A DNA stretch of 64,000 nt, from positions 7,254,001 to 7,318,000 of the forward strand of contig CM102289.1 in assembly GCA_046563655.1 (NCBI GenBank), in the 5' to 3' direction. The notes under the pieces were generated by a model. That model was given only the letters and a program-made list of their open reading frames with translations, was not told the origin of the DNA and ran no database searches. The stretch comes from Yuukianura sp. NJ FZ-2021 (taxonomy: Eukaryota). A program made the position numbers and the translations under genes. Positions 1-64,000 of this stretch are shown here, piece after piece (within the stretch, counting starts at the first letter, position 1; each line of letters starts with the position of its first letter).

Positions 1-46
1 TTTAGTATAATGCTAAAACTAAACTTTTTTAAATAACTTGTTTGAA

Positions 47-1145
47 GGATTTCATTCGGGAAGAACGTGACCAAATGAAAACTCTGTCGGAACCAGATAA
101 CTTTCTAGCTGAATTTTTGCAAAGAATTGAATCCCCTGATAAAAAGAGTTCAACAGATGAATTTATATATACGTGTACGTTGTTTCTAATCTGAATTGTC
201 TTAACTATTTGTACATTTTTTGTACATGGTTCTGGTATATTATATTTTGCGTCTGTTTTTTTTATTCAGCGGACAACTTGACTTGTATACTTCAAGACTT
301 ACAGTTAGGAGGAACCGAAACGCAGGCGCAAATTGTGAAATATTTTATTCGATTCATGTTGTCATTTCCGGATGTCCAAGAGCGTCTTCAAAAAGAAGTT
401 GATGAGGTCATTGGTAAAAATCGATTGGTGACCTGTGATGACATTCCCAAGTCAGAATTTTATCTTACCCACACAATTCAAAAATTACTAATAAGCAGGA
501 CGCATCAAAAACTATATTTTTGCAGGTTAAGTTATGTTCAAGCGACAATTAACGAAGTATACAGACTTGGTTGTGCTGTAGTGGCAGCTCCAAGAAAGCT
601 TATGAATGATGCAGTTATTGCTGGTTATAAGCTTCCAAAGGTTAACGAACGCAAGATGTCAAAAGTTAATCCAAATATTGTGACCTGTTTTCTTGGTTTT
701 TGTGCAGGGATCAGCGGTAATATTTAACATTTGGGCTGCACACAGAGATTCGACTGTTTGGGAAAATCCATTGGAGTTTAACCCTGATCGGTTCTTGTCC
801 GAAGATGGCACAACCTTGGTCAATACTGAAAAGATTGTTGCATTTGGATTTGGTAAATTAAAATTTAAAAATTTAAAAATATATTAGTAAAGTAAATGAA
901 AATTAAAAAAAAACAGAAAATTTTATCAATTTAAAAATGTATTAAAAGGGTATTAAACAATTTCAGGCAAGCGTAGATGTATCGCTGAGAAATTGGCGAG
1001 GACGAGTCTCATTCTGGGCATAACAACATTGGTTCAACAATTTAGTTTTCATTTGGATCCAGTCACTGGAGTGCCTAGTGAGGATGATAGCTTTCGATTC
1101 ACAAGATATACGCCTCCATTCTACGTCATCATTCGCAAAAGATAA
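47..1145 (+). CDS. Cytochrome P450, CYP2 clan (3' part; 5' end lies before the window)
   Basis: Approximate exons 47-170, 270-450, 526-640, 709-852, 967-1145. They encode the I-helix 'DLQLGGTET', K-helix ExxR 'EVYR', 'FNPDRF' and the heme motif 'FGFG|KRRCIAE' across an intron. Stop TAA at 1143-1145. Confidence 0.9.
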
Positions 1146-1759
1146 TTGCGCTAGAGAATAAAATGTTTTGCCAAAAGGCTACTCTAATTAATATTTCAAA
1201 TCTTCAGTGCATGTTGTAAGTTAAATCTAAGGTCAATTCTTTTTTGAGTTTTTCATTGCGCACAATCAACATAGACATTGAAAGACAAAATTGAAAAAGC
1301 ACATTGGAAATCAAAATTAAAGAAGAATTGGAAACCAGAAGTATAAAAGAACTGAAAGATAAAAAGTCCGTTAACACAATGAAAAGAAAATTTTCTGCAT
1401 GTTTTTTAATATGTTTCATCTAGAATCTTTAATTGAGTGTAAAATGGTTGAGAATTTACACGGTTTTCAGTACCATACAGAGTTCTAGGTAAAATATCGC
1501 GGAAAGTTTTGTACTTTTAATTTATTTGAAAATACATGTTTTATTACCACATATATCGGTGACGATTGAAATCGTCAAGGCCAACCTTACGAAATTTAAC
1601 TCTTGGATACCAAAAATTATTGTAAAACTTTAGAAAAATTTTCACACAGTCAGTAACATAACTTTTATTTCAAAAATGTTTTTAAATGAACATTTGAAAG
1701 TTATTGGGTAGAAAATTTGTATTGAAAATGTGTAGTAAACGTGTTCAAAAAAGTTTGTT

Positions 1760-3556
1760 TTATCGCTTTAAGTTTTCAATGTATTGTTCCAGTCCTTCCC
1801 AGTTGGCTGTATAGTCAATGTGTAGTTGACCTTGGGGGCCAACACTAAAATTTTTGTTTTTTGGGGGCTCCGGTTGCCCTTTACTTGCAGGAGCGTGTAA
1901 ACTTCTGCGCAGTCGTATGTAGTATGGATCTGTGAGTCCGATGTCCTTTGTGTCATCTTCATCTTCAAAAGTTGACACCAAGCTCGGAGAGTTTTCTTTG
2001 TCATTTCGTACCCTGAGAAAACGTAAAATTACATTACATCAAAGTTAAATTTAATAAATCGTTTTAGGAAATCATTTTACATTTGTCCTTCCCAAATATC
2101 TTCAAAAAGTTTAGCAGAGGTGCTGAAATCTGTGAGACGAATGACTTCACCACAGTTTGGACAAGTATTGTTTGACCTTCCGTCAATTCTGTGTTTCCGT
2201 TCAGGAATTAAGGAAGGGCGTTCAATGTAAAATTCACCCGGAAGAAACGCTTGGCCAGAGTCCATCAGATGGTGGTTCACATTTTGAAAAAGTGGCCCTG
2301 AAAGGAATTTTTTTATATTAAGGCACCAATTTAGCGTGTTTTTAAAAAGAGAGTTTAAAAAAATAAAGGCAGAGGCACCATAAAAATAAAAAAAAATCTT
2401 CAATTTTAAAACGCGTCAAGAGATATTGAAAAAATTTAGTTCGTGTTTCAGTTTTAATACCAAAACGTGTGTATTGAGGATATGTGCTAGATTTAATGCT
2501 TTTTGGACGGAAGAAGGAATCACGGAAGCACGGAACAGATTTTAACGCCCATCAAACAACATGCAACAAACTGCATCAAACGGAACGCAAAAATGATGCA
2601 CACGGAAAATCTAAAAGGGTAAGTAAATTAAATGGAGCCGGAACCATGAAAACTTGTGTTTTTTGAAAAGCATATTTCACGAGTTTTGGAAATTTAAAGT
2701 TTAGTTTGTAAATTAATAATTCAGAAAAGTTAATTACAGAGAATGTTTTCTAGGTCGAACAACCTACGTTATGTTAAAATTTCAAAAATTTATGAATTTG
2801 TAACTACAATTTCGAAATATAATCCTAGGGGGTTTAGAACGTTTGCTCTCATTCTCTCATGATTTTGATCGTGGAATCTGTGAAACACAAACGATTGCGA
2901 AAAGTAAGTTGCAAAAGCAAATAAAATTTTGCATTTGTGTACATTATGCTTGACCTTATATATTTTTCGATGAATATTAAGGTCAATAACCTTAATATGC
3001 TACTATTTGAACTCAATTTTGATTAATTTTTAGTGTCTAAAACTTACGTTCTTCCATGCTACTTCCAGAAGACGAAGCTGTTTCGTATCCGTCAGATCCA
3101 AGTCTACGTTTTGATTCTAGTCGATTAGTATTTGCAAGCACAGATTCATTTCTAATTGTGACGACATCTAGGGAACAACAATTGTCCAATCCTGGGTCAG
3201 AGGTCACAGTTGAGTATTTGTCACAATCGTCTACTTTTGATTCAGAGTCGACTGAATCTGAATGGACTCCAGAATCCCGATCTAGTGCTGAATTGCTTCT
3301 GATTTTAACTTCTTCTAGAACCGGATTCACTGAACTTATTACAGTTTCATCATAGTGTAAAAACTGTTCATCACTGTGTAGTCCAAGATTGTCAGCGTAG
3401 AGGTCACTGGGACAAAAAACGTCTTCGGGGTCACTGACCTTTAGACCTAACTTTGCTGGAGAACTAATTTTTCTCCAGTAATTAACTTTGTCCAATTCCC
3501 AAGCGTTTAGTGAGTGAAGCGTCGCCACTGGAAAACTTTTACGACGCTCCATCCAG
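1760..3556 (-). CDS. Uncharacterised Ser/acidic-rich protein (further 5' exons probably at ~3640-4230)
   Basis: Phase-compatible GT-AG joins link exons ~3047-3556, ~2080-2297 and 1760-2012. No recognisable domain; start codon not determined. Confidence 0.5.
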
Positions 3557-6068
3557 CTTTTGAAAACAAAACAAAGGAAAATTAACTTTTTAAAATTTGA
3601 ATTTTGGGGGGAAAAATCTTGTCTTTCAAAATTCCAGTTTTTTCAGAAGTTCTGCACTTGTAACGTGACTAACCACAAGTTGAGAAGTGATCTTCTTCAA
3701 TTGGAGGTTTCTCCTTTTTAGTGTAACATTACACTTGAAGAATAAGTAAGCAATTTGGTACTTTTCATTCTGCTATGCACTAGTTACCCCTCCCCACCTT
3801 TCCGCAACTAGTTTAAGCTTAAAGTTAATGAAAATCAGGCGGTTGCGAGACAATGATCATCTTCAACTAAACTTTATTGTTTGCTAATGCCAAATAACTC
3901 AAAACTTACAAAAGTAGATATAACTCGTTTGTTGCAAATTGCAATAAAAAGAAGCTTTTTTGCAGTCCAAGGAACTTGCTCCACAAAGTCATCTTGACAA
4001 ATCCTTTGTGAAATTGGGCATTGTTGTGATGTTTTGGATTCTCCTTTTGACTTTTTGTTTCAGTGCCAACTTTTGATTTGGGTTGAAATTCAACTAATTA
4101 ATTAAAATTGTACCTTGTATAATTGTAATTCTTCTCAGCATGCTTTTTTTCAACGTCCAAAGTCAGGTTGTCATTGTCTTGATTAGAATTGTTTCGAAAT
4201 AGGCGTCAAATTAACACAACTTGGTGTAAAAAATTGTTTGAGGAAGACCGTGATCTAATTCGAGACAATCTGAAAATCGAAACCAGCTTGTACATATTAT
4301 GTGCGCTTCACTGAAATACAACTTCAATGTAATTATCATAATTCATAATGCTTCAATGAGAGAATTAAAAATATAAAATACCTAACTAAAAACTGAATTT
4401 CATAGGTGATTTTAGAGTGTATTTTAACAAAATGACGCTGTCAATTTAAAATCGAAATTGTTTCTCAATTCTTGTGTAAGTGAAAATTATTAACTTCTTG
4501 AGGGTGTGATTTGCTGTTTTTGACTTTGAATTTTTGAAAAGCACAAAAATTGACGATGCGGAAAATGTGATCTTGTTAAATCATTGGGAAAGTGTCAATT
4601 GTATCGGAACAAAAATTGTTGATACTGAGATTGAAAGCCATTTAAATTGAAATTCTGCAAGGTTGAAATTTTATTTTTTGACTTTTTCAAAATTTCTATT
4701 TTTTTGTGCGGTTTACCCAATAAAAAAAGTCAACATCATCGTTTACCTTTTGTCGTCTTTTTTATTACACGATATTGTGAAATGAAACAACAAAACGAAA
4801 CGCGTTGAATTTGAACTTTAGAATTTGTTAATATTTAAGTCAAGGGAAATTTTTAGTGACAAGCCCAAAACATTTACACAAAACCACGTTAACCTTAATC
4901 ATCAACTTTTGTTTTGACGTTTACCTCAATTGATTTCAAAAATGCTGATGTTGTAACTTACATGTATACTATGTAATGTTGTATTACGGAAAACAAATGC
5001 ATGTATAAGATTGAAAGCCGTCAATCTTCCGCTAGTTTACAAAATGGCCCAACTGACTCTTGAATTGACAAAGTTGTTTGTTGACATGCAATTGGAAATG
5101 AAGGAATACGGAAGGCAAGTTTACTGCCAAAATGACCAAAAAAACGTAATTTTTTTAACTTTAAAATGAAAAGCGTTACGAACTTATTGCCAACTTTGTT
5201 AGTATATCGTAATGAATTATGAGTTAGTGACGACACGCGCGTAACGACCTCATGGTGACATGTGTGCCAACGTGTGTCGAATTCACAATGAATGGGATTT
5301 GACGATCCTGAACCTCATTAGGGACAAGTTCCGAGATGACAAAATTTGGCTCAAAAATTTGAAATGAGAAACGTGTTTGGTGTTTTTGGTAAAAAAGAAA
5401 ATGGGAGAAGCAGTTATAATAATTACGAAAGTAATTAATTTTTTGACAGTAATGGACTGTTGGAATTGATTATTCCAAAACCCAAATGGATTCAAAGCTT
5501 TTTATTAAAAAAAATTGTTAAATATTATAATGAACAATGCGTGTTGTTTCATGTTAAAATGTAAACAAAACTCCTTCGTTTTATGGAACATTACATAAGA
5601 TTTCTGTTTACTTTTGTAAACAAAATAGTAATGTTGCCAGATTTATAGTAATTCAATCAGATGTTGTGTTAAATAGTAATTAATTTTGAAGTTAAGTTAA
5701 AACAAAACTGATTAAACCGAAATACGTGATGGAACAATACTGATTGAAACACTAATGTCAGCAAAATTTGAAGGCTGCGGATAAATTCTTTAAGAATTTT
5801 AAAAGCGCGCGAAAGTTAAACTATATTTCAGCAACATTTTACCACACGCGCTTTTGTTGTCAATTTTTAAAACGCTACCTATGCAATGCAAGAATTTCAC
5901 GTTCAACAGCAAGAAACACTGAACAGAAAGCTTACACTCCGTAAGTTGTCAATTATTAATAGAACTTGAAACTTGAATTAATTACTTGTTAGTTTTTAGA
6001 GCACGTACGACGGAACTGCGAGCATAATCTGTAACATATTGAACAGCTGTGTTCGATTTTGCGAGAAT

Positions 6069-8892
<2,824 letters not shown>

Positions 8893-9308
8893 ATGGAAGT
8901 TGGAGACGTTTCACTCGTTGCGACTTTCCCGGTAATACTTTTTTTCTGCCCGTCCCAGAGTAACCATATTCCAATATGGGGTGTGTTGTGTGGTGACTCT
9001 CGGATGAACTTGGTTTAATTCAATTTACTGACACTACTTTTTAGTGTTTAGTTTTTAAGTTGCTCGTTATCAGTTGTTGTTTCTTTTTATCTTTATTATA
9101 AGGAAAACTTGTTGAAAGCAGAGTTTGAGGATCTTTCAAGTGATTATTGAGATATCTGGGGTAAGGTCAACGAGCCGGAATACGTTTGTGGATTGGTCAT
9201 AAAAGGTCATTTAACTTTTACAGTTGTTCATCTTGCCTTCTAAAAATTGTTTGTTGCTCAACGTATTAACTTGACTTTTAGAGGTGGTTGGATCGTAAGT
9301 TGTCTGCA

Positions 9309-12665
<3,357 letters not shown>

Positions 12666-12861
12666 TTTCTTCTACGAATTCAATCAGCTGTTATGGGTAA
12701 TTACGTATTTTATAAAATAGTTACAGCAACATACCTAATTGCATTTTACTTCTTTTCGAGCAAGATTAATTATGAGATTGAAATTAAACCTTGATGAATT
12801 TACTTTAGGACACTTTGTAGCAATTTTACAAATAAGTATTAGGAAGGAAGCACTTCTACTC

Positions 12862-14345
12862 TTAGCCGAGGATGTTGCCATCTTTGTCGAAGTCCTTGGC
12901 GGACATCTCTGATGTACGGACAACAAAGTCACCACAAGTACCAACCAGTTGGTAGAGCTTGGTCAACTGACCGGGCTGTACAATGAAGTCAGTAGTTGTA
13001 GTAGTGGCTTCATTGAAAGTTCCAGAGGCAGAATTACTCCAATCGTGTCCAGTTGATTTACTTTTGCCATAATTTTCTCCAAAATTGGCCGAGAGAAAGG
13101 ACAAGGCAACTCCAATTCCTTTACTTCCGCCAGTTGAACTTCCCTCACCCTCATGCTGTCCAGTTGCAGTGGCTTTGCCTTTACTAACACCAACCGTCTT
13201 ATCATACTTGCAGTTAATTGCTGAAGCTCGCATCGTGGCATCACAAGATAGGACCATCTCCCACTTGTCACTTGGTTTACAAGTTGCCGCTGGATTGGGA
13301 ATGTCGCAGCATTGCATCCGAACGTTGTTAAGTGCCGTATTATCTGTTCATAAAAATCCAAATATTAATCAAAATTTTAATCAATTTTCTGTTTTTTTTT
13401 ACCGCCATAGCCGATCCATCTTTGGTCAACGAAGGAAGAAAAGTACGATTGTTCTCGCTCTTCTGGAAATTCAACTTGGGTTTGAATTCCGCAAACGTAC
13501 TGATCGTCCAGACACGACATTCTGCGCTCCCATTCTCCTTTGTCCAGTCCATCTCCTTCTAATTCAGTAGTCTGTCCACTGCAAAATACTCGAAGATTTG
13601 TTGCTCCGTAGTCATCTTGGAGACCTAACATGGAAGATCCACTTCCGCTTTTATCTTTTGCTCCTTGATGTTCAAGGCTTCTCATTTGGAATCCGTTGAT
13701 GAAAGATCCTGAACCGCACCGGAACTTGATTCCCCAGTCACCGAAGTCACCTTCGATACTCACGATGGATCCAACGGGATTAGCTTTAGCATCATCCAGT
13801 TTGCTACAGAAGAGTTCGATGCCATTGAGACCAGTGTCGTCCAGTTTTACTGAAGAGTGATGCATCTCAGCTTTCAAGCGGAAACTTGATGCATATGAGC
13901 CTTTCGGACAATTGTCCCAAGGACCTAAGCAGAAAAAAAATTAATGTCGCTAATGTGGAAAAGCCGCGTAAGGATTAATGACTGTAATTGTAGCCGCACA
14001 TTGTTACCACTCCGCCATTTTATTGGCTACACTTAGCGGCAACTTAAGTAGCCACTTTTACCTAACTGTAAGTGGCAGCACAAGTTGCATCACAGTGCAG
14101 CCACCAAGCATGGCCACTAAATATAGTAAAAATAGAGGCTACGCGGAGTGGCGATAGTATGTGGTTGCAGTGAAAGTCGTTAAACCTTACCCGAACCTGA
14201 GAAATACTTGCAATTTTTTAGAGTACAACGGTTTACCCCATTCTCCCCATTTTGTGACATTTTCACTTTCGATGACAATGTTGCTCTGAACTTGTGAACT
14301 GCTTAGTAAGACAACGCCAACAAATAGTATAGCTTTCGTCGCCAT
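12862..14345 (-). CDS. Secreted VMO-I (beta-prism) domain protein with a C-terminal aerolysin/ETX-MTX2-like extension
   Basis: Exons 14237-14345, 13403-13924, 12862-13343. Signal peptide MATKAILFVGVVLLSS. Three VMO-I repeats ('WGEWG-PWDNCPKG', 'DDTGLNGIELFC', 'GDFGDWG', 'DDYGATNLRVFC', 'VCGIQTQVE', 'DNTALNNVRMQCC'), then a ~140 aa Ser/Thr/Gly-rich domain. Confidence 0.85.
13989..14169. repeat. Degenerate inverted repeat (27-bp arms) in the first intron of the VMO-I gene; possible MITE remnant
   Basis: 13989-14015 (tgtagccgcacattgttaccactccgc) matches the reverse complement of 14143-14169 at 19 of 27 positions, and all mismatches are transitions. The intron (~312 bp) is longer than typical for this window. 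Confidence 0.4.
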
Positions 14346-14718
14346 GTTGGATTTTGATTCAATTTGAAAATTCCCAGGAGCTAAATCCCGAAAAATCGGT
14401 GGAAATTGGTATTTATAGACTATTTTGTGCATCACAATACCCTCCAAGGTTTACCTCAACCAGACTGCGGTTATACTCTTGTCGAAAATTGGAAATTACT
14501 TAACCGCATAATTTAATTGCCCACGGATTAATTGCCACTACTAAAGAAATACATGCCAACCTGACCTCAATCATCAAATGATTCCTAAGGTGTGGTTTGA
14601 AATTCATACTTTTTTAGATTCACCTCACGAAAAAACGCACTTTTTGGTTACCTAATTGCTATAGTCAATTGATTTATCTTGTAGGTGACATGTGTGATGT
14701 TCCGAAGTTACACGTTGC

Positions 14719-15765
14719 TTATTTTCTTGGAACATTTCTGGAATAGATTTGCAATTTGGAATTAGAGAAATCCAAAATAAGGGCCAAACTCGTATCTTCG
14801 TCTTTGAATGGATTTCCAGAGGGCGTCTTGGACAGTCCGAACCAAACTTTTGGAGCAGCTTGTCGAGTATATGGAGTGGATTCCGGTGGCGCATGACTCG
14901 TCTCTTCAAGTTGCAAAGTTTCCTAATATGTTCAAAGATTAATTTCCAAGTTGGATTTGAATGTTGACAAAAAAAATTGAAATGCGTACAGCGAATTCTT
15001 CAAGGTCGTTTGAGCCATTGTGCGAATCTTCTTGAGCGGGAATGACGACATGTTCGATTTCTGTGTCCGGTTCAAGATTTTCTTCTCCCAAAGCTACCGC
15101 ATTGGTTTCGTCATGAATCTCAGGCTCAGGGGTGGTAACTTCTAAAAATTTTTGAAAAACCGATTCCAATTTTGAAAAAAGTTAGTTAACTTTTAATGCT
15201 TGAGTGGTTACCTTCAACTGTTCTAGGCGTGACTGTCGCTTTTGGAGTTGCAATTGTTTGGTTTTTGCAAGGCGGAGTCCCAGAAACACATTTTGATTTT
15301 GATTGGCTGAAATATCCAACGATGCAGTCTAGTGAAATGACTTGGAATCCAGAGGGCGTTGGAAGACAGTAGAAGTACTTCGTACAGTCATGGGGATCGG
15401 CAAGGTAGCTTGGTAGAGTACAAGCAACAGGATTTTCTGTACTTCCATGTTCAGTCGCTGGTGTGATTCCCGCCGGGTGCTTCAAATTTATTACGGTGGA
15501 TCGGTGTGTTGCATTTGCATTACCAATTGGGGAAGGCAGAACGAGGCGGAAAGTGACTTTTCCTTCATCGCTGGAATTCTGGATTCAATTTTTCAAATTT
15601 TGAATAATTTTACGTTTTATTTAAAATTTGAGCTCTTAATTTAAAAAATACCCTTGCTTCCGAAGCGTTTAACCCTGAGCGAAGTTTAACCCGGAACGCC
15701 AGCGTGGGAACGATGCTTAACAGGGACACTACAAAAATTTTGGACACTACTCTGAATAGAAGCAT
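14719..15765 (-). CDS. Secreted chitin-binding peritrophin-A (CBM14) protein with Thr/Pro/Glu-rich tail
   Basis: Approximate exons 15652-15765, 15211-15578, 14989-15141, 14719-14922. Signal-like N-terminus MLLFRVVSKIFVVSLLSIVPTLA. Six-Cys motif 'CTLPSYLADPHDCTKYFYC...LDCIVGYFSQSKSKCVSGTPPC'. Confidence 0.8.
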
Positions 15766-18285
15766 CTTTGCAAAGTACGCTGTTTGTCCTTGGCTTTTTC
15801 GAAATTTCGAAAAATATTCTTACTCTTGCGGCTTATACAGTCCGTTATGACTTGTGAATGCAAGAACTTTGCATCTTCGAATTTTAAGATATTCCATTTC
15901 TACAGATTTCTTCTGAATTTCGCCACATCCTAAACAAAAGATTAACAACATCCTGTCTCAGCATCACACATGATTCATTTCCTCCTGGATTTCCAGTGCT
16001 AAAAGTCCTTTAGCAGGGCAATAAGGCTTTGATTACAGTAGAGCCTCGCATTGTGCAACTTTTAGCTCCGCCTCTCTGACGATTGGATACCGTAAAATCG
16101 CAGATTTTGGCGGGAATTTTACATTACAAACAAAACGCTATTGAATGTAATGTATTGGATTTTGAAATCTTTCAGATTCGGGGAAAACTCTTGTCTAAGC
16201 CAACCAATCAGAGCGTGTTGTGCAATGAGAGGTTCGACTGTACTTGCACTTCACGTTTCAAGAATTCGAATGAAAAAGAAACAACAAGATTCCAAGAAAT
16301 ATATCAAATCGCTTGACCTCTAAATTTTGACCTAAAATCCATGTGAAACAAAGCTTCGTTTTAAATAGAGCGATTAGCAGCTATTTCCACAACCATATTG
16401 CATAAAATGTAGGTCGGATGTATCCCATTAATCCTGGACAAAGGTTCCATCCGCCTTCACAAAAAATCCAAGAGTCGCACTTTTTTTTTGAAGATTAGGG
16501 AATTATATTTCGTAAAAAGCGTCTGGAGATTCGTTTTGGAAGTTGATGGAATTCCACTTGGAGAAAATAGATAAAGGAAGAAGATGAAGCTGTATTTTTC
16601 GCCTCTCTTCCTAAGCCTTATTTCCCACATTACCATATTTATAACTTTGGCCTTAATCAGAAAAAGTAGAAAGCAGCAGCCTCCTGCTTTCTCCGTATAA
16701 TAAGATTTGAGTGGAAAAGACAGATGACGAAACAAAGTTTCATTTCTTCTTCAATTCAATTGGATTTCGACGCTGCTTTGTGCTAAAAGGATTTCCAGCG
16801 ATTCCAGTAGCAGCTCATCCTCATCATTTCGCTTCTCTGACTTCTTTTATTCCCACACTCTCTTCTATCACACCACACCAAGAGGCGGATGATTGTGTGG
16901 GGTGGGAAGGGTCAGGGGGCGGTGGGAGTGAATTTGGCAGTATAGTACTGGATGCTGGATGCTGCCTAAAGGAATGTGCTTCCACTGTGATTCGTTGTGG
17001 AAATCATAAGAAAGTGTAAATCGGATGGAGTTCATTTCATATCTCGCTTTGTGACTCTGCCACACTTTCTCCTCATTCTGTATTCATACTTTCACCACGC
17101 TCCAAAAATCACGCACTTTCTCATCCGTTTTTGTCCAGTTGCTTTCACTACGTCCAAATTTACTTTAAAAAAATTGTTTTCTAATTTTTTTCTTTACAAT
17201 AAATCATATCAGTGAATTTTACAGGTTAAAATTTTACAATTTTACATTTTGTTATTAGGTCAACTAACAACAAAAATCAGAGAACCTTCGTCAAAAAAAA
17301 ACCCCAATTCCAATTGCATTTTTTTAAAAGTGATTTTTCAATTGGAAAAATGCAGGGTACGTTGAATCGGAATTTAGCGCTGCAATTTGAACCAAATGGC
17401 TAGAAAATCAAAACGCGCGTTACTCTTAAGATTAGATTGCCCAAAAGCATGTTGCCACTCAATTCGCGCTTAACTTTAACCAATCGCTTTCTCGCCTGCG
17501 AATTACTTCTGTGAAATGGGAATCGACACTGTCGTTGATGAGAATTGCTTTCACTATGTGCTTTCTTTGCACTTCAGTTTCACTTGAGTGCTGGTCGTGA
17601 TGATGATAGTAATGCTGGCGTTGGTTGTTATTGAAGATTTCAATGAAATGAAGTTGGCCCAGTATGAAGAAATCACTGAATCCTTAGTACTCTTTTTCGT
17701 AGTAGCCAATTTCTTCCATCTGCCTCAAATTATTTTCCTTTCACGCTCATTTCCTGGCAGCATCTTTCCAGTACTTTTTCCCTTACCGTTACTACTACTG
17801 CAAGTATCAATCTTCTTTCTCAGTCTCTCAATAATGGAGCATACTATCCGATCTTCCACTCAATTCATTTCCCCCTTCAGCATCAACATCACAACCTCTC
17901 AGTTGTGTCTGTCGGCTATCCTCCTTCCTTTCATTAGTTCTAACAATTTCTCAGAACTTACGTCTTCGGAATTTGTATTCAATCTGTGGCTTCAATTTTT
18001 TCTAGGCTTTAGAATGGATGGGTAATCACGAGGAACTGAAAACTACAAAAGAAGAACGTAATTTTGGATTCGTGGTGGTGTATCTTTAGTTCATGAATGA
18101 ATGTGATTGTCTTATTGTGAAAGATGGAGGAAGTATATTTTGCGTTGCGTTTATAGTTGCCAAAATAAGTTGTCTATGAGTTGTCTAGTGACTGACATCC
18201 AGTATCAGTTGAGATGATATAGTACGGTAGTAGTAGTGATGATGATGTTGAGGCTTTGAGTGTTGAGAAAAGAAGACTGTCCAAA

Positions 18286-19269
18286 TCAAACTCGCCACTG
18301 GAACAGTAAGAAAAACGATTATATGTGACGATTCTTGAATACTCAATTGTGTTTGGGGTTTGGAAATGCCTCACGTTCAAAACTGGATTGAAGCCACCCT
18401 CTCGAGCAACCTTGTCTTCAGCTTTCTCACGAGCTTCTTGGCGAGCTTTCATACGCTGAAATGCAGCAGAGTCTGGTAACCCTCGCTCTTGTTGTTCCTT
18501 TGCCCGTTTCTCAGCGGCACTGAGCATCTCACGCCGTTTGGCTTCTTCCTCAGTCTAGAATAGTATTAATCAAACTTGAATTAGAGTCGCTCAAGTAAAA
18601 GCACTGGATTTGGGTTACCTCATGTTCATGATCGATTCTTGGTCTTTTCGTAGAGAGGTTTTCTTCAGTGGTAGAATTTGAATGAGAACACGCAGTAGAC
18701 GTGGATGAAACAACTGGAGAAGCAGCTACTGAAGTTGAGGCCGTCGTGATCGTCCTGGAATGGCTCGTTGTTGTGGTGGTCGCTGTCTCTTCTTGAAGGG
18801 TGGGCGCTTGACGCTTGCCGGTAACTACAGACGAATCATTTCGAGCACAATGCCCAATTCCTGTGAATGGCTTGATTGGCTTGGAGGGTGAGGAGGACGG
18901 TCCGGCTCCACTGTTACCAGAGTTTGACCGAGATGGACCCTTTTTGTGTACTTCTTGCTGTTTTGTCCAATTAGCTTCAAACTCCCGGAGAAGATCGGGG
19001 CATTGCAAATTCGCCGCCGGCTCCCAGCTGTTGTCAGAGCTAAAAAGCGGATTGATTGATATAATTAACATTTCCAAACTTTCTCCTCTTATGATTCAAT
19101 AATACATTCTTACTTACTCCGGGTAATTTAACCATTTAATCAGATACTCAGTGCCAGTTTGCAGGGTTCGCTTCATCAATATTTTTTCCACAACGAATTG
19201 CTCATCACTGTCCGATCCTTCTGGAGCACAAGCAGCATAAAGCGTGTCCCAATCCCATTCTTCAGACAT
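18286..19269 (-). CDS. Chromodomain protein with an SVIP-like C-terminal module
   Basis: Exons 19118-19269, 18619-19039, 18375-18554 and 18286-18297 join in frame through canonical GT-AG sites. They give the chromodomain 'FVVEKILMKR..TEYLIKWLNYPDSDNSWEPAANLQCPDLLREFE', a Ser/Thr linker, then 'EEEAKRREMLSAAEKRAKEQQERGL...NPVLN-WRV*'. Confidence 0.75.
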
Positions 19270-19699
19270 CGCGATCGGTTGTAGTATTAAAGATCTAAAA
19301 CATTCCGTAACTGTAGTTTGTATTGGTCTTAATTTTGTATTGTGTAAGTTAACAACCTTACCAGCGTAGTCCGTGTACAGCAATTGTGAATTGATTGATG
19401 CTGATGAATGATGGTAGTAGAAATGATTGTAATGTACCTTCTCAATTTTAGCAGTTTAAACAGACATACATCATGTGTTTCTATGTGCGGAAGCGGATGC
19501 ATGTGAGCGGAACGGAGACAGAAAAAAAATTAAGATTTCCAAAAAAAATTGTTTGTAAACACAAAATCAAACATACGCGCCAAGGCAACTACGAGCGTCA
19601 CTATATCACTTGCTTTCCCCAAATCCAATCCAATATTCTACATTGTCCAAACTTTTATGAGTTTTGAACCTTGAACAACTTTTAGAATAAAAATAGCAT

Positions 19700-21310
19700 G
19701 AAGGTCAAACGTTGGGATGAAATTTCTCCTTGTTCCGACAAAAATATACCCTGGTTACGAGTAGTGGTATGCTTGTATGGTAATCGCACTAATTAAGCTG
19801 GCCTTAATCCATATCCGAAATCTTTAAACGCTCCTCCGACTCGCATAAACTTTGAATTATGATGTTGAACATATATTTCTTGAGCTGAATTTAATTTGGG
19901 CTGTTTTCGAGAGTTATTCTAACGGGGCCGCGGATGCCCGGATGCGGTTACAAGTCTTGAGCGAAGATATGACATTGTCGTCGGATCTGAATGAATAATC
20001 TAAGGTTATCAAGTGTAACTGTACGAGCGCGTATTATGGCCGGGAACTGTGTGTCCTGCATGTTCTTGTTCCAGAAGCCAGAAGATTGTCGACTTGTCGC
20101 AAACGGGAGAAGTCAAGTTACGTGCCTGTCCCAGTCCCCTAGGTAATAATCGTAACCGTTTTAGTGTACTGAATCCTAAATGGATCTTCCGGTGTTTGCT
20201 CTCTTTAGAATGCGGGTAGTTTCCTGGATGTTTCGGAGGTTCCTTGTTCCACTTTGTTCCTTCGTTACAAAAGTCAAGGGCAATTGCCATCAATATTTAT
20301 ATGAACACAAAACCCATTGAGAAGATATGCTTCCAAATCGTTATAAGCTGGTACCATGGAGTACTTCCCGGTATTACTTTACGTTCTTCAAATTAAATCT
20401 ACTTACTTTCAAACACTCCCGCCTCCCGCTGTCTCCAGAAAGTTTAAAGCGTTTTAGGCATGGGCGGGAAGGCCAATTTCAGAAAAGCTTGGGTTTTGTG
20501 CCAGGTTCATGAGGATTACTACAAATAATCGGATTCCCGTCAGCAGCATTTGGGACTTATGGGAGTTCATGGATTTGAATTTGGCGGGACTTTGGTTTTA
20601 CCATATTCAAAATGGGTTCCAAATCTTTTCAAGTTGAAAAGCCATTTTTTTTGTTCTTGGGGAGCCTAACTATTCAAGTTCTGGAAATGAAACGCTACTG
20701 TAACCGCGTTTCAACAGTCTGAACAGAAAAGCGTGCTTTGATTTCCATAATACAATTGGATCTGCATCTATAATTCCATATTGGATTTATTTCACTAAAC
20801 AAAAACAAAATCAGGTAAACATCTACGCTAGATTTAAAAAAAAACCTTTGTAACTTGAGTTTTCACGTTTCGGAACATATTTCGAATAAATTTTGATAGT
20901 TTGATTATGTTCAGCCCGAAAGGAGAATTACAACTTAGAAGATTTTGAATTTGGCCGGGGAAAAAATTCATGAAATTTAATCTACAAAAGTTGACCAATT
21001 TGAAGCATATTCGTTGTTTGCTTGTGATACTACAAGACTATTGAAGGCTGGCGGTAAATTTTTGAATTGTCCAAATTTTGAATAAGCGCGCTTCCATGAA
21101 ACCATTTTTTCAAGTACTTGGTGCAATTCGCCCAGTTTGGTGTTGATAAAATCTTTGAACACTAATGAATTTTTTGTTTATTAAATTTTTAGTAACTTTG
21201 GTATAAGAATTCTGCAAGATCCAAAAACTCTTGACTTTTAGTTAACAAAATATCGCACTGTGTAGAGTAATTTCTCTAGTAGGAAGATGGAATTTTGCAT
21301 TAGAAGATGA
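19700..21310 (-). pseudogene. Possible decayed glycosyltransferase-like (GT92-like) gene
   Basis: Coding-like composition but many stops. Two same-frame fragments, 'WQLPL' (from 20289) and 'NGYDYYLGDWD' (from 20160), loosely resemble GT92 W-x-LP and DxD motifs. Weak support. Confidence 0.25.
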
Positions 21311-21614
21311 CTTGACATTGATGATTGATACACGCATTTTGTTAAGGCACTTTTTCAAACTAAACGCACATCAACAGAAAAGAGGAATCCATTAAGTCAT
21401 CCATCTTGTGTGTCATCTTCGTTTTTTAGCAATACAAACATTTTTTCTTCTTTGAAAATATTTTTTCAAAATTCGATATTCGATAACAGCCGTACCAACT
21501 GCCATGTTTTTCTACGTAGTATTTCCAAAAAATTGAATTCCTTTTTCTCCCACGCTTGTTTGCATTAGTAAAAGTAACATTTGCTCATATTTTTTGTCGT
21601 TGTTGGTCCATCAT

Positions 21615-24600
21615 TTATTTGGTTGAAGTTGAAGTGTTACTTGAATGAGGATTTTCCGAAGCTGAAGCGGAACAGTTTGACAGATTTTCATCAGCCGATG
21701 ATTCTTGTAAATTTTGAAAATGTTCTTGCTCAACTGTCGAAATGGCATTTTCACAAGCATATGAAGCCAGGAATAATCCTACAAAATCAATACAGAAAAG
21801 TTGTCACCAGAAAATGAAAGTTGTCCAAAAAGTGGTAAATTTTGACCTAAATTTAATTTACACCCAAATCGACATACCAGAAGTTGTGCAGAAAAACGCA
21901 TTTGTATTTGTCGCAATTGAATTTTGCAAGTTGACCCTTGACCTTGCATTTTTTTAAATCTATTTTATTTTTTGAAAATATGATGTGATGTGGAAAAACA
22001 TTTAGCTAATGCAAGGCACGGAATTTACGTAGCTCATCCTTTGATGAATAATTCTACTTCAGATTTATAATGAAAGTGAGTCTCCAATTACTTTCATACT
22101 GGAAAGGTTTCGCGGGAAGTTTAAATTTCTGCGCCGCCAAACTAACAACCTATACTTAAGTTTCCAAACTTGTCTAAAACTTTAAGGTTTTCCATTTGGT
22201 CTAAAATTTTGATTAGTCTAATGGATTTCTTACGGTTGCCTACCTCTTTCAGTTAGGACTGGCGGCATTTGAAGGGCATTCATCACAGGCTGAACTTTGG
22301 GGTAGACCGACTGAACTTGTTGCCAACTCATAAATTCAGTTACCTGTTTGGCCAATTGCCAAAACTTGGGGAAATTGATCTGTCCATTGGGCAATCTAGA
22401 AGGAAAAGGAATTAATAAGTTAGTCTTCTAAGTTGAGACTTAGGGAGCCGACTTAAGTCGTTCCTTTGTGAATGTGGAGGAGTCCCATTAGTCTCTGTGA
22501 CCCCTTGACAAGAAGGTGGAGGGAGTAACTAATATGAGCTAGTTGCCCGGGGAGACATGGACTTACTTAGCTCCACATTCCTGCGAGAGAAAGCATACGT
22601 CTTTGACGAAGAGGGACATGAAAGGAACGAGGATCCTTTGTCTCTCTTCAGCATTAGCCTCCGGAACACTCCCGCCAACGCCCGTTTGAACAGTCGACTC
22701 CAGCAGTAGACTCCGCTGCAACGAAAGATTATGACAAGGAACCTGAATTATGAGATTGTCTTTTCACAAATTCTAAGAAAACTACAACTAACTCCCAGTC
22801 CCATTCCTACCCTCCTACCAACCAAACAAGAGCCCATTATGTAAAATTGGAAGTTGGGAACAATGGGAAACTTCCGCAGCTTCACCAGTTCACCAGGGTT
22901 AGCCGCCTTCCAGAAAGTCCTCTTTCGGTACTTCTTGTGTACTTCCGTACTTTACGCATCTCGAGTTTGGCCTCAACTGGAATTGAGGACTTTGATCCAG
23001 GACTTAGGAAGAGGATTCTGGAATGCAGTTTGTAGATAATTGTAGGGAGTAACTTTTTTTTAAGGAAGAGGACTTGGTATTGAGGATATCCTCAAATGAC
23101 ATTTGCTAACCCTACCAAACCTACTTTTGACAAAACAAAAATAAATGGAAGTCAGCTTTCTCTTTTGTAAGTTTCTTCTTGAGACATGGAGCTCTTCTGG
23201 AGTATAACTTCCGAGAACCAGGGAACCACTTACAGCAAAACAGGGTTATTATTCTAGCTTTCACTCGAGTATCTTCATCATTGAAACTTCATTCTCCGTG
23301 GATTAATTACCAAGTCATTCCAGTTCATCCTAAGCCCCAAAGCCCAACATAATAAATCTACACTATACAAAACTATAACTTTTCAACTAAGTTATGTTTT
23401 ACTCCTAACCTAATTTTATAAACGATAGCCTTGGGAAGGCTTTTTAAATGCATAACTGCACCTAAAAATAAGTTTACTAGAGCGTAAATTTTGTTTAAAC
23501 AATGCTTGCCTGAAGGATGAATCTGTAATTGGCATAGTTGTTGGCCGGATTCATCTGTTGGTGCAGAAAATAAAGCTGCGTTTTGTCCACTTTCTCCCAC
23601 TGAAACAAAGTTAGAAAAAAATTCAAGTTTTTTCTTGGTCTAATTTTCACTTAAGAAATAATAACCTTAAAATAAATGAGTTTTAGTTTTGGTTTTATGG
23701 CTTAACTGCTTTGTTAAAATTGTTTTTGAAAAGTTACAACTTTTACAACCTAAAGACTTTTTGAGACTAGTAGAAAACATAATTTTGGCTTTAAGTTTAG
23801 TAAAGTGGACGTAAGACCAAAATCCTTCCAGGAGAAAGTGGATTAATTTCAAAGAAAGCTGAAGGTTTTCAGCCAGCGGAAGGATTAAGTTGAACAGGTT
23901 TGCGCTTCACTGATTTATTCACTACAACTAACTTTCACTTCCCCCTAAAATCAAACTTTTGCTAAAAACCGCAACACTTTCCCAAAAAAAGTGTAATTTC
24001 ATCAAAAAATAATGATCCGTTTACCTTAACAAATGCTGAATCAATATAAAACTATGTCTTAAGCGCCTTATGAAGTCATTAGCTCCTGGAATAGGGAGAG
24101 TCTCGGGGAAAGTGAAAGTGATTTGGACGGAAAAGGTTCAAAGTAAAAAGCTTAAAGGAATTAGTGAGTGCCAAGTAAGGCAAAAGTGTCTTAATGGATC
24201 AAATTGCCACTTACGAAGAAAACTTACAGTAATACAAAAAAGAAACCTGACCGCATAACCCAAAATGTAAACCTAAGATAAAAATAACTTTTTTGATTGC
24301 GTGTACTACTTGATAATACAAAATAAGTTTGGACACTACTCAACTGTTTTCTGGAGTCGTTCCACTGGAGCCATGTTGAAACTCATGATGATGGCCATTA
24401 GGGAATTGAAATTGCCAATATTAAAACACTCTCGGGCCGTTTCAATCCAATAGTCGATGAGAGCCGCTCGAACTTTCATTGTGGGCATCTGGACAAAGTG
24501 ACGAAGAAACATTAAAGAAAAAGCAGGGTTTCGAGATTTCCTGAAAACAGAATGCCCAAGTCTAAATGGTAGTGCTATTACAGCAAATCTGTTCCACTAG

Positions 24601-27600
24601 TGTGTCTCTGCCCATAATTGTAACGATACCTCAAGGATTGAGTAGTAAGTTGTGCCCTTTGCCCTCTGAGTAATTGATTTGAGTCATAAAGTGGAGAAAC
24701 TCCTATGGAGAAAGTTAGGTTAGGATGAAAGGAGAGAATGGGGTTTTGGGCCTCATAAAAATGTAACTTGGAAGATACGACCTCCATTGTATCAATGTGT
24801 CCGCTTTTTTGAATTGTCGTAACGTTTCCTGCGCTTCCGCCTTTTCCTTCCATTTGAACAAAACCCGGTTAGTACTTAAGTTGACCTGACATGAAAAACT
24901 AGTCTTCCGTTTGACCCGTGTCCCCATTTTTCACTTTTCCAATTCTAAAAAAGTTCAAGGTTTTGAAATTTTGAGCTCAATTCCCCAGTTGCAAATTTTG
25001 GAGCTCCAGGAGGTGGAGACTTTGAAACTGAGCTCAACCACAGCGAGAGTGAAAGTCCTCTTGAGATTTACGCCTGATTGCTTGAAATTTTTGGAATATC
25101 CAAAAAGTTTTTAGATTTTGAGGCAATTCCAATAAGTCTTTTCTCTTGTTTCCAAAGTTTTTGGAACAACATTTTCCAAGTTAAGCAAAGAGTTTGAAGC
25201 CTAAAAATTTAATTTTCCTAAGAGAAAATTACTTTTTGGGGGACAAATTCACAAGTGAAGTGAAAGTTGGTGAAATTCAGGTTAAAAAGCCAATATTTTT
25301 GAGAATATCGCATTTCGAAAATTTAAATTTTGTACTTGAGAGTCCGCACTTGAGCAGTTCTCGTGCTCTCAAAAATGCACTTGGCAAGGCGCTCTTTTGA
25401 ATAGGAAATAAGAACTCTGATTTGATTGCTCAGCATTTGGGACCTGTCTCAGGCTAAACCCATAAATCAGCGCCTTCTTTACGTAACGTTTACTCGGTAA
25501 AAAGGCGCTAAAGTTTTTAGCAGCTTTAAATCTCTAAATTTTTTTTTCAAAAACTTCTAAAATTCATTTAAAAAAAATTTTTTTTAAATACGTTCATTGT
25601 GTTTTTAAACTTACGCGGCATATTTCTGTTGCGACGTAGTAGCGTAGTCTGGTGTGCCAGTAGAGATAGGAGAGGAGGTTCCGTGTCTTCTTGGGTCCGA
25701 TGATCATTGAATCTCTGGAGGCTTTTGGATTGGAATTATTGGGTGGCTCCATTTGAAATGTGGCTTCGTGGGGCAATGTGGTGGCGGGGGTGGTGGTGCT
25801 TTCTTTTAGAAAGTCCTGTCAAGCGTAAAACAATAAATTGAATCTCCCTCCCTCATTCCCTTCATTTCCTCAAGCCTTCTTCCTGTTTTAGGGAAATAAA
25901 TCCTTGTGATATGGGACAAGAGGACGATTTGGCTCTGTGTCATAAATAACGAGGGCATCTCCCGACTCTTCCTGCTGTTGACGGCTACCAGGCGAAAAAA
26001 GCCCGGGCTTTGCGCTAATACTCGTCAACTCAAGAAGTCCAAATCCACAACTCCTTTTTAAAGAACAAAATTCTGCCAACATTTCAATAACAAATAGCTC
26101 AATTCCGTTTTCTTGAAGTTCAGCTACGCATTTGTGTCAATTTTTTTTCAAAAAGCTTCTGTGAACTCTCAATTCTTTTATAAAAAAAAAGAAATAGGGA
26201 CTCAACGAATTTTTTTCATAAATAAAACGTTGGAAAAGCTCAACTTCTTGAAATATTTGTGGCGTTAAAAATTCAAGAAGCCTTTGAAAGCAACAAATCT
26301 TTGTTGTTCGCCTGCACTTGACTTGTGTCACCAAAAAGTCAAAGTAAGCATTTATTTTTAAAACAAATTGTACGCAGCGTTTGCAACTTTAAAATCCTTT
26401 TTGAAATTTCCTGTTCCAAATTTCCAAAAGCGGAAAAACGTTAAGCGTTTTTCAAATTTAGCATGAAAATTTTAAGTTTTGACATCAAATTGCGATTGTG
26501 ACTAACATGTAAAAATTTTACTTCGAGATGAACTTCTTTGACAGATTTTTTTTTTGTTGGAAAAGTTGAAAAATGCATTATGAAAACTTTTTCAAACAAA
26601 ACTTACTTGGACAAATTCTTGTGGTCCAACGAAGGCGAGTCGGCCTAACTCGAGATGCGTCAACTGCTGAGCGAGAATGGCCGGGTTGGGACAAATTGTC
26701 AAAATGGACGGCTAGTATCATAAATTAGATCAAAGTTAGGAAAACTTTTCAAAAACTTTGTTTTGTTCCAAAAACTTGAAAATTGTCTCTCAGCAACCCT
26801 TTATGTTCTCTAAATGATACTCTTCATTAATCTCATTGTCAGTCTCCTCCGCTTAAGGCAGAAAAGTACAAAAAGTTAGGCTGTCTTAACCTACCCCAAC
26901 TTTTTAGTTTCCCCATCATAGAGCAGAAAGGGGAAGTGAAGGAAGTAGAAAGTAATGAAATAACAGTGAAAGCAACTTTCTCTTTTACAAAACTAACTGG
27001 AGGCTAATGGACGGGATAAGCAAGGATAATAGGTCCTTCCCTTTGTGTTAACCTAAACCTAACCTAATTTAACCTAAAAATGGGGGCGCGGTGCTTTCTC
27101 CATCTACTTTCACCGTCATTAGACACCAGGGGAAAGTTCTGAGGCTCGGCAAAATTTAAATAAATGTTTCTCGAAGCCAAAATCTTCTCACTCGTACCAA
27201 CCCCTTAGCAAAAAAAGTTAAACCTGCTCATCGCTTTTGCCTAATCTCAAATTCCGTATCTGCTGAAACGAGCATTAATTCACTCCCGTTTTGCTATTCT
27301 TTTCCTCATGCTCCACTGAACCAAAGCTATAAACTTTTCCTGTTCTCACTTTCACTTTTTGCTGAAATACACTGCAGTCTCTAGTACTATTACGATGAAA
27401 GCTGGAGCGTAGGCAGCGAACCAAACTTCCTTGCGTGGGAATTTTCCAAAACCAAAATTCTGAAAAAATTGATGTTCCAGTTCAGAAATTTATGTGACTT
27501 ATTAAATAGTTGTCACTTTCCAATTTTCTTCAGCATTCGTCCTCAAAACATCATTATTCATTTTTTTCTCTCCCAGCTTTGACATCTCTTTTAGACATGT

Positions 27601-30600
27601 CACGGATCACAAAATTAATGATTTTGGCGTCAAATGATGAACTTTTTCTGCGAAGAAAAGAAATATTTTTTTCAACTTTATGACACACACATCCAAGCTT
27701 TGCAGAGACACTTCCGCTTGTGAAATTTTCAGTATGAGTGCAAAGTAAAAAAAGCAACATATTTAATTCTTTTGTCGACTAGCCAAGTAAAAACAAGTAT
27801 AAAATAATTTGACTCAAGTTTCCAAATGACAAAATTTAAGGAAAATGTTTAGGAAAAAATTATTTTACTCGTTTTAGCTTTTTGCTTTCATGCGAAGAAT
27901 GCAACAAATAAGTATAGTCGATTTCTATTTGTATTTTAACATGTTGTTCATATGTAGCTTCTTTCACTTTTGTCTTGCTTACACTGCTAAGGGCTTTCTC
28001 AAATTTCACTTTTTGAAATTTTTGCAAAATAAAACTTTGAAAGCCTATAGAGTTTCAAATTCAAAATAAGTGTATACACTGTACCTTGGAGCATGTACAA
28101 GCTGAATTTTTCAAATTTCACTTTTTTTCACATTTTACTCAATTTCAATATTTATAACAATTTAATAAAATTCGACATCAAAAAATAGGAAAGCCGTTTG
28201 CTCAGTGCCTTTCTTTTCTTCTTTGTATCTCGGGGAATTCAATTTTCTAAGTTTCCAAATAAAATATAGAAGAAAAAATAAGTTTTTTTTGTCTCGTAAA
28301 AACCGTGGGTTGCTTTTAAGTCAAAATGTCTTTCTGATCAATCAATCAAAACAAAACACAAGAGTTAGAATTTTGTGAAAGCTAAAAAAAGAGAAGTTTT
28401 TGGATTGATTTTTGTCTGGGAAATAAATTGCGTTTGATTTCTACTTTTAGAAAGTGGAAAAGCGTTCAAGGTTGAAGATGAATCTGTACTGTCTCGAAGC
28501 AGGATGAGCGTAAAACCCGTGATCATTAGAGTGGAAAGCCGGATTGAACAAATGAACCCAATAGAAAGGAGCGGGAATTTTTGAAATTAGAAAAAAGAGA
28601 AAGAAAGGTGGCGAAAGTGGAAGCGAAAGGATTTGAACGTTTGAGTGAAAGTTTAAGTGAAACCAGGACAACCGAAAGAAAATCTTAAAAAAGCGGGAGA
28701 TTTTGAACTTACAGGAGTAAGTGGCGAGGCCAAGGCGTTTTCCGTTGTAAGTCGATGAATCAAGTACTCATGTCTTTCCAAACCAGTCAATCGAGCCAAA
28801 AGCGTTGTCAACAGATGCGACACTTCTTCTCGAATCTAAAAATTCCACACAGAAACAAACATTACAAACAAAGTTTGGCTATCTAGTTTCCTGCAATACG
28901 TCTTCCTCGAAATTTTTTTTAGCTTTTCAACAAGATGTGTCACAGAGGTCAAAGGCTTATCCCAATATGAAAGTCTTCGGAGAACATAGTCGTCCCACTC
29001 TAGTTATTTCAATAGGATTTCCCTGGGCTTGGTCACCAAAAGGAAAAATTAATTGCTTTTTTAACTTGTCTCCTGTAAAAGCCCTCGACAACTTTTCGAA
29101 AACAAAAAAAAATCTTTTCGCGGGAATACTACACACATTTTTTGAGAGTGGTTCTTGACCTGGGCTTTTGAAAAAATTGCAAGTTTCAAACTACGCATGT
29201 TTCTGTTTTTAACAAGAAATTTTTTTACAATTTGTTTTCAAAAAAAGTCGGCACAGTAAACAACTTTCACTGTTCTACTAAGTCTTCCTTTTGGTAAATG
29301 CGCGAATTCTAAAGACTGTCATCAGGTTCAACTTAATTAAATAAAAATTTGATACAAGCCGAAAACAAAACTTGCAATAGCTACAATATTGCTTTGCTTT
29401 TCAAAAAAAAAATATTTCCCGTTTCAAAAAAAAAAGTTAACGAAGTATAGGTATCGGTGAAAGTGAAGATGGAAGGTACTACATCAGGAATCAGGAAGGA
29501 ATCAGTACTACTATGGTTTCACATCTGATTCCAATTCGAAACACATCATACTCTTTTTTCTTTTGGATTAGAAGTGCGGGGTCAAAGGTCAAAAGACAAA
29601 AGTCAAGCCGAGTCAGATCAAATTATTTAGAAATGAAAGGTAACTTCGTAACTTGTTTTGACTTTTTCTGGGTTTCTCCCATGAGAAAGAGTATGATTTT
29701 CATCACTCATCTCCATCTTCATCTCTGGAGTGTCGTCAAGGAGATGATGTGACAGATGAACCCACACTTTTCATCATCCATTCATCTCTTTCATCCAAGC
29801 ACTTTCTCTTATGCCAGAAAAAAATTCAAAAAAGAACAAAAATGCTATACTTTTTCTTGCAGTTTTTCACATTCCTACTAAAGTTAGAAAGTCAAGCCAC
29901 GTAGGAAATAAGAGGAAAATAAATGAGAAGGAGAGAAAACTTTACATGGAAAATAAAAAGTAAAAGTTTGCTTTCTCTTTTATTTTATTCGTCTTCTCCC
30001 GCTGTCTATCTCCGTTTCTCCACTTTTTTTCTCCAAAAGTCATCTTTTTAATCTCAAACTTCTGAGGGAAGATAGAGTCGAAAAAAGTGGAAGTTTGCAT
30101 CTTCCCACTAAAGAGAAAAAAAAGTTGTGTAATCAACAGCCACCTCCTACGAACTTTATGGGTGTTTCCTTTCATCCTTTTAATTCAAATCTAATGAAAT
30201 TTCTACCCAAAATTAATTCGAAAACTGTTCTCATTTTTTTGTTAAGTAAACATGTTGTACTTAAACGCTTGTCACATTTTAATTTTTTTTTTTAAATTTA
30301 AAAAATCCGCCTATTCTTCCGCGCCTTTTCCCCCAAAATAATAACCTTACATACCCCTAATTAATAATTTGTATCGTTTAATAAGGCGAGCATTACAGCA
30401 TTAGCTGCTTCATAATTTTGAAACTTTGTAAAAATTTCGGTCTAGAAGCAACGCGGAACTTTTTTCAAACTTATCGTTAGGAGAAAGGATATTAGAGCAA
30501 GTGTAAATTTATTGCTGGTAATTAACCCTAGAAAGGAAGATAAAACTGTTCCCAAGCTCCTATTTTAACTTATTTTTTGTTTTTAGAATGGTCCGTTTGT

Positions 30601-33600
30601 TCTAAAAAGTACTTACGGGTTCAGAATCCATTTGAACACTTTTTTCAGTAATGGCTCGAACATGGGCCATCATCCGTTCGTCTCGGAAGTCATAGGGAAA
30701 CAGTTCCGTCCACTCTCCCAAGAGATGAATCACGTTTGCCATTGTATGGAAATCAAGCGCCGTCGCAGCACCAGTCGATGGACTCTCCAGCAGCAGTGTG
30801 TCCTAAGAAGTTTTTAAAACCGTTAGTGCTAACGCCACTGCTGTTACAAAGTTAAAGCAAACGCCGTGGCGGCATTTCTTTCTAATTTTCAAATAATGGG
30901 CCTCACGGTGACTCCTTTGGGTCGACCTAAGTGCCTTATAATTAAAGAGAAAGTGAGTGACTTCATCTGTGTCGGTTCACGCCAAACACCGTCGTGTTAC
31001 ACTAATGCAAGGTTTCTTGACAACGAAAAGTTAATTTCTTAGCAGGTTGGGTACTACCTCGCTTGTTGACAAAAAAAAATTAGTACCGATTTAGTACCAA
31101 TCCAAAAAATTGGTACTAATTCGTATGCGAAATTGAAAAAAATTAGCTATATTATTGCTATCACTACGATGCTCCGAACTTTTTTTTTTGCACAATCAAA
31201 AAAAACATGAGGTATTACTTAACCTGTTAAAGGAAATAAAAGTCAACAAACTTTGCGCTGATGCTACAAGGATTTGGCAACACTGTTGTAGATGTTGCCA
31301 AAAGTAAAAAGTGGCAACACTGTTTCCAACCAGAATACCATTTGAAACCAACCGTGTGCTGGGCGTGTAGTGGTGAAAGTTGAAAAAGAACAAAAGGCGA
31401 AAAGTCACTTTCCAAATTACAGAGAAAAGTAAATGAAACGTGTTGAAAATGAAGAGAGAAAAAACAGGATTCACGGGACGCCTTTTAACTAAAGTAATTT
31501 AGAACTCTAAAGACTTCCTGGAACCAGCTAGTTCTTTTTTTCTTGTTCTAAATAGTTGCTCAAGTACTTTTCACTTTCACTTTTTGGAATAAAAGGTTTT
31601 CAAATTAAAAAAAACGAGAAGGGTAAAGAGAGTTAAATCACTTTTCAACTTTTCTTTCAAACTTTTCAAAAAAGTTGGATGTAATTTGTAGTTCCTAAAT
31701 TTTTACTTCTAAACCGTTTCTTATTACAGGAAAAAACTTGTGTTCAGCCTCAATTAGATCAAAGGCTTCTCTTTTGAAAAAGAATTTCCGTCCTTTCAGC
31801 TCATCTGACGACATCAAAAGTCATGACCTGTTACACACTTTTTTGTGCAAAATCAGATAAAGTTTTTTTCCTTTTGAAGTCCGTAGGATTTGAACGCTTG
31901 TGAAGTTAACAAGACATGAACGACATGATGAAATGAAGATCAAGATTCCTAAGTGACACTTGACCTTGTCTTTGCTTGTTATTTTCAAAGCCAAGCCTTA
32001 AACGAGCCATACTGACTAGCATCGTATTTCTTCTTTCTTCTTCGGGAAGGAAGACATTGAACCCAAAACTCGAATAAAAAGAAGAATTTCCAAAGAAACT
32101 TTTACTTTCGTTTACGGATTTAGATGTATTAGGAACAACTCGATCTTCTGCTCCAAAGAATCAATAATTCCTTTTCCGTTGTGCTCACTTCCAAGAGAAA
32201 CAAAAATAAAACTAAAGCTTTCACCGCACTTATCCTTCCATCCCGCCAGAATAACAAAGATCTAGTCAAAATTAATTAAACTTGTAACTTAGACTGGTTT
32301 TGGATTATAGGCTAACATTCAAGTGTTTTCTCTTTTCTGGAATTCTCCGGATGAAACTAAATAACGGTAGTAAATATCAGGTTTCAAATTGTTTAATTAA
32401 AACCTAAGGCTTTCTAGTAGCAGCAAAGAATCATTTTCAAAGGTGAGGAACATTTTCAAATGGTTCAGCGCGTGGCTGTAAATTAAGATCGGCTGGTGTC
32501 TATACGTTGTCTGTTTTGTGGAAGAAAACTGTCAGAGTATTCGCTTTTGGAAAAAAAATGTAAGTGCAATTATGTGTTTGCGTGTTCTGAGGTTGGTGAG
32601 ATGACCAAAGGAAACGGGGCCAAATGGAGTCGGAATGATGTAGCTAAATGTGTCTTTCCAATTAGAAAACAGTGCTGGTTGGAAGACGTGACTTGGATGG
32701 AGCATTAGAGTGTTTCGGTGTTAAGAGAAAAAAAAGAAAAAGAGCGAGAGAAAGTGCGGTATGTTTCGAATTTTTTTTCTTTTTTCAATGTTTTTTCTTC
32801 GGTTTCTTGAGAATTTGGAACATAAAACTTACGTAGGGTAGGCGGTGGAGGTCGGCAGATGAATTGGAACGACCTGGAGAGAAAGCAAGTGAAAGTACTC
32901 TGCCAAGCACTTCTTGCGGTGGAACGTGTAGGCGGGAAGCGAGTAGGAAGGCAAAAGTGAAAGCTCTGTCCGGGTAGTGTGTCTCCGTTGGAACTAAATG
33001 ACGAATTAGAGTATCCAGTGACCCTGTCCGCAACCCTGCCCCTGGTCCCCCCTCCATGTCAAGTTCACTTTCTTCCTGGACAGGGATTTAGAAACAAACA
33101 CAACAAGGCAATTAGAACTGATGAACCTCCACTTCCCAAAACGATTAATCAAAAGTCGTGTGGTGAAAATCGGAGTTCTCCGAATGTTGAAATTTCCGCC
33201 AAGGTTTCACTGACCTAACAGAGGCTAAAAGCCTATCCAATGTCAATGATTAATCGAAACTGAAATGGATTGGTAAATAAAGTGGAGAGTGGAGCAGTGA
33301 CGCCCAAGTTCTCTGGCAGATCAAACAATTAAAATTCTTGTAAGAAAAAAAATCAACTAAATCTCGACGTTTGCTAAACAATAAGAAAATTTCAAAATAT
33401 TTTAACTTCCGGGAAAGCAAGGTCAATTTAAAGCATCAACAAATTTTGAAGTTTTGGAAAAATTTAAACTTTAGAAAGAAAAATTAACGTTATGACTTTT
33501 GCAAAATTTGGCTGGATTTCGAGCATGAGCAACACTGAAGAATGGTTCGTAGACGAATATTTTGGCAAAAGTACAACCGCTTCGGGAGTTTTGTGGTTTG

Positions 33601-36600
33601 GAAGTTAACAGTTGTGCGTGGGCGTTTCATAAATATTTGCCAAAAAATGAAATTAGCATTTTCAAACCCATTTTCACACACCAGCGGCACAACCGTTCAA
33701 AACGTTCCATGACCAACGGAAGTTTGTTTAATATGTGGAGTCATATTCACTTACTGGGCTACAAAACTGTGTCCTAGAGCTTGACGGTAACGGTTGTTGA
33801 TTCTCGACATTGGAACTGGAAGATGTACTGGGACTAGAGAGTTGAGCTGCTGTCATGGCAACCGAACCTTTGTTTTCACTAAAGTTCGAATTTCCCATGC
33901 ATCCATTAGGCAAGAGAGTCGGATTTTCGGAAGTCGAAGTAGAAGCTGCTTGTTGTTGGTTCAGAGGACTCTGTAACACAAAACAATTTTGAAAACAAAA
34001 TAAAAATTTCTATTAAAAGAAAGTCTTGTTATCTGTTAAAAAATGTGAAAAAAAGACAATGTACAAGTTGAAATTTCATGTAAAAAAAAAGTTGAAACAG
34101 CTAGCTTGAATGTCTCAAAATGAAACTATGTCCAACGACTCGTAACATTTTAATTCTATTTCACACGCACGGAAAGGCAAATTTTCGACAATTTTCAGCT
34201 TTTTGAATTTTCCAAACTAAAAAAACTCAGTTTAGAGTACAACTTCATTAGAGCACAAAAATTGCATGCTTTATTTGTTTTTATCTGAAATCTCACTTGA
34301 AAGCTTTTAGTACTTTTTTTAGTACAGCTTAGTACCACAGGGTGTCTTCATTTTTTAAAAAATTAAACAAAATTTTTGGAGTATCTTTCCGTTTTCGTTT
34401 TTTTCTCCCTAAAAAAGAAAAGTAAAATCAAATTTGATGTCAAAATGTATAAGGCTCTGAGGGAGTTAAATTGTGCATGAATCTTTTTCTTTCAAATTAC
34501 TCTTGCCATTCTGTAACCATAGGCAGACTTGCTCTTATATGAAAACGCAGAGAAAGCATGGGAAATTTTCAACAAAAGTTCAGCATTCCCAGTTTCTTTT
34601 TTCTTCTAATAAGTTTTTCTAGGCTTCCAAGTTCTTTTTTCCTTTTTTGAATTTTCCCTCCTTATACTTTCACTCTCGGCATCTTATTTATGCAGAAGGT
34701 CGTAAACTGAGATAGAGGAACTACTTATGTCATTCTAAAGGCGCCCATTCACTACAGGATTTTCTGTGCTTTGGCCCTCCTCTGTCGCTTTTCTCATCGA
34801 ATTCGGATTTCTGTTGGTCCTAAAATTCTCATTTGCACTCCACAGATCTTCAGCGGCAAAGAAACTTCTTTGTCATCACTTCCACTTTCTCGAGAGCATC
34901 CCCAGATAATAAAACGAAACAAAGTTTACACACTACCAAATACGACTACATAGACTGTTTTGTGCTGGATTTAGAAATTTTGCAGAGGTGAAGCTATAAC
35001 GCTCGTTCTTGTCTCCATTCCAGCAGAAAAGTTCATAAAATGAAAACAGCGCCCGGAATTGGTCAAATTACGACGTGGGTAATAGAGAAAAGCGGGAAGA
35101 ACAAACAGGCCTTTGAAGAATAAAAGGAACCACAGAGTAACGTCTGTTCTTGAGTTCTGCCCAATTGTAAAAACAGAGAGACAAAAACATGAGTTTACAA
35201 AAGAAAATGGGAAGTTGTTGGGAAGATTTTCAACGGTTTTCACCAAAAACTTTTCAATTGGAAAACAAGTGTTTGAGCCTATTCCAATTAAACCTCTACT
35301 CTTTAATTGAAAATTAAACCCAAATCTTCTAAAGCTGTTTACTAGAAAAAAAAATAATCAAACTCAACGAAATTGGTTTTTGCAACATCGCACAAACTGC
35401 GCAACAGCGCACAAACTGCGCAACAGCGCACAAACTGCGCAACAGCGCACAAACTGCGCAACAGCGCACAAACGGCGCAACAGCGCACAAACTGCGCAAC
35501 AGCGCACAAACTGCGCAACAGCGCACAAACTGCGCAACAGCGCACAAACTGCGCAACAGCGCACAAACTGCGCAACAGCGCACAAACTGCGCAACAGCGC
35601 ACAAACTGCGCAACAGCGCACAAACTGCGCAACAGCGCACAAACTGACCGTTTACCAGAAATCTTACGGTACTGGGGGAGGCGCCTACTACCAATCCTCC
35701 AATAGTGATTTTTTCCCTTATTTAGAGAATCCACTATATAATTTGTCAAGTGAATAAAAAATCAAGTAAGAAAGGAATTGAGTAATAATTTGTTCGTCGC
35801 ATTTATCAAGCCACTCGAGAACAAAAGTTTTGTGTTGTTATCGACGTAGTGTTTTTGTGGATAGCCATTTTGCAGTCGTTCCATAAAATACACTAAAGCA
35901 CCCAACCACACCCAAGAAGGCAAAGATCACTTGGAACAAGTTATGTTACATTGGATCCAGATTGTGTAGTAAGAGTGTAAGATAAGAAGAACCAAGTTAG
36001 TAGTGTGATAAACCATTGGGGAAAGTCTTGGAAGGGAGTAAGACAAGTGAAAGTCAGTGCAAAGGAGAGCAATAGTCGTAAAGCAGATGTTGACTCACTA
36101 CTTTCTCTACTTTGAGAGGAAACGCCTTTAAATGTGGGCATTTTGAGTCCTTAAGCGTCAAATCCTTCATTCTTTTTTCTTCAAAGTGCTAAAGACTAAA
36201 AATCTTTGCGAACATTACACTACCTTTGCTACACTGTAGCAGAAGTCGTTGAGAATGGATTTGAGAATGGTTTTTTTTAGAATGCTTTTTTTTTTTTTGA
36301 AAATAGCATTTTGTGAAAAAGTATTTCGAAAGCGAGCGTTGTGGCAAGATAAAGAATCTGCATTCCCTGGCAGTCCTTACTTTTCCAATTCAAATTCCAA
36401 CTCGGGCGTCCTTGTTTACTCTCTTTTTTTTGGTTTTGAATTTACACACAATTCAGAACGGAATTTGAAATCAGAGCGGAAGTGAAAGCAGGTGAAATCC
36501 TTGACAGAGGATATTGGATAGGCTGACACGGACAGATTTGGGTTTGGAAACGAGAATGTGAAAACCTATCGTAAGGAGGCGGATCACATTTCCTACGGTA

Positions 36601-37708
36601 GTGGAGGAACGCTGCATGCTAACGCCGTTTCCACGTACATTCAACCCAGCCTGGGCCATTGAAATCATAATAAATTTCAACTTAACATTCCGCCCAGGTC
36701 AACAAAAAGGAGCGAATCTGACAACAAACCTACCATAGACTGAAAAAATAACATAACAAAACATAACCAAGGCTACCACACTTGAAAAAGAAGCTAAAGA
36801 TTTTACTCGAAAAAAGTATTTTTTTGGTTACTCGACTTATACAACGAGACGTGAAGTAGTGGAATACTGCGCTATTTAAACAAAAATTGGATGCGAAAGT
36901 CTTCAGTTGTCACCTTAGTTTAAAAAAATTAAAATTTTTAGTCTAAATTTGTTCGAGTTCTTGGAAACACTTTAGAACTTTAGTTATGATCGGAAATACA
37001 ATTAGCTTTAATTCTCTTACTCTCTTTGGCATAAAAGCTTTCAAAAGTTATTGGATTTGGGACAGGCTCTTAAATGCTTTATGAGAAAGATGACTTTAGT
37101 CGGAAGGAAAATCATAAATTAGATTTCACTGCGTCAAATTTAGTATACTTGGGCCTTCGTCACTCAACTTTCTCCAAAATGAAATTCAAAAGCTACAAAT
37201 CCAATTCATCTTTCAACTTCTGCCTGGAAAATTAATGACAGTGACTTTGATCCATTTAAGTTAAAAAAGTACAAGAGAGCATTTATTAGAATTTCATTCA
37301 AAGTTAATAGAAAAGTCAGTCTTTGATGCAGAAAATTGAAAACCGTGCATGCACCTCGTTTTTCACCAAATCGTTTTTCCTTTTCTTCTTTCTTGAAATG
37401 CCATCATCTCGTTTTAGATAAAAATCTGGAAGATTTTTTATGAACTATTTTTATTGCCCAACTTCAAGATTTTTCAGAGTCCATAAGAGCAACGGAAGTA
37501 AGAAAAAAGTTTTCCAGTTTTTTTAAAACTGGTTTGTAGAATGTGAATACTTAAGTTTTCTAATCGCATGAATATAAATGTGACAATTGTTTCAAGTGTG
37601 TTACACACTCGAAACTTAACGCTTCAACAAAAAACTTTAGAAAAAAATTGACTGTACCTTAGGTCTCCTCGCACGCTGAATTTTTCTAGCAAAGTAGTAC
37701 ATGGCCAT
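21615..37708 (-). CDS. RASGEF1: Ras-GEF domain-containing family member 1 (REM + CDC25 domains)
   Basis: Approximate exons 37658-37708 (putative first), 33753-33971, 32832-33075, 30617-30802, 28713-28835, 26607-26711, 25615-25815, 24345-24488, 23510-23599, 22568-22742, 22243-22395, 21615-21778. Motifs: 'GSLDTLIRHLVPTETHYPDRAFTFAFLLASRL', 'EWTELFPYDFRDERMM', 'LAQQLTHLELGRLAFVGPQEFVQ', 'WIETARECFNIGNFNSLMAII', 'VPFMSLFVKD', 'LPNGQINFPKFWQLAKQV', 'LFLASYACE'. The start codon is uncertain. Confidence 0.9.
35389..35646. repeat. Minisatellite, 19-bp unit CGCACAAACTGCGCAACAG, ~13.5 copies, inside a RasGEF1 intron
   Basis: Direct head-to-tail repeats with one T>G variant near 35474 and no spacers. 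It explains the repetitive ORFs at 35329-35757. Confidence 0.95.
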
Positions 37709-40700
37709 TGATGAAGTGACTGTCGTAATGATAATTTGACACTGGAGGAAAAAAAGACGCTGAAATTGCTCAAGTGTTCAAATCGCTGAGGACGCTGCAG
37801 TTCGTTTTACTTTAACTTTGCTGGACAGAACTAAGGACTCAGCATTCGAAACTTTGTTCCTTTTGCAACTTGAAACTCCTGTGTAGAACAAGGTAAAAAA
37901 TCGCGATTTTCGCTAGAAAACTCGCGAGTTTTCAGTAGTCATAAAAGAGCAAAACAGAAAGAGAAAGTAGTGTGTCTCCTGATCCCAATCCAACTTTCCT
38001 CTTCCATCTTTACGTTAGGATTTGATATGTCACTTCCTCCTTTCATCTTTCCACTTTTGGAGTCCCTTAAGGGGGCGGGGTAGAAAACTTGTCTTTTTAG
38101 TTATTGCTTAGGGGGCCCTTAAGACAACGCTTAAGTCATGCTGCATCCCCACCAGCTGCCACTGACACTTCTGGAGCACTTAACACCTTTGAATTTAAAG
38201 CCTCCCTTACACATTTTGCATAGTAAAACTTGCTACGCTTTTACTTTGTTCAAAAACTGGCTTTCTCTGGAATTCCAGACTTCAACTTTTAATTTTCCAA
38301 TTTGGTTAAAATCTTACTGTTTTTGAGTTTTAGATGAAAGGCGACAATGTCGCTAATTAAATTTCGGTAATTTATGAAATGGAAATGTGTGTGTCTAAAA
38401 GTCTGTGTTTTGTGGAACTCAAAATCACTTTCACTTTAACCTAAAACAGTTTCGCTTGAACTTTTCCGCCGAACAACACTTCGCAACTTTCAACCCATTT
38501 TGGTCCAAGTTGTTAACTAGTTTTCCTTTTATGATCATGGAGAGTTTTCCACTTCAAAGTAAATAAAGTGCGGGAGTTTTTGAGTCAATAGGGAGCGGTG
38601 ACGAAGAGTTTGGTTCTGTTGTGTGTAAGTGAAAGTCACGCAGCGGTAAAACTGGATTTGAAGTTGAATGTTTATGGGGCTTGAGGGAAGACGACAGAAG
38701 AAGAGATGAAGGGTTTTGGCGTCCTTTCGGTTCAGTTTCCTTTGACTTTCTCAGTTTTCGGATTTTGGGAACCCAGAAAAGTGGTATCAGGGTGAAAGTA
38801 ATCACGTTGAACAAGGTTTTTGGCTACAGGCTTTGCGTCGACTCACTAACTCTTTTACTCGAAAAAGAAGAGCGAACAAAGATCTAGTAATGCTACTGAA
38901 ACTTGGCCAACTTACAGAAAATCTCCAAATTTGGAACAGTGAAGTATTTATTTCTGCAGCTTAGGTTAGGTCAAGGGAAAGTAAACCAACATTAGAAACA
39001 AAAGAATTTTACGAGGTTTAGCGTCTATTTGAAACTTTACGGTGCACTTCAAGGTGAGATCGTGACACTTTTACCTTGACATTCCCCAATTGGTCCCTTG
39101 ACTTCTAAAATTGATGAGACTTGGCAAAAATAATGGATCCCTGCAGTCTCCTTGGGATAGCGCGTGGCTTAACGAAATTGAATTTCAATCACATACGGAA
39201 AAGTGCCGGCTTTTTTCAAACAAAATTTCTAAAACTTTCAAAGTTTTCATATTAAAGGAGATTGTAAGTTGAATTTATTCTTGCACTGTTTTCACCACAT
39301 CTATTTCGCGGTTTTGTGGATCCATTTGGTTAAGACAGAAAATTTAAGGCAATTTTATGTATGAAAAGTTAATCGAAAACGAGGAAAGTTATGAATATAA
39401 CTTTTGCGGTATGTAAAAAGTTTCAAATTTGGAAAAATGGATTTTGAGATTATCTAGGTGAAAGTAGAAAGAAGGTTTCCAGTTGAATTTCCCCACACTT
39501 TTACTTTTCGTAATCCAATACCAATCCTCTTTCTACGCACTTTTTTCTCCTTTCATTCAAAGAAGTTGAACCTTAAGCACAGCAGGAGAGCGATGAAAAT
39601 GGGTGTAAACTTTTTTCTCCCAAGTCTTCAAACGCCTTATTTTAAAACTCCCTCCGTTTACTCAAAGCCTCACTTTCTCTCACAACTGAAACTCTTTTCC
39701 TATTTTCTCTTTTTCCATTTTAAACTTTTTTCAGCCGCATTTTTCTTTACGCTGTTTCAAAATAAGTGAAAATCTGTGGGAACCTCATTTGGAAAAGAAA
39801 ACTGGCGAAAATTCTATTCTTTTGTGCCAGATAAACACAGTTACGCAGCAAAAAAATGAAATTCATAGTTCAAATCTGTGAGTTCTATAAAATCCATAGG
39901 GAAATGAAGTAGAAACGTCGTGATACTTCTCCAGTGCATTTTTTGTTGTTTCTCTCAAAACACGACAATGCCTCGGAAGCGCTTTTGGGAAACTACAGAA
40001 GCGATTTGAAAGCGCGTGTCAAGTGCCTCCCTTTTACTGAAGAAAGCAAAGAGCAGTAGGCCATTAGTAGCTAGAAATTAACAAAATTGAATTGTCTCAA
40101 AAAGCGCTCTTCGCATGTCAACTCTGTCTCAAAAATATCGCATGTTGTTTTTTTACTTTCTCCCGCTTTTTCTGCCATTTCGAAAAGGAAAGCCCAACAA
40201 AATGTTGTAATTTCTCTGATTCGTTTTTCTGACCTTTCGCATCTAATCTGATGGGAAAGTAAGTCGCGAGTTCGAGTTGCCTCCAAATTCTCATCGAACA
40301 GAAAAAAATCAAACCTACCCGGAGAAAGTGAAAAAAGACGTATGAAATGGTTGATTGGATTGAAAAGAGAGAAAGTTGATTGCTTGCCAGACGGATGGAA
40401 TGGAAGAATGGGGCTTGGTTGTTCGTAAAGTACAATAGAAAAGATAGATCTGAGTTGAAAAGCATCTGCTTTTCGGTTTGAATTATGCTACGAGTCGTGA
40501 AAATGGACACTGGACAATTGGACTTTGGATTCGAATCAGAAAACCAACTGACTTGAAAAGTTGGCTGGAGAGACTGAAATCCCCAAGCATAAATGCATAA
40601 ACAAGTGACAAAGAAGCGGTAGAATTTCAATTCCATGGCGAACACAACTTTACAACTTCCGAATCCCGTAGTACCACCATACTAGTTGAACAATGCGCGA

Positions 40701-42250
40701 AATGTTCAATCCTTTGCCGCCACACTTTTCAAGGAAAATTTCAACTTCTCGTCCAAAATTTGGAAAAACGAGTAAAAAAAGGAAAGTGATTGGTCCAAAA
40801 AAATGGCTTAGTGGTGGATTTTTGGTCGAACGATATGTAAATAGATCGGAGGGATAAAGATAAAAGCGCGCCAAAAAGTTTGCATTTTCCAAATTTTGTG
40901 CGTAGCTTGGGAGAAAGTTATTTACATATCTTTACGACAGAGAGTAGCTCAAGAGAGGTTTAGGAGAGGCTAAAAATAATGACATATTTTGATCTTTTAT
41001 TCAAAAACAAGGCGGGAAACTCACTTTCATGTTTTCCCGCCGCTGATTTTCAAAATCTGCTTAGGCTCGTTAGTTATAAAACTACACCTGAGATGCGTGA
41101 GGTACAAAAGTTTAGTACAGAACATTTCCAATCTGGAGAAAGTTATGGTTATTTTTAGGTTAGGTGATTATAGTGAAAGTGAAAGTTTTAAAAAATATGG
41201 CAACTTTCTGTCGTGTTGTAAAGGATGAAGTGGAAATAGTAGGCAAAAACAGTCTCAAAATTTTTTAAATTTAAAAAAAGTAATTTATTTCTGGGACCAC
41301 CTACTTTGATATGATTGGATTTCCGTTTTCTCCTGTTACTTTTTTTCTGAAAAAAAAAATGTGTTTAAAGAAATGAGTTTGGGAAAAGAAGAAAGTTTTT
41401 CCCATTTGTCCAGGATTTTAAAGATAAAATCCAAACCTGACTGCGGAAAGAGGAACCAGAAGAGAAAGTCATCTGTCACGAAATTGCTTTGGAGAAAAAC
41501 GCACCAGGGAATTCTTAACTTTTCAAATTTTGGTGCTTACTTTTTTCGTCGAAAGCGGTCATGTCTTCACTTCAAATCGACGAAACTACTTCAATCTTCA
41601 GACTCAACTGTAGCCAGCTCTAAGCTTAGAAGTAAACACAATTATTGTAAAAAAAAAAGATTGAGACATTGTTATGTTTACTTCGCTTAGTTTTTTTTCT
41701 ACAGAATTTGCTTTATACTTCACCTCACTATGCATAGCAATGCGTTAGTTAGTTCTACATTTTTTCAAAAATTTTCAGCATTTTTTGAAATCCGTCTCGG
41801 TTTACCAAAATTTTCTGAAATTTCTTACGAGGGCTTTATTCTTGAGAACTTTTTCTTGTAATGCATAACCGTAACAGATTGAGTCTGCACTTGCGCAACA
41901 ACATCCAGGTTTTAGCTCGTAATGAAAAGCTTATGGAAAAGTTTTGTGCGTAAAGGGTATTAAATGACCGGTTGGACAAGATTATAGTGTTAACCTTAGC
42001 CGTCCTAGAAACAAGATCTTAGCATTGCGTTTTCTGTTTTGTTCTTATGAAGATTAATCTTGGCCTTGACTCCCCAGAGTGCAGAGTCCATTAATTATCG
42101 CCTCCTCCCAACAACTTTTTGTTCAAAAACATTCCAATCAACAGAAATCACTCAGTCTAGAAACAGAAAAATCGTTTAAAAAAAATAGTGCAAGTCGATT
42201 ATGTGATATCAAATAGTCAAAATTTAGACAACCAAAACAGAAAACAGAAA

Positions 42251-44006
42251 ATGAGTTCACATAAAGAATCTTCTTGTCCAGGTATTTGGAAATATCCGAC
42301 GGACAGAGTCACTCCGTTCAGAACTCCATTTGAATGGCTTCAAGGTAAAAAAAATATGATTTTTAGATAGTGTTAGTTTCTTAGTATTAAGATTTCCTGT
42401 AATAAATTCACTTCTTGTAGCAAAAAAGAGAGACGATGACATTGGCTTGCTTTGGAGAGTTCATGATAAATTATACGACCTGACATCGTTTATTCCGATC
42501 CATCCAGGGTGAAAACAGATAATTCATATTGGAAATAGACAACTTTTTTAAAAGTATATTTTGAATTTAGCGGTTCGGAATGGATCAGAATGACTCAGGG
42601 ATTGGACGTCACAGAAGCTTTCGAAGCACATCATGTTGTGAGGCACGAAGAAGTGGAGGGCATTTTGAAAAAGTACTTCGTTCAAGATGCACTTTCTCCC
42701 CGAAATTCACCTTATACATTCAAACCTAATGGATTTTATAAAACTTTGAAAAGGACAGTTGAACCTGTTCTAAAGGCAAGAAAAATAGTATTTCATTTCT
42801 TTAATACAGATTTTTTTATAGTTTAGAAAAAAAAATTTTTTTTAATTTTTTCTTAGAAAGTTGGAACAGGTCCATCCAGGAAAATCGTCCTCATGCAAGA
42901 TGGACTTGTTTTACTTTTTGTAATCCTGTCTTTGATTGGAGCTTGGAGAGGGTCAATGACCTTGGGCATTTTGGCGGGAATTATTTTGACCATGGCAGCC
43001 AATGGAGCACACAATTTTATTCATCTTAAAGAAAACTGGAGGAAGAATTACATGGATTTTAGTCTCCAGTCTTCATTTGACTGGAGAATTAATCACATTT
43101 TGAGCCATCACTTGTATCCCAACACAGTTCTCGTGAGAATTTTCAAGATTATGAAACTTTGTGTCGAAATTTTTTAAAAATTTACTTTCTGTTCTAAAAT
43201 CTAGGATTCGGAAATGTCCCTTGTGGAACCAATTTTTGATTTCAAAGTTTCCAGCCAAAAAGTTTGGATTCAAAAATATCTTCCAGTGATCTACGCGCTT
43301 CCGTTCTTTTTGTTCCTGATTTGGTTTGGATACTTTTCAAGATGGCGGAACATTATCAAGGGGATTCAGCCATTCCGTGTGCAGGAGTTGATCGTCCTAA
43401 CGCAACTTTTGATGTACTGTTTAATGGCGGGGAATTTACTACAAGGATTTGTGTTTTGGTGCCTCGTTCACACGTCTTGCTCCTTCTACTTTGGCCTGTT
43501 TTCTTTCACTGTCGCACATCATCATCCATCCATTTGGCACGACGGAGATGAAGCACGACCAGATCCGGACTTTGGGTAAAATAAATTTTCGAAATTTCAA
43601 AATTTTCAAAAGTGTCTTCCTTCTAGAAGGAAGGCGGATTCCAGAATAAGACAAGCTTCTGTCACCTGTCATCAAATGACTAATGGGTCAAATGTTATAT
43701 TTCAGTCTCTGTCAACTGGATGCAGTTAGAGAGCGATCTGACGTAATTTATGACAACCTATTCTTTGTCATGACACGCTACGGAGAGCACTCCCTACACC
43801 ATCTTTTCCCGTCAGTATGCCACTCAAAACTGTCAGTCCTTAAGCCAGTACTACTCAGCACACTGAGAAAATTTGAAGAGGAACTGCTCGCCTATCCAGA
43901 ATGGGAATTGTACCTGGGAACGTTCAAACAAATGCAAAAAACGGAAAAAAGTCAGTTCAGAAAACTTACAAAAGAAAATGAACGCCTCAAGGCATATGAC
44001 ATTTGA
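42251..44006 (+). CDS. Cyt-b5-r: Cytochrome b5-related protein (cytochrome b5 + fatty-acid-desaturase-like domain)
   Basis: Approximate exons 42251-42343, 42421-42508, 42571-42775, 42857-43132, 43205-43575, 43706-44006. Heme-binding '[41 protein letters not shown]'; His boxes 'AHNFIH', 'HILSHH', 'AHHHP', 'HSLHHLFP'. Confidence 0.9.
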
Positions 44007-45449
44007 TATTACATAAAAGGAACTTTTCGATGTAAAACGTTTCCAGAATTTTTGGCTCCAATTTTTCAAATTTTAGTTTCGGTTACCTTAATATCATCAT
44101 CAAAGTGTATTTTGAAAATTTTTAGTTTTCTCAACCTTCAAAATGGAGTGAAATTTTGAAACAGATTTGTTAGTGACTAAGGTAGTTGATTTTTATTTGA
44201 AAAGCAAAAAGTTAAATTAAAAGGTTTGAAGATTGGAGACATGTTGCTATAAACTTTCAAACTTTCGTTTCATTCTCTACTTTTGTTCTGTTGGTGAAAG
44301 AATAGGAGAAAGTGTTTTTTTTTCTAACTTTTTTTTTTCGAAAAAGTTCCACTTTTTCCATTATGTCTTTTCTTGGATCCTAAAGGAACGACTTTTGCTT
44401 TAACGTTGAAGTCTTCCTACGTTTCTAGTTTTCTTTATTATGTCGAGCTCCACATAAGATGTTGAGTCTAGCATAAGAATTCTTCGGGCACTGAAATTCC
44501 TGTTACTCCCTTCCCCCAAAAAAGAAGAAAGTTTTGTGAATAAGGATGGATGTGGAAGACAACAAAGGCAATTGTAACTAAACTTGCTTCTGAAGAAAAC
44601 TTACAACTTCTTTTTCGAAGGTTTTTTATTTTCTAGAATAGAAATGAACAATGGAACGACAAAGTTGTCAAACACTTTTTCCTTCCAGTTGACGCGTTTG
44701 GAATTACTTACCGATGCAGTTACGTTGAACAAACAATTAAATCAAATCCTTCACTTGATCAGTATCGCGATCGTCGCTCATGAAAAGCAGCATCTCTCGG
44801 CCTAAAGTAAGCATCAGTGAATACGTTTTCAAATTTGACCACACACAATTTATTGAACTATAGAAACTATCCAGAGTTCATGTTGCAGCCAAGTATTTTC
44901 ATGCCAGAATAAAAGAAGCCTTCAGTCATGTGACCGGAATTCTTGCAACAAAAAGCGTTATATTTTAAACACTGCTATTAAAAGTTAGCGTTTACGAGAA
45001 ATCAATTTTTCCCGGGAAAGCAATCGAACTGTAGAGGTTTCCAGCGTTTGAAAAAAATATTGAGATCGATTTAGTTTTAAGCTTTCACTCTTTTCCTCCG
45101 TTTTTGTCAATGTTTTAAATAAATAAGAGGATTTTGACAAACCAGGCCAAAGCTATAATTGAACTCAAATATCCAGGACATGATAGAAACCAACCACTCC
45201 GAATTCGTTGAAAATTTTGTTTTGACATTCCAGTTGACTTGGATACCTACCGTAACTCATAAGTTGAACTAAAGACTGACATTGACGACAGACATTTCAA
45301 AAAGCGCTTGACAGTTCTGCTGAAACGGAGCTTCACTTCCTGAACTGCTGTCCACCTCAGTCAGTTCAATTTTGAATCATCACCGTACAACACTTAACGG
45401 AGTAAAAAATCCTTTGAATTTGAATTTTGCTTTCTAAATTGCAAAACAA

Positions 45450-46402
45450 ATGGAACCAAACAACAATCGACAAGATGCCACTGCAGCACTTTTTGGATTT
45501 CCAGCAACAAGTCGATCCAAACTAGAACAAACACTTTGTATTGTCAAACCAGATGCAATGGACAAGGTTGATGAAATTTTAGACGTTTTGCAACGAGAAG
45601 GTTTTAACATTTTACAGGTAACCAAATCAGTTAAACTTTTTACAAAAGTATTGCAAGTTGCAACCATGGACAAAATATTGAAAAGTTTTTGACGTTTTTG
45701 AAAATCAAGCTGTAATTTTCAGACGCGTCGCCTCCGTTTGGACAGACACCAAGCTGCAGAATTCTACCAGGATTTAAGCGACTCCCAAACTTTTGGAGAA
45801 GCTGTAGCTCACCTTTCCAGTGAAGAAATACTGGCAGTGCTCTTGTCTAGTCCAGGAGCAATTCAACATCTCAACGAACTTCTTGGACCAGAAACGTTTC
45901 AGGTATTAACTTATTCGGTCAATAAAACCTAAGATTTCGTTCTAAGAATTATTACTTTTTACTAAATAAAAAAAACTTACCAATCAATTCCTTGGTTTAA
46001 TCTTAAGCACCGTCAACAGTATCCAGGCTGTTTGCGAAATCGCTTTGGGACGACATACAGCGACGTGCAAAATGGTCTGCACGGATCAGCCAGTGAAAGT
46101 GACTCTCTGAGGGAACTTTACTTTTTCTTTCCCGAGCGTGAGCAGAGCATATTTCAAAAATTCTAACCATAATTCTTTCAAAATTTACTTACGATCAGTA
46201 AATACTCTACGACGATGTATTGTGCTCAGTTACAATTGAACCCATGATGGCTGACTGGATATCGTCTTACTACTCAAATGAAACTGTTCAGCCAATGCTT
46301 ACTGTTGGATTGTCGCAGTTAATGAAGGAAAAGCCAGAGAATCCATTGCTTTGGCTTGCGGATTGGTTAACAACCCATAATCCTAATGCTGGAAAACGAT
46401 AA
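45450..46402 (+). CDS. Nucleoside diphosphate kinase homolog with C-terminal Dpy-30 motif (NME5-like)
   Basis: Approximate exons 45450-45617, 45723-45902, 46008-46137, 46230-46402. Motifs 'EQTLCIVKPDA', 'PGCLRNRFG', 'NGLHGS', 'RELYFFFP', and Dpy-30-like 'VQPMLTVGLSQLMKEKPENPLLWLADWLTTHNPN'. Confidence 0.85.
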
Positions 46403-46870
46403 GCAAACACGCCTGTTAAAACTTCGTCTCAATTTGTGAGTTTGTTGCTGCGATTTCAAAATTCAATTGCCACAAAATATGAACTTTATTTCAATTCTTA
46501 GCGAATTCCAAATTTACCAAAATTGATTTTATATCGGTTGAGCAGTTCTATCCTGGTGGACCCTTTTACTTTGCAGTGGATGGACCTCCGCTCAACAGCG
46601 GCTTGGCTACTGGCATACCGTCCTGAAAATTAAACAAACTCCTTATAATTGAGTTGGATGCTCAAAGTTTAAAAATATAAGTGCTATAATAATTGTGTTA
46701 TAATTACACTTTGTTTAACTTGGGTTGGGTATAGGACACTACTTCAACGTTAGTTTAGGCTGCAGTACTCAGACGTTATTAAAATTTTAAGTGGAAAAGT
46801 GACCTACCGTTCTCGATCTACAGATTATTGTTATTTGCGGATCACATGCGAGATCCCATGCATTAATTAC

Positions 46871-47536
46871 TCAAAGTCCTCTAAATGGTGTCTCCTGTAT
46901 CTTTTATGCAATATATACGTTACAGTGAAACTGACTTGAAAAAAGCAATTTGAAATATACGTTTGTGACTCTTTTTTAAATTTGGGGTACTTACAACGTC
47001 TGGGAAGTAACCATTCTTAATAAGGTCCTCAACCGCTCCTCTGAACGCGCCAAGTGACACTAAAAATTACAAAAACACGCTTTATTTTTTTCCGTAAAAC
47101 CTATACGTCTTTAAAATCTTTGTGTTTAATTATTAAACACTGACGCATTCCAGGTGCAAACGTGAAACGAATCGTTTCTTCCACTTGATGGTCGCGGAGC
47201 TGGGTACGCATATCAGTAACGGATGAGAATGTACCGCACACTTCGAAAACGTTGTCGGCCAGTCTTTTCATTTTACACGGAGATTTGTCAATCGTGGTCA
47301 AATTCGCCACGAACTTGTTCGGATCTGCAAAATTCAGTTTTAAATATAGTGTAATAATTCATCACAATATTAAATATTGTTTTACCTTGAGCATTTCCGA
47401 AGCACAAATCCACACCATTAGTTTTTGATTTGAGAAGGTCACATCGGAGTAAATTGATCTCAGGATATCTAATGAATCTGCCTTCGAGAATTTCCAAGTT
47501 CAACAATTTAAAGTCTTTCGAATCATGGACGTCCAT
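46871..47536 (-). CDS. Small uncharacterised protein, paralog A (ends IQETPFRGL*)
   Basis: Exons ~47386-47536, 47145-47324, 46995-47059, 46871-46900 with intron phases 1,1,0. Similar in sequence and exon structure to the gene at 52734-53687. Confidence 0.65.
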
Positions 47537-47751
47537 TCTTACTTGATTTGAACTTTTTCCAAACTTTTTTAAAAGTTTTTTGAACAGAAGGAGGTGAAAC
47601 TAAAAGTCGACTGTCGCTAGATTTCTGCAATGAACGAATCTGAGGAGCCTTCAGCTTGCAAACTTATAGTACATGCACGCCTCGACAAACTGTAACTAAC
47701 TGTGATCGCATGCGTAGAAATCATCAAAGAGATACTTTTACGGCTGGGTAT

Positions 47752-47784
47752 ATTGCAAGGAACACTGTCAGTGTTCCTTGCAAT
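47752..47784. repeat. 33-bp palindrome ATTGCAAGGAACACTG-T-CAGTGTTCCTTGCAAT
   Basis: Perfect 16-bp arms with a 1-nt spacer, between the aminopeptidase stop and the start of paralog A. Confidence 0.9.
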
Positions 47785-47989
47785 GATACGACAAGCGTAT
47801 TTGCAACAAATATCTGATAAGTCATTTCCAATTTGATAACGATAAGCAATCTCATACTTTTCCTGTAAGCTTCAATTTTCTGACAGTTTAGGATCTTTAA
47901 GATCGTTAAGATGTAACTTTTAAGTCAATAAGATAAATTTTATTCGCTTCATATTGCAAACTATAATCACTTGAATTAGTAGATTAAAG

Positions 47990-50900
47990 TTAGTTTTCAG
48001 CAAACCAAATGTGGAGCCTTGCTTCGTTCGCTCTACGCCACTGGATGTTGCTTCTTATTATCTGCAAGTAGCTTTCTAAAGTTTGCCAAATGCTTTCTAA
48101 TTCTAGCGAATGATTTTTAATCATTCTTTCAATCTTAAATCAAAAAATGAGTCAATTTCAGTATTAATATAACTGTACAGAATTTTATGCTTTCCTACCT
48201 GTTCAAGTTCCTGTTCCGTTCCAATGTACAGTGTCAATGTCTCCACATAAGCAGCAACAGCTTCTACGCGAAGCACAGTAATAATTTCAGAGGCATAAAG
48301 TTCAAAAAAATTAGTCGTTTCAGATCTCGTAAGCGAGCTTGCACCAAGCCTTTGCAAAAATACGATTTTATCTGTTTCCGCAATTTCAGAAGTATCTTCA
48401 AGTATCGTTTCCAGAATCCTAAATTTTTATATAAAACACAATGTAGTATCCTTCGTATTGTTTCTTTGTTATTCAAGGAAGCTAATATCTGTTGCAATTT
48501 ACGCAAGGGGTAGTTCGGGGTCATTGGCACAGCCTAAGGCGTTCAAATAAAGGGCCTTGTCCTTGGCCGAACTTTCAGAATTTTGATATCGGTTTAAAGC
48601 CATTTCAAATTCCACGTCGGTTCCCGCCTGTACTCCACCGCAGTAGACCACTGGGCGAATATCCACTGGAATTCTAGATGAGTTTTCAAATTTTGAAACA
48701 AGTCATTAAGGCAGAATTAAAAAAAATATTTTCGAAATTGAAGACGCACGGATTAGTGTAAGGTGAGGGATCCCATTTTAAAAATTGTTCTGCGGCATAA
48801 GTGAGGCAGTCTTGCAGTCTTAATGCGCAGGCCCAATCCAGAAGCTGAGCACGCAAATATACTTTTGTTCCTAAATTCATTGTTAAAGGGTTGTTATTCT
48901 GAAAACGTTGAGAGTTCAATTGTTGAAGATGAATGAAGGTTTCAGGTTTGTTTTTAAAATTTACCTTTATCCTCTGGTAATTGTTCTATTCCAAGAGAAC
49001 GTAAAGATTCGCTTAGCTTCGGAACAAAGTATTCCTAGAAAAACAAAAGATTTTCTAAATTCGTTTAACCTTTTTTTCAATATTTAGTTTTTTTAAATAG
49101 TTTTACCTCAAAAGCTGTATAAGCTTCAGTTCCCGAAAGTTTATTTACGTAGCCCTCCAAGTGTGAAAAAACGGTGAACCATACCACGGCGTCAAGTTCT
49201 TGGCCCAAGTACTTTGTAAGTTCCAAAGCATTTTCAACCTCAGTAAATTCTGAAACGAAAGGATTTTTTAAAGGTTTGTTTAAAAAAATCTTTTCATCAA
49301 AAATTTATTTCAAAAATAATGTTTTGCAATACTTCGATCCACAAATGTAAAGTAGTCGTCGACAATTTGACTTCTACTGATGGTGCTAATCACGGCTGCA
49401 TTTTGGTTTAGTTGATCCAACAACAAGTTGAACAACGGAGCATCATATAAAACGCGATAGAAGCCTATCCATATTAAAAAAAAAGCATAAATGCATACTT
49501 TGTTATAAAACATAATAGCATGTAATTTGTATTATTTGTAAAAAATTACGAAATTCAAAGCAAAATTCTGTTTTATGCAAACAAAAAATTTACCAATTCC
49601 ATCAGCGTTAACTAGAATCCATTTTGTTGCATCGTATTCCTCAACGACTTTGAGTGCAACATCTTTTTCAATCCAAACGAGGTCAATGACCTCTGGCTCG
49701 TCAGCGGTTACAATTCCAACAGGAATCTCCCAAAGTTCATTGGGATCCAATGGTGACTCGTCCGAGTACTTGACGAGGTCAACAAATCTTTCCTAAAAAT
49801 TTCAAATTTTGGACATTGTGAAAGAAAATGTCGTCAAATTGCAAACGTAGACTTATAAACGCAACCAAAATGCAACATTTATCCGAAAATATTATTACTT
49901 GGGAAAGAAAAATTCGCGAGTCGGAGGATTTGGTGACCCGGACTAGCGGAAACCCTGATTGGTGGGACCAAGTATCCATAATGTCTTTGACAGTACGTTC
50001 TTCTGGAAGAGTTCCATCAGCGTGACCTTGTTTCGTCAAAACTAGAAACAAATCATCTTGGTCAGCAGCATCAAAACTCCTAAAAATCCCAAACAAATAG
50101 AAACATTTTCGAAAATTGCCGCCACAATAGTTTAAGTTTAGGACACTTCACAAAAAAACTTGAGCTCACAGTTGAGTAAGGTAATTGATGAGTCCCGTCT
50201 TCATTGTTTCTGGTGTTAGGAATCCCTCCATCATTCGAATGAGTGATCCCGCCTTTTCGTAAGTAATTCTGTCAAAGACTTCCATTAGTGTGTCGTAAGA
50301 CTGATTTGCGTGGGCGTAGTTTATTAGTGGATGAGTTTCCGGTGTTGCGTCAAAGATTAACGCAAGTTGGTTAATGTCGTAGTGTCTTAGGGTCAATGAA
50401 TCGTATTCAGGAGTCACTGCCGAAGTAGCAATTGGCGCAAAATAAGTTGCAAATCCTTCGTTCAACCAAATTTGATCCCAGAATTCAGCAGTGACCAGGT
50501 TTCCAAACCATTGATGCGTCTACGTAAAGGACAGAAAAATCAAAACTAAGGAAATTGTTTTTAATTATGCTTTTTGTGGGTAATACTTTTCTAGGTAAAA
50601 ATTTTACCAGTTCGTGTGCCAGAACGGAAGTAGTTCCTTCTCGCTCCACCTCAGAAGATATCTCTGAATAGTACATCAAAATAGATTCTCTGAAGACAAA
50701 AATCAATTGTTTAAAACGTTAACAATTAATGGTAAAATTTTAAAATTAATTTGAGTTTGCATGAAACCTAAAGTTAACCTGTAAAAATTTAATCCCCAGT
50801 TTTCCATTGCGCCAAACCAAAAGGCAGGGACTGCTACCGAATCCATTTTTGGCATTTTATAATCAATTCCAAAATAGTTTTCGAAAAATGTCAAAATTTC

Positions 50901-52168
50901 AGCGCCTTTTGTAGCTCCGTAGTCGCCACCGTTGAGTGGTTCTCTTATCAGATGTGGTGGACCATAAACCTAGCGAAATTTTTCCAAAATTCAAACATTT
51001 TGAACTTATTCTAATAAACCATCCAAAAAGCAATTGAGTTTTTGCTACCTTCACTGGTTTGTTAAATATTCCTGATTCTGCTTCTGCGTATGTATAGTTG
51101 GCTACAAGGATTGCCACGAGATACGAAGACATCTTTACCGTATTGTCAAATTCCTTCAATTTCCAACCATTTGGAATATCAGGGCTAAAAAACAATAAAA
51201 AATGAGAATTTACGTAACTATTTTAATCAAAAGTTAAACTTCCTCTAAGTAAGTTAATTTTGGCTAAAACGCAAGTTGGACACTGACACACAAAAAAAGC
51301 CACTTACTGGTCAATTTCGTTCAATTCTTCGGAATTACATAACGCAATGTATTTAGTAGAATCGTATCCAACAAAAAATTTGAATGTAGCTTTTGCCCAT
51401 GGTTCGTCGAAGCATGGAAACGCTTGTCTTGCCGCACTAGCTTCAAACTGTGTCGTAAGGACATTCCTGTATTGCAAGAATATTAGTATTAACAACTAAT
51501 ATTTTTGACAAACTTTGTTCAAATTTACGCAATTTCATTAGTATCTGGGTCAATATATCCCGTAAGGTAGATTCCATTCAGTTTTTCAGTAGCGATATAG
51601 GACGTGAAGTCGACTGACACAATATATGACCTTCCAGCTTGAAGTTTTGGCTCCACAGTTAAAACATAAAATTCATTTTCAATTTCGACATGTCCAGAAA
51701 CTACGTAATCCGTAGTGTCATTGGGGTCATCTGCTACCACCTGAAATCAGAAATTCAAAAAAATATAATGAAAAACACGCTTGAAACGTTTGAAAAATGT
51801 TTGTTTTTCAGTGTGTGTTTGAAATTTACATTTAGACTGGCTTCATCAACATCCAAATCCAACGCGTTGAGAGTGATTGTATTTGTGTCAACAATGGCCG
51901 TAACATTGATGCTGACTTTTCCTGGAATAGAATACTGCTCATACCCATCTACATCTGCGTCAATGATCGGCGTCAAATGAACTACATAGTGATTGGGCAA
52001 AACTTCGTTTGCCGGTAGTGGGGCCTTTGAAGAGCTCTTTGCACTTACCATGTCCACGTCATGTCTAGATGGAAATGGATACCCGCGATTTAATTGAACT
52101 TGGAAAGAAGGATTTGCATTTGTAAAGTACGCCAAAAAATAGGACAGAGCAAGCACGCTCAACTTCAT
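47990..52168 (-). CDS. Aminopeptidase N (M1 zinc metallopeptidase)
   Basis: About 17 exons. Signal peptide [13 protein letters not shown]; '[11 protein letters not shown]', '[19 protein letters not shown]', 'GAMENWGL', HEXXH '[15 protein letters not shown]', 'WLNEGFATY', '[10 protein letters not shown]', '[12 protein letters not shown]', 'GFYRVLYD'. Ends '[19 protein letters not shown]'. Confidence 0.95.
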
Positions 52169-52733
52169 TTTTAGTCGTGTTAAATTAAATGTAATTTTAG
52201 TTACAAGTTTAAGTAACAACGTAAACCTTGGTACTAAATTTGGTATGGTTAAAAGTGAATTTTAACAATTTTTTAAAATTATTTTATAACAAAGATGCAG
52301 CACACACTTCACAATTTAATCGGTGTAGTGTGGCGTCATATTATCTGATTTGTCCACTTGTACTCTAAGTGTTTTACGGGAATTCTCAAATTTGAAACAC
52401 AATAAATCTCGAATCACCCAAAAAATTATGACCTCATTGGTCCTGAGTCGAATGCTATCAATTCTAAATATTTATTTCCAAATAATTATTTTTTATTTTG
52501 CCGGAATACATATATTCTTATTCATCGTCATCTCCTTCGTCATTGAAGACCCTTGGATCGCCATCTTGATGATCTGCCTATAAAATATACAAAATATATT
52601 ACGTGTACACGTCTTGGACCACTTAAATCTCAACACAATTTAAAGCATTACTTAATTGAAACTAAAATTGTGTTCAAACTGTAAGCGATTACTACCCCAC
52701 GCTGCTCCTGCTGCGTTTTTATGCGATGAAATT

Positions 52734-53687
52734 TCAAAGCCCTCGAAAAGGTGTATGCTCTTGCTAATTCAAAGGTAAAACGTACAACATATTAACTTTT
52801 TCAAAGCTAGTAAATATTGGCTAAAGTTTCGGTAAGATCATACTACCTACAGCAAAATTAACTTACTAAGACATGCACATCGCCGTTCTCTGTGAAGAAT
52901 CTCATAAACCTGACGAAATCTTGAGCTATTACAGTAATAAAAACAAACGATACGATATTGATACTTAAAAAATCTTTAAGATTTGTTGCATTTAACCTAG
53001 AAAAGAAACAACGCTATGTGCCTTATACTTTTATATATAGAAATATGGGTTAACATAATACATGTTTGGCAACAGCAAGCAACAGTTATGTCCGTCATAA
53101 TTTTGAGAAAACCCAATGTGAAATTCACTGAATTGAAAATTTTTAGGAAAAGTTAATTTTTAGACTTACTTACAAATTTCTGGTGTCATAGAGAATTGAA
53201 CTTGATTTTGAGCCGGCAATGCGTTTTTGATGTGTACGACGCTAAAGATTCCATGAATGTCGAATAGGTTCTCTGCGATGCGGATGACTCTAAAAGTTGC
53301 TGAAAATGGGTCGCCCGTTGGCCGCAAGTCTCCCCCGGCAACCACTAAAAAAAATTGAGATTTATTATTATTTGTGTCCCATAAAAGCATCGAATCAAGA
53401 AATTCATTTAAAAATTAATTTTGTTGAGCCAACCTGTTTTGTTGTAGCCACCCAACGCAGTTGAAAGGATATAGTAGAGAATAAAATGGAATCCTTGGTT
53501 TGACGATTTGATCTCTAAAACCAAGTCTCTGTGTTCAAGCTTTTCTCCGATTCTTTGATCCACGGTGACATTGCACTTGAAAGAAAACATTGCTCTGTTA
53601 GCCTTGGTTCCAGTTCACCTCTTGTTCTAACGGGTATGAAATTATTGTTCTGTGTATTTCAACTGACGATGCTGAAATGGAACTCAT
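52734..53687 (-). CDS. Small uncharacterised protein, paralog B (ends QEHTPFRGL*)
   Basis: Exons ~53619-53687, ~53433-53575, 53174-53344, 52867-52925, 52734-52763, with a possible in-frame cassette exon at 53062-53127. It shares intron phases and the terminal 30-nt exon with 46871-47536. Confidence 0.6.
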
Positions 53688-53840
53688 ACATTTCACAAAA
53701 TTCTTGATCAAATTGAAGTTAAATATTATTTAGCAGAATCAACAGGACTGTGACAGTTTTCGCAGTTAGTTTTTTTATTACCATGCTTTCTGGTTCATAC
53801 TATGTAAAAAAAATGGTAATAACTAAGGAAATGAAAAAAG

Positions 53841-55232
53841 TTATGCTATTTCGCTTAAAACTTTAGAAACAGTGGCATATGAGGTTCGAATTTCCTGTGA
53901 TGTTGTACATAATGGTGGCATCATGTAGATAGTGTTTGCAAGAGGTCTTAGAATAAGTCCCTCCATTGGAAACTTTTTTTTCAAGTAAAGGTTTAAATCA
54001 AAGTCCCATTTTCCCGAAATTTCAAACCCAGAAATAGTCCCCAAATTCCTTGGTTTTACAACTAAGGTGCCAAGGCTCTCTGATAATTCTTTCAATCCCG
54101 TCACGTGAGCATCTTCGATTCTTTGAATAGAGGCAATTGTTTCTGGTCGTCTTAGAATTTCCAAGGATTTGATTGCTGCAGCACACGAAATGGGATTGGC
54201 AGTGTACGAATGTCCATGAACAAAGGCGGATTTAAAATCATCCCCAAGAAATGCTTCGTAAATTTCCTCAGTAGTAATTGTAAGCGCTAAAGGTAGAAAT
54301 CCACCCGTAATTCCTTTAGAAACACACAAAAAGTCAGGATGACAACGATCTGGAAGCTGCTCATGCGCAAAGAAAGTTCCAGTTCGACCAAATCCTGTCA
54401 TCACTTCGTCAAAAATTACTAAACAGGAATGTTGTCTCACAAGGTCAACCACTTTTTCCAGAAATTGTGCTCGGCACATGCGCATTCCACTAGCCCCTTG
54501 AACAAGCGGTTCCAAAATTATGGCGGCAATTGATTTTTCATTTTCGTTTAGATGTCGCTCCAATACAGTTAACGCTTCTGCTTCTTTATTTTCAACTTCA
54601 CTGTCGCCGTTCCAAGTCGCTGGAAATGGTACGAGCAGCGTTTCAAAAAATAAATTTCTGAAAGTATCGAAATAGCCTGAGCCACGACCAACAGACATTG
54701 CTCCAAATGTGTCACCGTGGTACCCACCTTCAAAGCACAAAAAGTGACGGCGTTCATGACTTTTACGGTTGATCCAAAACTGGTACGCCATTTTCAGTGC
54801 AACTTCGACAGCGGTAGATCCATTGTCAGAGAAAAAGAAACGTTTGAATTTTGGCGCCAAAATTTCAGTTAGAGATTCACAGAGAGTCACTGCCGGTTCG
54901 TGGGTAAAGCCAGCAAACATGACGTGGTCAAGGGATTTGGCTTGCTTAAAAATTGCTTCAGCAATTTCTGGATGGCAATGGCCGTGGATATTCACCCACC
55001 AACTGGACACGAGATCTAAGTAGGCTTTTCCTTTATCATCGTAAATGTAAGATCCACTGGCGCGAACAATTGGAATTGGATCTCCCGCCGTTTTTGCTTG
55101 TGTAAATGGATGCCAAATTAGCTGCAAATCACGTCCACTCAATGTTTTTTTGGTTCTAGGAAACTGATTTAAAAGTCCTCGTTTTTTGGATAAAGTTTGA
55201 ACAAACCTTTCCAGTTTTATTGAATTTTGCAT
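53841..55232 (-). CDS. bioA: 7,8-diaminopelargonic acid aminotransferase (class III PLP aminotransferase of biotin synthesis), bacterial type, intronless
   Basis: Single 463-aa ORF with BioA signatures 'IWHPFTQ', 'YLDLVSSWWVNIHGH', 'HVMFAGFTHEPA', 'FFSDNGSTAVEVALKMA', 'YHGDTFGAMSV', 'EPLVQGASGM', 'IFDEVMTGFGRTG', catalytic Lys in 'SKGITGGFLPL', 'HGHSYTANP', 'LRPLANTIY'. Confidence 0.97.
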   Translation of the reverse strand: MQNSIKLERFVQTLSKKRGLLNQFPRTKKTLSGRDLQLIWHPFTQAKTAGDPIPIVRASGSYIYDDKGKAYLDLVSSWWVNIHGHCHPEIAEAIFKQAKSLDHVMFAGFTHEPAVTLCESLTEILAPKFKRFFFSDNGSTAVEVALKMAYQFWINRKSHERRHFLCFEGGYHGDTFGAMSVGRGSGYFDTFRNLFFETLLVPFPATWNGDSEVENKEAEALTVLERHLNENEKSIAAIILEPLVQGASGMRMCRAQFLEKVVDLVRQHSCLVIFDEVMTGFGRTGTFFAHEQLPDRCHPDFLCVSKGITGGFLPLALTITTEEIYEAFLGDDFKSAFVHGHSYTANPISCAAAIKSLEILRRPETIASIQRIEDAHVTGLKELSESLGTLVVKPRNLGTISGFEISGKWDFDLNLYLKKKFPMEGLILRPLANTIYMMPPLCTTSQEIRTSYATVSKVLSEIA

Positions 55233-55562
55233 TGGTACGACCTTATAGTAACACAGAAAAACTGCTTAAAAAACAGTTGTAACTGCACCATGTGTCTTAA
55301 GTACTAACTGTAAAATGTAATTTCCAAGGGATTTTAGAGGTCTAAAGTGAATCTGTAGTGTGCATCGTAGACTATTACAATCAAAAGTAACTCCACTATA
55401 CTTATGCTAGTTGAAAAGTTCAAAAGTTATCTATTTTAGATAACAATGTTATTTCTATTTACTTTTTCAAACCGAGTGCAGTTAATTTAAGTTGTTGTTT
55501 TTTTGTTTCTTTTGAAAGGTTTGAGTAGCAATATTTGTGCATTAGAGATGCATGAAAAATAT

Positions 55563-58560
55563 TCACTCGTTTCGACGACTTTGCCATCGAGCACTGCTTG
55601 ACATTTGGAATTCGGAACTTCGGGTGTCAGCAACGGGTTGTCCAAGACAGCGGGAGAGGCCTGGACACTTGCGCAGAAGTGAAATTAGCTCTGAGCGGAA
55701 CTTGCTTCCCAAGATGGAGTAGAAGAAGAAGTTGACCGAGGAATTGACAATGACTGGGATAGAAGAGAAAACTTCGATGTCTCTGGGGTCATAGTTTCCA
55801 AAGGACACGAATACCCAGATGATAGTTCCATTGATTACGTTACTAATAACGAAAAAAATACTGACGCACAGAAGCATTACAGTCAGAGAGGTCATGTCAC
55901 TTTCACCTGACGCAGTCGACATAGAGCGGCGACTCCTAAGTGACTGTTTGACCTGTCAAAAATCATAAAAACTAAATAAGAAAACCAGTGATTTAAAAAA
56001 AAAAAAATTCAAATAAGGCGATTATAATCCATTTTATATTAATCTACGGTTGCGCGGTTACTCCAGCCCGATTATTTTCCCGATTATAATCGCCCAAAAA
56101 AGAATCCACAAAAAGGAGGATTCTTGCAGATTAATCTACCTTCACCCATATTTTTGAATTGAGGAATGTTAGGGTAGGAATTGGAACGACGTACATCAGA
56201 ATAGCCCAGAAATAACCGTGGTAGAATACTCTGTAAAAACGTTCTTGTAAAATGTTCGGCCGATTGTAACGTCGAACGAGCGTTTCTTGAAACTGAAACG
56301 AGTCATTTCCATGTTGTCTTAACTGAAAACCCAGTGTGGATCCAATAATTTCAAACCATCGCGGGAAATTTACAACAATGGCTCCAATGAAGACCAGAAT
56401 GCTCATGATAACTGCTTTTCGTTTGCTTGTCCAAAATCTAATTTGAAGTGGATAGCACACTGCAACAAAACGTTCAATTGTCACCAGAATTGTGATGTAA
56501 ACGGATGCTGTGTGTGCTAAAAAGAGTTAATGAGGTTTGATTTTTTTTAAATATTATAATTTAACTAGTACAATAACTTAAGTAATGTTAATAATACCTG
56601 TTTTACTTAACGGATAAACGAAGGTTGATTGAATTTGTTCGAGTGACCAAATGGCATGCATTGGATTTTCTCCGAGGATGGAAAATGAGGTCCTATCGCC
56701 TCGGATGGTGTAATAAATATTGAGGAATAGTGAAATCAATTTGAATCCATAAAGTGGCAGGGACACAATCAGTGTTCCTAAAAGTGTTAAATCAAACAGC
56801 GCAAGCGCAATCATGAAGCAGCTTGTTGAGCTCATCATGCTTTTCCTCGTCAGAACTGCAATGCACAAGACGTTTCCAAAAATACCAACGAAACAAATAG
56901 CACCTAGAACGCATATATAGACGTGGAAAATCGTAACTTCTTTTTGCGACTTGTCTTCATGTCGCAGTCCAAAAAAATGCCATGTCCCGTTCACTTTTCT
57001 TAAACTAGCTACATTTCCTACTTTTGTAGAGTTTGCATGTTCCAGAAATGTTTTGACTTGCACATTTTCTTCTCCAATTTGCTGCAAACCTTTGATTGTC
57101 AAGTTGACCATTGAAGTTTTCAAAAGTTGCAGCAAAACTTCGTCATTGATTTGATTGTACAAATTTACGGACTCTGTGTTATTGAAAACGAATGAAAAGT
57201 TTTCCAGGAACACTTTGTCCAGCTCACAGTTGTCCAATGTCAGAAACCGAAGTGATTTGAACAGGAAAGGCGCGGTCATTTTTAATTTGAGGTTGGTCAG
57301 GTACAACAAGCTCATTTGGTTCATCGATTCCGAAAATATTGACAGATCCAAGGTTACGTTTTGTGTTGAATCTCTGCGTTGAAGTTTTACAGAGCTGAGT
57401 TTGCTTAAGTTCCGTAAGAACTCGAATCCGCCAATAGCAAAGTCGAGATTCAACATATTTACTTCCTGTATGTTGTTGAACTTGATACCAGTGCTGTTGA
57501 ATGTTGTGTTGGAAAGTTCAAGTACCCTGAGCTGCGGTAACGCAGTCACTGTATCTGTTGCTGATGAGTAAACTAGATCTGCGGTTTGAAGCGTTAACGA
57601 AGTTAAGGATTCGCGATTGAGGTAATGCAAGTCGTACGTCGGAGTCGACATTTCAAATTTTACATTTTGTAACTTCAGGCTGAAACGAACAAAACAGACG
57701 AGTGCTAAATTATTAATTGAGCTCCATTGAAAGTTCAATTTGGAGTTTCTTACGTTTCAACTTGATTGAGTTTTTGAAAAAGTACGTTTGGCGAAGCATT
57801 TAAAAATGTTGTTGACCTGTAAGCTTCAAATTTAGTTACCCCAATGCCATTAAATTTTGACAAGTCAATAATAGTTTTTGTAGCTTCAAGTTTTTTGTAG
57901 GGAAAGTACTGCTGCAAGTCATATGGAATTCCTTCCAATTCCAAAGTCTCCGTAGAGTAATCAAAACTTCCACCAAATTCAGCCTGAATAGTTGTGGTTA
58001 TTTCGGCTAGAGAAGTTAAATTACCTTTAGGAACAAAGAACAGCGTGTCAAAAAATTCGGCGGAAGTGCTATCAGAAAACCCCCACTTTTTGCGCTCAAT
58101 TCTAACTTTGCGTAAGTGCGGAAAAAATATTTTGTTTTCAAAGTTTCCATTCCAAACAACGGAGTATAACTTGATGGTGGTTAGTTCGGTGCATTCCTTC
58201 AATTCATGTAGCAAAGTTTTCGGATCAAATTCCACTATAGTTAGTGTAAGGCCTTGAATTGCTGATTTATTTTCATACATGATTTTTTCAAATTTTTCAA
58301 ATGGGTAGTGTTCCAAATTTCCGCGTATTACTACTTCATCGTTCATCTAAAAAAATACATTATAATTTTCGGTTGTAAATTAAATATGTTGATCGAAATG
58401 AATCTTGAAAATTAGTGTTGCAAATGCAATTGCAATTATTAACTTTTAATGTTATGCATACCACGGTTTCTTGAAGACATTCCACATACAAATTAATACA
58501 AATTAAAATAAAAATTGCAAGAGAAAAGCGGCGCGATGATTTCCGCACGAGCGTAGGCAT
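55563..58560 (-). CDS. Class A GPCR (FMRFamide-receptor-like 7TM) with LRR-like ectodomain, copy 1
   Basis: Exons 58462-58560, 57754-58346, 56598-57679, 56140-56516, 55563-55952. Hydrophobic N-terminus; LxxLxLxxN/C repeats; TM1 'GIFGN', TM2 'LALFD', TM3 'HTASVYITILVTIERFVAVCYPL', TM4 'NFPRWFE', TM5 'YVVPIPTLTFLN', TM7 'NSSVNFFFY'. Confidence 0.85.
56017..56094. mobile_element. Small inverted-repeat (MITE-like) insertion in the last intron of GPCR copy 1
   Basis: 13-bp inverted repeats GGCGATTATAATC...GATTATAATCGCC. This intron is ~187 bp versus ~67-70 bp in copies 2 and 3. Confidence 0.4.
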
Positions 58561-58891
58561 TTCAGGATATTTTCAAAATTAAAACAACAGTAAGCAAGAA
58601 ATTCTTAAGATTTTTGTGTAATTCTACTGAGACTTTGAAATTAGCACTGCATCACTACTTAACAGTGCAGCGGCATAAAAGCTGCCTTTTTTAAAAAAAA
58701 TTAAGAGAAGACGCTTTCTCTACCAATTAACATTTGCGGCTGGCAATTAGAAACCTGTCTTTCCTCTATTATAATATTTAATATTTTACCGTGTTGTTCT
58801 ATGAAGAAAAATTACAGAATATTGGCAGCAAGCTAGCAGTTTCGACGAAACACGAGTCCGCTTTTCAGTTTTTTATGCACTGATTTATGCA

Positions 58892-61755
58892 TCAATGACT
58901 TCGACGATTTTGCAATCGAGTACTGCTTGACATTCTGAATTCGGAGCTCCGGAGATCAGCCACGGGTTGTCCAAGACAGCGGGAGAGGCCAGGGCACTTG
59001 CGCAGAAGTGAAATCAGCTCGGCGCGGAACTTCCTGCCCAAAATAGAGTAGAAAAGGAAGTTGACAGATGAATTGACAATGACTGGAATTGAAGAGAAAA
59101 CTTCGATGTCTCTGGGATCATAGCTTCCAAAGGACACGAATACCCAGATGATTGTTCCATTGATTACGTTACTAATAACGAAAAAAATACTCACACACAG
59201 AAGCATTACCGTCAAAGAGGTCATGTCACTTTCGCCTGACGCAGCAGACATGGATTGACGATTCTTCAGTGACTGTTTGACCTATCAGAAAAAGAGAAAA
59301 CGAAAAATAAAAACATTGATAAAAAAAATTGCTAGTTTTGATGCCCTCACCTTAATCCATATTCTTGAATTGAGCACAGTGAGTAGAGGAATTGGAATGA
59401 CGTACATGAGGATAGCCCAGAAGTAGCCATGGTAGAATTGCCTGTAAGCACGCTCTTGCAAAATGTTTGGCTCATTGTACGCTCGTATCAAAATTTTTTG
59501 CCATTGTGCTAGGTTCTTCGGATTCCTTTGCCTTTGCACTTTAATGGTAGAGCCAATAGTTTCAAACCAACGCGGTAAATTTACAACCACTGCTCCAATG
59601 AACACGATTATGCTCATAATAACTGCTTTCCGTTTGCTTGTCCAAAACCGAATTTGAAGTGGGTAGCACACTGCTACAAATCGCTCCAACGTCACAATAA
59701 TTGTTATGTACACAGATGCAGTGTGCGCTGAAAAGTTTTATATATTAGTTTTCTAGTATTTTAATATTTAAAATGCAACTTAATAAAAATAAAACTGTTA
59801 TAAAATTATTATTGTGCTCAAACCTGTTTTACTGAGGGGGTAAATATACTTGGACTGAAATTCTTCCAGCATCGTAACGGTTTCAATAGGCTGTTCTCCA
59901 AGAAGAGAAATTTGAGTTCCAGAACTCGCAACACCCCATGGAAAATCATAAATTCCGAGGAATAGTGACACCAATTTGAATCCGTAAAGCGGTTGAGATA
60001 AAATCAGCGTCCCCAGAATTGTTATATCAAACAGCGCAAGCGCAATCATCAAGCAGCTTGTAGAGCTCATCATAGCCCTCCTCGTCAGTACTGCAATTGA
60101 AACAACGTTTCCAAATATTCCAACCAAACAAAGGGCACCTAGAACGCATATGTAGACATAGAAAATAGTGACTTCTGTAGTTATTTCGTCTTCTGGTCGA
60201 ACTCCAAAAAATTCCCATCTTCCATTGTACTTGCGTAGTTTAACATAATTTCTCTGTTTTGTAGAATTTGCATCTTCCAAAAATTTAAACACCTTGGTAT
60301 TTTCTGCTCCGATTTGTTGCAGTCCTGTGATTGTTAAGTCTGTCATTGAAGTATTCAAAAGTTGCCGCAAAAGATCGTCGTTGATCTGATTTATCAGATC
60401 TACGTTTCGCAAGTGACTGAACATGTATGAAATATTTTCGACAACAGTGTCATCCAGGTCACAATATTCTAGTGACAGAGACCGGATAGACTTGAATTGA
60501 AATCGTGAAGTCAATGTTAGTTTTAGGTCACTGAGCGACAGCCATCTTATTGACTTCAGAGATTCCATAAGAATTGAGAGGTCAAAGGTCACTTTTTGCT
60601 TCGTATCGCTTTGGTCAATGGTTATTGATTCAAGGGAAGCCAAATTCCTTAGAAATTGGAACCCTCCGACTTCAAATTTGACGTTGCGCAGTTCCACTTC
60701 TGTCAACACTGTACTGTTGAATTTGATTCCAGCGCTGTTGAATGCGGAGTTGTAAATTTTAAGCGTATTCAACTTGGGCAGACTAGTTGGCTGATCGATT
60801 GATGCTGATGAATGGACAAGAACTGCATTGTCAATTGTCAACGACGTTAAGGATTCAGCATTGAGGTATTTCAAGTCATACGTTGGAACTGAATGTTCGA
60901 ATGTCGCATTTCGCAATTTCAGTCTGTGAAAAGATATAAAAAAAAAGTCGTGTTTACTTATAATTTGGTGCCGAAAATAATTTTGGTTTTCTTACTCAAC
61001 AATGTTGGTTAGTTTTTCAAGAAGTGCGTATGGCAAACGATTTAAAAATTTTGAACTCCGCACATCAAGTTTGGTCACCTCGCTTCCATTGAATTTTGAC
61101 AAGTCAATAACAGTTTCTACGGCTTCAAGGACTTTGTATGGAAAGTACTGCTGTACATCGTATGGAATTTGCTCCACATTTAGCTTTTTCATAAAATAGA
61201 CAAACTTTCCACCATGTTCAGGCTGAAGAATTGTGGTCATAGTGGCGATGGAAGCCAATTGCTCGTTTGTAGCATAGAACAAAGTATCCATAAAATGTTC
61301 CTGCGTGCTTTCAGCAAATCCCCATTTTTTCCTCCGAATCTCAACTCTGTATAATCTGGGTAGAGATACTTTCCCGCCAAATCGCCCATTCCATACAACG
61401 CCATTGAGCTTGATGTCAGTTAGGTTTGCGCATTCCTTTAGTTCTTGTAGTAAATTTTTTGGATCAAATTCAATTGCAATTAGTGTAAGGCCTTTAATTG
61501 CTGATTTATTTGCATATTGGATTTTTTCAAATTTTTCAAGAGGATAATGCTCCGGCTCTCCGCTAATTGTTACTTGATCCCTCAACTAAAAAAAGTATAC
61601 AACATCAATAGCTTTTGTTTGAATCGATTGCAAGTCAATTTTTGTTATATGTGTTAACATACCACGATTTCTTCTAGACTTTCTACATGTGGAAAAATAG
61701 ACGTTGCAAAAACAAAAATAGTCCAAGACTTAAGTACGAGTATGAAAATTGACAT
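58892..61755 (-). CDS. Class A GPCR (FMRFamide-receptor-like 7TM) with LRR-like ectodomain, copy 2
   Basis: Same five-exon layout as copy 1 (approximately 61663-61755, 60996-61585, 59824-60923, 59351-59727, 58892-59281). Contains 'VTLERFVAVCYPL' and 'NSSVNFLFY'. Confidence 0.85.
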
Positions 61756-62085
61756 ATTTTTATTCTTCAAAAATATTGGGAAAACAACCGATCGAACTGT
61801 TTTTATAAAAATCGTTTTCGTCAACTTACTTTTGTCTCGAAGACGCTTGAGTTTTATATTAGCAACTTATGATTAGTTAACGCGTGGTAACAGGAATGTG
61901 CTTTTGCGCTTGCTAAAACTTGCTCTTTAGCGGCTAACCATTTCCGCAATTAGTAACTTGTTTTTCCTCAATTAAAATAATTCAAATTTTACCGAGGTTG
62001 TTCTATGCAGAAATAAATTACAGAAACTGCACGTTAGCAGTTTGGACTAAATGCGAATCCACTTTTTTGTGCATTGATTTAAAAA

Positions 62086-64000
62086 TTAATGACTTCGACC
62101 ACTTTGCCAGCGAGTACGACTTGACATTACGAATTCGGAACTTCGGGGATCTGTCATTGGTTGTCCAAAGCAATTAGCTAGGCAAGGGCACTTGCGCAGA
62201 AGTGAAATTAGCTCTAAGCGGAACTTCTTTCCCAAGATGGAGTAGAACAAGAAGTTGACAGAGGAATTGACAATGACTGGAATGGAAGAGAAAACTTCGA
62301 TGTCTCTGGGATCATAGCTTCCAAAGGACACGAATACCCAGATGATGGTTCCGTTGATTACGTTACTAATTACGAAAAAAATACTGACGCACAGAAGCAT
62401 TACGGTCAGTGAGGTCATGTCACTTTCGCCTGACGCAGCAGACATGGATTGGCGATTCTTCAGTGACTGTTTGACCTATCAGAAAAAGAGAAAACCAAAA
62501 ATAAAAACATTGATTAAAAAAAATTGCTAATTTTGTTGGCCGCACCTTAATCCATATTCTTGAATTGAGCACAGTGAGTAGAGGAATTGGAATGACGTAC
62601 ATGAGGATAGCCCAGAAGTAGCCATGGTAGAATTGCCTGTAAGCACGTTCTTGTAAAATGTTTGGCTCATTGTACGCCCGTACCAAAATTTTTTGCAATC
62701 GTGCTATGTACATCGGATTCCTTCGCATTTGCACTTTAATCGTAGAGCCAATAGTTTCAAACCAACGCGGTAAATTTACAACGATGGCTCCAATGAACAC
62801 GATTATGCTCAAAATAACTGCTTTCCGTTTGTTTGTCCAAAACCGAATTTGAAGCGGGTAGCACACTGCTACAAATCGCTCCAACGTCACAATAATTGTT
62901 ATGTACACAGATGCAGTGTGTGCTAGAAAGTTATTTAATATATTAAAACACAATTCTATAAAAATAAAACTTTTATAAATGTACTCAATACCTGTTTTGC
63001 TCAGCGGGTAAATATACTTGGACTGGAATTCTTCCAGCATCGTAACGGTCTCAATAGGTTGTTTTCCAAGGAGAGAAATTTCAGTTCCAGAACTGAAATG
63101 GCCCCATGGAAAATCATAAATTCCGAGGAATAGTGACACCAATTTGAATCCGTAGAGCGGTTGAGATAAAAACAACGTCCCCAGAATTGTTATATCAAAC
63201 AGCGCAAGTGCAATCATGAAGCAGCTTGTAGAGCTCATCATAGCCTTCCTCCTAAGGACTACAATGGAAATGACGTTTCCTAAAATTCCAACCAAACAAA
63301 CACCTCCGAGAACGTATATGTAGACGTAGAAGATCGTAACTTCTGTTGTCGCTTTGTCTTCTGGTCGAACTCCCAAAAATACCCATCTTCCATCGTACTT
63401 GCCTAGCCTAACATAATCTCCTTGCTTCGTAGAATTTGCATCTTCCAAAAATTTAAACACCTTGGCATTTTCTGCTCCGACTTGTTGCAGTCCTGTGATT
63501 GTTAATTCAGTCATTGAAGTATTCAAAAGTTGGCGCAAAAGGTCGTCGTTGATCTGATTGGTCAGATATACGTTTTCTAACTGACTGAACATGAATGAAA
63601 TATTTTCGACAACAGTGTCATCCAGGTCACAATTTTCTAGTGATAGAGAACGGATTGATTCGAATTGAAATCGTGAAGTCAATGTTAGTTTTAGGTCGCT
63701 TAGCGACAGCCATCTTATTGACTTCAGAGATTCCTTAAGAACTGAAAAGTCAAAGGTCATCTTTTGCTTCATATTACTTTGCTCAATGGTTATTGTATTA
63801 AGGGAAGTCAAATTCCTTAGGAATTCGAATCCTCCAACTTCAAATTTGACGTTGCGCAGTTCAATTTCTGTCAACACTGTACTGTTCAATGTGATTCCAG
63901 CGCTGTTGAATGCGGAGTTGTAAATTTTAAGCGTGTTCAACTTGGGCAGAATAGTTGGGTGATCGATTGATGCTGATGAATGGACAAGAACTGCATTGTC
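62086..64000 (-). CDS. Class A GPCR (FMRFamide-receptor-like 7TM) with LRR-like ectodomain, copy 3 (5' end beyond the window)
   Basis: Exons 62992 to beyond 64000, ~62546-62922 and ~62086-62474. Highly similar to copy 2. Confidence 0.85.

Follow-up and report, generated by a model that had tools for sequence, protein, structure and literature searches.

A putative fusion of an HP1-type chromodomain to an SVIP-like p97/VCP-docking module in Yuukianura sp. NJ FZ-2021

The DNA analysed is a stretch of 64,000 nucleotides from Yuukianura sp. NJ FZ-2021 (contig CM102289.1, positions 7,254,001 to 7,318,000), referred to below as the window. Read on its minus strand, the sequence yields a 254-codon frame made up of four exons, with GT-AG boundaries at all three introns (Table 1). 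When joined in silico the frame comprises 765 nt and has one stop codon only, at its end. Every feature of a preliminary description of this DNA was found on the minus strand, at the positions given there. The clean phase-0 splicing claimed there applies to introns 2 and 3, the latter leading into the 12-nt W-R-V exon, but not to intron 1, which is in phase 2 and splits an Asp codon (GA/C). A tblastn search with the four gene pieces found no second copy in the window. Repeats around the gene amount to a single 23-nt pair, and no transposon signature was seen there.

Table 1. Features of the putative chromodomain/SVIP-like gene; positions are those of the window, and a slash marks an exon–intron boundary.
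Feature	Positions	Strand	Description	Basis
5' UTR intron (tentative)	19295..19361	-	67 nt, CGCTG/GTAAGG ... TTTTAG/ATC; 25 nt 5' of the ATG	GT-AG and length only
Coding exon 1	19118..19269	-	Met1 (MSEEW), acidic S-D-S-D-E stretch, first half of chromodomain; phase-2 end (GA/)	
HP1-type chromodomain	18976..19197	-	split by intron 1	limits of Pfam matches; solved relatives CBX5, Drosophila HP1, CBX1
Intron 1	19040..19117	-	78 nt, GTAAGT...TTTTTAG, phase 2, within chromodomain	
Coding exon 2	18619..19039	-	second half of chromodomain, then 114-residue Ser/Thr-rich hinge ending K-R-P-R-I-D-H-E-H-E	
K-R-P-R	18637..18648	-	end of hinge; possible nuclear localisation signal	sequence; signal function presumed
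Intron 2	18555..18618	-	64 nt, GAG/GTAACC ... CTAAT ... TTCTAG/ACT, phase 0; junction carrying the putative fusion	
Coding exon 3	18375..18554	-	SVIP-like module (VIM helix, R-G-L, second helix, E-G-G-F-N-P)	Pfam, atlas, P0004, predicted helices
VIM-type motif	18501..18536	-	R-RE-MLS-AA-EK-R-A, exon-3 residues 7-18	regex match; consensus Rx2h3AAx2Rh (PMC5389986)
Intron 3	18298..18374	-	77 nt, AAC/GTGAGG...TTCCAG/TGG, phase 0	
Coding exon 4	18286..18297	-	terminal micro-exon, W-R-V-stop, 12 nt	

As judged from sequence comparison, the chromodomain is solid and of the HP1 type. Scanned against Pfam one exon at a time, exon 1 matched the Chromo profile (PF00385) over positions 1-27 of 53 (E 7e-7, 29.5 bits, passing the cut-off of 25.1) and exon 2 matched it over positions 29-51 (E 1.3e-3, 19 bits). 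The closest solved relatives in a PDB search were CBX5/HP1 (E 1.4e-4 for exon 1 and 2.9e-4 for exon 2), followed by Drosophila HP1 and CBX1, and residues 15-48 of the CBX5 chain align with exon 1 and 52-100 with exon 2. Intron 1 is validated in this way, because both the profile and the CBX5 chain run on across it. The core positions of the domain are all intact, and Phe25, Trp46 and Tyr49 align with the CBX5 Tyr of E-E-Y-V-V-E-K and with the Trp and Phe of K-W-K-G-F, which we take to be the positions of the methyl-lysine aromatic cage. Thus both halves matched in the Chromo scan that the preliminary description had proposed as a check, and its HP1-type chromodomain with aromatic-cage residues is borne out by the Pfam and CBX5 alignments. 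The absence of a chromoshadow domain, also claimed there, holds in so far as Pfam detected none in exons 2 and 3, nor in 41 ORFs of at least 40 aa on both strands of the 2.7 kb downstream (15.6-18.3 kb). Exon 2 with its hinge contains 22 Ser, 18 Thr and no Met, and the basic patch near its end may serve as a nuclear localisation signal.

The translation of exon 3 spans TEEEAKRREMLSAAEKRAKEQQERGL to GGFNPVLN. Its best Pfam family is SVIP (PF15811), matched over profile positions 18-64 of 66 (E 0.022, 15.3 bits) in a scan that took exon 3 without the terminal W-R-V of exon 4. The family cut-off of 27 is not reached, and because four of 41 control ORFs from the flank also drew Pfam matches at E 0.014-0.064, the score taken alone lies within the noise. 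No Pfam match at E 0.1 or better was obtained with the longer stop-to-stop ORF (126 residues) in which exon 3 lies. A sub-threshold score is, however, to be expected, because the SVIP proteins of fly and human are only 35% identical according to an excerpt of PMC11310202, and because the 17 N-terminal positions of the profile are missing here. The same family was named by the protein atlas, where the two nearest clusters both carry PF15811 (scores 0.91 and 0.90, with 194 and 187 of 256 features) and where 22 of the 30 matches belong to the PF15811-bearing set. With those clusters excluded, the atlas gave no usable match to any named cluster. Thus the SVIP-like module of the preliminary description stands in that Pfam and the atlas both name SVIP, the scan proposed as a check having returned it as the best family, but not at the level of the Pfam cut-off; judged from the sequence, the likeness is real but weak.

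The second claim made for exon 3 was a VCP-interacting motif (VIM), for which an excerpt of PMC5389986 gives the consensus Rx2h3AAx2Rh. The pattern R-x5-AA-x2-R is indeed present, but the register that fits spans exon-3 residues 7-17 and begins with the first Arg of K-R-R, not with the second, as had been read. When exon 3 was shuffled 200,000 times with its composition preserved, the pattern arose in 4,206 cases (2.1%), and across the six frames of the window (127,996 codons) it occurs only three times, two of them inside exon 3. Structure prediction places helices at exon-3 residues 2-25, which contain the VIM and have pLDDT values in the 60s, and at residues 29-52. The position of the pattern is that of the SVIP profile's own VIM: the Pfam alignment begins at profile position 18, and the VIM of human SVIP is given as residues 18-35 in the excerpt of PMC11310202.

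It is possible that the four-exon mRNA is real and that its tail is no p97 adaptor, being instead a charged helical extension of a lineage-specific HP1-like protein. The resemblance to SVIP would then reflect composition or remote descent, and the tail would make a hinge or coiled-coil contact, or would be a relic that does not bind p97. A charged, Ala-rich exon of this kind (14 Lys+Arg, 13 Asp+Glu and 10 Ala among 60 residues) easily draws weak profile matches, such as the one in the noise range reported above. The only PDB match of exon 3 is a designed repeat protein (E 0.37), and the protein does not end in Ser as SVIP does. Furthermore, the second occurrence of the pattern in exon 3, R-GLPDS-AA-FQ-R, spans a Gly-Leu-Pro turn at which a VIM helix is unlikely, and therefore the pattern can arise in this exon without being a VIM. 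Nevertheless, we consider this reading rather unlikely. Among about 25,000 families Pfam and the atlas agree on a single small one, and the atlas offers nothing else once SVIP is removed; the profile match extends beyond a single helix; the first pattern lies at the VIM place of the SVIP profile; and the part of exon 3 outside the VIM is kept in the one relative that we found, at 31 of 41 residues.

That relative (P0004) is the sole match to exon 3 in a phmmer search of 1.84 billion representatives, and is a 45-residue exon fragment from another organism. The 31 identical residues lie in an alignment without gaps, the changes being mostly conservative, and P0004 stops two codons past the same exon end. 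Its end reads L-T-V-S-stop, as expected from read-through of a GTnAGy donor at the place of intron 3. Hence P0004 conserves a part of exon 3 together with the donor, and covers neither the VIM nor the exon 2/3 junction; it has no Pfam match. The fragment comes from a 9,637-nt JGI contig and its first residue is Val. A profile built from exon 3 and P0004 found nothing beyond P0004 among proteins of 24-105 residues, and exon 2 had no relatives among proteins of 77-245 or of 246-2000 residues. In a pattern scan of metagenomes none of 598 pattern matches was confirmed. Four metagenome loci (L001-L004), for which P0004 had served as the confirming sequence, were rejected, since their ORFs, G+C-rich or enzyme-coding, are unrelated and have nothing in common with it beyond words like D-A-A-A-F-E-R-M. 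The search for the fusion in other genomes, which the preliminary description had suggested, therefore returned no fused relative among the 1.84 billion representatives: P0004 was the only match, and it stops short of the junction.

A whole-protein orthologue was thus not found in the protein searches, and no canonical poly(A) signal lies near the stop codon, downstream of which there are only the variants TATAAA at 18155 and AATAAG at 18116, the first AATAAA being at 16851. Both observations would suit a decaying locus, in which an HP1 duplicate that has lost its chromoshadow exons lies beside an SVIP remnant that has lost its first exon, the frames being open by chance. However, a stop-free stretch of 181 codons in DNA of 37% G+C is very unlikely without selection (we estimate about 3e-6 per start), the chromodomain core is undamaged, and exon 3 has come through in P0004 free of gaps and stops, with mostly conservative changes and with the same exon end. 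Decay of the locus is accordingly very improbable in our estimate.

The joining of exons 2 and 3 in the mRNA is what the gene structure suggests, and the putative fusion has its basis in that structure. The donor of intron 2, GTAACC, differs from GTRAGT at +5 and +6 and is the weakest of the three. The 64-nt stretch contains CTAAT ∼27 nt 5' of the acceptor and contains no AATAAA. With intron 2 retained, the frame would run on for 22 codons and end at a TGA (18552-18550). The acceptor is exactly where the SVIP-like frame opens, the codon preceding 18554 being a TAG that contains the acceptor AG, and the first ATG in exon 3 is that of residue 10, within the VIM and three residues past its first Arg. 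Since exon 2 encodes no Met, a full-VIM product of this transcript must start in exon 1. A calibration of donor usage by window-wide GT...AG pairs with 40 open flanking codons was dropped, as it gave 1,400 mostly spurious candidates. Also dropped was a GTAACT in the upstream gene, considered as a second donor of the GTAACC kind, where the frame just reads through.

These details also bear on the reading that the locus gives separate products and that the 254-residue fusion is an artefact of the gene model or a minor isoform. Retention of the 64-nt intron would give a chromodomain-only protein of 213 residues, resembling Oxpecker. An SVIP-like protein of 54 residues would start at Met10, either by use of an internal start site or through trans-splicing of a spliced leader to the 18554 acceptor, and one of 72 residues would begin with a distant MG leader, for example at 22837-22811. 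The weak donor of intron 2 and the orderly stop after its retention are in keeping with this, as are the existence of chromodomain-only HP1 relatives (Oxpecker, 7vrf_A, is among the 36 solved matches, at E 0.0084) and the 53-residue length of the nearest atlas clusters. Moreover, the SVIP score is not lower when counted from Met10 (16.4 bits, against 15.3 for the whole exon), the nine residues before it adding nothing. On the other hand, a start at Met10 leaves out the VIM's initial signature Arg, which stands at the exact consensus spacing, and provides no Gly2. The 64 nt leave no room for the 3' end of an upstream gene and lack an AATAAA. No spliced-leader RNA gene was found in the window with Rfam, which weighs little, as such genes may lie elsewhere.

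The case for a separate SVIP-like protein with a leader of its own turns on the mini-ORF at 22837-22811, which reads M-G-S-C-L-V-G-R-R and ends in a phase-0 GT donor. Its Gly2 and Cys4 resemble the N-termini of the fly and human proteins as given in the excerpt of PMC11310202. Between 18.6 and 45 kb there are 13 MG candidates with a phase-0 donor, and none of the other 12 has a Cys close to its N-terminus; by a rough estimate, about 0.5 M-G-x-C occurrences are expected in that stretch by chance. Against it stands its place, as it appears to lie inside an upstream RasGEF gene on the same strand, between two pieces of that gene. Pfam RasGEF positions 55-108 are matched in 24336-24596 and positions 108-139 in 23510-23599. 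The ORFs at 22.2-22.8 kb and 21.6-21.8 kb matched RasGEF neither in Pfam nor in the PDB; by eye, from V-P-F and I-N-F-x-K motifs, we take 22566-22715 and 22245-22394 to encode the rest of the RasGEF domain. The preliminary description had found no MG leader exon nearby, and we agree that there is no credible one, the sole M-G-x-C mini-ORF being read as part of the upstream gene. Overall, separate products seem unlikely to us.

We regard a chromodomain fused to an SVIP-like tail, in a 254-residue p97-docking protein of three parts, as the best explanation of the locus, and hold it with slightly less than even confidence. In the N-terminal part the HP1-type chromodomain would be preceded by an acidic stretch, S-D-S-D-E, of CK2-like character, and the middle part would be the Ser/Thr-rich hinge with the basic K-R-P-R patch at its end. 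The C-terminal part, at the place where HP1 has its chromoshadow domain, would match an SVIP-like protein over its C-terminal two thirds: the helical VIM (R-x2-h3-AA-x2-R-h) is followed by an R-G-L turn and then by a second helix, and the chain closes with G-G...W-x-V. SVIP itself has its p97-binding VIM placed on membranes by a lipid anchor, made up of myristoyl-Gly2 and palmitoyl-Cys. The protein encoded here begins M-S-E-E-W and its exon-3 Met10 is followed by Leu; with an M-S-E start it has no Gly2 or Cys anchor. Because a methyl-lysine reader would thus replace the anchor exon, the fusion protein would tether p97/VCP (Cdc48, TER94), by the p97 N domain, to H3K9-methylated chromatin. At such sites it might deliver the unfoldase, or it might occupy p97 N domains and exclude other cofactors, as SVIP does. 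Such a gene could have arisen when the 3' exons of an adjacent SVIP gene were captured. The combination of a chromodomain with an SVIP-like tail is, on the present sequence, a plausible new architecture.

p97/Cdc48 strips proteins from chromatin, and the adaptors that recruit it for this purpose are, to our knowledge, directed by ubiquitin or SUMO. A more doubtful proposal is that the gene embodies an anchor swap, in which the body of SVIP, without its lipid-anchor exon, is spliced behind an H3K9me reader. The product would be a dedicated adaptor that sets p97/VCP hexamers directly on heterochromatin marked by methyl-lysine, that needs no ubiquitin or SUMO intermediary, and that either extracts heterochromatin proteins or holds p97 and excludes its N-domain cofactors. 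In a bolder form of this proposal, the same 3' exons may be used under two promoters, giving membrane-bound and chromatin-bound forms of one p97 adaptor. If the fusion is true, chromatin state and unfoldase would be linked directly, with a histone mark read at one end of the protein and the p97 N domain held at the other, and the SVIP module would be a portable 'p97 hook', the location of which is set by the attached anchor. Should exons 2 and 3 not be joined, what remains is an ordinary HP1-like paralogue beside an SVIP remnant.

Compared with the HP1/chromobox proteins (CBX5, CBX1, CBX3 and Drosophila HP1), the predicted protein has the same chromodomain, an acidic, Ser-rich lead-in that aligns with S-S-S-E-D-E-E-E of CBX5, and, after the domain, an N-L-x-C-P-D-L-L-x-E-F segment followed by a disordered hinge. 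It differs in having an SVIP-like module at the C-terminus in place of a chromoshadow domain, and so would lack the HP1 dimer platform for PxVxL partners. Chromodomain-only HP1 relatives such as Drosophila Oxpecker (PDB 7vrf, set beside it by the title of the PDB entry) likewise have an HP1-type chromodomain without a chromoshadow domain; we know of no p97-binding motif in them.

With other VIM-bearing p97 cofactors (such as gp78/AMFR, UBXD1 and ANKZF1) the putative fusion would share a linear helical VIM joined to a domain for targeting or processing. As partners of the VIM, the excerpt of PMC5389986 lists RING, CUE, PUB, ankyrin and zinc-finger domains, and the chromodomain is not among them. 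In the literature collection searched, no paper contained both 'VCP-interacting motif' and 'chromodomain', and two papers that contained both 'SVIP' and 'chromodomain' were, judged by title and abstract, unrelated.

The likeness to SVIP itself (PF15811; human SVIP, Drosophila CG32039) lies in the VIM, Rx2h3AAx2Rh, near the start of the module, in the R-G-(L/I) turn after the VIM helix and in the G-G...W-x-V end. In contrast to SVIP, which needs Gly2 and Cys4/Cys7 for lipid anchoring (excerpts of PMC7820495 and PMC11310202), the protein has no Gly2 myristoylation or Cys palmitoylation site. It has 254 residues where SVIP has 77-82, it carries the chromodomain and hinge in place of 17 N-terminal profile positions, and it ends in Val (W-R-V), without the terminal Ser that is highly conserved in SVIP from fly to human (PMC7820495). 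What the two would have in common is the logic of an anchor combined with a VIM.

The window has a G+C content of 37%, as animal-type DNA, and Pfam families on its larger ORFs comprise cytochrome P450, Kelch, VOMI, RasGEF, M1 peptidase and Srw-type receptors. The four coding pieces claimed in the preliminary description for the minus strand, 19269–18286, can be read in the sequence as described, and a scripted join gives a spliced frame of 765 nt, a multiple of three, whose sole stop is terminal. The phase-0 splicing described there applies to introns 2 and 3; intron 1 is in phase 2, with GA/C forming an Asp codon.

Coordinates of features in and around the chromodomain–SVIP-like gene and elsewhere in the window
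Feature	Position	Strand	Basis or detail
Introns 1, 2, 3	78, 64, 77 nt	minus	all GT-AG; scripted join
Probable 5' UTR intron, 67 nt	19361–19295	minus	sequence reading only
Second R-x5-AA-x2-R (R-GLPDS-AA-FQ-R)	18485–18453	minus	exon 3 residues 24–34
Mini-ORF M-G-S-C-L-V-G-R-R, then phase-0 GT donor	22837–22811	minus	
Upstream RasGEF gene, profile 55–108	24336–24596		Pfam
Upstream RasGEF gene, profile 108–139	23510–23599		Pfam
19-nt unit tandem repeat	35382–35646		13.9 copies, 98% identity
VOMI-domain ORF	13377–13940	minus	Pfam E 4e-30
ORF adjoining the VOMI ORF	12862–13347	minus	no Pfam match
bioA-type ORF	53841–55265	minus	unbroken, 474 codons
Tandem paralogous receptor genes	56578–64000	minus	at least three

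Exon 1 matches Pfam Chromo positions 1–27 (E 7e-7, over the cut-off) and exon 2 matches positions 29–51 (E 1.3e-3). Against solved structures, exon 1 found 36 sequences at E ≤1, headed by CBX5 (1.4e-4), Drosophila HP1 and CBX1, while exon 2 found 14, again with CBX5 at the top (2.9e-4). On the CBX5 chain, the exon 2 alignment (52–100) takes up where that of exon 1 (15–48) leaves off, so intron 1 is confirmed by continuity. The S-D-S-D-E stretch of exon 1 is paired in the CBX5 alignment with an acidic, serine-containing run. Phe25, Trp46 and Tyr49, corresponding to the F..W..Y cage first proposed, align with the HP1 residues that we take to be its aromatic cage. In agreement with its claimed absence, Pfam detected no chromoshadow domain, whether in exons 2 and 3 or among the 41 ORFs (at least 40 aa, both strands) of the 2.7-kb downstream flank. 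The 114-residue hinge is rich in Ser (22) and Thr (18), lacks Met and terminates in K-R-P-R-I-D-H-E-H-E, where K-R-P-R is a possible nuclear signal.

The best Pfam family for exon 3 is SVIP (PF15811), matched over profile positions 18–64 of 66 at E 0.022; the score is 15.3 bits against a cut-off of 27. As a control, 4 of 41 flanking ORFs matched assorted Pfam families at E 0.014–0.064, and therefore the exon 3 score alone is at noise level; the 126-residue ORF comprising exon 3 and its read-through had no Pfam match. What raises the match above noise, and sustains the SVIP-like module originally described, is the agreement between methods. The protein atlas ranks two PF15811 clusters first (0.91 and 0.90, with 194 and 187 shared features) and has 22 of 30 matches in the PF15811 set; without those clusters, it gives no usable match to any named cluster. 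In addition, R-RE-MLS-AA-EK-R-A satisfies the VIM consensus Rx2h3AAx2Rh, as given in PMC5389986. The R-x5-AA-x2-R register proposed earlier also fits, but from the first Arg of K-R-R. This register, looser than the consensus, arises in 2.1% of shuffles of exon 3 (4,206 of 200,000); of its three occurrences in all six frames of the window (127,996 codons), two are within exon 3. AlphaFold, run with a two-sequence alignment, places helices at exon 3 residues 2–25 and 29–52, interrupted at G-L-P-D; the mean pLDDT is 73.9, with lower values of 64–69 in the VIM region. Since SVIP identity between fly and human is reported as only 35% (PMC11310202), a partial SVIP domain in a distant animal is not expected to exceed the cut-off.

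When exon 3 was compared by phmmer with 1.84 billion representative sequences, one protein was returned, P0004, of 45 residues on a 9,637-nt JGI contig, and additional protein searches gave no other relative. An ungapped alignment pairs 41 residues of P0004 with exon 3, 31 of them identical, and P0004 terminates in V-S-stop two codons beyond the exon 3 boundary. This is the ending expected from a GTnAGy donor read through, so that another organism conserves both exon 3 and the splice donor at its 3' end. P0004 starts downstream of the VIM and has no bearing on the exon 2/3 junction. It keeps the second R-x5-AA-x2-R as R-GLPDA-AA-FE-R; this pattern runs across the gap between the predicted helices and so is unlikely to be a VIM. 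Against the SVIP reading, exon 3 begun at Met10 scores higher in Pfam (16.4 bits), P0004 has no Pfam match, and the protein lacks the terminal Ser of SVIP, described as highly conserved (PMC7820495). On balance, descent of the tail from SVIP is likely; that it may still bind p97 is a less secure proposition.

Whether exons 2 and 3 form one gene is the central question, and the case for a fusion is argued from gene structure. In the exon 3 frame, the codon immediately before 18554 is TAG, holding the acceptor AG, the earliest ATG is at residue 10, within the VIM and past its first Arg, and exon 2 is devoid of Met. Consequently, any product that keeps the whole VIM has to reach exon 3 by splicing and, if made from this transcript, has to begin in exon 1. 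Intron 2 has CTAAT ∼27 nt ahead of its acceptor and no AATAAA. Its donor, GAG/GTAACC, is the weak point of the junction, and retention of the intron would yield a 213-residue chromodomain-only protein with a stop at 18552–18550. We lean towards the fusion mRNA being real.

A rival explanation would in part supply the tail with its own SVIP leader. A scan of 18.6–45 kb on the minus strand for ATG-GGN mini-ORFs with a phase-0 GT donor gave 13 candidates. Only one, M-G-S-C-L-V-G-R-R at 22837–22811, has an SVIP-like start, its N-terminus resembling the M-G-x-C-L of fly SVIP. As it sits between parts of the upstream RasGEF gene, we read it as intronic and fortuitous, and the claimed lack of a nearby MG leader holds on this reading; the rival is nevertheless kept. 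By eye, the rest of the RasGEF domain lies in ORFs 22566–22715 and 22245–22394, although neither Pfam nor PDB searches bore out these two. Also by eye, the RasGEF exon 23599–23510 apparently ends CAG/GCAAGC (23504–23510, minus strand), possibly a GC-AG intron.

Elsewhere in the window, the bioA ORF encodes a bacterial-type adenosylmethionine-8-amino-7-oxononanoate transaminase (TIGR00508, 533 bits against a cut-off of 405; Pfam Aminotran_3, E 5e-101), and its location between intron-bearing animal genes makes it a candidate horizontally acquired biotin-synthesis gene. Each receptor unit has an ORF of ∼197 aa and then one of ∼395 aa that ends in a match to Pfam 7TM_GPCR_Srw (E 1e-5 to 3e-6). 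Their long, repeat-like extensions at the N-terminus match no Pfam family. The 19-nt repeat generates long spurious ORFs in all frames.

Chromodomain and SVIP modules are each known, and their combination is new to us. No literature match pairs 'VCP-interacting motif' with 'chromodomain', papers pairing 'SVIP' with 'chromodomain' have, to judge from title and abstract, no connection with the subject, and among the matches listed for Cdc48, heterochromatin and HP1 no title or abstract opening describes such an adaptor. Interest is moderate until a transcript or orthologue confirms the exon 2/3 join. The protein might act as a chromatin-tethered p97 hook, in which the chromodomain would bind H3K9me and the VIM helix the p97 N-domain cleft, resulting in local unfoldase activity or local sequestration. 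This whole chain is tentative, its probability falling a little short of even. SVIP itself is described as a lipid-anchored VIM protein that brings VCP to lysosomal and other membranes, competes with other cofactors and is reportedly the sole known cofactor to occupy every one of the hexamer's six N domains (PMC7820495, PMC5389986, PMC11310202). In the protein proposed here, that lipid anchor would be exchanged for an HP1-type reader.

Follow-up and report, generated by a model that had tools for sequence, protein, structure and literature searches.

Animals are biotin auxotrophs, and bacterial bio genes carried by hosts are among the clearest cases of gene transfer rewiring a nutritional partnership between host and symbiont. 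Such genes have so far been documented in a whitefly, a mealybug and other scale insects. The enzyme considered here, BioA, converts KAPA to 7,8-diaminopelargonate (DAPA) with SAM as the amino donor, and alone makes no biotin.

Host-encoded bacterial bioA has already been published for whitefly, mealybug and ensign scale insect (PMC5664097, PMC13099577). PMC5664097 reports it from the whitefly Bemisia tabaci and the mealybug Planococcus citri. The ensign scale insect, according to PMC13099577, expresses bioD and two copies of bioA, all of alphaproteobacterial origin, which complement a symbiont in which bioB is retained; this bioA is Rickettsiales-like, resides in a compact host genome and is expressed in both embryo and adult. 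Transfers of bioD and bioB in scale insects, as well as a nematode bioB, are discussed in PMC10158165, while PMC3641634 describes no bioA transfer. A survey of the literature on bioA transfer in mites, springtails and other metazoans, made mostly from listings, returned no case outside Hemiptera.

Here we describe a bioA gene within a 64-kb stretch of animal DNA, referred to below as the window. The whitefly gene (P0085, on a 92-Mb contig) resembles it in being stand-alone, in lying on an animal chromosome and in falling within the same clade of intracellular bacteria, and the two proteins are 58% identical. However, the whitefly protein has 434 residues and starts at the bacterial start with no leader, whereas window BioA carries one; it breaks none of the invariant alignment columns, of which window BioA breaks 12; and in the unconstrained trees it falls with Mesenet and Wolbachia (SH-aLRT 97; FastTree local support 96), whereas window BioA branches apart. 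Forcing the two together lowered lnL by just 3.65 units (AU p = 0.444), and because this grouping is not rejected, independence from the whitefly transfer is suggested rather than shown. Duplication of bioA is a feature of the ensign scale insect and also of the sample of study P1 (see below), where the second copy is about 10% divergent and has a different 3′ flank; this comparison draws on the published description.

The bioA genes of intracellular bacteria, including Wolbachia of bed bug and flea, Rickettsiales MAGs, Fokinia and Holospora, belong to the same clade at 56-62% identity and share a phenylalanine at the position of Escherichia coli Y17. Their bioA ends an operon, whereas that of the window is solitary and flanked by animal genes, with a new start and a leader. 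Solved BioA enzymes (3dod, of the B. subtilis type, and 1qj5 and 6ed7 from E. coli; E values of 1e-79 to 1e-82) match over the full length and have the PLP lysine, the aspartate, the glutamate and the mapped substrate residues other than Y17 in common with window BioA, but they lack a leader, and E. coli Y17 is F43 in the window. The BioD-BioA fusion of plants and fungi performs the same reaction in a eukaryote, yet the Arabidopsis protein (4a0g) matches window BioA at 176 bits in two stretches, compared with 281 bits for bacterial BioA. The fusion was rejected as an identity for the gene: the product has 463 residues and the single domain Aminotran_3, an in-frame stop lies 11 codons 5′ of the ATG, and no BioD-like sequence is present in the window. 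What is new about this locus is at most its host lineage, the diverged second copy in the host and the leader peptide.

Identity and conservation of the encoded protein

The reading frame extends from ATG to stop over 463 codons on the minus strand (1392 nt), and the features of the locus are collected in Table 1. Its product matches one Pfam domain, Aminotran_3, with an E value of 4.5e-101, and exceeds the cut-offs of two curated equivalog models for bioA in NCBIfam. TIGR00508 gives 533.5 bits against a cut-off of 405, with residues 39-459 aligned to profile positions 1-418 of 419, and NF004624 gives 505.9 bits against 494. All remaining aminotransferase models score far under their own cut-offs; for ornithine aminotransferase the figures are 181.3 and 378.4 bits. 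Solved BioA structures align with the protein over its full length (E 1.7e-82 to 6e-79). Judged by these matches, ORF 53841-55232 is a true BioA, the adenosylmethionine-8-amino-7-oxononanoate (KAPA) aminotransferase, of bacterial type. It is colinear with bacterial BioA from residue ~30 up to its C-terminal end, with indels of just 1-2 residues, and because of this colinearity the gene has no coding intron. The original prediction of an intact, stand-alone BioA ORF of 463 residues that lacks coding introns is thereby borne out.

Table 1. Features of the bioA locus in the window
Feature	Position	Strand	Basis or remark
bioA CDS, 463 aa, one exon	53841..55232	-	ORF list; TIGR00508; BioA structure matches; residue mapping
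N-terminal extension, residues 1-29, absent from bacterial relatives	55146..55232	-	alignment
AATAAA hexamer, candidate polyadenylation signal (motif only)	53774..53779	-	62 nt past bioA stop
Spacer from GPCR stop to bioA ATG, 330 bp, 30% GC	55233..55562	-	
LRR-containing rhodopsin-type GPCR, at least 4 exons, upstream animal gene	55563..58346	-	Pfam, ORFs
M1 aminopeptidase, at least 8 exons (N domain, catalytic domain, ERAP1_C domain), downstream animal gene	48502..52168	-	

The same prediction held that all PLP and substrate motifs are present, and this is accurate with one exception. Nine of the ten catalytic or substrate positions of E. coli BioA that were checked by alignment are kept in the window protein. 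E. coli K274, the PLP-binding lysine, corresponds to K306, and D245 and E211, which hold the cofactor, correspond to D275 and E241; these three window residues are invariant across the alignment of 21 sequences. Among the substrate positions of the E. coli enzyme (W52, W53, Y144, R391 and Y17), W52/W53 are matched by W78/W79, Y144 by Y171 and R391 by R429. Also kept are G112/S113 (G138/S139), D147 (D174) and R253 (R283). The sole mapped position that differs is Y17, replaced by F43, and a phenylalanine at this site is common to all 20 of the closest relatives of window BioA.

In 155 columns of the alignment the 20 other sequences do not vary, and at 143 of these the window protein has the same residue. 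The 12 columns that are broken, among them E46A, P126A, I270C and Y441L, are the most for any of the 21 sequences (others 0-6), and such breaks are compatible with somewhat relaxed constraint or with altered specificity. Six of the ten variants listed within the ORF (at least ten occur in the contigs described below) are protein-changing, and one, K216N, hits a column that is invariant across all 21 sequences. As read from the alignment, constraint on the gene is clear, and some relaxation or change may also have occurred.

The first 30 residues of the protein are basic, with eight K/R and one D/E, and no comparable basic extension was found among its 120 closest proteins, taken from 8000 that were scored. 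The window protein lacks a methionine where the bacterial proteins start, and the next one in frame is M105. Because of this absence, and because a start at M105 would remove W78/W79, the upstream ATG, which lies 28-29 codons 5′ of the bacterial start, is the only usable one. The make-up of the leader is that of an organelle presequence, and it may be an organelle-targeting peptide. A structure model (mean pLDDT 70.2, from a 21-row alignment) draws leader residues 2-21 as a helix at pLDDT below 50, and owing to this value the helix is considered unreliable and is not counted as evidence. The 330-bp spacer contains a pyrimidine-rich stretch that ends in AG ~30 nt 5′ of the ATG, and it is speculative whether this is a putative splice or trans-splice acceptor.

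The relative synonymous codon usage (RSCU) of bioA correlates at 0.70 with that of host exons (8274 nt) and at -0.21 to 0.645 with that of 13 bacterial bioA genes. Its GC3 of 32.8% is at the low end of host exons (32-52%) and within the range of the bacterial relatives (18-65%), and its overall GC content is 41% compared with 37.2% for the whole window. Composition is weak evidence, because the GC3 value falls in both ranges. Nevertheless, host-like codon usage, the AATAAA hexamer and the obligatory leader can be read as signs of domestication.

Genomic setting and junctions

The genes on either side of bioA are animal genes. The GPCR gene has two introns of ~80 nt with the boundaries GTAAGA..TTTCAG and GTATTA..TTTTAG, and it heads a tandem series of three paralogues, with the second and third occupying 58892-61585 and 62086-64000. 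The closest database relative of a GPCR exon is 31% identical and the next matches are ~28% identical. Eight of the ten organism-named matches are hemipteran FMRFamide-type receptors (~28% identity), and the lead from the atlas search was GRL101/LGR-like. Because the closest database relative is just 31% identical, the trio is a lineage-specific receptor expansion. On the other side, an exon of the M1 aminopeptidase gene reached at most 54% identity in a search of 1.84 billion representatives.

The distance originally given between the GPCR stop and bioA, 330 bp, is correct: the stop codon starts at 55563 and the bioA ATG lies at 55232. By contrast, the ATG of a second neighbour, called paralog B and placed 153 bp past the bioA stop, finds no support as a gene start. 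This ATG, at 53687, begins a frame of only 29 codons with no family match, and the first family-supported exon of the M1 peptidase has its ATG at 52168, 1672 bp downstream of bioA.

Other genes in the window encode a P450, KRI1, a Kelch protein, a VOMI protein, a RasGEF, a cytochrome-b5/desaturase fusion and an NDK-Dpy30 protein. A KRI1 exon is 57-60% identical to those of ticks and wasps, 51% to that of an annelid and 51-54% to those of fish. In a KRI1 tree of 28 rows the window sequence has a long branch (2.07) and belongs neither to the tick clade (support 100) nor to the insect clade (97); it is joined to the annelid Owenia under a long-branch warning. Rfam returned no match, and neither of two atlas searches pointed to a usable taxon.

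Several further features of the window were observed. At 42539-44006 on the plus strand a cytochrome-b5 domain is followed by fatty-acid desaturase exons, an arrangement that looks like a fused b5-desaturase gene, with weak Pfam scores. ORFs with weak chromodomain matches at 18174-19455 on the minus strand are a possible remnant of a chromodomain-bearing retroelement or of a chromo protein gene. At 35382-35646 a 19-nt unit is repeated in tandem 13.9 times (98% matches), and the presence of open frames in many registers there is attributable to this array. A polymorphic 150-bp insert lies at 55986-56137 in a GPCR intron; contigs of all four sequencing runs described below skip it and carry 37 other letters at that place. 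The insert is MITE-like, with a perfect 13-nt inverted repeat (56017-56029 and 56082-56094), and it is a dispersed repeat because the depth of its bin is ~10-20x that of neighbouring bins.

Linkage between bioA and these animal genes was examined with contigs from four public sequencing runs (X1-X4, from two studies) aligned to 51500-58500; these are assembled contigs, not raw reads. The window may itself derive from the first study, P1; the study of X4 is independent and its organism is differently labelled. Both flanks are bridged by contigs from each study, in support of the junctions as assembled. From P1, record 9 of X2 spans 51672-54297 and runs from an M1 exon into bioA, and record 14 of X2 (55099-55791) and record 21 of X3 (55079-55693) run from bioA into the last GPCR exon. 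From the second study, record 26 of X4 spans 53087-54811 with 43 differences and record 27 spans 54825-55757 with 34 differences. The X4 organism is ~3% divergent from the window (2.5-3.6% differences in both junction contigs). The bioA gene is physically linked to host genes.

The same runs contain a related sequence. Record 6 of X1, record 10 of X2 and record 20 of X3 are ~90% identical to the 3′ part of the ORF, gap-free over 341-462 nt, and all three diverge fully from the window 5 nt past the bioA stop. Because contigs of this identity part from the window after the stop, a second bioA copy, ~10% divergent and with another 3′ flank, exists in the P1 sample. None of the 12 indels listed in the contig comparison falls inside the bioA ORF. 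In X1 and X2, two runs of the main sample, the longest contigs reach 403 kb and 275 kb, against maxima of 5.6 kb and 13 kb for the remaining runs; a bacterial associate at high coverage, or another type of library, could account for this.

Relatives and origin of the gene

The best 120 of the 8000 proteins scored are 56-62% identical to window BioA, none is closer, and all carry the same single Pfam domain. Every source-named row among them is called BioA except one “unnamed protein product”, which is a diaminopelargonic acid synthase in UniRef. Twenty rows among these 120 carry the name of an organism: ten are Wolbachia and two Fokinia, and the rest are one each of Midichloriaceae, Jidaibacter, Mesenet, a Rickettsiaceae MAG, an alphaproteobacterial MAG, Bartonella sp. 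A05, Bemisia tabaci and Trichonephila clavata, so named, so that 18 of the 20 are bacteria. Within named genomes, identity is highest for Bartonella sp. A05 and a Rickettsiales MAG, both at 59%, followed by a MAG titled Rickettsia typhi at 58% and Holospora obtusa at 56%. A metagenome scan for closer relatives, from which 80 of 591 confirmed loci were kept, found none above 52% identity, and most of its loci are other class-III aminotransferases.

A maximum-likelihood tree was built from 67 rows; besides the window it included 42 loci out of a set of 80 and 24 of the 120 proteins, picked so as to sample them broadly. Window BioA falls inside a clade of 40 rows (SH-aLRT 100) that holds Rickettsiales, Holosporales, Puniceicoccales MAGs and Bartonella A05, and within it occupies a branch of 0.57 in a basal position that lacks resolution. 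A FastTree analysis of the 120 proteins and 21 loci recovered the same region. There the window joins the long branches of P0119, Cyrtobacter and Puniceicoccales MAGs with a support of 90, and a long-branch warning applies elsewhere in this group. The trees support a donor gene of the BioA type found in obligate intracellular bacteria such as Rickettsiales and Holosporales.

Two relatives, L002 and L003, have bioB set off from a series bioF-x-bioC-bioD-bioA, where x is an unnamed ORF without an NCBIfam match and bioA is the last gene. No bioB, bioD, bioF or other bacterial remnant besides bioA was found in the 64-kb window by tblastn with the 1165 ORFs of 30 bacterial bioA loci. The search gave 76 HSPs, of which 75 lie in bioA itself and one is a marginal 34-aa match at 15312-15395. 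These comparisons show that bioA in the window, to judge from its relatives, derives from this operon type but is solitary, its operon context having been lost.

Two further parts of the original prediction are supported here. The lack of bioB, bioD or bioF neighbours agrees with the tblastn result, and the proposed bacterial origin is upheld by nesting within the clade of intracellular bacteria at SH-aLRT 100, by the lack of any closer animal relative and by the bridged junctions. Grouping with vertically inherited animal class III aminotransferases, named in advance as the contrary outcome, was not observed, and the protein lies inside the bacterial BioA clade.

Mechanism, alternatives and implications

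Taken together, the sequence comparisons indicate that this is a genuine bacterium-to-animal transfer of bioA, integrated in the host, and that the transferred gene is very probably functional. The explanation that we favour, and hold to be probable, is that an animal nuclear genome received a copy of bioA from a Rickettsiales/Holosporales-type bacterium with an obligate intracellular life, and that the gene would still encode a KAPA aminotransferase. A single gene, the last of a donor-type operon, would have been copied, and it is now a stand-alone, intronless host gene between the GPCR and M1 aminopeptidase genes. Its product most likely still makes DAPA from KAPA with SAM as the amino donor, given that most PLP and substrate residues are kept. 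Translation would have to start at the upstream ATG, adding the basic leader, which may send the enzyme to an organelle. The biotin pathway would then be shared with other host genes or with a symbiont. We infer the expression, activity and targeting of bioA, and the sharing of the pathway, from these features of the sequence. As the original prediction had proposed, the gene would give its host part of the biotin pathway.

A more elaborate version of this history can be offered only tentatively, and we regard it as doubtful: the host would not be a sap-feeding hemipteran, and it would have captured a Rickettsiales-type bioA independently, duplicated it and gained a basic presequence, so that the KAPA-to-DAPA step would take place in an organelle and the pathway would be split between host and bacterium.

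Should the transfer be real but the gene silent or decaying, it would be of no use to the host. Its unusually large number of broken invariant columns (12 of 155) and the six non-synonymous changes among the ten listed ORF variants would be in keeping with such decay, which we nevertheless judge rather unlikely, given that a 1392-nt frame is still open in DNA of 41% GC and that 143 of the 155 invariant columns and nine of the ten mapped residues are kept. Moreover, the copies that differ by ~10% align without gaps over 341-462 nt, none of the 12 listed indels affects the ORF, the gene is also kept in a second organism ~3% divergent from the first, and a usable upstream ATG has taken the place of the original start codon. 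It is very unlikely that the gene is a neofunctionalised class-III aminotransferase performing another transamination outside the biotin pathway. The phenylalanine that replaces E. coli Y17 is common to all 20 of the closest relatives, which come from bio operons; W78/W79, Y171 and R429, the remaining substrate residues that were mapped, are unchanged; and the bioA equivalog cut-offs are passed, whereas other aminotransferase models fall far under theirs. What speaks for such a change of role is the solitary position of bioA with no bio neighbours, the lineage-specific replacements at otherwise invariant columns, and F43 itself.

Intracellular bacteria with near relatives of this bioA are common in invertebrate sequencing samples, and the record filed under the spider Trichonephila clavata falls among Wolbachia sequences, both of which invite the suspicion of an assembly chimera or contamination in which a bacterial fragment was misjoined to animal DNA. 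This explanation is highly improbable here, where both junctions are spanned by contigs from two studies, one flank has animal exons no more than 330 bp away, the rest of the window is without bacterial sequence, the nearest bacterial protein is just 62% identical, and neither the start codon nor the leader is bacterial. Vertical descent from an animal class-III aminotransferase of the OAT, AGXT2 or ABAT type, which would share the Pfam family Aminotran_3, is refuted by the equivalog scores, the best relatives and the maximum-likelihood tree, and retains practically no probability. The ornithine aminotransferase model reaches 181.3 bits against its cut-off of 378.4 while the bioA models pass, the source-named rows among the best 120 relatives (56-62% identical) are called BioA with one exception, 18 of the 20 organism-named ones are bacterial, and bioA is intronless among intron-rich animal neighbours.

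If the host were a scale insect or a relative of one, the finding would be essentially already described. One more instance of this route, having a second copy that has diverged and a newly gained leader, would show how repeatable it is. With such a gene one could also test how eukaryotic start, targeting and 3′-end signals come to be added to an enzyme of bacterial origin.
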